From positions 124,001 through 188,000 of the forward strand of contig CM060734.1 in the NCBI GenBank assembly GCA_030704615.1: a stretch of DNA of 64,000 nucleotides, written 5' to 3'. Within the stretch, counting starts at the first letter, position 1. The number at the start of each line of letters is the position of its first letter. The position numbers were made by a program, and so were the translations under genes. Positions 1 through 64,000 of this stretch are shown piece by piece. This stretch comes from Takakia lepidozioides (lineage: Eukaryota; Plantae; Bryophyta). Below the pieces are notes generated by a model that was not told where the DNA came from, did no database searches, and saw only the letters and a program-made list of their open reading frames with translations.

Positions 1-3
1 TAG

Positions 4-321
4 ACAAGAGAGGCTCCCCCCCCTGACCGTATCTTTGATCTCTTCACAATTGACCTATATGACTCCTGCCTAAAAGCTCTATCCAAAGAAAAGGCCCAGG
101 GCCCAGATCTCATCCCCAATGCCATACTTCAAGCATTTGACCCCCAATTCCATGCTCTTCTATTTAAATTCCTTCAACTCTGCTACCGACTGCATCGTAT
201 ACCACACTCCTTGAAGCATAGTCGGACCATCCTACTATTTAAAAAAGCCCACCCCACAAACCTTAGTAACTACAGGCCCATAGCATTTGCAAACACCATA
301 TACAAACTATTCACCATTTAG
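4..321 (+). mobile_element. Non-LTR retrotransposon reverse-transcriptase fragment (N-terminal RT subdomains), truncated
   Basis: Frame +1 reads KAQGPDLIPN...LKHSRTILLFKKAHPTNLSNYRPIAFANTIYKLFT, the canonical LINE GPD / NYRPI..N..YK motifs. Similarity ends abruptly at ~320. Confidence 0.9.
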
Positions 322-846
322 TGTTTACCCACCCCTTGTTTTGGGTAAAACATGTGTACAAAACCAAAGGGGGCAGGTATTGGGACTTAGGTAATGAAGT
401 CTGGCAGGGGTTTACCACCTGGTTATATTCAGACAAAACATGTACCAGCAGCATATCATAATTGGGTATTTTTTTATGGTGCTATAAAGAGCAAAGCCAT
501 AACCAGGAGAAAACATGGGGGGGGGCATATAAGGCAAGGGAGGCTCATTCTCCCCTCACTTCCTCTCCACACAACTTCTATGCGTGGCATGTAATTATTC
601 CACGACACGTAGTCACGTGGAGAAGGAGGCCATTGGTTGGGTGGGAGGTATTTTTTGCCGCGATTTCTGTGAGGTCGTTGCAAAATGCTCCCATAGGCCC
701 TCATCTGGCTTCCATGATCATTTTATTCTACAAAATTAGCTTTTAGGAAGTATTTTGACACCTACTCAAACCTACTTAACGGGGGAAGGGTTTAGAGGTA
801 CGTCTTTTTAGAAAACCTCGTTTAGTGTTGCTCCAATTGTTGCAGA

Positions 847-3219
847 ATGGCAGAGGGCCAGGATGATGAGCGTCATGGAAGAGATGACCCCAATGAACAT
901 GGACTGCCCCCTAAGAAAATCAAGGGTCAAGGCAAGACTTGAATTGGGAAGTATATGATGACCCTAGCATACTAGCAGAAGAGGGCTGGGAGGATGTTCC
1001 AGAAGAGTTCAGGTGGCCGATGGCGAGATGTAAAAAAATCGTGAAGTGGTACCACATCAATCGATTGTGGCCTTTAAATAGGCATGACGTGCAAACCCGA
1101 AACAATTACGTAGAGTCCAGGTCTTGCACGAACTTGCATTTCCAGCGTAGGGCAAATGAGGTGCATTGCACATTGTGGGGTCAACCTCTCTTAAAGGGCC
1201 AAATCCCGTACACCTTGGCAGCCATGTTGTACGTTGAGGTGATATTGTTGCGTCCGGTGAATTGACAAACTGCTAGTAGGAGGAACGCAAGGATGCTATA
1301 CGATTTGGAGTACATCCCGGACACGTTTGGAACACATCCGGCTGCAACGTTAGAGGAACAACTGGTGGAAAGAGACCAGCAAATCATGACCCTGCATGAC
1401 CGACTGGACTGACAAACACTGCGCATAGCCGAGTTGGAAGCTAGATTGCAAGACATGCCTCCAAACAATGAAGGCACTGTTGTCCACAATGAGGTTCGAA
1501 CAAACGTCGTGGACATGGACGCGGAGTTTGCAATGTCCGATCGCAATATTGACCGCATCATTCACGAAATTACGGACGCCCTTGACCCTGCGGCCGATGA
1601 AACCATGGTTGAGGAACAACGAATTGCGGATGAAAGAAGGAGGAAAGGAAAAGAACCAGTAGTGGATACTGGGGAATGCTCGAGGGTCGCCATTCAATCC
1701 GAGATGAATGCGATATCTGATGTCGACCACGTTACAAAGGAGAGGGACATTGCAATGACAACTACATGGCACTTGTCCAAAACATTAGAGATTCGGGCAT
1801 GGGTCCCATTGAATGACGATTGGGAGAATTGGGTATAATGGGTGACCCATTTGGCCTCCAGAGAAGCATGGGTAGAGCGGGCACTGTCAGCCTTGCAACG
1901 TGTCGCACGCATGTCAAACCATAGCGTGGATAGCATTTATGCCAACATGCAAAGGTATAACGATCTCCGCAATGCATCAAGCGTGTTCGCCGGGTATACC
2001 AACTGAGCAAATGTAGAATCTATGTTCGATCGATGTGAGCACAGAATTTCGGGGTCGAACAGAAGCATAACCTGGGAATTGGAGATAGAGGAAGAGTGGG
2101 ACACCAGAACAAGGGTGACTAGCCACATCAAACCGGCCAAGAGGGAGGAGATACCACGACGCGTTTTGCCGTCATGGATATCAGATGACACAGTTTTTTC
2201 GATGTGCAGGAATCCATATGGCCCAGATGGATGTCATGTACTAGGATCATGTGGACATATGTTCCATCTCACATGTCTTATCCTTATCCCGCAAACTTTG
2301 TGGATGAGCGCTTGCCCAGAATACCGTACACCGATCCATCGCCGTTTCTATGAGCTGGTGGGCTTGGAGGAAAAGATGCCCATATGTTTTGAATACAATC
2401 GACACAACCTCCCATTGGATGGGCAACCATTTACATTTCTGAATTGTGTGCATTGGGGCAAGAACTTGATATGGGATGCATACAGAGAGATGCAGACAGA
2501 GAGATACAGACAGAGAGATGCATGCCATACATGTCGGAAACCCGGCATACGTTAAAAATCCCCAGTATTTTTGGGTCATGTATGACTGGGCGATAACGAT
2601 ACATGCGGGAGGCATTCCCGATTGGTGGGAGAGAGAGCAATTTTGCCGCAATTTGGGAGGGCATTGGAGTCAGAGAAGGTCCAGGTTTATCCAGCTCCCA
2701 CAAATTCCATGGGTGCTGGAGGAGAACGAATTGTATAACCGAGAACCGATTGGGAGACGTTTGTTGCTGTCCGAACTGGAAGATGCTATAATATGTCAAC
2801 GCCGAATAAATGAGGCGTACGAGGCGGCTTATCGTCGAAACGACACAATGGTTAGGGACATGGCCCGCGAGAGGCAGTTGGAGAGTTTCAAAACTACCAT
2901 CAAAGCAGTTGTATAGCAATGGAGGCGACTGTGGATAGACCGTTATCATCGTGTTTTGGGGGCTCTATTGCCAAATGTGGACGGCCTCGTTGTCGATTTG
3001 CATGCAGCCCGAGCACTTGTTGTCGATCCACCTCCGCCACATCATGAGAGTGAAGAAGAAAGTCAACTTTCGCCACGAAGTAGGCGGATGCAGGCCAAAA
3101 TTGATCACATGCCATTGGGCCCTTCATTGACTATGAGATCACGGTCACAAGCTCTGGCAATTGGCAGTGCAAATCAGGCCACAACATCACATCTCTTGTC
3201 CTCGGACAGTGACGACTAG
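847..3219 (+). pseudogene. Decayed ~790-codon gene with a RING-H2-type finger, probably transposon-borne
   Basis: ORFs 939, 1434 and 2022 share one frame; ORFs 2476 and 2956 share a second. RING-like (S)MCRNPYGPDGCHVLGSCGHMFHLTCL...CPEYR at ~2200-2330 has some Cys lost. Many TGA/TAG/TAA stops and no obvious introns. Confidence 0.65.
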
Positions 3220-3684
3220 GCTTTAAATTACTGACGACGTAGTACATAGATAATGTACATTCTTGTTGTACCTTGAATTTTGTTGGAAAACACAGTGATA
3301 GCACTCCGCCAATTTTGTATATGCACTAATTTTGTTAATACACAATGCACATGTGCGGCACCTGCCAATTTCAATTGCATGAGCAGCGTATTCTTCACAT
3401 TTTCACTCGTGTGATGGGGAAGAAGTAGTTCACCCTGTAAACAAATTCACAGTGGTGTTATATTTGGTCATGATATGTATGTGGGTATCTGCAATGAACT
3501 CCGAAAGCTGGAGAACAAGGAAAATTGATGTTAATCAATAAGTTATAACGAGTTACAAATGGTCGTCTTCCAAACAAATTTCACCTGGTCCCTGCGTATT
3601 TCATAATCATTTCGTAAATTCTATGATCTATCTACGTATGACGAACATACCCACAAAGTTCTCGAAGCACAAAATAATTTTGAT

Positions 3685-4970
3685 TGATCTCATATTACTC
3701 TGGGGCCTGTCGTATGGTACGTTGTACATGCTGGCCAAGTCTCAAAGTGAACGGAAATCATTTGGATGGGCAACCATCCGTTGGTCCAATGAACGATTTT
3801 CGTTTCATCTCATATTACTCTGGGACCTCTTAGATGGTACATTGAACATACTAGCCAAGTCTCAAAGCGATCCAAAATCAATTGGATGGGCAACCATCCG
3901 TTGGTCCAATGAACGATTTTCGTTTCATCTCATATTACTCTGGGACCTCTTAGATGGTACATTGAACATACTAGCCAAGTCTCAAAGCGATCCAAAATCA
4001 TTTCGATGGGCAACCCTCCGTTGAGCCATCGAAGATTTCGATTGATCTCATATTAGTCCGGGACCTATGAGAGAGTGTCCCGAACGTACTGGCAAAGTTT
4101 GAAAGCAAACAAAAATGATTTGGATGGGCAACCATCCGTTCACCCGTTGAATGAATTCCGTTGGATCTGCTATTACTATAGGACCTGTTGGACTGCATTT
4201 CATGTGTTCATGATTTTTTTTTCATTCTGTTTTTGAGCCGTATGTGTAATGACTCCATATGCAATGTGCGTGCCAAATTTGGGAGCGAACAAAATTTGTT
4301 TGGGCCTACAACCACAATTTCTTCCCTGTTTTGCACTCCAAACTTGATTTGTGTTCTACTTCATGAACTCTTCATAGAAAGTTCTATAATAGTGAGCGAA
4401 GATAACATTTTTTTTTTTAGATCAATTTTATTTGGTTCAAATTTTTGCAGGATGTAGGGGTAAGAGGCTTGAAGCCGCAGAACAAAATTGAGCCAAAAAC
4501 AAAATCGATACGTGGCAGAAACCCCCAATCAAAGGCAGTGTAAACCTATTTATTGGCTTAAAATTCATTAAAATTCAATTAAATTGTGGAATGGCTTGAG
4601 GGCTGAGCGCGTCGATGGGGAGGCAAATGATTTGTTCTTCTGTTGTGTCTCTGCACATGTGTCGCACACATGTTCAAGCACATGCGGGCAAAAGATGGGC
4701 TTCAACCACATCTGTTCAATGGGTGCAATAGCCGTGCACGCATTGCAAGATTTTTTTTTCGCAATGAATAAAAACTGGATGACAGGTGAACGCCTCATTG
4801 ACCCATCGAACGAATTTCAATTGATCTCATATTATTATGGGGCCTGTCAGATGGTACGTTGAACATGTTGGCAAGGTCTCAAAGCGAACGAAAATCATTT
4901 GGATGGGCAACCATCCGTTGGCCCATTGAACGATATTCGTTTCATCTCATATTACTTTGGGACCTCTTAT
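3685..4970. repeat. ~120-bp tandem array (about 5 copies plus a detached copy at ~4820-4970)
   Basis: The unit atctcatattactctgggacctc...ggatgggcaaccatccgtt recurs at ~3685, 3805, 3925, 4045, 4165 and 4822. Confidence 0.9.
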
Positions 4971-5240
4971 TACGCCGGCTTCAGCATGAGTCTTCTCTCT
5001 CTTGTGCAAGGTATAATTGCACGGTTTCTAAAGCTGCTTTTATCTCAAAAAATGAAATGGAAACTGAAATCAACGGTATATCTGAAACCACACTGTCTTC
5101 TTCTTCATCCTCTTGATTGAACATTCATCCCCTTAAGAGTGGATGAATGTTTTATCAAACCGACTATATAAGGCTCGGCATAAGATCTAAGAACTATAGA
5201 GGTGTCTTAACAAAGATGAGAGCCATATTTTCATAACACA

Positions 5241-5712
5241 CTAGGGTAGCATGTGCCGTTGGCCCAAGTGTCAAGTATCATCTAAGCCCAAGTGCAATCT
5301 CCTATGTATGCAAGTGCCTCTCCTATGTCGAGGCCCAAGTGCGACCCTTAGGGTAGCCTCTGCCGTTGGCCCAAGGGTCCAATGTCATCTAAGTCCAAAT
5401 GTCTTTAAAAGACTGCGATGTAGTGACATAGAGATAATCAATCTACGTCTTGTGAGTAAAGGATGTTGTCGAGGCTCCAACCATTGTCCCATGAATTCCC
5501 ACTTTGCTATTTTTCGGGAATTTCCAGCGATCCAAAGTACTCGAAATTCCACATCTCCCACACCGCAAGTCCAAAAAACATGAGACCAAGCCCATGCACC
5601 CCTCCTCGTCGAGGGCTTTCCAATGGTACCAAGCACCAGGGCTGGGGCCTCGCAGTTGGGGACAATATCTCAAATCTACAAAACAAAACAAACATCTCGT
5701 TTCATATATTGA
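5241..5712 (-). mobile_element. Non-autonomous Helitron, copy A
   Basis: The minus strand starts TCAATATATG (5712) and ends ...gccaacggcacatgctaccCTAG (5241) followed by T. This fits a TC 5' end, GC hairpin and CTAG 3' end. Confidence 0.7.
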
Positions 5713-6321
5713 CTAGGGTAGCTTGTGTCGTTGGCCCAAGTGTCCAGGGTCATCTAAGCCCAAGTGCAATCTCCCATGCATTCAAATGCGTCTATCTAGG
5801 CCCAAGTGTGACCTCCAAGGTAGCCTGTACCATTGGCCCAAGTGTCAAATGTCATCTAAGTCATCCAAGTCTAATCATATTTTTTCTAGAGAATCTACGA
5901 CCTGATTTGAACTGGAGACCTTTTCCTTGATATCTCTCCTGTCGAGGCTCCAACCATTGTCCAGCGACCAAAAGTACTTGAAATTCGTTTTAGCCATATC
6001 TCATCATTTTTTTTTCCACATAGCCTACAACCAGATTTGAACCGGAGACCTTTCCCTTGATATCTCTCCTCTCGAGGCTCCAACCATTGTCCCGGGAATG
6101 CCCACTTTGCAAGTTTCCAGCGACCCAAAGTACTTGAAACTCCATATCTCCCACACCGCATGTCTAAAAATCGGGAGACCGAGCCCGTGCACCCCTCCTC
6201 GTCGAGGGCTTTCCAACGGGACCAAGCACTTAGGGTGGGGCCCCGCAGTTTGGGACATCTCAAATCTACAAAACAAACAAAACAAAACAAAACAAAACAA
6301 ACGTCTCGATTCATATATTGA
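5713..6321 (-). mobile_element. Non-autonomous Helitron, copy B, head-to-tail with copy A
   Basis: A|TCAATATATG at 6321; its CTAG 3' end (5713-5716) directly abuts the TC of copy A. Same internal cccctcctcgtcgagggctttcc block as copy A. Confidence 0.7.
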
Positions 6322-6439
6322 TATCAAATAACGCTCTTATGTCATTTTCAAGTCTAAATTTTTACAGAGCCAAGATTTCATAATATTAAGGGTGACATAA
6401 CAAAAAAGCAGGTAACACTTATCCAGGGTCGACTGTATT

Positions 6440-7080
6440 AAGGCTATATTATCCGGCTTCAAGCCTTCATTTTGTATTCCTTCAAATTGTTGCACGGTCT
6501 CCCTATAACAACCATGTTGAGCATCTCCTGCAATCATCGTGTTCCACGACACCATATCGTGTTCGGCCATATTATTCAAAACTCCCTTTGCACACTTGAT
6601 GCACCCACATTTGGCATACATGCCCACCAAGGCAGCGTTCAGAATGACATCGGGTACAACTCCAACATTGACGATTTCACCATGGACCTCTTTGCCAATC
6701 CAGGGCTGCCAGGCTCACACACGCATTGCAAACACAAACAAACTTGATCCCGTTAGGCTTCACCCCTTCCCGCATCATTTGCTCATAGGTCTCCAAAGCC
6801 TCCATTCATCGCCCCTGTTGTGCACATCATGCAATCATCACACTCCACAACACCACATCATGTGCAGCCATATTGTCGAACACTCCTTTGGCATTCTTGA
6901 AGCTCCCACATGTGGCATACATCTTCATTAGGGCACTTTTAGAACAACATCTGGTACACTTCCACCATAGACCTCTCTTGCCCTTTTCCAGGGCTGCCAG
7001 GCTCGCACACGGATTACAAACACAAACAAAAGTGGTGTGGTTGGGCTCAACACCCCTTCCAATAGCCATATGTTGTTTTG
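6440..7080 (-). pseudogene. PLS-class pentatricopeptide repeat (PPR) gene fragment
   Basis: MYAKCGCIKCAKGVLNNMAEHDMVSWNTMIAG...GLKPDNI, MYATCGSFKNAKGVFDNMAAHDVVLWSVMIA and GVEPNHTTFVCVCNPCASLAALEKGK are typical P/L/S motifs. The reading frame is broken by frameshifts. Confidence 0.9.
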
Positions 7081-8849
7081 GTCCGTGTACTTGCAGCAAC
7101 CCCCATTCTAGTAACGATTGCAACAGGAGGCTCGTCTAAGCATGAGAAGTGACGATTGAGAGTCATGTCCAAGTCCAAAGCGTCCATCTCCGCCCCTGCT
7201 ATGGATATCCTATCATCTTCGCGTGGCATTCCACGACACAGGCAAAAGAAAAAAGACGAAGGTTCCAAGCAGACCACGCAACCCTATAACCTAATTAACC
7301 AACTTTTTGAATTTTTTACTTTTTGAACTTTTAGTGGGATAATGCACTTTATGTTATCCCATGGTTTGGAGCTCAAATGCTCTAGGGTATGTTGGCCTAT
7401 GACCATTCAAATAACGATGGTGAAAAATCTAACGGTGAATTTTTGTCATTTTTATCTCAGGTAAATTTCATAAGGTGTCCCACATATGGGGCAACCTACT
7501 AGCCTCTTTGTGAACGAAATATGCGGCCAAAATCATCCAATAGGTGGATGAAATCATCAAAATATCATTCATCTAATCAAATAATCCATCAGTGCATTTT
7601 ATATCGATGAAATCATCTTATAGGTGGATGAAATCATCCAAATATCATACAGTTAATCAAATCATCCATCAATGGATTTTCAAAAGAGTCATGCGGAGGA
7701 CCCTATCCTGGTCAATGGAAGTTGACCATGATTGAAAAAAATTAGGGTCATCCTTAATACTCTTTAAAGTCATATACACGATCCATGTTGGGTCACAAAT
7801 ATGACTCTATTGCAGTCAACCAACGTTGACGGATTTTCCAAAATTTCAATAGTTTTTTAGTCATGTACATGACCTTTGAGGTCATGAACGTGGGTCACGT
7901 ATATTCTAGTCAAACGATGTTGACCAATATTCCGAAATTTCAGCTGAACGTTTAGTCATATATACTACCCTTTTGGGACATATCCATGACCCTTTTGATC
8001 CCCAAAGACCTTGAGTCATGGTTTAGTCATGAAATTCATGACTCTCAAATAAAAAGAGTCATAAAAACCATGGATACTGTCACAACTTTGGAGAGTCTCC
8101 ACCCCGGTGCGGACGACATCCTTCCCTCCTTCGTGGAGGACTTTGAACCTGATGGGGTAGATGCATGGTTGGGTGGCTCAGAAACTGCATGACATAGCAG
8201 TTTCTGCAGTGACCTCCATCCATGATTTCAACTATATTTTTCCAACAAATCAGAATTTCACGTAAGTTTGGTTGAAGTAAGGTTTCTAACTATAATAGAA
8301 ATGTGCACCAATTGTTAGATTGCAAAAAAGTTTATTTGTTACAGAGCTATGGACTTTTTAAGATGATTGCTATGGACTGCAGATGTTACAGCATGGAATC
8401 TTATGGACTAAAAAGATGGATACACTCATATAATGGTAGAAAGGAAAACACAGTAGATGTGCCATTCTTGAAGCCAATCCAAATCCATTTTTATATGGAC
8501 TAATTACCTTAGGAATTGAGAGCTATGGACTATTTTATACATAAAAAAACATGTTGATTTTCTCTAGTCCATAGCATATTATGTTTTGGGTTTTTTGGGT
8601 ATCATCTTTTACTAAAAAAACATACAAACCTATAATCTAAAATGGCCAGGTGGTATATGGACAAATGGTTGTAAATTCTAAGTTTTGACGTCTAAATATT
8701 ATTAAATTTTTTAGTAAACAACATCTTCAATATTTATGGGGGTACTCTTTACTAAAAATGTTAGGTCTACTACTTTCTATTTTGTAAAAAATAAACTGAA
8801 AACATATGGGGTTTTTTTTTTTTTTTTTTTTTTTTTTTTCATGTGTCAT

Positions 8850-11830
8850 GGTTTTAGTCATGGTTAACTAGAATTACCTACTTCTAGTTAACTAGGACAT
8901 TTTGGATATTTATATTTGTATTTTTTGTGTTGGGACTTCATTTGGTCTCACATGCCAAGTGAGGTGTCAAACCTCACTTGGGACATGGGGATAGGTTTCC
9001 CCTTGTGAGTGTTGAGGAGGGCTCATCTTCTTGTAGTTGAGCCTCCATGCGCCTCTCTCACCTCCATAGCTCTAGGTATTGAGAGGGAGTGTGTTGAGGG
9101 CTTTGTAGGGTGGATTCCCTTAGCAAGGGTGTCCTTGGCTTGACTTAGTTTCATGCGGTGTCACGACACCAATAGCACATATTGCAGCACGAGTTCGTAT
9201 TACTCTGGTGTCCGTAGGGTGATTGGTTACATTTGGCACATGCACATTATAAGGGTAATGACATAATAGAAGAACGGAAGGAGGATCGGAAAAATTTGTA
9301 AATTGCATTTTGGCTATGATTTCACCATTTCATGAGTGGAGTGTTTCCATTGTGTTCACTTTTATTATCACTACAAGAAGATGACCTTATGCTTGTGAGT
9401 GCGGAGTGTAAGGGTTAGTTTAGCACTTGTGTGTTGAAGAGCTTGGGAAGATAGCTCTTGTGTTGCAAGGTGTTGCATATATTGTAAAGGAAAATCCTTG
9501 TGGTGTTAGGGCTTTGAGAGATATTGCTTTGCCCTAATGAGGTGGAGAGCTCAAAGATGGAGCTTTTGTAGATCACAAAGGTTGCAAGGAAAAGTACTTG
9601 TGGTATTACACCAAGGTGTTGGAGAGCTCAAGAAGGAGCTTGTTGCCACAAGATTTGCAAGGATTGCAAGAGGGAAGTCTTGTGTGTGTGGAAGCACGGA
9701 TTCTAGGGTTTGAGAATCATTTCTATGCATTATGGAGTCAATGGTGTGTGCCATGGCTTGAGGAGAGCAACTAAATGATTGTTAGTGCTCATTTCACTAT
9801 CAATCTAGGGTTAACCAAGCTCAATTGTGGAGTTGTGGATGATAAGCCAAGGAGCTACATAGGCTTGGGCTTGAAGACAACAAGGGCAAGCACTTGGAAA
9901 GCATTAGGAAGCTCAAGAGGTTTGAAGGGAAACATATGGGTGAAAATTCTATCCATGATGATGTGAAACCAAGCCTAGAGCATTGAAGAGCTTGGAGCAC
10001 ATGTGGGAGATCATTGGAGGTGGTCTTCATGAAGAAAAGAGATTGTGGCTCAAGGCATGCATAGCAACTTCAACCATACATTAGCATGTGACAAGACAAG
10101 GAAGGGGAAGGTGAAGCTCATGTATTCATTCCCTTTTGGCTTAAGTTTTATGGTGGATGGTTGATCAAGCAAGTGATGCTTATGTGGGAGCATGCTTCCC
10201 AAGTGTGGCTTCCAGTTTAAAGCTTGAGGAGAGCTAGAAGGTAAAGGGAGAAAGTTGATTCCCTTGTGTATGAGGTGATGCATGTGTGGAGCATGCTTTT
10301 GGCTTGAGCTTTGCAATTTCAAGCTTGAGAGGAGTGGCTCTTGAGCTAGCAAGTGAAGGGAGCTTGAATGACCAAGGCTTGAGATGAGACAAGGCTTGGT
10401 GGCTTGCCAAATGAGGTATAAGCTTGATTTTGAGTTCCAATGAGAAATTGAGCTTGTTGTGTGGCCAATGCATTGCTAGTTGAGTTGGAGACAAACTTGA
10501 GTAGCTTAAGGTGAAGAAGATCAAAGGAATTTGCCTTGGCACCCCATAGAATTCATGGATGCTTGAGGGGATTAAGCATAGAGCCCCAAGGAGCACAAAC
10601 CCTAGCTTGGTAAGGCTAAACCTCAAGAAAATAGAGGGGGAAGTGGCTAAAGCCTAGGGGGAAATGGCTAAACCCTGGGGGGAAATGGACTACTCTATGA
10701 GGGGGAAATGGCTATTCCTAAGGAGAATATAAGGGGGAATACAAAAAAAAAAAACGTATAGACCCAGGGGAATACTGGGGGAATACTATGGCAGATTCTC
10801 AAGAATACTCTTAGGGAACTTAGGGAACTTATTGGGAACCTATTGGGAACCCATTGGGAATGCATTGGGAACATGGTGACATAGGAAGAGTCCTTGGAGG
10901 TCTGTTTGGGGTCCTTGGAGGACCATTGGGAGTCCTTGGAGGACTGTTTGGAGGACCATTGGGAGTCCTTGGATGACTGTTTGGAGTCCTTGGAGGACTA
11001 TTTGGAAGACCATTGGGAGTGCTTGGAGGACTGTTTGGGGTCCTTGGAGGACCATTTGGAGTTCTTTGGAGGACTATTTGGGGTCCTTGGAGGCCAATAC
11101 TTGGCGAGCTTGAGGAGTCTTTGGCGACTTGTGTGATGGACTATTTGGGGTCCTCGAGGGCTAAGTTTTGGCAGGCTCTTGGGGCCTTGGTGTACTGTTT
11201 TGGAGTCCCATTGTACAAGGATTGGGAGCCTTAGTGAGATTGTTTGAGAGACATATTCTTGAGGGCTCCTGGAGAGTTATTTGAGAGACCCTTGAAAGGT
11301 AGTCTTGTCTATTGTTCAAGCAAGAGAGTGTGGAGATAGGGTAGTGGGATGAGGGCATGCTGGGATTAGGAATTGCTTTAGTCTTTCTTTCTTGTAGTCT
11401 TTCACCTTCTCTGTAGGCCAAAACCTTTCCATAGGTGGAGGCAAGAGTCAGTCCGGGTTTGGGCTGGAGTATCATTGCAGGAGCGACACTGTGGAGTGTT
11501 TTTGGTGTGGGGGAGTTGTTGTCTTGATTTTCTTGTGTTTGGATTCCCTCGACACCTGCATGCTTGACTGTGCACCATGTTAGCTTTGTGTGGACGCTTG
11601 TTTTCATAGGAGGTTGGTCTGGATTTGATCACCGGTCAATCCTAGAGCGTGCTGTCGGTGGTGAGGCTGGGGTGATGACCAATCAGACCATCATTGTTTC
11701 TCTTATGGTGAGGCTGGGTTGATGATCAGCAGACCGTAGGAGTGCTTGCGGTGGATGCAGGTACAAGTTTATATTACGAACCTAGTAGTCTAAACCATAA
11801 GCCGCAACAGGTTTTCTACCCGGTTACCTT
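8850..11830 (+). mobile_element. Long LTR / 5' region of a Ty3/Gypsy element (5' boundary uncertain)
   Basis: CG-poor non-coding block directly upstream of a gag-like ORF. It shares ggctcatctt...gttgagcctc and tggattccc...cttggcttgactt with the LTR at 44497-45004. Confidence 0.6.
10840..11170. repeat. Degenerate ~21-bp tandem repeat in the LTR (mirrored at ~23050-23350, 21 bp shorter)
   Basis: Repeated ttggaggaccattgggagtcc / ttggaggactgtttggggtcc. Confidence 0.85.
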
Positions 11831-11891
11831 GTGGAAAGGGGGATTAGAGACAAGTTTACAACAGGTGTGGTTGTGAGTTTTCATCACGGAG

Positions 11892-12380
11892 GTGTCACCA
11901 GCTGCTAAGGAGAGTGCCGGTACAAGCACCAGCGATACTAGTGGGTATACAAGACGAGGTGTGCGGTTTAGGCCACCTTCACCTTCAGTGTCTTCTGAGG
12001 AAGGTTCAGACTCAGAGTTAGGAGGATTCTCGCCGAGGGTGCAAGCCATTTCCGTGCCATTGTTGTGGGATACGATGGAGGAAATGTATGGAGCTACCAA
12101 GGGGCCACGTCGGTACTCTGGAGCTGTGGGCACCATTGAGCTTGATGATTTCATACATGAGTTTGATAGTTGGTGTGATTTGCAGCAGATGCGCAATCCA
12201 CAACTGCTTACGCCTTTTATGGCGTGGAAGGGGTTGTTTCAGCACCTTGAGGGGCCCATGGATGACTACCATGAGTTTAGGCGGGGACATGAGGTGGAGA
12301 TTGAGGAATGACGGGTGTATTGGTCACTTGACTATGTCTCCATCTCTAGAAGCACAAGGGCAGTGGTGACACCGGCAGCT
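11892..12380 (+). pseudogene. Gypsy gag N-terminus, truncated by the hAT insertion
   Basis: MYGATKGPRRYSGAVGTIELDDFIHEFDSWCD...WKGLFQHLEG has a retrotransposon-gag-like YSG...DDF..F pattern. It follows the LTR-like block and has a TGA at 12309. Confidence 0.7.
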
Positions 12381-12539
12381 ACACCCTCGGTTATCAACGA
12401 CACGTCCGTCAGTCAGCGTTAGATCATGTCAGACCTGGCGCTGACGGGACCTCCGTCACGTCAGGTTCGGGGAATATTTAGGTAAAAATAATACCAGGTA
12501 AAATACTGCCACTTAAGCAGCCACGTCGCCCACATGGTG

Positions 12540-14140
12540 GCGGTGGCAAATACATTTTGAAAATTAACAAAATGAACACGACCGCCAATTCGTTTTGCTT
12601 TTCAAAATTAAAAAAAAATAGCGACCGCCGTATTGGCGGTCGCTTCAATTTTTATTTATTTTAAAGCAAGATTGACGGTCGCCTTATTTTTCGAAATAGA
12701 AAAAAAAATAGCGACCGCCATATTGGCAGTCGCTTCAAATGTTTTTTTTTTTAAAGCAAGATTGGCAGTCGCCTTATTTTTCGAATTAAAAAAACAAATA
12801 GCGACCGATATGCTGGCGGTCACTTCAATTTATTGTCTTAATAAAACAAGATTGGCGGTCGCACGATGACAAATACATTTTTGAAAATTAACAAAATGAA
12901 CGCGACCGCCAATTATGGCGGTCACTTTGTTTTTCGAAATTAAAAAATAAATAGCGACCGCCGTATTGGCGGTCGCTTCAATTTTTTTTTTTAAAGCAAG
13001 ATTGGCAGTCACACTGGCAGTCGCTTTATTTTTCGAAATAGAAAAAGAAATAGCGACCGCCATATTGGCGGTCGCTTCAAATGTTTTTTTTTTAAAAGCA
13101 AGATTGACGGTCGCCCTATTTTTCGAATTAAAAAAATAAATTGCGACCGATATGCTGGCGGTCGCTTCAATTTATTGTCTTAAAAAAACAAGATTGGCGG
13201 TCGTATTGGCGGTCGCACGATGACAAATACATTTTTGAAAATTAACAAAATGAACGCGACCGCCAATTATGGCGGTCACTTTGTTTTTCAAAATTAAAAA
13301 ATAAATAGCGACCGCCGTATTGGCGGTCGCTTCAAATTTTTTTTTTTAAGCAAGATTGGCAGTCGCACTGGCGGTCGCTTTATTTTTCGAAATAGAAAAA
13401 GAAATAGGGACCGCCATATTGGCGGTCGCTTCAAATGTTTTTAAAAAAAAAGCAAGATTGACGGTCGCCCTATTTTTGGAATCTAAAAAATAAATAGCGA
13501 CCGTTATGCTGGCGGTTGCTTCAATTTTTATTTTTATTTTTTAAAATCAATTTATTGTTTAAAAAAAACAAGATTGCGGTCGTATTGGCGGTCGCCTAAT
13601 TTAAAAAAGAAAACAAGCGACTGCCGTATTGGCGGTCGCACGGTGGCAAATACATTTTTGAAAATTAACAAAATGAACGCGACCGCCAATTATGGCGGTC
13701 GCACGGTGGCAAATACATTTTTGAAAATTAACAAAATGAACGCGACCGCCAATTATGGCGGTCGCTTTGCTTTTCGAAATTAAAAAAGAAATAGCGACCG
13801 CCGTATACGGCGGTCGCTTCAATTGTTTTTTTTTAAAAGCAAGATTGGCGGTCGCACTGGCGGTCGCTTTATTTTTCGAAATAGAAAAACAATAGCGACC
13901 GCCATATTGGCGGTCGCTTCAAATTTGTTTTTAATAAAAGCAAGATTGGCAGTCGCACTGGCGGTCGTTTTATTTTCGAATTTAAAAAAAAAAATAGCGA
14001 CCGCTATCTTGGCGGTTGCTTAAATTTAAAAATATATGACCGCAATATTGTACAAAATGAAAGGAAATAAAATCGATCGCAGTAGTGGCGATCGCTTGCT
14101 TTTCATTTTAAAAAAAATACGGACCGTAGTATTAGCGGTT
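12540..14140. repeat. Subterminal array of gcgaccgcc-N(5-6)-ggcggtcgc palindromes with AT-rich spacers (mirror at ~20430-21680 has fewer units)
   Basis: Dozens of copies are directly visible. Confidence 0.9.
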
Positions 14141-14438
14141 GCTTAATTTCAAAATTACAACAAATATGGTTGTACAGCTTTTTTTGGGTGGGCGCTATTG
14201 GTTCGTCATTTATTCATTTCACTTTCGTCCGCACCTTTTGCCGTTGTGGCTTCCACCAAAACCACTTCAGCAGATTGTGTATAAACTCAACACTACAACC
14301 CATATTAACCCACTTGGGTTGCTGACAAGTGTAGAAGTGTTGGGCTATCGCATTGCACTCTACATTCACAACACGTTCATTTATAGGTGACTGTTTTTTG
14401 TTGCTTGCAACGTTAGGTCCCAGGGGAATGGATATTGG

Positions 14439-17372
14439 GTGAAGATGAGGGAGGAATGGAGCCCTTAGTATACGGCAATCCCAAACACTGTCAGTGCTAC
14501 TGGTAGTGTTGAGTGCAACCTATGTGGATTAAAGCTTTCTTATCGTAAGGATCGGTTGCTCGCTCACCTCGGCTATAAAGGTGTGAAGAGCGTTGGGGTG
14601 GGTTTATGCCCCAAAACATCTATGCGGGTAAAAAACCACTTTGCCCAGTGTGGAGGCAATATTCCAATGTCTTTGGATCTGGACATGACCTCTGAGCAGA
14701 ACACTCTATCTTCCCGTCAGGATGCCCCGATTAGTACCCAGGGTGACTCTTGTGAGGCTTCGGGTGTCCTTGGACAAGTGGGTTGTGCCGGAGCAACACC
14801 TGCTTCAACACCTCTTTGTACCCCTACACTTCAACGGAGTAGAGGATTACGGCAGCAATCCATGCAATAAGGTCTTAACTTGTCTGCGAAAAGATAGTTG
14901 GATAAAAAATGGGCGCAGTTTTTCTTCGAAGTCAACATACCATTTAATGTGGCAAGGCTTCTGGCATATGTTTCTGCTGTTAGAGCAACCTCGGAGTGCA
15001 GATCCACGTACGTGCCTCCGACTTATCACAATCTCCGCACAGGATTGCTAGAAGACGCCATGACCGAGCTTACCCAAAAGATCAACGATAGGACGGGCGA
15101 GTGTATCAGAAAATATGGAAGCACTATATGTGCCGATGGTTGGAGTTCTGTCACAAACAGACCGTTGTTCAATGTCATGCTCGTATGTCCAGCTAGGGAA
15201 CAATTCTTGGGATCGGTCGACACTAGCGGCGAGAAGAAAAATGGACGTTATCAATGCGAACTATTGACGGATTTCATCGAACAGGTCGGAAGTGATAGAA
15301 TCGTGCAAATATGCATAGACAATGCCGCTAACATGAAAAACACTGCAGACATGTTGTTGGTACGTTATCCTCATATGTACTATCAAGGTTGTGCTGCTCA
15401 TATCCTTGACCTCATTTTGGAAGATTGGGGGAAAAAACAGTGGGTGAAACAACTTGTCAAGCGAGCGAAGACTGTTGTGTCGTTCATCCGCACACACCAC
15501 ATCCCTTTGGCAATATATAGGAGGCACGAACCCAAATACAGCCTCCGCAATCCAGACGAAACTCGTTTTGTCACTACCTTCTTGATGGTGGATCGGTTGG
15601 TGACGGTGAAAAGCAGTCTGGAGCACACCATCATCGATCCTCAATGGGATGCGTACACACGGACATTGTGGGACTCCATAAAAGCCAAGTCATTGGGCAA
15701 AAGTCGAAAAGTTCGAAATAGCATTCGCAGCGATGATTTCTGGAAGAAATGTGAAAACTTTGTTTATATGGTTGAGCCGGTGTTAATCGTCTTGCGGGAG
15801 TTTGATGGAAAGCAACCAGTAATGGGCAAGGCATGGTTACTAATGCAAAATCTTGATAAACACGTCCAATCCTTGCGGCATCCTCCCTTCTCCTTGGAAC
15901 CTGAACTTGCGGACAGTGCTGAGGATGCATTTTACGACCGTCGTTCGATGGTTCGAACGGACTTGCATTATGTGGGGGCTTTGCTCAATCCATTCTTGCT
16001 CGACAATACCATGCTCCAAGACGACGCTGATGCCAAGGCCGGCCTCGTGCGAGTGCTCATGCGACTAGCTCCGCCGAACCATGCAGAGAGAGCTATATCC
16101 GAGTACCAATGCTTCTCAGATCGCCGCGACCCCTTTGAGGACATGCCAGATCCAAAAGAGCTCAATATGCTGCCACATGAATGGTGGGATCTGATTGGAG
16201 CTGTAGCAAGAACATTGGCTCCCATTGCGAAGCGTATTCTTGCTCAAGTGTGCTCTGCCTCATTATGCGAACGCAATTGGAGCAGTTACTCATTTGTTCA
16301 CAACAAGATTCGCAACAGATTGAATCCCGCGAGGGCTGACAAATTGGTGTATGTGTATACCAATTGCCGACTGCTACGCGAGAGGGCAGCGGATGATGCT
16401 GCAGCATGGTATGAGAGGAATTTGCATTCCGAAGACTCTGCTTCTGAGGCTGATTCGATGAGTGATGATACTGAGCCTCAGAGGGAATCATCTGCCTCCG
16501 ATAGTGAAGATGGATCTGATGATGCTCCCGAAAATGCGTATGACCCGTTTATATTCACAGAGGATGATGCTTATATCCAGCCGACCTTTGATGACCTTCT
16601 TGAAGAAGTGCGTATCGCAGATGAAGGTGAAGCTGCAATTGTGTCATCCCCAAAACATGGTCCTCAAAATGAAGTTGGGGTCGACCCTCGCCCCCCACTA
16701 CACGCTGAAGCCACCGGTAGTGCCCCAATGGAACTTAGGGGTGATGTACTGCCAGGACCGATCGACGTACACAACCCTGTTCATACAAACGATGGTGTCG
16801 AACCCATTGTATAGTCGACGGGACGGGATCATACCTCACCGATACGACCAGCTCCACCACAATGCCAAAACCGATCCAGCTCCCCATCAACACAACGGGC
16901 ATTAAGGAGCAACATGGTTGATCTGTTTTCCACACGCATGCATCATTCTGCTGCATTAGACTGGGCGAAAGTTGAAGCCTCGAATGATGACAACTTGCCA
17001 CTACAATTCCACCTTAACCGACGTGTTGCGCAGCAGACTTGTGGTTCCTCACATGCCGGACCATCTCGGGCAGTCCCCCCTCCGGTACCTCCTTTGAGAC
17101 CACCTTCGATTGCGTCCCGAGTCCATAAACGATAGAGAACAGTCCAACTTTTTGTAGGCGATCGGCCCACAAACAGGTCAGATACCGTGGATGGTATTCA
17201 AGACCGGAGCGGAAGTCGACCTCAGAGAGAACTAAATGTGGTTCGAGGTCGCTTGCAGATTCAAAGGCCTGGACATATGAGGTTGGATAGGGAAGACAAT
17301 TCCAGCACTGATCATGGCAACGGTGGTGAAGTCGAGGGTGACCCGGATTTTCAACCCATCGGAGCATTATGA
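14439..17372 (+). pseudogene. hAT transposase (BED zinc finger, DUF659-type core, hAT C-terminal dimerisation domain, long low-complexity tail) with in-frame stops
   Basis: CNLC...RLLAHLG...GLC (BED), DGWS, CAAHILDL, ETRF, EWW and CERNWS..SFVHNKIRNRL. ORFs 14556, 14898, 16914 and 17187 are all in one frame, separated by TAG/TAA. Confidence 0.92.
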
Positions 17373-17758
17373 TTATAATCTTCTTCGTCCCGCCGTCGAA
17401 GCAGTAAAATGAATTGAAGCAAAACAGCTGTATATTGGCGGTCGCTTATTTATTTTAAATGTTTGAAAATGAAGCGACCGCCTATGCTCGCGGTCGCTTA
17501 TTTTTTTTAATATTTTTTTATAATGAAGCGTGTGCCGATGTTGGCGGTCGCTTATTTTTTTGAATTCTTATAAAATGAAGCGACTGCCTATGTTGGCGGT
17601 CGCTTATTTTTCAATTTAAAAAAAAAATGAAGCGACCGCCTATGTTGGAGGTCGCTTATTTATTTAATTTTTAAAAAAATGAAGCGACCTCAGCTGGATC
17701 GGTTTTGGCATTGTGGTGGAGCTGGTCGTATCGGTGAGGTATGATCCCGTCCCGTCGA

Positions 17759-20134
17759 CTATACAATGGGTTCGACACCATCGTTTGTATGAACAGGGTT
17801 GTGTACGTCGATCGGTCCTGGCAGTACATCACCCCTAAGTTCCATTGGGGCATTACCGGTGGCTTCAGCGTGTAGTGGGGGGCGAGGGTCGACCCCAACT
17901 TCATTTTGAGGACCATGTTTTGGGGATGACACAATTGCAGCTTCACCTTCATCTGCGATATGCACTTCTTCAAGAAGGTCATCAAAGGTCGGCTGGATAT
18001 AAACATCATCCTCTGTGAATATAAACGGGTCATACGCATTTTCGGGAGCATCATCAGATCCATCTTCACTATCGGAGGCAGATGATTCCCTCTGAGGCTC
18101 AGTATCATCACTCATCGAATCAGCCTCAGAAGCAGAGTCTTCGGAATGCAAATTCCTCTCATACCATGCTGCAGCATCATCCGCTGCCCTCTCGCGTAGC
18201 AGTCGGCAATTGGTATACACATACACCAATTTGTCAGCCCTCGCGGGATTCAATCTGTTGCGAATCTTGTTGTGAACAAATGAGTAACTGCTCCAATTGC
18301 GTTCGCATAATGAGGCAGAGCACACTTGAGCAAGAATACGCTTCGCAATGGGAGCCAATGTTCTTGCTACAGCTCCAATCAGATCCCACCATTCATGTGG
18401 CAGCATATTGAGCTCTTTTGGATCCGGCATGTCCTCAAAGGGGTCGCGGCGATCTGAGAAGCATTGGTACTCGGATATAGTTCTCTCTGCATGGTTCGGC
18501 GGAGCTAGTCGCATGAGCACTCGCACGAGGCCGGCCTTGGCATCAGCGTCGTCTTGGAGCATGGTATTGTCGAGCAAGAATGGATTGAGCAAAGCCCCCG
18601 CATAATGCAAGTCCGTTCGAACCATCGAACGACGGTCGTAAAATGCATCCTCAGCACTGTTCGCAAGTTCAGATTCCAAGGAGAAGGGAGGATGCCTCAA
18701 GGATTGGACGTGCTTATCAAGATTTTGCATTAGTAACCATGCCTTGCCCATTACTGGTTGCTTTCCATCAAACTCCCGCAAGACGATTAACACCGGCTCA
18801 ACCATATAAACAAAGTTTTCACATTTCTTCAAGAAATCATCGTTGCGAATGCTATTTCGAACTTTTCGACTTTTGCCCAATGACTTGGCTTTTATGGAGT
18901 CCCACAATGTCCATGTGTACGCATCCCATTGAGGATCGATGATGGTGTGCTCCAGACTGCTTTTCACCGTCACCAACCGATCCACCATCAAGAAGTTAGT
19001 GGCAAAACGAGTTTCGTCTGGATTGCGGAGGCTGTATTTGGGTTCGTGCCTCCTATATATTGCCAAAGGGATGTGGTGTGTGCGGATGAACGACACAATA
19101 GTCTTCGCTCGCTTGACAAGTTGTTTCACCCACTGTTTTTTCCCCCAATCTTCCAAAATGAGGTTAAGGATATGAGCAGCACAACCTTGATAGTACATAT
19201 GAGGATAACGTGCCAACAACATGTCTGCAGTATTTCTCATGTTAGCGGCATTGTCTATGCATATTTGCACGATTCTATCACTTCCGACCTGTTCGATGAA
19301 ATCCGTCAATAGTTGGCATTGATAACGTCCATTTTTCTTCTCGCCGCTAGTGTCGACCGATCCCAAGAATTGTTCCCCAGCTGGACATACGAGCATGACA
19401 TTGAACAACGGTCTGTTTGTGACAGAACTCCAACCATCGGCACATATAGTGCTTCCATATTTTCTGATACACTCGCCCGTCCTATCGTTGACCTTTTGGG
19501 TAAGCTCGGTCATGGCGTCTTCTAGCAATCCTGTGCGGAGATTGTGATAAGTCGGAGGCACGTACGTGGATCTGCACTCCGAGGTTGCTCTAACAGCAGA
19601 AACATATGCCGGAAGCCTTGCCACATTAAATGATATGTTGACCTCGAAGAAAAACTGCGCCCATTTTTTATCCAACTATTTTTTCGCAGACAAGTTAAGA
19701 CCTTCTTGCATGGATTGCTGCCGTAATCCTCTACTCCGTTGAAGTGTAGGGGTACAAAGAGGTGTTGAAGCAGGTGTTGCTCCGGCACAACCCACTTGTC
19801 CAAGGACACCCGAAGCCTCACAAGAGTCACCCTGGGTACTAATCGGGGCATCCTGACGGGAAGATAGAGTGTTCTGCTCAGAGGTCATGTCCAGATCCAA
19901 AGACATTGGAATATTGCCTCCACACTGGGCAAAGTGGATTTTTACCCGCATAGATGTTTTGGGGCATAAACCCACCCCAACGCTCTTCACACCTTTATAG
20001 CCGTGGTGAGCGAGCAACCGATCCTTACGATAAGAAAGCTTTAATCCACATAGGTTGCACTCAACACTACCAGTGGCACTTACAGTGTTTGGGATTGCCG
20101 TATACCAAGGGCTCCATTCCTCCCTCATCTTCAC
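17759..20134 (-). pseudogene. Inverted duplicate of the hAT transposase
   Basis: The 638-aa ORF differs from the left copy at 21 residues by eye. The BED finger lies in ORF 19676-20134. It shares TAG stops with the left copy at 19676-19678 and 17759-17761. Confidence 0.92.
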
Positions 20135-21829
20135 CCAATATCCATTCCCCTGGGACCTAACGTTGCAAGCAACAAAAAACAGTCACCTATAAATGAACGT
20201 GTTGTGAATGTAGAGTGCAATGCGATAGCCCAACACTTCTACACTTGTCAGCAAACCAAGTGGGTTGATGTGGGTTGTAGTGTTGAGTTTATACACAATC
20301 TGCTGAAGTGGTTTTGGTGGAAGCCACAACGGCAAAAGGTGCGGACGAAAGTGAAATGAATAAATGACGAACCAATAGCGCCCACCCAAAAAAAGCTGTA
20401 CAACCATATTTGTTGTAATTTTGAAATTAAGCAACCGCTAATACTACGGTCCGTATTTTTTTTTAAATGAAAAGCAAGCGATCGCCATTACTGCGATCGA
20501 TTTTATTTCCTTTCATTTTGTACAATATTGCGGTCATATATTTTTAAATTTAAGCAACCGCCAAGATAGCGGTCGCTATTTTTTTTTTAATTCGAAAAAT
20601 AAAACGACCGCCAGTGCGACTGCCAATCTTGCTTTTATTAAAAACAAATTTGAAGCGACCGCCAATATGGCGGTCGCTATTTTTTTTCTATTTCGAAAAA
20701 TAAAGCGACCGCCAGTGCGACCGCCAATCTTGCTTTAAAAAAAAAACAATTGAAGCGACCGCCAATACGGCGGTCGCTATTTCTTTTTTAATTTCGAAAA
20801 GCAAAGCGACCGCCATAATTGGCGGTCGCGTTCATTTTGTTAATTTTCAAAAATGTATTTGCCACCGTGCGACCGCCAATACGGCAGTCGCTTGTTTTCT
20901 TTTTTAAATTAGGCGACCGCCAATACGACCGCAATCTTGTTTTTTTTAAACAATAAATTGATTTTAAAAAATAAAAATAAAAATTGAAGCAACCGCCAGC
21001 ATAACGGTCGCTATTTATTTTTTAGATTCCAAAAATAGGGCAACCGTCAATCTTGCTTTTAAAAAAAAAACATTTGAAGCGACCGCCAATATGGCGGTCG
21101 CTATTTCTTTTTCTATTTCGAAAAATAAAGCGACCGCCAGTGCGACTGCCAATCTTGCTTTTAAAAAAAAAAATTGAAGCGACCGCCAATACGGCGGTCG
21201 CTATTTATTTTTTAATTTCGAAAAACAAAGTGACCGCCATAATTGGCGGTCGCGTTCATTTTGTTAATTTTAAAAAGTGTATTTGTCATCGTGCGACCGC
21301 CAATACGGCAGTCGCTTGTTTTCTTTTTTAAATTAGGATACGACCGCCAATCTTGTTTTTTTAAGACAATAAATTGAAGCGACCGCCAGCATATCGGTCG
21401 CTATTTGTTTTTTTAATTCGAAAAATAAGACGACCGCCAATCTCGCTTTTAAAAAAAAAAACATTTGAAGCGACTGCCAATATGGCGGTCGCTATTTCTT
21501 TTTCTATTTCGAAAAATAAGGCGACCGCCAGTGCGACCGCCAATCTTGCTTTAAAATAAATAAAAATTGAAGCAACCGCCAATACGGCGATCGCTATTTT
21601 TTTTTAATTTTGAAAAGCAAAACGAATTGGCGGTCGTGTTCATTTTGTTAATTTTCAAAATGTATTTGCCACCGCCACCATGTGGGCGACGTGGCTGCTT
21701 AAGTGGCAGTATTTTACCTGGTATTATTTTTACCAAAATATTCCCCGAACCTGACGTGACGGAGGTCCCGTCAGCACCAGGTTTGACGTGACCTAACGCT
21801 GACTGACGGACGTGTCGTTGATAACCGAG

Positions 21830-24800
21830 GGTGTAGCTGCCGGTATCACCACTGCCCTTGTGCTTCTAGAGATGGAGACATAGTCAGGTGACCAACACAC
21901 CCGTCATTCCTCAATCTCCACCTCATGTCCCCGCCTAAACTCATGGTAGTCATCCATGGGCCCCTCAAGGTGCTGAAACAACCCCTTCCACGCCATAAAA
22001 GGCGTAAGCAGTTGTGGATTGCGCATCTGCTGCAAATCACACCAACTATCAAACTCATGTATGAAATCATCAAGCTCAATGGTGCCCACAGCTCCAGAGT
22101 ACCGACGTGGCCCCTTGGTAGCTCCATACATTTCCTCCATCGTATCCCACAACAATGGCACGGAAATGGCTTGCACCCTCGGCGAGAATCCTCCTAACTC
22201 TGAGTCTGAACCTTCCTCAGAAGACACTAAAGGTGAAGGTGGCCTAAACCACACACCTCGTCTTGTATACCCACTAGTATCGCTGGTGCTTGTACCGGCA
22301 CTCTCCTTAGCAACTGGTGACACCTCCGTGATGAAAACTCACAACCACACCTGTTGTAAACTTGTCTCTAATCCCCCTTTCCACAAGGTAACCGGGTAGA
22401 AAACCTGTTGCGGCTTATGGTTTAGACTACTAGGTTCGTAATATAAACTTGTACCTGCATCCACCGCAAGCACTCCTACGGTCTGCTGATCATCAACCCA
22501 GCCTCACCATAAGAGAAACAATGATGGTCTGATTGGTCATCACCCCAGCCTCACCACCGACAGCACGCTCTAGGATTGACCGGTGATCAAATCCAGACCA
22601 ACCTCCTATGAAAACAAGCGTCCACACAAAGCTAACATGGTGCACAGTCAAGCATGCAGGTGTCGAGGGGATCCAAACACAAGAAAATCAAGACAACAAC
22701 TCCCCCACACCAAAAACACTCCACAGTGTCGCTCCTGCAATGATACTCCAGCCCAAACCCGGACTGACTCTTGCCTCCACCTACGGAAAGGTTTTGGCCT
22801 ACAGAGAAGGTGAAAGACTACAAGGAAGAAAGACTAAAGCAATTCCTAATCCCAGCATGCCCTCATCCCACTACCCTATCTCCACACTCTCTTGCTTGAA
22901 CAATAGACAAGACTACCTTTCAAGGGTCTCTCAAATAACTCTCCAGGAGCCCTCAAGAATATGTCTCTCAAACAATCTCACTAAGGCTCCCAATCCTTGT
23001 ACAATGGGACTCCAAAACAGTACACCAAGGCCCCAAGAGCCTGCCAAAACTTAGCCCTCGAGGACCCCAAATAGTCCATCACACAAGTCGCCAAAGACTC
23101 CTCAAGCTCGCCAAGTATTGGCCTCCAAGGACCCCAAATAGTCCTCCAAAGAACTCCAAATGGTCCTCCAAGGACCCCAAACAGTCCTCCAAGCACTCCC
23201 AATGGTCTTCCAAATAGTCCTCCAAGGACTCCCAATGGTCCTCCAAACAGTCCTCCAAGGACTCCCAATGGTCCTCCAAGGACCCCAAACAGACCTCCAA
23301 GGACTCTTCCTATGTCACCATGTTCCCAATGCATTCCCAATGGGTTCCCAATAGGTTCCCAATAAGTTCCCTAAGTTCCCTAAGAGTATTCTTGAGAATA
23401 TGCCATAGTATTCCCCCAGTATTCCCCTGGGTCTATACGTATTTTTTTTTTGTATTCCCCTTTATATTCTCCTTAGGAATAGCCATTTCCCCCTCATAGA
23501 GTAGTCCATTTCCCCCCAGGGTTTAGCCATTTCCCCCTAGGCTTTAGCCACTTCCCCCTCTATTTTCTTGAGGTTTAGCCTTACCAAGCTAGGGTTTGTG
23601 CTCCTTGGGGCTCTATGCTTAATCCCCTCAAGCATCCATGAATTCTATGGGGTGCCAAGGCAAATTCCTTTGATCTTCTTCACCTTAAGCTACTCAAGTT
23701 TGTCTCCAACTCAACTAGCAATGCATTGGCCACACAACAAGCTCAATTTCTCATTGGAACTCAAAATCAAGCTTATACCTCCTTTGGCAAGCCACCAAGC
23801 CTTGTCTCATCTCAAGCCTTGGTCATTCAAGCTCCCTTCATTTGCTAGCTCAAGAGCCACTCCTCTCAAGCTTGAAATTGCAAAGCTCAAGCCAAAAGCA
23901 TGCTCCACACATGCATCACCTCATACACAAGGGAATCAACTTTCTCCCTTTATCTTCTAGCTCTCCTCAAGCTTTAAACTGGAAGCCACACTTGGGAAGC
24001 ATGCTCCCACATAAGCATCACTTGCTTGATCAACCATCCACCACAAAACTTAAGCCAAAAGGGAATGAATACATGAGCTTCACCTTCCCCTTCCTTGTCT
24101 TGTCACATGCTAATGTATGGTTGAAGTTGCTATGCATGCCTTGAGCCACAATCTCTTTTCTTCATGAAGACCACCTCCAATGATCTCCCACATGTGCTCC
24201 AAGCTCTTCAATGCTCTAGGCTTGGTTTCACATCATCATGGATAGAATTTTCACCCATATGTTTCCCTTCAAACCTCTTGAGCTTCCTAATGCTTTCCAA
24301 GTGCTTGCCCTTGTTGTCTTCAAGCCCAAGCCTATGTAGCTCCTTGGCTTATCTTCCACAACTCCACAATTGAGCTTGGTTAACCCTAGATTGATTGTGA
24401 AATGAGCACTAACAATCATTTAGTTGCTCTCCTCAAGCCATGGCACACACCATTGACTCCATAATGCATAGAAATGATTCTCAAACCCTAGAATCCGTGC
24501 TTCCACACACACAAGACTTCCCTCTTGCAATCCTTGCAAATCCTGTGGCAACAAGCTCCTTCTTGAGCTCTCCAACACCTTGGTGTAATACCACAAGTAC
24601 TTTTCCTTGCAACCTTTGTGATCTACAAAAGCTCCATCTTTGAGCTCTCCACCTCCTTAGGGCAAAGCAATATCTCTCAAAGCCCTAACACCACAAGGAT
24701 TTTCCTTTACAATATATGCAACACCTTGCAACACAAGAGCTATCTTCCCAAGCTCTTCAACACACAAGTGCTAAACTAACCCTTACACTCCGCACTCACA

Positions 24801-24927
24801 AGCATAAGGTCATCTTCTTGTAGTGATAATAAAAGTGAACACAATGGAAACACTCCACTCATGAAATGGTGAAATCATAGCCAAAATGCAATTTACAAAT
24901 TTTTCCAATCCTCCTTCCGTTCTTCTA
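21830..24927 (-). mobile_element. Inverted duplicate of the Gypsy LTR + gag fragment
   Basis: Reverse complement of 9267-12385; gag ORF at 21904-22323. Confidence 0.85.
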
Positions 24928-25139
24928 CAAAAAATATATCCTTGGGTCCTTGGATAATTTATACCCCCTCTGTAAATATTTTTTGAAGATTATAAAACCC
25001 TCTCATGTAAATATATATAAATTTATAATTCTTTAAAAATACCCCCTTCTGTATGTATATTCCCCTTTTCAGTCATTAAAATACCCTCAAATATATATAT
25101 GTATGTTTTTATATTATATTATGTTATATTTTTGCAATC

Positions 25140-25449
25140 TCCCATGTCGAGGCTTCCTATATTGATATATCCACTTTGCTATTTTTTGCAAATTTGCAAA
25201 TTTGCAAATTCCCAAATTCCCAAATTTCAAGTACTTTGGGTCGTTGGAATTTGGAAATTCCCAAAGTACTTGGAATTTCACATCTCCCACACCGTTGTCC
25301 AAAAATCATGAGACCAAGCCGGCGCACCCCTCCTCATCGAGGGCTTTCCAACGCCACCAAGCACCAGGGCTGGGCCCCGTGGTTCGGGAGATCTCAATGA
25401 CGCAACAAAACAAAACAAAACAAGACAAACGTCTCATTTCATATATATA
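25140..25449 (-). mobile_element. Partial Helitron (5' half), same family as copies A and B
   Basis: Contains catctcccacaccg...gcacccctcctcatcgagggctttcc...caaaacaaaac...aaacgtctcatttcatata. No CTAG end. Confidence 0.65.
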
Positions 25450-26639
25450 ATGTTAAAGTTTCATCTTGTGTCAAGAGTTGTGGAGTAGTTTGGTGGTAAG
25501 GAGATAATCGTGGTACCTAGGTGGTCTGTGGTTCAAAATTTGCGCTGCAACGTTTATACGTTTACATCACAATTTTTGAAAAACTCACGATCTAATCGCT
25601 TATATTTAAGGTAGATTTGTCCCCCCTCTGTATGTATAATTCTGTACATGGGGGGTTAAAAATACCCCCTCATGTGCACGCACGCAGCTGGTACAGATTG
25701 GGGGGAGTGCACCCCCCAGGATCTCACCCCCCAAATGCCCCTGCCCTCTCCCTATGCCTACACTATCTCAACACCCACCCCTACCCACAACATCAGCCAC
25801 ACACTAGCCCATGATCTCCCCACCACATCACCCCTATATACAACATACTTCACTCCAACACTCATCCACATCCCTTCGCATTCACATGCCCGCACAACAA
25901 AGGTACACAATCCTCCTCATCAACTTTCTTGCCACCACATCCCTTCAGTATTTCTCATCATACGCTTCCCCCACCCATACACAGCCTACCAGCTCCACCG
26001 TCACTATTGAGGAGGGTAGCTACCGTGTGAGCAGCTCACGTAAGCACGCCCACGCTTTGCACACTAATCGTGAGAAGAATCCCTTAAGCGTGAGCACATT
26101 GTAAGCGTGAGCAAATTAGGGAAGCGGAGCCTACAGCCGAGGTAATACAGGGCCTATTGCCGTGGACGCAAACACTTTTGAATGGAAATTCAAGTAGGCG
26201 GAGATGTCGTGCTCCATGCATGCAATATGGGATGAATATGTGATGAAAAACTGCCGAATGGCAAACACGGCAAACACGACAAATTCTAAACCCAGGGAAA
26301 CACGGGAAACCCTAACCACAAACACTGATCCCGCAACCCAAACTCCAAACCCCCAAGGCAAACCATAAGCCTAAAACCCAAGCCCGCACTGATAAACCCC
26401 AAAGAATAAACGGAAACCACAAACCCAGAACGGTAACCCTAATTCGTGAAAGTGTACCTTACAGAATAAGCCCCAACCAGCGACAATGTAGAAGAGGTGG
26501 AGAAGCGAAGCAAAAAGAGGCTTAAATTTAGAAGAATAGGTGGAAAAAATTCAAGTGTCATAAAGAAGCTCAACGGAAATTGTATGTGTTGTTGAGTTTA
26601 AATAAGTGTATTTTAATTTGGCAGAAGCTTAGTTCCAGC

Positions 26640-26727
26640 CCAGAAGACCAGCCAGATTAAGCTGTCATCAACGACACCTTAATCTGGCACATTCGGAAAA
26701 TAAAAATAAAAATAAAAATCGGTTTTG

Positions 26728-26758
<31 letters not shown>

Positions 26759-27030
26759 GTTTTTTGTTTTTGTTTTTTTTTTTGGTGTTGCTGCTTTTTT
26801 GTTTTTCAATATCCTTCTGCTTAGAGGGGTGGAGATTAAGCTGGCGTCAACGCCATCTTAATCCAGACCCAGACAGACAGACAGGTAGATAGATAGACAG
26901 GGTTCTTGAGTCTGTTTGTCAATTTTCTTGTGCTTAGAGGGGTGGAGATTAAGCTGACGTCAACGCCATCTTAATCCAGACCCAGACAGACAGAGAGAGA
27001 AGACTCCGGCCGAGGCCGGTGTAAGTAAGA
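26640..27030 (-). repeat. Hairpin- and microsatellite-bearing repeat, possibly a Helentron/HINE-like end
   Basis: Three copies of the agattaagctg...cttaatc hairpin, (gaca)n/(ga)n tracts and a terminal ccggccgaggccgg hairpin. Confidence 0.4.
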
Positions 27031-28670
27031 GCCACTTCGTCTTGCGGCTACTGCCCTTTTTCAAGGGTGGGCCCTATGTAAAAATAACCGGTGTCCAGGG
27101 GACACCAAGTAACCAGTCTAGGGGGGGGGGGGCGTATCCGGTAGAGACAGTACCGTGTCGTACCCAAGGGGGGCACCCCGTTGGTGCTTGCCGGGTATCC
27201 ATATATATGTATCTAGGAGGCAAGAGCAGGGTTTGATTCGAGCTGTCTTTTGTTGGTGATGATAGCAGTGAGAGAACGGAGGACCATGAGGTGTATGGCT
27301 TTGAAGCATTTATAGATGGAGATGATGGGAAGATTAAAGTTATTTTGAAGTTCAGAGATGTTGGCATTGTGGATGCCCCCTCTGGTGCCGGCAATGATGA
27401 CAGTGAGGGGGCCTGTGGCCCATCCCCTCCGGCGGATAGCAAGAATGAGTGGTGCATATTTTTGGCGTTTTTCGAGGATAGAGGAGCTGGGGAAGCCATG
27501 GCAAAATGTGAATTCTAAGAAGTGTATGGTAATGGCGGGGGACGGGGCAGAGGGTGGTGGAGCGTTGATGGGGAGCCCCTAGACTATGAGGATATCCGGA
27601 CAGAGGCGGGAAGGGCATGTACATGATGTGTGGGGGTGACATATACAGGGGAGTAGCCACGTAGGTACCGTGTGGTCTGGGGGCCGACCTTGGTAGGTGC
27701 CCGCATTGATGAGTGGGGAGGCACCCAGTTGGGCAAGGAGATCAGCCTCCTCGTTGCCGTGGATACCTGTGTGTGAACGAACTTTGAGAAGATGAAGGGG
27801 TTTATTGATGGAAATGGCTAGGTTGATAATGGCGGTAATAAGGTTTCGGTTGGGGTGGTGGAGGTGGGAGGGGGACAAGCCAAGTGGTTGCAAAGTATAA
27901 AGAGAGAATTTAGGCTATCCGTGAAGATGTAGTATGGGGGTGGGAACGAGGCCAGTTGTGACAGAGCTTCAAAAATGGCCGTAAGTTCGGCTCAGAGTAT
28001 GGTCACGGGGCCTGGGAGACGATGTGCAGTACCTTTGTTAGAAGCGACATGGTAGACGCCGTATCCGGCGCGGGAGCCAAATTGGGAGCCGTATGTGTAG
28101 TGTGAGTGGAGGGGGGGGTATTTTGGGGAAGTGGGCCCAACGTGAACCGGGGGGGCGTTGTGGGAGATAGTATGAGTTGGGCTGGGGCAGGGGGGCGCTA
28201 AGGTCCATGCTTTTAGCTTAGTGGGTAGTCTGGCGGTGGGGTTGCATGTGGGTGGAGGTGAGTATGGCGTGAGTAACATGTTATGGGTATCGTAAAGTAG
28301 ACGATTGAGATGAGCGGGGAAGTCGGAGGGTATGGGGGGCATGAGATAGCTTGGACAAGCAGAATTAGGGTCAGAGTAGTTTCCTTGTGGCGGAGGTATT
28401 TTGGGAATGGTAGGTTGTGTGTGTAGAAAAGATGGTTGGGTTCAATAGCGGCTAACGGTATTACTTCTAGAGGAAGTTGTAGAAGGGGATGTTGGTGGTC
28501 AGGTGAGCTTTGTTGTGTAAGAATGAGAATAGTGGAGGCGGAGGGGGAGGAGTTGGCGGCGAGGCGCGCCCATAGGAGAGCCTCATGTGTGAGGGGCCTG
28601 GGAGGTGGGTGCGCAAGGCCACCGCCGGACCAGGAGTGTTGGGTAGCGGGGCCCAAGGCTCCGAATAAAT
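27030..28670 (-). mobile_element. 3' part of a non-LTR retrotransposon with RNase H and restriction-like endonuclease (Dualen/RandI-like); internally deleted
   Basis: YTYGS..AGYGVY..RLPGPVTIL(R)AELTAI..IFTDS..KVRSHTGIHGNEEADLLA (RNase H), then PDILIV...LEFTFCH...K...IIAGTRG (PD-(D/E)xK-type RLE). Confidence 0.8.
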
Positions 28671-28709
28671 GGGAAAAAAAAAAGTTTTCTTCGCTCACTT
28701 TTGGAGAAA

Positions 28710-29154
28710 TCAATATATAAAGCGAGACGTTTGTTTTGTTTTGTTTTGTTTGTTTGTAGCGTCGTTGAGATCTCCCAAACCGCGGGGCTCCAGCCCCGGT
28801 GCTTGGTGCCGTTAGAAAGCCCTCGATGAGGAGGGGTGCACCGGCTTGGTCTCATGATTTTGGACCCGCGGTGTGGGAGATGTGGAATTCTGAGTACTTT
28901 GGGTCGCTGGAACTTCGAGAAAAATAGCAAAGTGGGCTTTCCTGGAGTAGTGATTGGCCCTTCACGTGGGAGATTTGGAACCTCGACTGGAGAGATATCA
29001 AGGGAAAGGTCTCCGGTTCAAAACTGGTCGTAGGCTCTGTGGAAAAAAAACTTACTTAGATGACATTGGACACTTGGGCCAACGGCAAAGGCTACCCTAG
29101 AGGTTGCATTTGGGCCTCGACATAGGTGACGCACTTTGATACATAGGGGATTGC
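28710..29154 (+). mobile_element. Non-autonomous Helitron, 3'-truncated after its first hairpin-CTAG
   Basis: A|TCAATATATAAAGCGAGACG 5' end and gggccaacggcaaaggctaccCTAG at ~29076-29100. Similarity to copy A continues to 29154. Confidence 0.7.
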
Positions 29155-29519
29155 CTTTGGACTTTTGCCCTTCACGAAGAAAACACCAACGGAAGAAAAT
29201 CAGGCACAAAAGGGATGAAGTTTTCTCAAAACCGTTACCAGAAGCTAAATGCTTCTTGGTAAGCCTGGGCCCAGCAATTAAAGGCAACTGCGCTTTAAAC
29301 CTAGGCAACCAGCAGGACAGAATTATCTCCACGAGAACCTCGAGAGAAGTTAGAGGAGAAGCCTACAGAGGAGAACCCCTACTTAAACCCAGAAACGAAC
29401 TCCTCACCTTCTCTTCCGCAAACTGGAAATTGCTGTCTACACTTCTAGTGTGCTTCATACTGCTTGTGATACAGGAATTGGTGCTCCAATTCCTTACAGC
29501 AACCGCAAGACTAAGAGAA

Positions 29520-32367
29520 ATGGCAGGCACCAAGTTCTTATGCACAAGTGAATTTCAAAATCAGCCCGGCGTTGCGGAAAATCGAGCAGGACACAGAGAC
29601 ACAGGAGACGTTAGACAGTCTTGGCCTGCGATACTTCATCACCACGCTGGACTGGAACCTTAAGCATGACAAGCTGTGCAGGGAATTCTTGGAGAACTAC
29701 AAACCTCCAAGGTTTGTACTTGCAGATTTGTTTGAGAATCTCAACCAAGCCGATCAGGGCTACACATGCAGTCACAGCAAAAGCCCCGGCTTTAGGAAGA
29801 TAGCTCCGGTACTTGGCACGTTGCTTTGCCTCAGGCAAAACCACAGCTATTGCAGCAAGGAGCTAATCGATCAAGTGTTGATTTGCCTCAATGGGCAAAT
29901 CGTGAATTGGGCAAGCTTCTTATTGAAGAAGTTGACCCAAGAATTGACCAGGTTGACAAAGAAGAAGAAGGAAGCAACTGTTACCATGGCTACTCCCTAG
30001 TTACTCCAAATGATTCGACACACTGTACACCTAACACCCGAAAGAGTAAGCGACGTTGGGGATTATGCAACGGGTAGATACGATGGAGGAAGAAGGAAGT
30101 GAGATGGCATCAGGTCAAGAAGAAGAAGAGGGCGGACTTGCAAAGAGAGCCCGGATCAACGAAGCAACCACAAGTGCAGCAGCAGAGGACATCATCAACT
30201 CAACGGCTGACTCCACAGTGCAGAGAGAAGGGGAGAATCAACAGCCAAAAGGAGGGAACCAACCACAGACCAATGAAGCAACACCCATGGAAATTAGCCA
30301 TGGTAACACCGAAGCCCAGCAAGCAGCACACACAGAGGCCACACAACCAGGAACAGAGGAGGGAGACATAGTGGCGCAGCAACAGCAGATGGTGCAAGAG
30401 ACATCTAGTGAGCAACAACAGTAGGTGGTGCAAGAGGCACAGAATCAGCAGCAGCAAGACAGTAATTCCAATTTGGAATTACTACTAGCACAACAAGTTC
30501 TGGATACAACAGTATGGGACACAGGGTTGGAAGAAATGCCACAAAATGTAATTCTGCAGGCAATACAAGCATTGGGTCAAGTGACAGCTTGTATGGACAG
30601 GGCCAAGGATTACATCAGCCCAGAGAACCTGAGCATGATCTTAGACCACATCAAAGAGAAACACCAGAGGGAATTGGCGGCCGCAAGAACACTATGTAAC
30701 CATGAGGTTACAATTGCAGCGTTAGAAGATCAAAATACGACCTTACTTTGCCAATACAACACTTTGACACAACGCAAAGATGAGTGGGAGCAGAAGTGGG
30801 AAAGATAGAGAGACAAAACATGCTATGTCCAAGCCGACCTCGATGCAGAGCAAGAACGATCTCGGAAAACAGAGACAAAGGTGGAAACACTCAGGACAGG
30901 TGCAGACGCTTAAGCAGCAGGTGGAGACACTCGAGGGGCAGCTGAAGACTGCCAAAGATCAAGGAAACAAGTGGCTCACATGCAACACTGCACTGCTGAG
31001 AGAAAGTGAAAGTGCTGAAAGCAGGCTGTTTACAGCCACCACAGAAAGAGACATTGCCATGGGCAATGAATAAGAATGGAAACAGCAGCTGGAAAAGCTG
31101 ACATTGCAAGCAGGGCTGGACGCAGCAAACGCAGCCTTGGCCAAAGCCTGGTTGAATGAAGGGAGTGAACTGGAAATGAAGAAATGGTGAGGCAGATGAA
31201 ATGTCAGTTGGCGAAGTTGGTGACAAACATTCATGAGGAATTCCTGCCACCAATTCCAGAACAAGAGGAGCTCATGGACGAAGACGATCAAGAGGAGAAG
31301 ACCATGAACGAGAAGCACCAATACAATCAACAACAACAACACCAGCAACACAACCACCATCAATTCAATAGACACTGGTACAGGCCACAGCAGGGCCATC
31401 TACTCAAGAGGTAAACCTTGTAACACTACCAAGTGTCCTAGTAGCATCAACTTCGGTAGCAGTGGATGATTTCCAAATCATGCCCTGCAAGCAGAATGGG
31501 GAGCGGCTAAAATATTCGGAGGAATACTTTAAAATGATGGTAGTCCCAGCCCACCAAATCCCAGAAATACTGGAGAAGGTCTTCAAAACCTTAACCCCCT
31601 GCAGATCATTGGGTCAATTGCATCTGCTCAATCAAACTCTTATACCTCTGAGATACAGGATGAGGCCACTGGCTAGGGAAGAGACATGGTCAGGGGCAGA
31701 ATTGGTTGAATTCTGGCGTCAGGCTCCCCTGGAATACAAGGAGCTGGTAGCTTACATGTGGGCAGTGGGGCAGGTGAAGATTAATCCTACCCCGGCAGTA
31801 GACATTGTAATGGGCTGCCCAAGTTTTTATATTGGCAGTTACTTGTACCGGATGTTCGTGACAATGAGGGGAAGCTGGCAGCACTATGAGAGTATTGAAA
31901 AAGATACTCACTGGGAATTACCCAAATTCCAGCCACCAGAGAGAGTCACAGGCTCTTCAGCATACATGAACAGACCACTATATGCTGAAGCATGGCGCCA
32001 GGTGAAAGACCACTTTTCACCATTGGTCTTGGACAGAGACCACCCTTTCAGAGAAACAGGGATCCAAGCTTTTAACTGGTTAATGGGCAGCAGGGCGACT
32101 AAACACATTATACCCTGGACCAAGGAGGAGTTGCAAACCTACCGAGAAACCTTGACCACCAGAATCGACATGGTACATGGGGACGGAGTAGCAGAACACC
32201 TTGATGACGAAAGCTGGCTCGCTCATGAACCAGAGGAGCAACCAGACAGCGACGACAACAAGAACAAGAAGCTGCCACCACGACAATCCTGGGATGCACT
32301 TCCTACCCCGCAGACAAGCATGCCACCACCCTACATCCCCAAGAGATACAACAAGCACAAGAACTGA
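29520..32367 (+). pseudogene. Long additional ORF (~950 codons, decayed) in the 3' internal region of an LTR retrotransposon
   Basis: Collinear ORFs 29548, 30056, 30425, 30780, 31184 and 31462. N-terminal ...LCREFL...GQIVNWASFLLKKLTQEL, then Q/E-rich and coiled-coil segments, then a 301-aa globular ORF ending just before a PPT. Confidence 0.6.
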
Positions 32368-32409
32368 TGAAATTGTGCGGACACAATTTCAAAAGAGGGG
32401 GGGAATAAA

Positions 32410-33281
32410 TGATAACAGCTATACTACGAGGGCCAGACAACGAGGGTCACAACGGGACATACCGGGTAGTGATTGGTGTACACTACCTGGTCACGGGCAG
32501 AAAAGGCTAAGTACGCGGTACTTAGCAAATGGCGGAACAATGGTACATTACCACGGGAGCAGTAGTGAGTAGTGTAGTGACCGTGGGCCGTGAACCACGA
32601 TATCACACGGCCACGTTAGCATCGGCTTTAACCAGTAGAGGGAGTAGTGGACCGTTTACCACTATGACTCACGACCACTACAACGAGCCACTTTTTTAGC
32701 AAACCTTTTAGGTTGCGTAGGCAGTTAGGCAAACAGTCATTAACGACCGCAAGCTGTAACGGCTCTTTCGAGCATAGTATAAAAAAGCTGCACACAACTT
32801 AGAATGAGAGCAATATGAGTATCAGTGATCAGTGTGTATTCACGGACTCAGAGTGATTCAATGTGTACCTCTGTGATGATATGACGAACTCTGAAGTAAA
32901 GCCATGCTATTCGAAGTATCTCTGTGTAGAGTGAACGTGAGATGGAGAGATTGTGCATTATGAGAGAACGTGAGATGGTGAGAATGTGTATCATCTCACG
33001 ATAGTTCTTGTTTTCCTTAACTACCATTTGCTTAACGACTTCGGTCTTTTCGACTAAGATCTTTCATGCCAAAGAGACTGTAAGTTGAGCTTAATCAATA
33101 GGATTAAGCAGCCTGCAGGGAGATGAATTCATACGATGTTCATGGTTTAGCTATCCTTAAAACAATTACTCCGTAATCGTTTCTGAAAGCATACCGTCGG
33201 ACAACCTCTGTTGCATGACTTAGGAAATGGGCAGTAGTGTTGATAGCCTGTTTTGTCTAAGTCATAAACCAGCGGTTAACA
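32410..33281 (+). mobile_element. 3' LTR (872 bp) preceded by a polypurine tract
   Basis: PPT aaaagaggggggga at ~32391-32405; termini TGATAAC...GTTAACA; tataaaa at ~32778. Confidence 0.7.
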
Positions 33282-33531
33282 AAGCAAAGCAGGCAAACTC
33301 GCAAGGCAATAGAAGGGAGGGAGAGAGACTTCCCAGCACAAATGCCACTGGCAAGATGCCACTGCATTCACAGCAGTGTTTCCCGCTGCTAGAGAGACAA
33401 GGCGCCGCCTTCGCGTATCCCCAGACGCTCGCCCAACACGGGTACGACACCACAAAAGGGGCAGCCACCAAAGCACGTCCGCCATAACACTCTCGCCGCG
33501 AGCTCAGAAGCACATCTCGTGCTTCTGACAG

Positions 33532-34177
33532 CGGGAGAGACAACATAGGGTTTTTTTGGCCCGATTTTTCATCCGTGGATGAAAAACAATAAAAAACACC
33601 TTTCTACCCTGACGGATTTTATCCGTAGCTGAGTTAAACATAGGTTTTAGGGTAGGGGTTAGGGTTTCACCCCGTAATTAATCATAATTAGGGGTAGTTA
33701 AGATCAATTCCAGGTCATAATCATATGTACTCGTCATCCATAAACAAATCACTTGTCAGGATGAAAAGTAGGGAATATCATCCGTGGCAGCGGTTTACCT
33801 CCTCCTAGGTAATTCATCATTCCTCACCAGACCACCCGGTATGGATACAAAAGAGTCAATGAAAGAGGAATGAAAAATTATTATCCTGGTAGTTTTTCAA
33901 CCGGTATGGATGAAAAACAAGATGTTGTTGGCAACCCTCATAGAGGTAATTTTTCATTCCTTGGTGACTCATCTGGTATGGATGAGAGTCAATAAAAGAG
34001 GAATGAAAAAACCAAAAAACCATCCTAACGGTAATTCAGTGTCCATCCTGGTGGCTCATCCGGTATGGATGAAAAACCGATAGAGGATGGACGAAACTCT
34101 GTTAAAACTTCGTCCGGTATGGGTGAAAAAACAGGAAATCAACACTGATAACAACCTGCCGGTTCCCAGGAGAGAGG
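33532..34177. repeat. 646-bp direct repeat, copy 1
   Basis: cgggagagacaacatagg...ccggttcccaggagagagg, near-identical to 35842-36486. Confidence 0.95.
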
Positions 34178-35841
34178 AGGCACCCACCAACCAGCCCCTG
34201 GTATGGCAGTCCCTTATGGAGTAAGTGTGGTATGCACTCACCCCGTAAGGGAGTGCAGACCCCTTCATAAGGATTCTCCCTCTTCAGTAGCTTCTAACCC
34301 CTGGACAGATTTGCCAAAGGGGCTGGAAAGGCCTACTTCCTCATCCTCTCATGTCAAGAAACAAGATTCTGTTGTCATGGATCACAAACAAGTGTTAGGT
34401 AGGATGGTAGCAACCTGCTGCCCATCTATACACCATCCTGGTTTTAAAGCCAATTTTTCCAAAGGTATGATAAGCACATAGCATATTACATATGCATATT
34501 TATTTAGTGGTGCTACATAGAGCAAAGCCACTTGTAGAGAGGTATGAAAGCATGTGAGCCAAAGAGTATCTAAAACTGATACAAGGCATCAGCTACAAGA
34601 AACCATCTAATACGAGTAGTGTGCATTGACCGGATCATGTAGAAGGTGTACACATACTCCTGCAGGTGGTTTTACCTGGGCCTAGCTCAATATATCGGTA
34701 TGAAGATAAACCTCAAAAAGCACTATGTTTATCTCAAAGACCTGCGTGCCCAAATTCACCAACAAGTTTTTGCTGGAGGACATACCTTATGAAGGTCATT
34801 GCTCCATATCTTTGTCATGGAGGGACCTTCTGCCAGGCCAGAAACAAACCATATTAGTATATCAACATGATGAAGAAATAACCAAAAAGGAAAGTGGTAG
34901 ATGGTGTGTACAAGAACTACCAAGTACACTGGAAAAGGAAGAGTGGGAAGATATTCACGTCATGTCAAGACATGGACAAGATCCTACTAGGGTCATTGTC
35001 AATTAAAGACATAAACAGCCCAAAACAGGGCACCATCTAACATTTCCATTCTTGTCATAGCTACCCATGAATTGACATCACCTAATCATTCTTGATAAAA
35101 CAGGGTGGGAGGGCGGGGTTTGTTCATGTACAGGTCATGACAACAAGACAAGCGTATAAGCAAGCATCTTGTGTTCTGAAAAAACAGATTGCTGCAGCCT
35201 GTCATACCCTTTCTTGGCATCACAATTACAACAAGACATGCATAGAGCAAAACATCTTGGGTATGTGAAACCAGCCTACAATATTACAGATTCAAGACAT
35301 GCCCTTCAAGCAAACATCTTGGGTATGACAAAATAATTAGCACCAGCCTACCTTATCATGCATCAAGCAAGGCATAACGACCAGCCTGGAATCAAAACAT
35401 GCCTCCAAGCACTCCTACTTGGGCATGATGAAATAGATTCCATACCATTTGTACTCACCCCGAGACATGTAATCATACAAGGTGTCAAGGGAATGTGAAT
35501 TCAGCCTGTCAAATTGCAACTTCAAGACTTGTACACACAAGCAACTTGAACGACTGAGATCCAGCCTCTTTGGCACATAAAAAACTCAGATTGCAGGTCA
35601 TAGGCCTGATGTCATGACAAGGCCAAAACTATAGGTGGGATTCCATTATAGCTTACCATCCTCATCCTTCAAGAGGTCCATGTTAAAGCTTGCAAAGAAC
35701 ACCTCACTATGATCCATCACACACCAAAAACAGGCCCGAAAACGAGCAGGTCGGTGCCTTATCAGGCTGCCGCCATAACATTCAAGGCCACCACGTCCTT
35801 AGAGTCCCAAACCCGCCGAGGCAGCCCCCATAAAACCAGAT

Positions 35842-36486
35842 CGGGAGAGACAACATAGGGTTTTTTTGGCCCGATTTTTCATCCGTGGATGAAAAACAGT
35901 AAAAAACACCTTTCTACCCTGACGGATTTCATCCGTAGCTGAGTTAAACATAGGTTTTAGGGTAGGGGTTAGGGTTTCACCCCGTAATTAATCATAATTA
36001 GGGGTAGTTAAGATCAATTCCAGGTCATAATCATCTGTACTCGTCATCCATAAACAGATCACTTGTCAGGATGAAAAGTAGGGAATATCTCTGTGGCAGC
36101 GGTTTACCTCCTCCTAGGTAATTCATCATTCCTCACCAGACCACCCGGTATGGATAAAAAAGAGTCAATGAAAGAGGAATGAAAAATTATTATCCTGGTA
36201 GTTTTTCAACCGGTATGGATGAAAAACAGGATGTTGTTGGCAACCCTCATAGAGGTAATTTTTCATTCCTTGGTGACTCATCTGGTATGGATGAGAGTCA
36301 ATAAAAGAGGAATGAAAAAACCAAAAAACCATCCTAACGGTAATTCAGTGTCCATCCTGGTGGCTCATCCGGTATGGATGAAAAACCGATAGAGGATGGA
36401 TGAAACTCTGTTAAAATTTCATCCAGTATGGGTGAAAAAACAAGAAATCAACACTGATAACAACCTGCCGGTTCCCAGGAGAGAGG
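35842..36486. repeat. 646-bp direct repeat, copy 2
   Basis: Same ends and same internal ccggtatggatgaaaaa subrepeats as copy 1. Confidence 0.95.
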
Positions 36487-37330
36487 GAGACAGAGGGAGA
36501 GAGGGGGAAACAAAGAAGAAAAAAGAAGGTGGGGGGGGAGTGACTGAGCAGCAGCAGCTGCTGAGTCACTCCTTCCCCCACCATTTTTATTTTTTTTGGT
36601 TTCCTGATCTCTCATTCTCTCTCCCTATCTTTTGTGCTGCTTAAAAAACAAAACAAACAAGAGAGGGAGAGAGGGGGCAGAAAACTAAAAAAGAGAGAGG
36701 GAGAGGGACAAAGACAAAAAAAAAAAAAAAAGTGGGCGAGAGAAGGGGCAACAAAGAAAAAAAGTGAAGGTGGGGGGGGGGGACTGACTGAGCAGCAGCA
36801 GCTGCTGAGCGGGGAGAGAGAGGGGGCAGAAGAGAGGGAGAGAGATGGAGAGAGGGGAGAGAGAGAGCCAACAAAGCCAAAAAGAAAAACAGTGCATGTG
36901 GGGGGCTGAGAGAAGCAAGTGCTGCTGCTCTCAGCTCCCCCCCACCTTCTTTTTTGTTTTTTTTTCCTTGTCTCTCCCTCTCTCTCCCTCACTCTCTTTT
37001 CTCTCCCTCTGTCCCTCTCCCTCTCTTTCCCCTCTTTCTCTCTCTCTCCCTCTTTTTTTTCACTCACCACAATAAAGAACTAACTAGAGAGGGTGAGGGA
37101 GAAAAGAAAACCTACCTCTGCTGCTTCGGCGTCGTGGCTGCTGCAAACGACGCGTCTCCCCGCCGCTGCAGCGCTCTTTCCCCGCTCCCCCACGCCCCTC
37201 TCTCTCCTTCCGCTTCCTTGCGGACGCCCCTCCACGGCGTTTCTGCCACACAGGAGAGAGAGAGGTTAGCAAGAGAGAAGGAGAGAAAGAGAGAGCAAGA
37301 GAGAAAGAGAAGAAGGAGGCAAAACATACC
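36487..37330. repeat. GA/TC-rich low-complexity region
   Basis: Alternating (GA)n-like and (CT)n-like tracts with a repeated gactgagcagcagcagctgctgag. Confidence 0.8.
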
Positions 37331-37922
37331 TGCGCGGCGCGCCGTTGGAGCGGCAGCAGCAACTTGGGGTGAGTTCGTCTTTGCGTTGCGAGCACCCGGG
37401 GCTGTTTTTGCAGGTTAGTTTCCTCCACCCTAAGCCCCACAGTCCCACCTCTCTCTCTCCCAAAGAGCAAACGAAAACAAGGGGGGGGGAGAGCAGGTGC
37501 TTCAAGCACTTAGGAAAAACAAAATGGCACGGCACGTCGTGCCACACCCGGCCGTGGCACGCCGGCGCCGCACCCTATTTTTGAATTTGAAAATGGGGGT
37601 TGCCACGGCTGGCCGTCGCATCTTCAACCCCCCTCCGTAGCAACAGCAAAAAAACGCGTCGCACGATGCGACGCCGCGGCGTGGCAATGAGCGACGGCAG
37701 GGGGTGGCAACCCCAACCTCCCCCTTGTTAGCTGGGCAACAGGGGGTTACTTTGTAGGTTTAGGGTTTAGGGCCTTTTGGGGTTTTTAGGGTTTTTAGGG
37801 ATTTTTTTTTTTTGTTTTTTTTGTTCCCTTATGGTTCTGGGCTAGGGTGTTTGATTTTCTTTACGGTGCTAGGTTTTGGTTGTGGGTCTTGGGGTTCAAA
37901 GGATAAATGGTGTAATTAGGAT

Positions 37923-39910
37923 TCACACATCCAAAAAGTGGTTCAATCTTATAAGCGCAAAGCGCTGGGTCTCAGTAAAATTTTCCATGATGTGGGCAAC
38001 CCGAAGACAGAACGTGAGAAATGATTTATTGTCTTGGGTTCTCTCACCAGAGGGATGCTCTGCATTTGTGGCTTTCCCCTTCTGCTCCGCCAGAGACTTG
38101 CTGTGTGCCACCTTCTTCGCCCTAGCAGCGAGAGCGTCAAGGAAGCTCTCATTGACGCATTGGATGATGGTTGGAGGTTCTAGCTTTGGCCTGTGCGTAA
38201 ACGTCACCGCCGAATACCGCCGTGTAGGCTCGCCCTCAAATGCCAACTTCTTGGCAGAGCCAGTCCCACTTCGAACTGACTTGGGAACCCGGACGACCGG
38301 TGACTGGGTAGGAGCAACAGCAGTCGCAGGACCTTGAACAAAGTCGTCGTCCGAGTCACTCTCTTGGGTCCCCTCCTGCACCTCCTTCGATGCCCCGATG
38401 GTTTTCTTCTTTTTGGGTGTTACTGCACTCACCTGTTTCCTTGTCCTTTTCCTTTGGCCTTTACTCTTCTCATGCAATTTCTCCTGAATTCCTGCCTGAG
38501 CAAGCTCTGCCGCTTTCCTGGAGTTTGTAAGCGCTTTTGCCTCTTTTGCACCCAACGGAGGCAGCGGAGCCCGGTTTCGTCGGAATTCAGCATCCAGCTT
38601 CAATTGAAACTCGGATAGGTCGAGCGAGCCGGGCGGAAGGTCCACATACCAAGGGCAATCACGCAAATGTTCCAGATGCCACTCCTTCACAATATCGTCA
38701 GTGTACATGGAGTCAGCCCCAGGGTTCCTCCATGCCAGGAAGAATGGTGGCTTGAAAGACAGATGACCTTTCTCCAAAAGGGAGAACTTGCAGTACCTGC
38801 ATTCATGAAAAACACAATGACGTCCCTGAAATGCATATTCGGCACCATTTTTCCCAGGTTGGGGCGGATGTGAGTGGGCCTAGAAATGGAAAAATGGCGC
38901 CGAATTTCGGTTTTCGGTGACTGCCACCCTAGGGACTTAGCCATCTTGGGAGCCCTGAACTGGAAATTCGGCGCCATTTTTCCCGGTTTGGCCCGAAGAT
39001 GGCTAAGTCCCTGAACGGCAATAGGGTCTAGAACTGGAAAATGGCGCCGAATTTCCAGTTCAGGGCCAGCCACCCTAGGGACTTAGCCCGAAAATGGCTA
39101 AGTCCCTGAACGGCAATAGGGCCTAGAACTGGAAAATGGCGCCGAATTTCCAGTTCGGGGCCAGCCACCCTAGGGACTTAGCCCGAAAATGGCCAAGTCC
39201 CTGAACGGCAATAGGGCCTAGAACTGGAAAATGGCGCCGAATTTCCAGTTCGGGGCCAGCCACCCTAGGGACTTAGCCCGAAAATGGCCAAGTCCCTGAA
39301 CGGCAATAGGGCCTAGAACTGGAAAATGGCGCCGAATTTCCAGTTCGGGGCCAGCCACCCTAGGGACTTAGCCCGAAAATGGCTAAGTCCCTGAACCGCA
39401 ATAGGGCCTGGAACTGGAAAATGGCGCCGAATTTCCAGTTCGGGGCCAGCCAGTCTAGGGACTTAGCCCGAAAATGGCCAAGTCCTGAACGGCAATAGGG
39501 CCTAGAACTGGAAAATGGCGCCGAATTTCCAGTTCGGGGCCAGCCAGTCTAGGGACTTAGCCATTTTCGGAGCCCTGACTGGAAATTCGGCGCCATTTTC
39601 CCTAACACCACATGAGGCTTCTAACATCCTGAAATGCAAGGACTTGAAAGAAAGGCAGCGCATATGTACCTGTACAGAAGGCGCATTGCTGCTTTGTCCG
39701 CGTTTGGCTGGTCGGTGAACTCGTGGCTCCGGTGAGCATCTGCTATCTCCCGAAAGAATAGGTTGGTTTTGTAGAGCAGAAAGTGGCGGTACAGAGCCTA
39801 AAGACACCCCTGGTTTTGAAGCCATGATGGAATTCTTCACGGCTGTGAGCACGAATTGCAAGAGCACTCGGGGGGGGGGGGGGGGGGGGTTTGAGGTGGA
39901 GAGAGCTTGC
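37923..39910 (-). pseudogene. 3' exons of an uncharacterised accessory gene of the Mutator-like element (intron ~38797-39669)
   Basis: Donor ag|GTACAT at 39669 and acceptor tgcAG| at 38797 join ...KAAMRLLYR to YCKFSLLEKGHLSFKPPFF in the frame of the 284-aa ORF. Confidence 0.55.
38840..39600. repeat. 95-bp tandem array (~6 copies) containing aaaatggcgccgaatttcc, located in the predicted intron
   Basis: gcccgaaaatgg at 39086, 39181, 39276, 39371 and 39466. Confidence 0.95.
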
Positions 39911-40186
39911 GACATGAGTCGGACTCGGGAGCTCAGCCACTGATGCTGGGCAGAGCTGCTATTGCAGGCTTGGGCCTCACGGAGGCGGATATGGAGCCTT
40001 GTCCTTTCCAGATACAGACGTCTCTGGGAGGATCGGAGCAGGCTCGGGGCATGACACGGCATGAGTTGGCTATCAGACTACGGCCGGATCACCCTACAGA
40101 TGGCTCAGTGATGCGAGCCAAGGCCATTGTGACAGACGCAGTCTCATACGATGTCCTGGTTGGTGGGGCAGTGTTGTACCCCATGG

Positions 40187-40860
40187 GCAGCCGGGCATGG
40201 CAATGGATTGCGAGACTCGAGGTCGGGTCTGTTTTGGGAGATGGTGCGGGTTTTGCGCCACTTGCAGCTTCATCAAGCTGTATCTCCAGCATACATCTTG
40301 GAGAATGTGCCACTGATGGGCGATTCTCGGGCCAGGGTGATGGCCAGTGTGCATCAAGTCCGGTCGTGGCTTGGGTCAGCAGTGTTGCTAGATGCAGCTA
40401 CAGTGGGTCACGGGCTCATCGTCCACGGCTATGGTGGACTAACATGATGCCACCCGCACTGCTCAAGCGTGCATTTGATGGGGTGCAAAGGCCAGCACAT
40501 CTCACAGTGGATAACATTCTGGACACAGGGAGGCAGTCTCAACGTGTGAGACACGATGACCGTTCGCCTTTGGCAGTGGTCAACAAGGTGGGTCAACCAC
40601 GAGCAGCATTACCTACACTGCTCAGCTTCCCAGGATCGCATGCTTTCCGGGATAGTGGACCTGGCCTCCTGTGGGATGCTCAGTTGCAGCAGTTAGTGGA
40701 GCCTAATGCTGACGAGCGTGAGAGCGGCAATGGGTTTTACCACTGGTACCACGGCGGTGTCGTCTCTTTCTGAGGCATCACGTCGTCAAGTGTTGGGGCA
40801 AGCAATGGATCTCAATTGCTTGACCTGGATTATCAGCTTGGCTCTAGCTGAGCAACGCAG
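40187..40860 (+). pseudogene. DNMT3-like C5-cytosine methyltransferase domain within pol (motifs V/VI-X; motifs I-IV missing)
   Basis: AGHGNGLRDSRSGLFWEM; PAYILENV (40301-40309); LDAA.VGSRAHRPRLWWTN; ERE(R)AMGFTTGTT; SRRQVLGQAMDL. The motifs are spread over frameshifts. Confidence 0.88.
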
Positions 40861-43800
40861 AGTGCGGAATACACTTCCCTCATGGTCTCTCTGCCTACCG
40901 AGACGGTACAGGCAGTGAGTGGGGGCGAGCATATGAGGACCACGGGGTGATGCATCCATGGCACACGTGGGAGGTGCTCGAGGTTCAGAGGGAGTTGGCA
41001 GCCAAGGCGGCTGTGATGGATGAGGTTGGGGATTCTTCTCGAGTTGAGGAGGTCCTCAAGGATGAGATGATGGGGCAGGATGATGCCTTGTCATTGACTG
41101 AGCAGGTAGGGAGTACTGCTCAAGAGGTTGCAGCATAGCAACCACGGGACGCGTCCTCTACCTCTAAGCCCACTGGACTTAAGGTTGTAGTTACGGAGGA
41201 CAATGGGAGCCTGACATTGGACCCATTGTCACCGGAGGAGAGAGACGACGTATACGGCGGTTCCTGAGGGCTTACAGGAATTGCTTTGCCTTCAGTTTGA
41301 AGGACTTGGGCAACTGAAGGGTCAAGAGATCCGTATTGAGTTGGCCACTGACACGCCAATCTTTCGGAGACCCTATAGATACAGTGACATGGAGAGGTCT
41401 TTGATTCAGATGAGGACTCAAGATCTCTGGGAGGCAGGTTTGGTGGAGCTCTCTGGTGGAGAGTATGCTTCAGCCACAGTGATGCCAGCCAAGAAGGATG
41501 TCTATGGCAATTGGACGGAGAGACGTATGTGCGGTGATTACCGGCCTGTAAATCGTCAGACCAAGTCCGATAAGTATGCCATGCCAACACCAAGAGGAGA
41601 TCTTTGATGCCATCGGGCATGCTAAGGCCTTTAGCACTTTGGATTTACGATCCGGATATCATCAGTTGCCATCAAGGAGGCGGACAAGCAGAAGACGGCA
41701 TTCTGGGGGATCAATGAGCACGGCAAGGATTGCCTTATATCAGTGGCGGTTCTTACCATTTGGGCTTAAGAATGCTCCTGCAGAGTTTCAGAGAGTCATG
41801 GATAGGATTCTAGCAGGGGTGGACTTTGCTCGGTGCTACATAGATGACATCATCATCTTTAGTGTTACGATGGAGGAGCATGAGAGACACCTTCAGGTGG
41901 TATTGGAGCGCTTGAGAGCGCACGGATTGAAGTTGCATCCGGGGAAGTGCAAGTTTTTCCACAACCAGATTGAGTATCTGGGTCACATGATATATCCTGG
42001 AGGATTGGGGTACAGCAGACTAAGGTAGAGGCCATTGCACAAATTCCACGCCCCACGGATGTGAGCCGAGTTCGAGCTTTCATGGGTTGGCAAACTATTA
42101 TAGACGGTTTGTCAAGGGATTTAGTACCATTGCAAAGGCTCTAACCAAGCTGACCAAGGTGGACCAGGAGTGGCAGTGGGAAGATGAGCAGGAACGAGCT
42201 TTTCAAGAGCTCAAGACGAGGTTGACCTCGGCGCCTATCTTGAGACGACCTATCAGGGGGCGTCCCTTTCAGCTGCATACGGATTTGAGCATGCTGGGGC
42301 TTGGAGCGGTGCTCACACAGGTGGATGATGAGGGAAGAGAGTTCGTAGTGGCTTACGCTAGCCGCTCGAACAACGCTGCAGAGGCTAAGTACAGCTCATA
42401 TGAGGGAGAGTGCTTAGCTGCAGTGTGGGCCGTGGCACACTTCAGGTGCTATCTATACGGCAATCTTTTCACCCTTGTCACGGATCACCAGCCACTCAAG
42501 TGGTTGATGAGTCAGACAAGCTTACGGGGAAGCTTGCACGGTGGGCACTTATACTCCAGGAGTATGACTTTCAGTTGTGCATCGACCGGTTTTGGTCAAT
42601 CGGGGATGCGGATGGATTGAGTCGCAATCCATGCATGAGCCAGCAGGATGACACTGGAGCTCGGTGCATGGTGAGACGGACGAGGAGATGGTGCCGGGAT
42701 GGCACGCATCTGCATTTTTGTGTATCTTGGCATCGGGAGGTCAGATTGGACCTACAACAGGATGACTGTAGACGGAGTGTCTGAGGACCCTGAGGCTAGT
42801 GATGAGCTAGTGGTGCCAGAGATATACATGAGGATTTGGCTGTGTTGGACTACCTCCGCACGGGAGACACGGCAGCCATTGTGACTGCCAGGGAGAGGAT
42901 CGGATCCTGCAACGAGCCAAGAGGTTCAAGTGGGAGGGGATACACCTACTTCGAGTGTGGGAGGATGGTCGGGTGAGGATTGTGCCTCACCCCACACAGC
43001 GTGCACGTTTAGTGCGGCATGCCCATGAGGAGTTGGGGCATTTTGAGTGCGACGCACTCACAGTTTACTGCAGGGGCAGTATTGGTGCGTGGTATGCATA
43101 CAGAGGTGCAACAGTTTGTGTGGCTAGGTGCATGGTGTGTGACAGGGTGCGTGCTTCATTCAACGCCCCTACACCACAGTTGCATCCTTTACCAATCATG
43201 GGATGGGCTACAGGTGGAGTCTTGACTTCGCAGGACCGTTGCCACTGACTATGCGCCACCACAGATATGTGTGGTGATGGTGGAGCACTGTTCCATTGCC
43301 TGACAAGGCTAGTGAGGGGCTGCGTATGCATTCTTGGATCGTGTGCTTAGCCGATTTGGTGCTCCAGCTGAGGTACTCACGGACCAAGGGAGAGAGTTCT
43401 TGGGGGAGTTTCAGGCTTTGTGTGATAAAGCCTTGATAGACCACCGCACCACTTCTCGGGATCATCCTGAGGCCGATGGCTTAGCAGAGAGAGTTGTTCA
43501 GACGGTGAAAGGAGGTGTGCGCAAGTATGGCTTGCAAAGGGACACCTAGGAGATTGGGATCTTCAGGTTCCTTGGTTAGCCATGGGCTACAGGTTCAGCA
43601 AACAAGCATCACTTGCCTCCTTCTCACCATATTTCCTTCTCTTTGGCCGAGAGCCGGATTTGCCTGCAGCCATTCGTAGGGACACTGCTCAAGTCCTTAA
43701 CCTTGACGATCCGGACGTGTGGGTACGTGCATGTGATCAGCGTGCAGAGTTGTTCAAGAAAGTCATGCCCATGGCTTTTGAGAACCTTGCCATTGCACAG

Positions 43801-44095
43801 CACCGTGATACGTTGAGGTATGCCACTATACGTGGTGGAGGATATCGTCCTGGGGTTCGGAGGTTTAGCCCTGGTGACTATGTTTATTTGCAGCAGACTG
43901 CTCCTACGACTCTGGATGTTACTGCAGGGCGTGTTATTCTGAGGGTTCGAGAGGTGTTGCCCTCAGGGGTCCTGATCTTAGAGGGTCGGGATGGCATGAC
44001 TTGGAAAGACCATGTGCGTAATTGTGCGCCATGTCACCTTCCAATGTCGATGGCAGAGTTGACCCAAACTTGGCAGTGGTACCTGCAGGTTTGAG

Positions 44096-44230
44096 GTGCA
44101 TGCTCTGTGGGTCTGCCAAAGGGGCAGCCACCATGCTGGTGTTGATCGATGCTCAAGGGGTTGGCATATGGATGCTGACACCACCTCTTGAGAAGGTTCC
44201 TGACGGAGATTGGTTGTGTCCACACTGCTT
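44096..44230 (+). other. PHD finger at the integrase C-terminus (frameshifted)
   Basis: CMLCGSAKGAATML...LTPPLEKVPDGDWLCPHC. Confidence 0.85.
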
Positions 44231-44496
44231 GGGATAGTGGCAGTGGACATGACTGGAGGCAGCTAACAAGACATGGGAGGCCAAGCTCATAGGAGTCAAT
44301 ACATGAGATCCCAAGCTCAAGTTCACAGGTTGCAAGACGGCGACTAACGATGGGGCAACTCTTGCACCCGGCCTCTGATCTATCGAGTTTGAGTGTAGTA
44401 GGGATAGTGGTGGAGGACTTAGTGAGGCTATGGTCACTATCACATCTTGTGGCTACCTGGACTTAGAGGGACCTAAGCACCAGCTAGGGGGGCGAT

Positions 44497-45182
44497 TGTG
44501 TGGACTAGTGACTGCCATAGTGGCAGAGCGTAGTGGCAGCTAGTGACTGACTAGTTGTAGCCTAGTGTTGGACTAGTGGCTGGACAGTTGGTAGTAGCTA
44601 GTGTGTGGTGTGCACATGTGTTGTGTGGTTTTGGACAGCGATGTAGTTGTGTAGCGATATGTATGCGCACGACAGCTGTCAAGTTATTTTACCACTAGTG
44701 TGAAAACTAGCTAGGAAATAGCTAGCTTTTACATATTGACATTTGGGATTGGCCCAAGTGTCAATCCAGGGGTCAAGGCAGATTTAGGCCCTGGAGTGGT
44801 TATCTTCACGGCAAGCGCGGGAGGCTCATCTTTCTCGAGTTGAGCCTCACCGCGCCTAGCTATGGCGCCGTAGTGTGGATTCCCCATGGCGTGGGGTGCA
44901 CTTGGCTTGACTTGTATTTGAGTGATGAGGTTATATATGCTGAGTTTATGCTTCAGCTTTGTGAGCTCGCATGAGCTTGTGCTTGTATTCTTCCTCTTTA
45001 TCATTGTGTGGACTAGTGACTGCCATAGTGGGCAGCATAGTGGCAGCCTAGTGACTGACTAGTTGTAGCCTAGTGGTTGGACTAGTGGTAGGACTAGTGT
45101 AGACTAGTGTGTGGTGTGCACATGTGTTGTGTGGTTTTGGACAGCGATGTAGTTGTGTAGCGATATGTATGCGCACGACACA
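44497..45182 (+). repeat. LTR sequence whose start is repeated in tandem (44497-45004, then 45005 to the gap)
   Basis: tgtgtggactagtgactgccatagtgg at both 44497 and 45005. Confidence 0.8.
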
Positions 45183-45682
45183 NNNNNNNNNNNNNNNNNN
45201 NNNNNNNNNNNNNNNNNNNNNNNNNNNNNNNNNNNNNNNNNNNNNNNNNNNNNNNNNNNNNNNNNNNNNNNNNNNNNNNNNNNNNNNNNNNNNNNNNNNN
45301 NNNNNNNNNNNNNNNNNNNNNNNNNNNNNNNNNNNNNNNNNNNNNNNNNNNNNNNNNNNNNNNNNNNNNNNNNNNNNNNNNNNNNNNNNNNNNNNNNNNN
45401 NNNNNNNNNNNNNNNNNNNNNNNNNNNNNNNNNNNNNNNNNNNNNNNNNNNNNNNNNNNNNNNNNNNNNNNNNNNNNNNNNNNNNNNNNNNNNNNNNNNN
45501 NNNNNNNNNNNNNNNNNNNNNNNNNNNNNNNNNNNNNNNNNNNNNNNNNNNNNNNNNNNNNNNNNNNNNNNNNNNNNNNNNNNNNNNNNNNNNNNNNNNN
45601 NNNNNNNNNNNNNNNNNNNNNNNNNNNNNNNNNNNNNNNNNNNNNNNNNNNNNNNNNNNNNNNNNNNNNNNNNNNNNNNNNN
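45183..45682. other. Assembly gap (500 N)
   Basis: Run of n characters. Confidence 1.
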
Positions 45683-48600
45683 GTGCTCATGCGTCAGAAG
45701 CTCCGCGTCCCCTCTTCTTCCAAAGTGCTCTCCAGATTTACTCGTAAACTTTGGGGTCGCGGTCCGATACAATTCCTTCGGGACTCCATGATGCTTTAAG
45801 AATACCGTGGGCGAAGTAAAGTCGCCCTGTCTCCTGCGCAGTTGCCGTCTCCTTGTGGGGATGAAATGGGCCATTTTACTGAACCTATCTACCACCACCA
45901 TGATTGCATCGAATCCTTTTGACAGCGGCATAGCAGTCATGAAATCCATCGAGACGCTTTCCAAGTCCCCTCTGGAATCGGCAAGGGTTGTAACGCCCCG
46001 CGTGCTTTTTATACTCGCTCCGGTTTTGTTGGCATGTGGTGCATGTCTTTACATACTCTCTCCTCTGCCTCCTCCCCTCAGTTTGGGCCAGAAATACTCT
46101 TTCTTCAAGAGTGCCGCAGTGCGCTTGGCTCACCGTGGCCCGCAAGCGGGCTATCATGGCATTCTCTCAGAGACTATCCTGATCCCTCCCTTTGGCACAT
46201 AGAGACGTTTTTGCTTATACCGGAGCAGTCCGTTTTGCAAGTGGAACTGCGATTTAACCCCATTCTCAAGTTCTGCATCACGCACTTTGCCAGCTCATCC
46301 TTCCGGCAAGCCTTCCGGATCTTCCTTTGGAGCGCCGTCTCGCCCTTGTACACCAACAAGAGCTGCTGCTTTCTACTTAAAGCATCGGCCACCACATTGT
46401 CCCGTCCCGGTTTGTACTGGATATCCACGTCGAACACTGCCAAAGTATCTTGCCACCTAAGTTGTTTTGGGGACAACTTGGGCTGCGTGGCAAAATACTT
46501 CAACCGTGACATTGTCCGTGAACACCTTCACTGGGTTGGAACCAACATAGTGGCGCCAGAGTTCAAGGCAATGTTACCACCGCCTTTCATCTCTTTTCGT
46601 GCGTCGGCCACCGTCGCTCCACTTCATTCAGTTTCTTACTTTCGTAAGCACTGGACGTCCATCTTGCATAGTACACACCCCCAATTGCGAATCCGATGCA
46701 TCTGTATGAATCTCAAACGGACGATCGAACTCCGGGATTTTTAAGACTGGAGCTTCCGTCATCCGCTGCTTCAATTCAGCAAAAGGCTTGGCACAAAATG
46801 TGTTCCATACCCAGACTTTTGGATTTACACAGAAGGTCCGACAGCGGCCCCCCCGCGATCTTGGCGAAATTTCTCACATACTTCCGGTAATAGGAGGCGA
46901 GTCCTAGGAAGGATCGCACTCCCGGGACCGAAGTCGGAGGCTCCCAGTCCAAGATCGCCCTCACCTTTCTGTCATCCATTTTGATCCCATCCTGTGTAAT
47001 CACGTGCCCCAAGAACTCCACTTTTGTGACCCCGAATTCGCACTTTGAAGCTTTGGCATACAGCTTCCCTTCTCGCAATTTTTGGAACACCCTTTTGAGT
47101 TGCTCCAGGTGCTCCTCCTTTTTGTTTCGAGTACACCAAGATGTCGTCGATGTACACGATCACAAAGTCATCCAACCACTCCTGGAAAAGGCTGTTCATC
47201 AGCGTGCTAAATGTCGCTGGTGCATTGGTGAGCCCAAAAGGCATCACCAAGAACTCATATGAACCATACCTTGTCCTGCACGCGGTCTTCTCCTCATCTC
47301 CTTCCGCCACCCGAATTTGGTGATAGCCGGAGCGCAAGTCGATCCGGCTGAAATACTTCGCTCCTGCCAACCGATCGAAGAGGTCGTCGATCCTTGGCAA
47401 AGGGTACCGGTTTTTGATAGTCACCTTATTCAGAGCCCTGTAATCGACACACATCACATCCGCAGCGTCCCATCCTTCTTGTCTGCAAATAGCACCGGGG
47501 CTCCGTAAGGTGACTTACTCGGCCGGATGTACCCCTTTGACATTAGATCTTTGAGCTGAGTCTTCAGCTCGACCAACTCTTTGTGGCTCAACCGGTAGGG
47601 CGCCTTGGCAGGCGGTTCCGATCCCGGTATCACCTCAATTTTGTGGTCAACTCCTCTTCGCGGTGGCAAGCCGCTTGGTAAATCCTCCGGCATCACATCC
47701 TGGTATTTCTCCAAAATCCCCTTGATCCAATCTGGGCTCGGCTCCCTCCCCATCGCCTTCTCCTTTCACTTCTCTAATGTAAAGCAAAAACTGGGACTCG
47801 TGTGTCTCCTCCACGGCCCACTCCTTTGCTGATAGAAGGTTTATTCGCCCTCCCACGGATTTGGGCGTTTCCGACACTCGTAAAACCTCGCCACCATTCC
47901 CACATGGCAGCGTGACTACTCTCTTGCGCGGCCATCTATGACCGCTCCGGATTTGCTCAAAAAGGTCATTCCCAAAATGAGATCCACTCCATCGATCTCG
48001 CAGATAGTGAAGTTCTCACGTCCCTCCCAACTCCCCAGTTGAAGAGGAACATCAAACGCCAACCTTGTCGCCAACTGAGGTTCTCCTTTGGCAGAGCGCA
48101 CCTCAATAGAGGCCCCCACGTCACTTGTCGGGAGTCCCAACTTTCGCGCCGCCGCCGGCGTCATGAAGGAGTGCGACGCTCCTGTGTCCACCAACAACGA
48201 CACATTAGTTCCGGATATTATCCCATCCACGAACAATAACTGACTCCCTTTTCGTAAGGCGCCAGTTTCCTGATACAACTCACAAGAAAATTTGCCTACC
48301 TTGCAAGTCCTGGCGACCACCGTTTCCACCAAGCGACTGATGGTATCTTCCGACAGCTCCGTGGTCGCCCGAGTCATGTTCAATTGCCGGGGCTTCGTGC
48401 ACTTCTTGGCCATGTGCCCGGGCTCCCCGCAATTGAAACACACTCCATCAAAGGTCGCCTTCTGTCCGCCATAAGTCGCTCCACCCGCTTTTCCTTTCGA
48501 AGCACCGGGTGCCGCCTTGACGTGTGAAGGACCTCCCTTCGATTTCCACGTGCCATTTTCGCCGCGTGGCCTATCCCACTTCTTTTCCGGTCGGGAGGAG

Positions 48601-49494
48601 TCACCTTCCCGCCGGGTCTTCTTGTGGTCAGCTCCGTACGGCCTTGTCTCTCACCCCTAGGGACATCCGAGAAACATTCAGCTCTCTCAATTGCCTCGTT
48701 CAAAGTCTTGGGTGGCTTCTCCTCCAACTTCCGCCTAGCCCATGGGGCCAGTCCCGCCACAAAGTTGAAGACCATTTCTGGTTCTGCCATGTCCGCGATC
48801 GAGCAACAGCACATTGAAAGCCTGGACATACCCCCGAATGTCATCTGTTTGCTTCAAATTCCTCATCTTGTCCCGGGCAAGCCAGGACGCGTTGAGGGGC
48901 ACAAACTGTCTCTTCATCAATTCCTTGAACTCACTCCAGTTCAAGGTTTCCGGCTTGGGCCTCGGTCGTGAAGGCGTTTCTGCCACCATTGTTGAGTATA
49001 GCCTCTCAAATAGGTGGAGCCACTTCCACCCGATCTTCGTCACTCAACTTGGCCGCCCGGAAGTACTGCTATAGCTCCAGGAGCCAGGTGTTGAGTGCCT
49101 TCCGGTTTCGAACGCCCTCGAAGGTGCCGGGTTCCTTAGGCTTCACCTTAAACTTTGCCTTGGTGGAAGTGGCATTAGCGCCTTCAACACGTCTTTCAAC
49201 GTCCCGCCAAACTGCGCCAACAACCCTTCCCAAAAGGCTGCCGGCATGGGAGGCATCTCTTGGTTTGTCGGAGCTCTCAAAGATTCCTCGGGCTCCGACT
49301 CCTCGGATTCCTCCCGCTCCTGAGCGGCCTCGTTTTCGGAAACATTAATCGCTTCCCTCAAACGGCCGCCTCGGTGACACGTCGCCCCATCGGGCTCACC
49401 GGGATCATCATCTTTTGGGCCGTTCCGCTTTCGTTTCGGCTTGCCCGACCCCATGATGAGGCCAATCCAAGGACGATTGCGTACTGAACTCTAG

Positions 49495-49506
49495 GCTCTG
49501 ATACCA
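49495..49506 (-). promoter_or_regulatory. Primer-binding site for initiator tRNA-Met
   Basis: Minus strand TGGTATCAGAGC, 2 nt inside the LTR end. Confidence 0.92.
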
Positions 49507-49508
49507 AG

Positions 49509-50230
49509 TGTCGCACACCTCAGTTCGGTAAACTCCCCTTCAAGTCATAGTTACTCGCTTTGATGCGCGCGCCTGACTCCCAACCTGGCCGCCGGCCAAC
49601 TTGGAGTTTCGGCTGCTCACCGGGACATAACGGTCCCCTTCCGCTTCCCTCTAAACCCTCCACCTATTTGGGACTAGGAGAATTCCCTTTGGTAGATGGC
49701 AGTCCGGAACAGCTCCCCACTCTTTGGTCGCTTTCCGGCTCGCTCGCTTACTCACTAGTTTTTGGTCACCAACGGGCTTGCACCGTTCTCGGGGTTACTA
49801 CTCCCTATATATACTTCTGTAGCTGTCCGCGGGGTTTCATAACCAGCCATGCCATTTTATGGCGAACCACCACGAAAACCCTCGACTCCCGGTGGTGAGT
49901 CGCGGTGAGTCTTGGCCCACTCACCGCGGCCCCAATGGACCGTGATGAGTCCCAAGACTCCCCACGACTCCCACCTCGAGGTCTCCACCCCATGGTGAGT
50001 CCTATGCCACCCCCACTAAGTCCCACTAAGCTACCAACCACCCCTTGTGGAGCACCTCCACCGCAACCCGGTGTGCGGGGCTCCACCTAGTGAGCGCCTC
50101 CGCCTCCTTGAGTGCCTTGGGCACTCAAGGGTGCTTCAGCCCCCCATACCTATCGCTGCCGCTGCCCCCACCACAGGGGCAACCCCTCATGTGTCCCGAC
50201 CCCCTGCCCTCAAGGCAAAGGGCCGCGACA
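49509..50230 (-). repeat. 5' LTR (722 bp)
   Basis: TGTCGC...GCGACA termini, adjacent to the PBS. Confidence 0.85.
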
Positions 50231-50878
50231 CCTCCCGTCCACCACCAAAAGGTTGAAGTTTGCCCTCTCGCCCCAAGTTGGGCGATTCAAACATGCGATG
50301 AGTTGGAGTTGTCGATGATACCACCAGCGTGCCGGGTTCGTCGTCACTCTGTCATTCCAAAAATCGTGAAAACAACATCGGTGCAAAAACCAGCATCGCA
50401 ACGAGCAGCGCAACCACCATAGCAACAATCGTGTAACAAAAATGAAAACATAACAAGTTTAGGAAATATGGAGAGCCATGCAACAACAATGAAAACAATG
50501 CAACCATTGCCTGAGAATGACATGCACAAGCAGCCTTCTCCACAGCTGCCGGATTTGCACACGCATTGCAATCAATGTAACCAGCGAAGCCAGGATGAAG
50601 ATGCAAAAACAAAGCGAGGCAACAAAGCGAAAGCAAAAAAGAAATCGAACAAAGCGAAAGCAGAAGTGGCTTGCCTGAGAGTACTCGGCTTCAGTTGGCG
50701 CGGGTTGTGAGCAAGACACTGGAATCTCCTGCTGGAGCTTCAGTTTGGCCATGCGAGAGATTGGCCGTCGTCCGTAGTACAGAGCTTTCAACTTCCGCCG
50801 CGGTCTGGATGTGAGGTCTCTCTCAGGCGGCATAAGTCCAGCCAAAATGGAAAAAGATCTCCGTTTTTTGGGGTACAT
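50231..50878 (-). pseudogene. Probable 5' exons of the accessory gene, cut by the Gypsy insertion
   Basis: MYPKKRRSFSILAGLMPPERDL...AEYSQ followed by a GC/GT-type donor region and T-rich intron-like sequence. A second segment, ...WWYHRQLQLIACLNRPTWGERANFNLLVVDGR, abuts the LTR. Confidence 0.4.
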
Positions 50879-51049
50879 GCCTCAAATAGCATGTTAAGCC
50901 AAGATTAGCATGAGATTTAGGGTACGTATCCAGGAAGCCATGTGTCGCCAGCCCGAATGAAAACCGACGGCGGTGGACATTTATTGCCCAACTGCGCAAT
51001 TAAATGTCGGATGAAGCCCTCCATGTCGGATGAAAATCGACGGAACTCG

Positions 51050-51760
51050 GCCCGGAATTTCCAACGTAGAGGTAATTCGGAGCGCAGCAGGATGGAAATT
51101 CAGCGCCGAATTTCCATCCTGCAAGGTAGGGCGGCGCGCGAAATTTCCCTCACGCAGGTAATTCGGAAGCGGATGGATGCAAATCCGGCGCCGGATTTCC
51201 ATCCGCGCAGGTAGGGCGGCGCGCCAAATTTCCCTGAAGCAGGTAATTCAGAAGCGGATGGATGGAAATCCGGCGCCGGATTTCCATCCGCGCAGGTAGG
51301 GCGGCGCGCGAAATTTCCCTCAAGCAGGTAATTCGGAGGCGGATGGATGGAAATCCGGCGCCGGATTTCCATCCGCAAGGTTGGGTGGAGAGCGGATGGA
51401 TGGAGATCCGGCGCCGAATTTCCATCCAGCAGGTAAGTGGAGTCCCGGATGGATGGAAATCCGGCGCCGAATTTCCATCCTGCAGGTAAGTGGAGTCCCG
51501 GATGGATGGAAATTCGGCGCCGGATTTCCATCCAGCAGGTAATTCGAATCCCAGATGGATGGAAATCCGGCGCCGAATTACCTGCGTGAGGGAAATTTGG
51601 CGTGCCGCCCTACCTACGCGGATGGAAATCCGGCGCCGAATTTCCATCCAGCAGGTAAGTCGGATCGCTGGCGTATGGATATTCGGCGCCGAATTTCCAT
51701 TCGCCAGGAATTTCGAAACGCGGAATTACCTTCCTGCAGGTAATTCTGAGCGTGTCCGAT
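51050..51760. repeat. Tandem array of ggatggaaat(t/c)cggcgcc(g/a)atttccatcc palindromes
   Basis: About ten palindromic cores separated by gcaggta-containing spacers. Confidence 0.95.
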
Positions 51761-51819
51761 TGATTTTTCGGATTTTTCTTGGAATCCTTCACTGCTAGAG
51801 GCTAATCGGAACAGCCTCG

Positions 51820-53090
51820 GACGGAAATTCGGCGCCGTTTTTCCATTCTGGGAGGTTTTTACGACTTCCTTTGAGGGGGCCCCGATGGAAATTCGGCGCC
51901 GAATTTCCATCCGGGGGATGGTCTCTGTCGGAGAGGTGCCGGCCTCTCCGCCGCTCTGTTGGATATTCGGTGCCGAATTTCCGTCCGGGGGTTGAAATAT
52001 GACGGCCAGGTGCCGGCCTCTCCCCCCTCCCCGACTGCATTGGAACGGCCCCGGATGGAAATTCGGCGCCGTTTTTCCATCTGGGGAGGTTTTTACGACT
52101 TCCTTTGAGGGGGCCTCGATGGAAATTCGGCGCCGAATTTCCATCCGGGGGATGATCTCTGTCGGAGAGGTGCCGGCCTCTCCCTCGTTCTGTTGGATAT
52201 TCGGTGCCGAATTTCCGTCCGGGGGTTGAAATATGACGGCCAGGTGCCGGCCTCTCCCCCCTCCCCGACTGCATTGGAACGGCCCCGGATTGAAATTCGG
52301 CGCCGTTTTTCCATCTGGGGAGGTTTTTATGTCGACCAGTTTTCGGTCTGACCCCCCGACAGGACTTCCTTTGGGGGGGGCCGGATGGAAATTCGGCGCC
52401 GAATCTCCATCCAGGGGATGTTCTCTGTCGCACACGCGCCGGCCTCTGCGCCCGAGGCGACTTCATCCGGGCGTCCCCTGTTGGATATTCGGTGCCGAAT
52501 TTCCGTCCGGGGGTTGAAATGTGACGGCCACGTGCCGGCCTCTCCCCCCTCCCCGACTGCATCCGAACCGCCCCGGATGGAAATTCGGCGCCGTTTTTCC
52601 ATCTGGGGATGTTTTTATGCCGGCCAGTTTTCGGTCTGACCCCCCGACACGACGTCCTTTGGGGGGGCCCGGATGGAAATTCGGCGCCGAATCTGCATCC
52701 AGGGGATGTTCTCTGTCACACACGCGCCGGCCTCTACGCCCGAGGCGACTTCATCCGGGCTTCCCCTGTTGTATATTCGGTGCCAAATTTCCATCCGGGG
52801 GTTGTAATGTGAGGGCCAAATGGCGGCCTTTCCCCCGAGCCGACTGCATCCGAAAGGCCTCGGATGGAAATTCGGCGCCGTTTTTCCATCCGCGTAGGTT
52901 TTATGTCGGCCAGTTTTCGGCCTGACCCCCGACAGGACTTCCTTTGGGGGGATCCGAATGGAAATTCGGCGCTGAATTTCCGTCCGGGGGATGTTCTCTG
53001 TCGGACAGGTGCCGGCATCTCTACCCCAGACGACTTCATCCGTGCGGCCCCTGTTGGATATTGGGTGCCGAATTTCCATTCGGGGGTAGT
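51820..53090. repeat. Higher-order tandem array (units of 234, 234, 288 and 287 bp), each with three GG(C/T)GCC-centred cores
   Basis: ggaaattcggcgccgtttttccat at 51823, 52057, 52291, 52579 and 52866. Confidence 0.95.
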
Positions 53091-53383
53091 AATGTGACGA
53101 CACAACACCGGCTTCTCCCCTTCAGCCGTCATCATCCGGACGGCCCCCCACTTTCTGACTGCATACTGTTGGCAGTTATTGCGCAAAGACCAGGGGCCGC
53201 ATTCCGGAGACAAGGTTCATTAACACTCTGACTGTGGATTTTTGAGATAGTTGGCTCCCTGGTTTTGGATTAGGCTTCGTCGCTCGGACAAATCGGCACC
53301 GCATTCCTTCCCATCGCTGCATCCCCCTTCTACCAGGGAGCTTCCCCGCACGCCATCCTGGCAGTCTTGTGTGCACATCTCCC

Positions 53384-56300
53384 ATGGCGGAAAACCCGAG
53401 CGCTACAGTGTACTGCCCTCCTCACGAGCATAGAGCTTCATTTCCGTGCAGAGGGGACATCTGCCGGGTGATGGAGAAATATCTGTGCGTTCGATATCAC
53501 CTGAAACCGGGGTCGGTTTTTTTGGAGGAGGAAATGAAGGACTCAAACGGCCTTGTTGTCGAGAGTATTGTTGTGCTCCACGATGATTTCGGCGATGGCA
53601 GGGAATGGCGAGTTCCACCATCGGACAGCGTCATATACAGGGCTGTTGGGGACTTCATTTGCCCGCCAAATGCACCTTCTATCCTGGCGCCTTCCACGAA
53701 ACAATCCGCGAATCAGAGAGTGGCTACCTCAAAGAGAGAAGTCCGCAACGAAGTAAATCCAGAGCCGAACCCATCCATGAAGACGAGTGATAACCGGGTT
53801 GTTGACAACCTGTCCGACTCAGACGAGGTCATGGAAGTTCCGAGGTCGTCCTGGAGATCAGGCAAGTCCTCAATGGACGTCAGTGGAGGAGGGAGTCATA
53901 TTCCCAGCACGAGCACCGCAGTTTGATCTATTCTTGAAATTCTGCGAGGGCTTCACCTGGAGGGACACCGGTCGGAGCTGGCCGGGCTGGACTACAGCAA
54001 GTTCGCAATTAAATCGGTTACATGCCTTCCCGCCGACGTCGACGGTAATATCTTCTTTGAGTTCCCTCCTCGGGCGGACTGCTCGAGGGCGTCCGGAATA
54101 TTGACAGATATGGATAGAAAACATGACGGTCATCCTTGGTGCGTTACCAAAACCACCAGCATGAAGATGCTTGATGGTGTGCGGGTGCGCTACGTTGTTT
54201 GTGTGGGCGCGTTGCGGTGTTTCTCCCCAACTTGCTTCCACTTTAAATCCAGAGGTCACAGGAACGAGACCGATTGGACAGGCACAACTCATCAACCATT
54301 TCGAGCTCAGGAGAAGGTTCCGAACTCCACATTTAAGTGTGCGCATTGCAAATAACCACCACACTGCATGTCTGTTTGTAATGCCAAGCAGTTCTATGTG
54401 TTGCACCATTTCCCTGACCTCACCCGCGAGGGGGAACTCGTGGGAGGCTGCCCACGAGGCAGAGCAGCTCGTTCAGGAGGAGGTTAAGTTGAGACCGGGT
54501 GCCAAACCCAAACAGATACAGCTCCAAGCCGCCCATAAGATGGCATTGGCCAGAATTATGTCGGAAGACGGCTCCGATAGAGTTCCTCTCGATGAGAAGG
54601 AAATGGAGGCATTGCTGGAGTCGGTGTCCCACGTATGTTCACCGAATGTCCGAAACCACATTGTCTCATGCAAACAGAAAATTGGGCGTGGCTCAGATAT
54701 GCACTCTATTCTGGAGGTGAAGCGACGATGTGGATATGACTACATTCATGGAAGTAGGTTTCCAGGACAAGGGACTGAGGCAGATCGTTGTTTCGTATTC
54801 AAAATGTCCACGTGTGGACCTGGCAGCGGCGTCGAACTGGTCGACAGGATGACGAGTGGGGACTTGTCAAACAGTTGGGTCATGTTCGACCATATCAAGC
54901 GAATTACAAATCACCAGTGGGTGACAATGGGTGCACATGTCTACGACACCCATTGCAGGATGCTAATGACAATTGCTATTTGTGAGATGAAAGGAGAGGA
55001 CACACAATCGGAGATGCTTCTTTGGCAGGGAATAAACGAACAGATGGCCAAGGCGGGATTGCCCCCTCCCAATTTCCGTGGTTTCATGGCGGCAACGCAC
55101 AAGCAAATTGGGCTGCCATCCGAAGGGTGTACGGGCAAGACCCCAATGTTCCCATGGAAGGCAATGAGAGATCTTGTGGGTTCCATTTTCTGCAGAGCCT
55201 TTCACAGTACACAACCAGGCTCGTGGCGCCAGATTTCAGAGAGGAGCACCGTTCCATGTGCCTTGCGTGGAAGCGCGCTCCCACCTTGGATGATGCAGAG
55301 ACACAGTTTGCATGTATACGGGCTTGGTGGACATCGTCAGGTGCTGTAAGGAAATCAGACGAGGGAGCAATGGTCAGTTGGCTAACATGGTGGCATCGTT
55401 TCCTCCAGTTCGGCGACTATATGCGGGAGGTGAGTTGCACGAATTCGCGTCCCGTTGAATATTATTCTTGGCCATATTTGTAACTTGCTTGTAACCTCAA
55501 CATGTGCTTGTGCAGGAAATGTGTCTTGACTCCGACACCGACATGCCCACGACAAACATGGCCGAATCAGTACACTCTTCCTAGCGTGCCTCCTCTGCGG
55601 CACATCTGGTGGACATCCTCACTGTCACAACGGAGGACATTGTGAGGTCAATTATGCAGCAATGCAGGTACAACGAGTTCTTGAAAGGGAAACGGTGGGG
55701 CTTGGGGCCGGACAGGCAGGAAATGCTGATGCGGACTGCCTCTAGATCGAAGAATCCTCGGAAGTGGGCAGCGGCCTTGCGAGAGGGCCTTCGGGACACG
55801 CCATTGCTGCGAAGAGGCCAACATTTGGAAGGAGATGTTCATACCCGTCCAGTGAGACGAAGACTTGACGAGGCACCTGGCGGAGAAGAGGATTCATGGC
55901 GGGCTGACAAGAATATTCACACGCTCCCTCGTGGTCCCGTGATGTTACCCGAGGAGGTCTTGTCGAGCACCGCAAGTCCTGCACGTTCAAGATCGCCATC
56001 TCCTTTGAGCACAGGGCGCGTGCCCCGGCAACATAACGAGCCATCTGTAGTAAAGCAGTACAACATTCCCATTGTGGAGACAAGAGTGTCGGAGTCACAG
56101 TGGAGAATTGCGAGGACATTGCCGGCATTTGGAGGGAAGTGCTGCGCCATCCGGGTGGATACGAGAGCACGCTGTGGTGAGATGATTCGGAGGAACCCAC
56201 ACGGTGTTGTACCTGCACCTTGTAAGATTTTTGACTCCCACATTTGCTCACGCCACAACGCAGACATTTTGGTTCTATAGGCACGACATAATGACCTGTG

Positions 56301-56906
56301 TATTTGGCAAGCCCAAGTACGGGATTCAGGGAATGCCGGAGCCTCCGGGCGTCTGGCCTGTTGCACCGGGTTGCAGCCTCTCTCAGAATGAGGCGGATGC
56401 TCTATCTGCAGCAGGATTTTGACCCGGCCCACGCATTTCCGGTTCCTCAGACCCAGCCATTGCAGACTGCTCGGTCCAGTAGAGACGGATTGGACAATTC
56501 TGCACATCCCACAATGCGATTCGGAAGAGTGAAGAGACGACACCCTCCCAACAAGTTGAATGAGACTCGGATTGCCAATGCTCTTGGGATGGCTTGCACT
56601 ATTTAGAGCTCCGTGGACGTACCCCCACCCGGCCTTGGGCGTGTGTATCGGATGGCAACGGCCGGCTCGGCTGTACGCGACGATGTATACACAATTACGA
56701 TTGGAGTGGAGCCGACTTGCAATTGTACAGACTTCTCGTTGATGGAAGCAAAGAAGGGTTCGAAGTATTATCCGTGCAAGCATCTGTATTACATTTACCT
56801 GAAGAGGTTGAGGATGAACGTAACTATTGATGACTTTATTCATGCACCGGCATTGAGCGTGAACGAGCTGCACAAACTCCTCCTTAGGGATTCCAGAAAT
56901 CATTGA
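53384..56906 (+). pseudogene. Mutator-like (MULE) DDE transposase with a Cys-rich GCM-like N-terminal region and a C-terminal SWIM finger; intron 55430-55515
   Basis: CVGALRCFSPTC...CAHCK..C; VMFDH (54888); FMA(D)NAQA (~55092, frameshift); CGFH; PTTNMAESVH (E at 55564); PTCNCTDF...CKHLYYI (SWIM). The intron has a GTGAGT donor and tgcAG acceptor. Confidence 0.82.
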
Positions 56907-57059
56907 TGGGGCAAAGGGAATCCTCCATATGGATCTTTTCAATTGCATTTTGCTGTATCAGACTTTTTTTTGCAGTGTAATGAAATGCACCCCAAAACTC
57001 CTGGAATGAGGCAATATTCCATTCAAACTGAGATCCAACAGAAGCAGTTGTGGGGCCAT

Positions 57060-57790
57060 TTATGGAAAAATGGCGCCGAATTTCTCTTTTTGGGGCCGAA
57101 AACTGGCTAATTCCCAACATGCACTGGTACCTGTGTCTGGGAAAATGGTGTCGAATTTCTCTTTTTTGGGCCGAAAACTGGCTAAGTCCCAACATGCACT
57201 GGTACCGTGTCTGGAAAAATGGCGCCGAATGTCTCTTTTTGGGGCCGAAAACTGGCTAAGTCCCAACATGCACTGGTACCTGTGTCTGGGAAAATGGCGT
57301 CGAATTTCTCTTTTTTGGGCCGAAAACTGGCTAAGTCCCAACATGCACTGGTACCGTGTCTGGAAAAATGGCGCCGAATGTCTCTTTTTGGGGCCGAAAA
57401 CTGGCTAAGTCCCAACATGCACTGGTACCTGTGTCTGGGAAAATGGCGTCGAATTTCTCTTTTTTGGGCCGAAAACTGGCTAAGTCCCAACATGCACTGG
57501 TACCGTGTCTGGAAAAATGGCGCCGAATTTCTCTTTTTGGGCCGAAAACTGGCTAAGTCCCAACATGCACTTTGTACAGTGTCTGGAAAAATGGCGCCGA
57601 ATTTCCCTATTTTGCGCCGAAAACTGGCTAAGTCCGAACATGCACTGGAAAAATGGCGCAGAATTACCTGTCATGAGGGGACCTATAGCCGCGGAATTCG
57701 GCACCATTTTTCGCCAGAGAGACCTATTACCGCGAAATACGTCGCCATTTTTTCAGGTTACGGACCCTATTACCGCGAAATTCGGCGCCA
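57060..57790. repeat. 74/75-bp (149-bp dimer) tandem array with aaaatggcgccgaattt and ggctaagtccc
   Basis: About eight units; both motifs are shared with the 95-bp array at 39 kb. Confidence 0.95.
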
Positions 57791-58129
57791 TATTTGCACA
57801 TGTCGCTGGGAATTGGCATGAGCGGAAGACGAAATATCATGAGCACAACTGTCAAAACTGCAATTTTCCCTTCAAGGGGCCGAATAATATATTTGTTTTT
57901 CCTGACACATTGCATTAAATTATTGTTTTTTATTGTTTTTTATTTTCGAAATTTGTACTTCTGCTCATGAAAACCGATTGTCTTACTACTCCGCTCATGC
58001 CGCTCATGCCGCTCATGCTCATGAAATAGCAAACCTCAATTTACTTGTATTAATGATTCAGTTTATAGCTTTGGATTTGTCGTGGTTCCCTTCACCTTTG
58101 TTGACGTCTTTGCTGTTTTTCTTTACAGA

Positions 58130-58407
58130 TGCAAGAGACAGTATATCTTTTGAACCCTCATGACAAGTGCATAAAGGCGTCCGCAGTGAGGGCTGAAGTG
58201 GTTGGGCTACCTAGCAGGGACAAGTACCATGGCAAGGACATACGCCCAGGCTGGTATAAGGTGAAAGTCTTTGAATGCACCCATCCGAATGTTGTCCTGC
58301 ATTCTCCCAATAGGAATGATGATCCCCCTCAGACTAGACTTGAGCACATACTAGGCAGTTACACTTTGTGGCCAACAAAGAGTCTGAGGAACGCTGACAT
58401 TCACTAA
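58130..58407 (+). CDS. Exon encoding a TNP1/En/Spm-like (CACTA TnpA-type C-terminal) domain
   Basis: YHGKDIRPGWYKVKV...VVLHSPNRNDDPPQTRL...GSYTLWP, preceded by a pyrimidine-rich tttacAG acceptor. Confidence 0.6.
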
Positions 58408-59227
58408 GTATAGTGATGCAAAGTTGTAGCAAATCCATATGAACCACCCATTGTTTATTATCAAAGGATGCTTTGAGGTAAAGATTTGGTAGATAGTTCC
58501 CTAGGCCGTTTTGTCTTTCATGTACTACATGTGATCTTCATTGTTCATGGTTGGTAGGGTAGGATGTAGCATTGTCCAACATGCTTGACATTCTACCTGA
58601 TTAGGCAATTTAGGTGTGTTATCATGTTATGCATTGTTGGATTAAAAAGCATGGTATAACAAGAACAAGAATATAACTCTCATATTTCATTACGAGTCCC
58701 TATTCTGACAGGGAGAACACTTTTGTAATAGCAGCAAACCAGTGCAATAAACATTCCATAGTTACATATGCAACCTGAACAAACATAATTTCCAATCATA
58801 TATCCAACTGGTAAAAGATGGCTTGAGTGGTTCTTGGAGTTATATCTAGTACTCACGATAGCACGTCGCAAGTCACAAGGCCGACTTGTCAATACACTTC
58901 CTCACTGGCTATTCATCTACAACAACTCAGTTATTGTTTGGTGCTCCAGTGCCAGTGTGGCACGTGGCTATCCATAACAATGTATGGATGCCACGTGCGA
59001 TCTCGAGGCTGTACCACGCGCGTGGCAGCAACATTAATGAGTTGGTAAAGTTGGTAACACCGGTCAAAAGTCAATAATACTACAGGTCAAAGTCAAAGTC
59101 AAATACTTCTGGAAGCTAGTGTTAGCGCCAGTTTCACAAACGATCACCACCTCATAAGACGTTCATCGCCATATACATAAATGCTGGAGGGGGGGTAATA
59201 ATATTGTGTCTCGAGGGGGCACATTAA

Positions 59228-60048
59228 CCCCTAAAAAACGAGAGTTTTTTTGCGATTTTTTTAGAAAACCCTGACATGGCCTGACTCGAGTGGATGTATG
59301 TTGCTGCCAAGTTCATCCACGTGGATGAACCGTACAATGTTGTCAGTAACTACATCATACATGTGGTCAAAAATTCTCAGGTCATTCCACCGCTAGAATG
59401 AGCAGATTATAATGTGGGAGTGACCCCCAATTTGTAGGATTTACAAAAACTCATGGAAAAACTAGGTTTGACCACCAATTTTCTTCATGTTCTAGTTTTG
59501 GGTTCCCCTCCAATTATTGACCAATTGATGCCTATCAAGTGCAGGACATTATGTCCAAATTTTAGCATGTAATGACATGTTTTCATTAGTGCCCCTTTGT
59601 ATGTAGCTGCTTAGGGGTACCTGTGGGTAAAATGAACAAGACTTCTACTTGGATGCAGCGAGTAGCATAATTTTTGCATGAAAAAAATTCCTATGATGAG
59701 TAGATGCCAGGTAGGAATACAAAGAGAATGCACCAATTCACAGTTGGAATTTCCAAGTTTGGCTCAAGGGATGTAGTATATAATGGCCCCAGGCGCTCAT
59801 TGGCCCACGTCACGTAGTCAACACGCTCAAAACTTGCACACCACATAAAATCTGCACTTTTCACACATGTAAAAATCCTAGGCGGCGTTGTAGTAATCCA
59901 AATGGCACGGGGTTTCGTGCATTCAATAGCTGACAATGTAAGCTACAAGTTTGCTTTGGGGTCCACCTCCATCAGATGCCATCCTGACCATATACACTAA
60001 GCGAAAAAAAGGACGCGACCCGAAACGGGTCGCATCGTCCTTCAGGGG
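59228..60048. mobile_element. piggyBac-like non-autonomous element with TTAA target duplication
   Basis: TTAA|CCCCTAAAAAACG ... CGTCCTTCAGGGG|TTAA (10/13 TIR match) and a subterminal hairpin gcgacccgaaacgggtcgc. Confidence 0.55.
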
Positions 60049-60649
60049 TTAAGGGAGCGCATACCAAGGATGTTCTTTCGCAGATTGTACCATAGCTGAC
60101 AATGATTTGTCAAAATCTGTACGCAATCCATTGAAATTGTAGGTACCATTTCTAAATTGCCTCCATCCACAGTGGGACTCATGGGAAGTTTAATTCTGTT
60201 GTTAACACATGAGTGATGAACTCCCAATCTGCATCAACGATGGAGCGAACAAACAAGCCATCCCACAACTTCTTGCTCAATCACCTACGTCATTGTCTAC
60301 GTTGACGCACATATTGAGGACGTTCTTGAGCGTACAGTACCAATTAAGCTGGCATTGATTTGTCAAAATATGTACGCAGTCCATTCAAAACCTCACTCAA
60401 CGAATCCTTTATGGCACCATCCCAGTTGGTCTTGAATTGCAGGTTCCTTTTTAAGATATAAACCTCACCCAACGAGTCCTCTATGGCACCATCTCGCACC
60501 AAGGCTAAAAATAATATGATACGATCCAAATTTCCACTTTGCATACTACCGCAAGTACATGAATAAATATTAATGAAAAGCTTCAGACATACAACAAAGA
60601 GATGACAACATTGAAGTGAGCTATTGAACAATTATAGTAAGTAACCAAA

Positions 60650-61140
60650 TGAGAGCGACCCCTGAAGTCGCTTTTTGATTTTCAATTTGAAAATAAAATT
60701 TATTCCTAACACTGTTGATGTCGTATGGGCCGCTTTGCGTCTGTAATATTTTGTAGAAACCTGTCGCTTTTTAAAAGAGACCCCTAGCTGGTAGGAGGTC
60801 GCTCGCTTCTAGCGGCCGTTTTGTTTTCAGCTTTGTTAAAAACCCTTCGTTCTTTTAAGGCGAATCCCATGCGATCGGCACTGTTCGACATTTTCCGGAT
60901 AATTGGACCAAACTTCTATCCCACAAGCAACCCCCACGGCGTCTTAGATTTTCTAATATTGTACTGAGGGTTTTAAGCGACCCTTAAACATGATTTCCTT
61001 AAAAAAGATGACAACAACCTTCCGGACGTCGCTAAAAAACCCACTGCAGGAGGGTCGCGCAAAAAAAAAAAACCCGAAAATCAGGAATCGCATTAAAAAA
61101 CTGTTAGCGACCTTTCAGAGGTCGCTGCAAGAAGCCACTT
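60650..61140. repeat. Degenerate agcgacc...ggtcgct palindrome cluster, probably a DNA-transposon subterminal relic
   Basis: agcgacccctgaagtcgct, agcgacctttcagaggtcgct and partial copies. Confidence 0.45.
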
Positions 61141-61612
61141 CATGCGGGTCATTGGTAAACAGCAACCCGAAATGACCATGCGACCCTTGGGCCCCTCCCA
61201 ATGACTTAAGTCAATTCTCGCTCTGGGGCCGGCTTGAGAATGGACGCCCAGGGGGCCGGTGGGTTTGCCGTGGGGCGCAAACGACATTGGCGATGCTCGC
61301 ACCCGCACACGGAGGGGCGCCAACGTTGTTAACCCCCCCGAATTGCAGTAGTGTAGATGAAAATTTTCGGGCCACATTACACTCCAATCTTCATTGATCC
61401 AAAGCATTGCCTTATGAAAAGGCAAGCGTCACCAAGGCTTGTGCATACTAAGTTCTAATACCTTACATACCTAACCACGTATTTATATGATTATTAGTTC
61501 ATATATAGCTTTGGGGCCGTGTCCACACATTCATCCTTAATCTGGCAGAGAAAGAACGGAATCACAACAATTTCATAATCCCTATTTCTCTTATTTTGGC
61601 ATATATATATAT

Positions 61613-63140
61613 GACGCCAACCGAAGCCAACGTAAATAACAGCCTCTTCCCCTTGCAGGTATTGCCTCCTTTCAGGGGTGGGCTCTATCCGCACCGTAAC
61701 CTATCATATAGTGGCTAGCTGGCCACTTTCAATCTTACGTTTATTGAGGATTAGGGTCGATGTGAGTGATGTAATAGCTATGAAGTGTAAGGCTCGTTGT
61801 AGAGATGCAGTGTATTTGGGTGGTAGGTTGGGATTATCTTTCAAACCTTGGATATTATGGGTATGAGCACCGCCTCTGACACCCGCAGTGATGACGGTCA
61901 GAGGTGTCGTGTTCCAGCCTTGCTGATGGAGGGCATGTATGATTAGGTCATATTTTCGTGTTTGTACATAATTGATTGATCTGGATTTAAATCATGGCAG
62001 AATGTGAATTCCAAAAAATGTATTTTGAGAGATGGAAGCGGTTTTGTCGGCGGCAATGCCAGTACAGGAAGTCCTTGGACTAGCAAAATATCTGGGCATA
62101 ACCTTGCCAAGCAAAGGCACGGGTGCCCTTGGGAGCATACACAAGGTAGTAGCCATGGGGGTATAGTGTGGTCCGGTGGGCGACCTTGGAACGTGCCTGC
62201 ATTGATGAGGTTAAACCATCTGGATTTCGGATGTGAAGTGAGAATTTTGTGGAGTTGTCTAACCCTTGGTTATGTCTAGTTACCCGCAACCCATGAATTA
62301 TGGGGTGGTTGCAGTAGAGAAGTAAGTGTGGCCATCTGTCTATTTGGGGATTTTGGGATGAACACAACATGCAGTGTTTATGAGGGTATAATAATGGTCA
62401 GAACAAGTTCCGTCGTTGATTGCCCATGCATTGACCATACCGAAATTTCAGTGTTTGTTTGATTTGTGCACCAGTAACCCTAGGGGATGTCCAAAATGAT
62501 TGGACATACTATGTAGCAGGTGCGGGGATGAGATCCACTTAGATATATAGGAATTTTTGTAGGTACGAGATTATTGTATAAGTAGTTTGGTCTCGCCCTT
62601 AATGTGTGTGTGCAGGTTCCGTATATGTGCTATGGTCGGGAATCTAGCCCTTGCTGATATGAGCGAGAACGGGTATTGTGCGACCGGTGGATTGGGCTGG
62701 TCGAGGGGTTCGTGATTGGCTGAATGGGACCAAGTTGGCAAGATGGTCTGCTATGTCATTACCTATTATGTCTGTGTGAGATCGAACTTTATGTATATGG
62801 ATTTACAGCGGTAAAGCGGATACAATATCGACGATTCCTTTTATAAGTGTAATATTAGGATGGTGGATTTGTGATGATGGCTTGCAGATTTGGTTGGTGA
62901 GAAGGTGTAGGGAGACCCGTAAATAAATAGTATGTGTAAGTAGGTTGGTGGGGGAGAGACTTGAGAGCATCATATATAGCCATAATCTCCGCTCGCAAGA
63001 TATTCTGGCGACCAGGGAGACGGCTATATATTTTGGTGTTGGTGCCAACCAAATATACACCATAACCCGCCTAGGCATCTTTTAAGGAGCCATCAGTATA
63101 TATGCAATTTTGTGGTGAGAATTTCAAGGTTGGCATAACA
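61613..63140 (-). mobile_element. 3' part of a second RNase H - CCHC - RLE non-LTR retrotransposon
   Basis: IYTDGS..AGYGVY..RLPGRQNILRAEIMAI..KVRSHTDIIGNDIAD; CMLC...WPHLLLYC...TRHN; LCPDILLV...LEFTFCHD...ITAGVRG. Confidence 0.85.
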
Positions 63141-63145
63141 CCAGT

Positions 63146-63299
63146 CACTGCTACTGATGATGGCAGCCATGGCCGTGGATGGCCATCGCGCACGGAATCC
63201 GTTCTCGTGAACGGTGATGAATGTTACATCTCCATTCATGACAACGGATGTCATCATCCATCACCGTCACGGTGATGGGCTCTGTGACCCGTCGCAGTG
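63146..63299. mobile_element. Short CACTG...CAGTG element (CACTA-type MITE relic)
   Basis: cactgctactg / ccgtcgcagtg (9/11 match) and an internal ccatcaccgtcacggtgatgg palindrome. No matching TSD. Confidence 0.35.
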
Positions 63300-64000
63300 G
63301 AGAAAAGACTCTCTATCAATGGTCAACCTACCTGTATTCCGTAGGGATGAGGATTTTCTGGGCCCGTCGATAGATCTGAGATGTTTGTCTTGTAGCCTAC
63401 CCCATTGTGCGTGTGCGGCGCATGAAAAAGAATGCACCAAAGATCCTACAATAGAGAGGATTCAAAATCTTAAAAAGTCGAGAATCATTCCCCGTAATTT
63501 CCTTGCCACGCAATAAAAAAGAGCGGTTTGTTTATTCGAATATTTGAAAGAATCTGAATGCGTACATACGTATACCCCTGCCCTCCGCTACGACCCCTCT
63601 CTCGAACATCATACCTCCCGTCAAAAGTCAGAGCTTTTCCTATAAACCTCAGATGTCGCATGCATTACTATAGAATACCTTGGGTATCTCCATCGATCAC
63701 TTGGTGCTAGTCAAAACTGTCCGCTTGAGGGCCACTACCTAATGTACCCTGGAATGGTCGAGCAGCAGCAGCGATAACGCTGTGTAAGACTTGGGGACCG
63801 GGCTGGCCTCGCTATGGAATACCAAATGCTCGACAATTTTACTATCATCTACAACCCTCGACAAATCAACCACTAGTGGTTGTAGATGATTTGTCCAGGG
63901 TTGATTTTTGGGCAAACGGTATTCGTTGGAATACCAAATGCCCATGTCTTCATCCCACTTGTTCAATGAATATTCTCTAATAGATTCTTAGATCCTTCAA

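Follow-up and report, generated by a model that had tools for sequence, protein, structure and literature searches.

A 15.7-kb palindrome of nested dead transposons in the bryophyte Takakia lepidozioides: killer-like architecture and a probable fold-back origin

Two inverted duplications of partial transposons in maize, Mu killer and Ac killer, silence their own families by way of hairpin RNA. A palindrome in the genome of Takakia lepidozioides raises the question of whether such a silencer is also present in a bryophyte or whether a rearrangement has produced a similar form as a by-product, and in either case how the palindrome arose. The window considered here is a stretch of 64,000 nucleotides from contig CM060734.1 (positions 124,001 to 188,000), and all positions below are counted within it. 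The preliminary description of this window proposed a hairpin locus directed against two element families, and its individual claims are taken up below together with the results that bear on them.

The 15.7-kb mirror-image duplication is real at its described position, and both a repeat finder and BLAST reproduce exactly the reported arms of 7615 and 7236 bp around an 810-bp spacer (Table 1). The repeat finder returned three long blocks with 98-99% complementarity and many shorter matches between the arrays. In the BLAST comparison of the left arm with the reverse complement of the right one, 9267-12861 is aligned to 24927-21341 at 98.1%, and a second block, 13693-16881, is aligned to 20878-17692 at 98.6%, with sharp ends at both sides. 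Against the rest of the window the arms and the spacer have zero nucleotide or translated similarity (blastn and tblastx). The suggested kinship of the arm retroelement with the DNMT-carrying Gypsy element at 39920-44240 therefore had to be abandoned, as neither program finds any similarity between them. No Rfam families or tRNAs were found, and kinase or RING cargo is absent from the scanned open reading frames of at least 90 amino acids inside the palindrome.

Table 1. Features of the palindrome, in window coordinates
Feature	Position	Strand	Remarks
Palindrome, left arm	9267-16881	+	7615 bp; 98-99% complementary to 17692-24927
Palindrome, right arm	17692-24927	-	7236 bp; mirror image of left arm
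LTR-like outer segment, left	9267-11870	+	Non-coding, G-rich, CpG-poor; directly upstream of gag
LTR-like outer segment, mirror copy	about 22345-24927	-	
gag pseudogene, 5' part, left	11931-12478	+	Stop 12309-12311
gag pseudogene, mirror copy	about 21737-22284	-	
Candidate hAT 5' terminus TAGGTAAAAATAATACC	12479-12495	+	Starts where gag homology stops; TAG-initial
Candidate hAT 5' terminus, mirror copy	21720-21736	-	Only other occurrence in window
5' array	12541-14030	+	~28 exact 9-mer palindrome halves; 354-bp higher-order period
5' array, shorter mirror copy	20545-21680		
hAT transposase pseudogene, left	14442-16814	+	Intronless, ~790 codons; stops 14466-8, 14868-70, 14895-7
hAT transposase pseudogene, right	17759-20131	-	Single stop 19676-8
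Spacer, single-copy	16882-17691	+	810 bp; extends left hAT copy beyond transposase stop codon

The outermost ~2.6 kb of each arm is LTR-like, with a CpG observed/expected ratio of 0.29 and tandem repeats of 21, 33 and 54 bp; this putative LTR probably represents the greater part of the 5' LTR in the retroelement. A second LTR copy of this retroelement was not found within the window by blastn or tblastx, the arms have neither an iMet primer-binding site nor pol, and the 5' part of gag is the only retroelement coding sequence present. As for the start of the LTR, the GC content jumps at 8925/8926, and the GC skew also shifts at 9267. Between these points the left arm is preceded by a GC-rich segment of 340 bp (8926-9266) that begins with TGTTG; the two halves of a TGTTG…CAACA pair are located at about 8929 and 11865-11869. 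The GC jump and this pair hint at an LTR start 340 bp to the left of the arm; if so, the left flank may be original and 24927/24928 the novel joint. No microhomology exists between the outer joints 9266/9267 and 24927/24928, and the 5-bp border comparison (CATAA vs CAAAA, 4 of 5 positions matching) is not significant.

The presence of gag in each arm, as previously claimed, is supported indirectly. The frame starting at about 11931, of which each arm retains the first ~180 codons only, matches 110 short bryophyte proteins, the named relatives belonging to Calypogeia, Sphagnum and Marchantia (50-83% identity). The arm frame itself has no Pfam match. However, one of the relatives, P0103, matches Retrotrans_gag (PF03732) just downstream of the shared part, with an E value of 9e-4 that narrowly misses the cut-off. 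Because the relatives run on into Retrotrans_gag sequence, the arm frame corresponds to the N-terminal part of gag. In tblastn the homology passes through the in-frame stop, which is common to both arms, and fades at ~12479; to judge from this stop, the gag copies of both arms are pseudogenes. Regarding the class of the retroelement, the arm sequence is compatible with either Gypsy or Copia, the element being known here from the 5' part of gag alone.

The element that interrupts gag was described as a hAT transposon with convergent transposase genes. The hAT identity holds, being supported by the Pfam domains DUF659 (1e-36) and Dimer_Tnp_hAT (8e-6), both above the cut-offs, and by transposase relatives, although both genes are pseudogenes. 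A BED finger, which like DUF659 is frequent in plant hAT transposases, is matched only faintly (E 0.15). The best relatives are proteins of about 1000 amino acids, 59% identical over the core, and tblastn follows them in one frame from 14448. The TAG codon at 14895-14897 on the left and that at 19676-19678 on the right are the same codon, just before LDKKW, and relative P0001 has Leu in its place; besides this shared stop the left copy has two private ones. Since stops in both the transposase and gag are common to the two arms, the genes were dead before the duplication. Metagenome relatives were also considered for defining the element ends, but the 80 loci, with transposases at most 50% identical, were uninformative: none of these relatives, which come from apparently moss-associated samples, has the 9-mer motif, the outer region, the spacer or the terminus.

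The subterminal array ascribed to the hAT element is borne out. Its unit is the palindrome GCGACCGCC-N6-GGCGGTCGC, the array takes up 1.1-1.5 kb per arm, and all 54 exact occurrences of GGCGGTCGC or its complement in the window lie inside the palindrome. The inverted partner of TAGGTAAAAATAATACC, that is the 3' terminus, is found nowhere in the window even when 3 mismatches are allowed; the hAT copy is thus truncated at its 3' side, and its target duplication is unreadable. The right end of the element was reported as missing, and this is correct for the 3' terminus, whereas a part of the second array is present once, in the spacer, as a tandem array of 52-bp period (17431-17689) that likewise contains the GCGACCGCC/GGCGGTCGC motif. 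The 550 bp of spacer before this array hold no credible gene. A minus-strand reading frame of 117 amino acids (17014-17367) was considered as a second gene and rejected: it has no Pfam domain and no usable atlas match, its recognition score is below the level reached by most real proteins, and it was treated as non-coding. The central joint 17691/17692 falls inside an array unit, the last unit being cut as …GAAGCGACCTC/AGCTGG… (the slash marks the joint), and no microhomology is seen between 16881/16882 and 17691/17692.

Outside the tandem arrays the arms are ~99% alike, with 64 substitutions in 6.2 kb of alignment (1.0%), 47 of them transitions and 17 transversions, split evenly between the arms. 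The difference in arm length lies almost wholly within the tandem array, where the left arm has a surplus of roughly 310-340 bp of the 354-bp higher-order repeat and one 63-bp unit; the small indels are of 21, 12 and 1 bp. By their nature these differences are true substitutions and indels of repeat units rather than errors in reads. The gag and transposase parts, which are richer in CpG, have diverged more than the CpG-depleted outer part, and the pattern is that of neutral, probably methylation-driven decay. Within a 638-codon open reading frame of the transposase compared arm against arm, 21 of the 26 differences are non-synonymous and 5 synonymous, and 22 are transitions; judged by these counts, the transposase has been in neutral decay since the duplication. 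At the rates typically assumed for plants, the divergence would place the duplication several hundred thousand years ago, and nothing in the sequence suggests that complementarity has been kept up beyond what this age explains.

On balance, we consider it probable that the locus is a genuine inverted duplication, ~1% diverged, of nested dead transposons, and that it was made by a fold-back rearrangement. The order of events and the fold-back route that we infer are as follows. A hAT element with long family-specific palindrome arrays would have entered the gag gene of an LTR-type retroelement, both genes already carrying stop codons by the time of the next event. A two-junction rearrangement would then have copied 7.2 kb, comprising the 5' part of the retroelement and the 5' end, array and transposase gene of the hAT element, in inverted orientation onto a break inside the hAT 3' array. 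This would have left 810 bp of the hAT element as an asymmetric loop. The hAT 3' end would have been lost together with pol, the 3' LTR and the remainder of gag, all of which are absent from the rest of the window. In this scheme the broken end in the hairpin-prone 3' array would have been attached 810 bp further upstream, either to the sister or to the nascent strand, and another joint, a non-homologous one at 24927/24928, would have completed the fold-back. A fold-back during repair or replication, that is, a sister-chromatid or template-switch event at the array, is the most likely route. It explains why the loop is small, why the break falls within an array unit and why all distal sequence is gone; on the element, the central breakpoints are separated by only 810 bp, which fits a fold-back. 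The lack of microhomology at either joint leaves the template-switch variant without a positive signature.

The functional proposal concerns what such a product may do. In a working killer locus, read-through hairpin RNA would be diced to siRNAs that silence the hAT and retroelement families in trans. Mu killer and Ac killer 1 act in this way, and such loci are defined by transcription through the centre, dsRNA, siRNAs derived from both arms and the heritable silencing, in trans, of active family members. The structural half of this proposal stands. Both arms hold the 5' end, array, promoter region and coding region of the hAT element and the 3' terminus is absent, so that the locus is an inverted duplication of a partial element inclusive of its terminal and promoter region, as are Mu killer and Ac killer (bioRxiv 10.1101/2020.01.07.897926); the 5' part of the retroelement is duplicated along with it. 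The capacity to fold is also confirmed. The arms are still 98-99% complementary, and the central 1410 nt are predicted to form an uninterrupted, perfect stem of 300 bp around the loop at -922 kcal/mol. On the plus strand, the stretch from the left stop codon up to the inverted arm lacks a canonical AATAAA. A plus-strand transcript that starts at the left LTR or transposase promoter and continues past 17691 would therefore be self-complementary, giving kilobases of dsRNA. As to the functional half, the palindrome would, if transcribed from the LTR or transposase promoter, feed siRNA production like any long inverted repeat. However, the drift of the arms looks neutral in both rate and pattern, with no hint of preserved complementarity, and both driving genes are dead; their promoters may themselves be silenced. 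We hold a working killer to be unlikely, and the locus is regarded here as a rearrangement by-product with killer-like architecture, not a demonstrated silencer. A broader proposal, that in this genome hAT elements with long hairpin-prone arrays repeatedly break there and fold back, creating killer loci, and that the present locus silences two unrelated families, meets with our strong doubt.

The origin of the palindrome may also be sought in the hAT transposase itself, through alternative transposition (involving sister chromatids or reversed ends) followed by re-replication. The composite insertions of the maize p1-ww-id alleles arose by alternative transposition, and the layout reported for one of them, CI-id4, is that of the Takakia locus (bioRxiv 10.1101/2020.01.07.897926). 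The hAT fragments 12479-17691 and 21736-17692 are both 5'-derived, inverted, unequally truncated so as to leave a loop, and fused at internal points; both central breakpoints are inside the hAT element. At the borders the resemblance ends. Composite insertions have transposon termini at their edges, next to a perfect target duplication of 8 bp. Here the outer edges are in retroelement sequence, with the candidate hAT 5' termini 3.2 kb further inwards; the 8-mers flanking the whole palindrome differ (TGACATAA vs CAAAAAAT); and the central joint is within an array unit, not at a terminus. An origin by alternative transposition is accordingly rated as distinctly unlikely.

The outer borders bear on another possibility, namely that two copies of a composite element, a retroelement already carrying the hAT insertion and spread by retrotransposition, were inserted nearby in opposite orientation, with a later deletion between the hAT parts. 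Both arms stop at the same base, which would be natural for an LTR terminus, and the first bases of the left arm, TAGAAGAAC, are similar to the complementary strand of GTTTTCTA, which is situated ahead of gag (about 11811-11818); the shared stop codons are equally expected under this model. On the other hand, the left arm border (AA/TAGAAG, the slash marking the border) is devoid of the usual TG start, and the GC-rich segment that precedes it, with its TGTTG, could contain the true LTR start. Moreover, two nearby insertions are needed, and the two ends of the deletion must by coincidence be no more than 810 bp apart on the element, which makes this model very unlikely. Finally, the palindrome might be a product of the assembly, through a chimeric read or the head-to-head joining of two haplotypes. 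Long-read assembly is known to create false palindromes, but such an artefact is highly improbable here: a fold-back read would give near-identical arms instead of 64 substitutions and repeat-unit indels that include roughly 370 bp in the array, 810 bp of unique sequence set the joint off centre, the sole run of N in the window is far off (45183-45682), and bryophytes are usually sequenced from haploid tissue, which offers no second haplotype to misjoin.

With the fold-back origin as the preferred reading, the locus is a sequence-defined bryophyte counterpart in build to Mu killer and Ac killer that covers two element families. It is also a concrete and cheap candidate for small-RNA and methylation data, which are already common for such genomes. 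If hairpin silencing of the two families proves true, the Takakia locus would be the first of its kind beyond maize, and DNA transposons would be seen to give rise to their own silencing throughout the land plants. Should it prove silent or inert, the locus merely adds to the decaying inverted duplications of transposon-rich regions.

The proposed likeness to the maize killer loci is apt, as the architecture is the same, and "Ac killer" is a published name. Like the Takakia locus, Mu killer arose naturally as an inverted duplication of part of a DNA transposon, and the duplicated part takes in the promoter-bearing terminal region together with the 5' portion of the transposase gene. Neither locus is capable of self-transposition, and a read-through transcript folds, or in Takakia would fold, into a kilobase-scale hairpin (PMC3440606; bioRxiv 10.1101/2020.01.07.897926). 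The two loci differ in several respects. Mu killer is a Mutator-superfamily locus whose hairpin measures ~4 kb and is driven by the promoter of a flanking gene, whereas the Takakia locus is of the hAT superfamily and its arms of 7.2-7.6 kb, unlike those of Mu killer, include 3.2 kb of retroelement and a whole dead transposase gene. In addition, silencing in trans is genetically proven for Mu killer, whereas for the Takakia locus it is a prediction.

Ac killer 1 (p1-ww-id1) and p1-ww-id4 are closer in kind. Both are of the hAT superfamily and consist of two fractured, 5'-derived copies that are inverted and unequally fused at internal points to leave a loop, as in Takakia, and the p1-ww-id4 transcript probably starts at the own promoter of the element (bioRxiv 10.1101/2020.01.07.897926; PMC13635294). 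In contrast, the maize composite insertions have Ac termini as borders and a perfect 8-bp target duplication, whereas in Takakia the hAT termini are internal and no such duplication was found. The maize insertions also adjoin an inverted duplication of 0.3-3.2 Mb produced by sister-chromatid transposition, and, unlike them, the Takakia repeat continues into the adjoining retroelement.

Endogenous long inverted-repeat loci that yield hairpin siRNAs are exemplified in plants by the PAI1-PAI4 inverted repeat of Arabidopsis. Such loci are segmental inverted duplications, and their transcripts give dsRNA that directs methylation of homologous copies in trans. Loci of the PAI1-PAI4 type concern genes or short repeats, whereas the Takakia locus is composed of two nested transposons.

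The CpG observed/expected ratio is 2.1 in the array of the dead hAT transposon nested in the retroelement gag within the palindrome, the inverted duplication, versus 0.29 in the adjoining LTR-like segment, which forms the outer non-coding part of the left arm. Judged from this difference in sequence composition, the retroelement looks much older than the hAT nested in it, or else methylated for far longer.

On both sides of the palindrome, additional features were observed. Outside it and 7 kb away lies an ORF of 177 aa with weak matches to the RING-H2-type zinc finger (E about 1e-3, under the cut-offs). In the AT-rich right flank, the short motif TACCCCCTCTGTA(A/T)ATAT recurs within two stretches, and it may be a leftover of another repeat family at the proposed second non-homologous joint at the right border (24927/24928).

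Features of the palindrome and of the remainder of the window
Feature	Position	Strand	Period (bp)
RING-H2-like ORF	2022-2555	+	
LTR-like segment	9267-11870		
hAT array	12541-14030		
Motif repeats	24940-25100		
Motif repeats	25610-25680		
Direct repeat	33532-34080		
Direct repeat	35842-36389		
Tandem array	38893-39580		95
Primer-binding site	49495-49506	-	
Tandem array	51805-53147		96 (and 234)
Tandem array	57051-57696		74-75

The two direct repeats, about 550 bp each, are 98-99% identical at a spacing of 2.31 kb. This pair may have arisen by tandem duplication, or it may represent the LTRs of a very small element. Three tandem arrays lie in the window's right half, which is GC-rich. The initiator-Met primer-binding site TGGTATCAGAGC is matched exactly within the GC-rich stretch at 46-50 kb, and this match is probably the sign of a further LTR retrotransposon, lying on the minus strand.

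Follow-up and report, generated by a model that had tools for sequence, protein, structure and literature searches.

The window, a stretch of 64,000 nucleotides from Takakia lepidozioides, carries on its plus strand a Gypsy-type retrotransposon with a DNMT3-like cytosine methyltransferase between protease and reverse transcriptase (RT), as the first-pass annotation had proposed; all the motifs named there were found in place. The copy starts with an aspartic protease (39922-40185, matching residues 312-422 of relative P0008 at 53%), of which the DSG active site lies at 39922; the Asp_protease_2 Pfam match is weak in this copy and stronger in relatives. Neither gag nor a 5′ repeat was detected upstream of the protease, where the element is cut off. 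At a deletion junction (40185-40190), the tblastn alignments to P0004, P0008 and P0017 jump and the diagonal against related locus L032 shifts by 755; the missing piece (about 250 aa, 755 nt) comprises motifs I-IV of the methyltransferase, and with them its catalytic cysteine. The C-terminal half of the enzyme remains in frameshifted form (40190-40876), with motifs VI (ENV, 40301-40309), VIII (AHRPRLWWTN, 40414-40443), IX (ERE and AMGF, 40714-40738) and X (RRQVLGQAM, 40781-40807) spread across three frames, and PF00145 matched at 40133-40444 above its curated cut-off (4.9e-5). An in-frame stop, TAG CAA CCA (41136-41144), separates the enzyme from a frameshifted RT (41204-42075; RVT_1 2.2e-29), RNase H (42075-42660; RT_RNaseH_2 4.3e-34, RT_RNaseH 1.3e-30) and a frameshifted DDE integrase with zinc-binding, core and C-terminal parts (42898-44043; rve 8.4e-6; 53-89% to pieces of L032). 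A PHD finger with two frame shifts (44097-44228, stop at 44235) forms the integrase C-terminus. In total the copy contains about 20 frame breaks and adjoins an N gap of the assembly. The 755-nt deletion, the lack of gag and 5′ repeat, the TAG at 41136 and the split repeats at 44495-45180 had gone unseen in the first-pass annotation.

As judged from its sequence, the window copy is dead and cannot methylate anything, because gag and the approximately 755 nt with motifs I-IV and the catalytic cysteine have been lost; the earlier suggestion that its enzyme could methylate cDNA or the insertion site does not apply to this copy. A set of 80 related loci was collected, 51 of which show the methyltransferase followed by RT, the remainder being cut short, interrupted or decayed at this step. 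Relatives were found in Sphagnum, Marchantia, Calypogeia, Riccia, Closterium, Klebsormidium and chlorophytes, and at least 10 gene models annotated in Marchantia consist of fragments of family members; no name from Physcomitrium, hornworts or vascular plants was among the matches listed, most of which are nameless. The domain order of the family is gag-protease-methyltransferase-stop-RT-RNase H-integrase-PHD. Some relatives are single-frame polyproteins of 2100-4700 aa with all domains inside, and in a second architecture the methyltransferase lies between RNase H and integrase.

The truncation, the frame breaks and the N gap alongside might suggest that a fragment of a host gene had inserted here a single time, or that the assembly is chimeric. 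This explanation is extremely improbable and was refuted by the same domain order in 80 related loci, by the single-frame polyproteins and by the flat read depth: in three DNA runs the depth, which is not usable as copy number, was level across the methyltransferase bins and the RT/integrase bins. Motif IV is present in loose ends at 40188 (runs X1 and X5), indicating that other copies keep the catalytic site. The family is an abundant Gypsy-type retrotransposon with the methyltransferase as a fixed, conserved part; contrary to what a one-off insertion would predict, the enzyme is neither absent from all other copies nor evolving neutrally in them.

Conservation of the enzyme was examined on 148 full-length domains of known architecture. 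The motif IV cysteine is present in 147 and the ENV glutamate in all 148, and the arginines of RxR hardly vary; motif IV reads EC rather than PC in 61. The window copy itself lacks both motif I and motif IV. In relatives the motifs follow the order I-IV-VI-VIII-IX-X, intronless and unrearranged. The dN/dS against the loci was below 1, with rough values, due to saturated dS, of 0.08-0.10 (two methyltransferase pieces) and 0.06-0.08 (RNase H/integrase), which indicates purifying selection in the family; each usable piece was covered by 6-53 of the 80 loci (one for the protease), and no usable pair was obtained for RT, for the linker or for the piece with motif VIII.

The model of intact relative P0006 (pLDDT 90) gave DNMT3A/B as top Foldseek matches (TM 0.83), and both fold and profile are far nearer to DNMT3 than to DNMT2. 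The family profile scored 93 bits for DNMT3A, 65 for DRM and 38 for HhaI, versus 81 for the best of three phage enzymes. In single-sequence comparison, DNMT3A scored 48 bits and phage 56, and the first matches of an atlas search include two phage clusters of equal score. In a tree without host DNMT3, all 44 element enzymes grouped against the three phage enzymes (SH-aLRT 100); the Klebsormidium nitens enzyme, about 35% identical, lies on a branch apart within a basal polytomy. In the RT tree the intended outgroups from loci mostly fell among family members, and the root is weak because only one true outgroup was left. The fold predicted by the model is that of DNMT3, and the C5 cytosine methyltransferase of intact members is accordingly described here as DNMT3-like.

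The stop between methyltransferase and RT is a family feature. The window copy, L084 and 48 of 51 loci all have enzyme and RT in the same frame but split by a stop, and 47 of the 51 have stop plus CAA. In L084 two open frames are separated by TAG CAA TCA, and the second lacks Met for 116 residues. The tobamovirus-type read-through motif is given as UAG-CAR-YYA in PMC3159437, and both the window and L084 match it exactly. In most Sphagnum-like loci the sequence is CAA-CCC, which departs from the viral motif by one base, and an ATG follows two codons further on, so that re-initiation is possible there. Three relatives (P0219, P0224 and P0265) have no stop between the two enzymes, the methyltransferase lying in the ORF of RT. 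The methyltransferase had been placed simply inside pol; on the reading frames it is part of a gag-protease-methyltransferase frame closed by a stop that is likely leaky. We propose that read-through, which in tobamovirus-type systems acts on the same motif, would here determine how much Gag-protease-methyltransferase is made relative to RT-integrase.

A PHD finger in place of a chromodomain on the integrase was confirmed in relatives. PF00628 matched the segment in two of them (3e-10 and 8e-10) but scored only 0.052 for the twice-frameshifted window copy, and no chromodomain match was obtained in the C-terminal integrase pieces scanned. The nearest solved PHDs include those of CHD4, KMT2C/D, PHF21A and KDM5, and the finger, by binding the N-terminus of H3, likely anchors the integrase on nucleosomes. 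PHD and methyltransferase are not an obligate pair, since P0219, P0224 and P0265 keep the enzyme without PHD.

The 3′ end of the window copy consists of split direct repeats in the order B-A-B (44495-45180, plus strand). A polypurine tract (44486-44495), conserved in relatives, lies immediately 5′ of repeat B1 (44495-44674), which ends with CA and is 92% identical to B2 over 183 nt. Repeat A2 (44677-45003) starts with TG at a position matching A2 of L019, L060, L062 and L064, and a contig from run X12 begins at 44677 with foreign flank. Repeat B2 (45003-45180), with CA at the right element end, adjoins the assembly gap. The 5′ partner A1 is absent from this copy; complete A..B-A-B repeats with TG..CA ends were found in L019, L060, L062 and L064. 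The B1|A2 junction carries the palindrome GACAGCTGTC (44671-44680), which is identical in L008, L029 and L084 and decayed in other loci. Target duplications of 4 bp were observed at two of three independent insertions of the family. No tRNA primer site was seen after A1, and self-priming was not supported, with self-complementary matches of only 8-9 nt in three of five loci and none in two. Scans of viral contigs gave no match to the family. One possibility is that a circular intermediate is opened by the integrase at the palindromic B|A junction; the A..B-A-B layout would then be accounted for.

These features were compared with known elements. The PHD at the integrase C-terminus, with no chromodomain match in the pieces scanned there, speaks against a chromovirus; the DDE integrase and 4-bp duplications rule out DIRS/PAT elements (tyrosine recombinase, no target duplication); TG..CA ends and the 4-bp duplication rule out Troyka (CG..CG ends, 3-bp duplication, animals only). 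The system is not new but of the published KnitGypsy-Dnmt3 kind (de Mendoza 2018), as indicated by common domain order and split direct repeats. According to that paper (PMC5890265), KnitGypsy-Dnmt3 of Klebsormidium nitens shares the Gypsy domains, an intronless DNMT3-related domain and DIRS-like split repeats, and the K. nitens protein GAQ93235 (P0139), with zinc knuckle-protease-methyltransferase, is a 50%-cluster match of the family. KnitGypsy-Dnmt3 differs in having enzyme and RT in one ORF and in its algal host, whereas the present family has the stop between them and extends to the land-plant lineage; the main text of the paper does not mention a PHD. SymbioDIRS-Dnmt3 of the same source shares the DNMT3-type domain in a retrotransposon polyprotein and A..B-A-B repeats, but has a tyrosine recombinase instead of a DDE integrase, a dinoflagellate host and an unrelated RT. 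An LTR element with both a cytosine methyltransferase and a chromatin reader is likewise known from Cymbomonas and Euglena, the EpiLTRs (bioRxiv 10.64898/2026.05.21.726589), but with a DNMT4-related enzyme, an extra adenine methyltransferase and a chromodomain rather than PHD; their authors consider them distinct from streptophyte Gypsy-DNMT3. Chromoviruses, among them Chlamyvir and Tcn1, also have an integrase C-terminal reader thought to guide insertion, but this is a chromodomain, their LTRs are ordinary, and the text of the paper on them is silent on PHD and methyltransferase (PMC6317226).

The Klebsormidium element was treated as an acquisition of that lineage in the 2018 paper (PMC5890265), and a 2019 opinion paper described methylase-encoding transposons as absent from land plants such as tracheophytes. 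Our search, largely of openly readable literature, returned no report of land-plant or chlorophyte members. Within the literature examined, we found no earlier description of such members, the enzyme placed between RNase H and integrase, the UAG-CAA stop, the 4-bp target duplications or the palindrome at the internal repeat junction.

What does the enzyme do? We hold with moderate confidence that this is a dead, 5′-truncated and internally deleted copy of a family whose enzyme, in intact members, would most likely methylate the element's own new cDNA. Ribosomes would only rarely pass the UAG-CAA stop, so that the methyltransferase would be produced in amounts similar to Gag and, once packed into the particle, would outnumber RT and integrase. 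Once freed by the protease, it would methylate the cDNA, probably at CG, so that a new copy would enter the genome already marked. In yeast, Symbiodinium retrotransposon DNMT3s methylate CG (PMC5890265). Silent-site CpG observed/expected was 0.28 in the window element versus 0.77 and 0.81 in two neighbouring transposons; this depletion is not specific to the element, because other window parts and the flanks of loci are equally or more CpG-poor. In L084 the CpG loss was weak (0.59-0.74).

This weak loss and the frequent change from PC to EC in motif IV count against self-methylation, as does the yeast experiment with the Gypsy enzyme of Klebsormidium, in which no methylation was obtained, a result that its authors called inconclusive (PMC5890265). 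All three would fit a domain kept for another job, for example methylating or binding element RNA or cDNA ends in the particle. Such a role is rather improbable in view of the near-invariant Cys, ENV Glu and RxR arginines and of a fold and profile matching DNMT3 far better than DNMT2. Action in trans on the insertion site or host DNA, whereby the enzyme would silence new and old copies and slow transposition, or would add to the host methylome, is also unlikely. Gag-side production would yield free enzyme in excess, and the pair of PHD and DNMT3 resembles ADD and DNMT3; a self-limiting role was also raised by de Mendoza et al. However, the PHD belongs to the integrase part, separated from the enzyme by the stop, the neighbouring window transposons show little CpG loss, and the K. 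nitens methylome is ordinary (PMC5890265).

Along with self-methylation of cDNA, a wider reading is put forward tentatively, as a possibility that we regard as doubtful: one ancient green-plant lineage, from chlorophytes to mosses and liverworts, may have acquired a DNMT3-type enzyme and PHD in a single event and shifted the enzyme to another place in the polyprotein. It would flood its particle with the enzyme by read-through and methylate its own cDNA, and a DDE integrase would open the circle at the palindrome. If true, such a life cycle would combine those of LTR and DIRS elements. The split repeats and DDE integrase point to an unusual integration route, and LTR-finding programs would likely miss such elements, while the Marchantia gene models derived from the family could pass for host methyltransferases. 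Since the family has members in Marchantia, a tractable model for which methylation mutants exist, the question of why a transposon carries the enzyme that usually silences it is directly testable.

A Gypsy-type retrotransposon copy with a DNMT3-like methyltransferase and a PHD finger at the integrase end was located at about 39922-45180 (+). The methyltransferase, protease and PHD motifs named in the first-pass annotation were all found on the + strand of the window, spread across three frames, and Pfam recognised the methyltransferase (PF00145, 4.9e-5), RT, RNase H and the integrase core. For the PHD (PF00628) the broken window finger gave just 0.052, and the same segment in two relatives gave 3e-10 and 8e-10. 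The window copy starts at the protease DSG motif, 39922, lacks gag, and carries about 20 frame breaks in alignment with the related locus L032. Alignment with full-length relatives skips from the protease end to just past the catalytic PCQ; 755 nt are missing relative to L032, and methyltransferase motifs I-IV are lost. This copy is dead. Motifs I-IV are retained by other copies in the same organism, as contigs from sequencing runs X1 and X5 depart from the window at 40188 and run into motif IV.

Summed read depth, which does not equal copy number, was about 20,000-23,000 (X1) and 0.86-1.18 million (X3) for the methyltransferase bins, within the ranges of the RT and integrase bins (15,000-45,000 and 0.67-1.18 million). 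The methyltransferase domain is clearly a normal component of a much repeated family, and the Gypsy-DNMT3 feature in the window is well supported as real.

Among 329 proteins, 58 were of type A (enzyme after protease or before RT) and 123 of type B (enzyme between RNase H and integrase); 144 were too short to type and four had no domain match. Type A is streptophyte and type B chlorophyte among the named minority of proteins. We compared 206 distinct full-length methyltransferase domains, 148 of them of known type. Of the 148 typed domains, 147 retain the motif IV cysteine and all have the ENV glutamate; the proline before the cysteine is replaced by glutamate in 61. Among 80 metagenome loci, many of them decayed, the cysteine was kept in at least 66 of the 74 covering motif IV. 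Between window pieces and loci, dN/dS came roughly to 0.08 (13 pairs) and 0.10 (53 pairs) in the enzyme and to 0.06-0.08 in the RNase H and integrase regions, with dS above 1.7 and saturated pairs left out.

The AlphaFold model of the related protein P0006 (pLDDT 90) matched DNMT3A/B best (E 1.6e-18, TM 0.83 on target). The family profile scored DNMT3A at 93 bits, DRM at 65, HhaI at 38 and DNMT2 at 31, with three phage enzymes at 75-81; a single-sequence query gave 56 bits for the best phage enzyme versus 48 for DNMT3A. In a quick tree of element and phage enzymes, all 44 element enzymes grouped together against the three phage enzymes; type B formed one clade (99), and type A, with the Klebsormidium nitens branch, was unresolved at the base.

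The window fragment matched proteins assigned by name to Sphagnum, Calypogeia and Riccia with identities of 46-72%, and one further protein with 89%; the window RT clustered with Sphagnum-like loci (SH-aLRT 100). Profile searches detected at least 10 gene models of Marchantia polymorpha along with hits in M. paleacea and Mesostigma, and reached Haematococcus, Hariotina, Closterium and K. nitens (GAQ93235). The full phmmer search started from P0006 yielded 269 clusters (E up to 1e-30), 150 of them listed. The methyltransferases of P0004, P0228, P0235, P0294 and P0006 (Calypogeia, Marchantia and Sphagnum by name) showed very short branches, with a moss row amid liverwort rows, which may reflect slow change or transfer between bryophytes.

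The full single-frame C4HC3 pattern was found in 12 of the 25 loci reaching the PHD finger. The closest solved fingers include those of CHD4, KMT2C/D, PHF12, DPF3, PHF21A, KDM5A/B, ATXR5 and UHRF1, the majority of which bind the unmodified H3 N-terminus, not K4me3. Some type B elements (P0021, P0024 and P0025 C-termini) carry after the PHD an extra conserved domain with a DPW..TSPW pattern, presumably resembling, by eye, an amino-methyltransferase, and P0039 has precomputed G-patch and NUDIX matches. PHD fingers are described as common in Chlamydomonas transposons in the available text of PMC8557442.

Many type A proteins terminate about 80-160 residues past motif X, and the window has an in-frame TAG CAA CCA at 41136. 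TAG or TAA followed by CAA occupies this site in 47 of 51 closely related, non-independent loci with both enzyme end and RT start; the remaining four have TAA TAA (one), a glutamate codon (two) or a lost linker (one). L084, from a subfamily with about 50% enzyme identity, is an independent case: its two open frames are joined by TAG CAA TCA, and the first 116 residues of the second lack methionine. The window and L084 contexts both fit UAG-CAR-YYA, given as the tobamovirus read-through motif in the part of PMC3159437 consulted. The enzyme would then be made together with Gag, and RT-integrase-PHD via stop read-through. Against generality of the stop count P0219, P0224 and P0265, single open frames without PHD, and against that of read-through the Sphagnum-like context, with ATG two codons downstream.

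At its 3' end the window copy has a purine tract and then the repeats B (44495-44674), A (44677-45003) and, once more, B (45003-45180). The complete A..B-A-B layout of these split direct repeats, spanning about 9.2 kb, was found in four loci. The element ends are TG..CA, no primer site was found, and 4-bp target duplications flank two of three insertions (L060 and L062/L064, the latter pair being one insertion counted once), L019 being ambiguous. Identity with Troyka, an element type with CG..CG ends and a 3-bp duplication, was excluded on the accessible text of PMC12440569. At the B1|A2 junction the window shares with L008, L029 and L084 the palindrome GACAGCTGTC. Since the purine tract lies before B, ordinary reverse transcription would yield B-A..B-A; circularised and cut at B|A, this would give the observed A..B-A-B. 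Retroviral integrases are able to cut palindromic circle junctions.

Elsewhere in the window, a large inverted duplication (9267-16881 / 17692-24927; arms 98-99% alike) contains two open 638-aa hAT transposase frames and long subterminal repeat arrays. The hAT element truncates gag pieces, at 12075-12308 (+) and 22140-21907 (-), that belong to a second subfamily of the Gypsy-DNMT3 lineage; a leader motif of 20 nt containing an ACCGGT palindrome (11627-11641 / 22574-22588), matching L084 exactly, may be a cis signal. L084 (1-9285), an open-framed, circularly assembled member of the Gypsy-DNMT3 family, sits in a genome bin labelled cyanobacterium and is probably a plant repeat binned in error; a bacterial label is also attached to P0251. 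Tandem arrays with GGCGCC-centred palindromes, of 95-nt (38893-39580), 96-nt (51145-53147) and 75-nt units (57051-57696), are likely DNA-transposon subterminal repeats. An ordinary, frameshifted Gypsy element without methyltransferase, at about 45683-49500 (-), served as CpG control and outgroup.

For KnitGypsy-Dnmt3 of K. nitens, de Mendoza et al. 2018 (PMC5890265) describe DIRS-like repeats and a Ka/Ks below 0.2, and report that the enzyme showed no activity when expressed in yeast; the window family likewise has split A..B-A-B repeats. PMC6338049 states that land plants, tracheophytes for example, lack methylase-encoding transposons. For streptophytes, PMC12344493 and a 2026 preprint cite solely the 2018 report in their accessible text, and their supplementary trees may contain further members. 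Nothing on the Gypsy-DNMT3 family appeared in the available parts of PMC6317226, PMC10952607 and PMC6453930, and no report of land-plant members was found in the literature searched. Membership of the window element in the Gypsy-DNMT3 lineage is very probable. The feature is a variant of the element type described in 2018, represented here by a dead copy.

Silent-site CpG observed/expected was 0.28 for the element, and 0.77 and 0.81 for two neighbouring transposons. Among 28 transition differences listed, two CpGs were absent from the window and five from the others; with so few window-only losses, the deficit looks family-wide. As L084 reached 0.59-0.74 and other window stretches are equally CpG-depleted, the deficit is a hint only of a methylation footprint of the family. 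That the family enzyme methylates the elements' own cDNA is a reading we somewhat favour.
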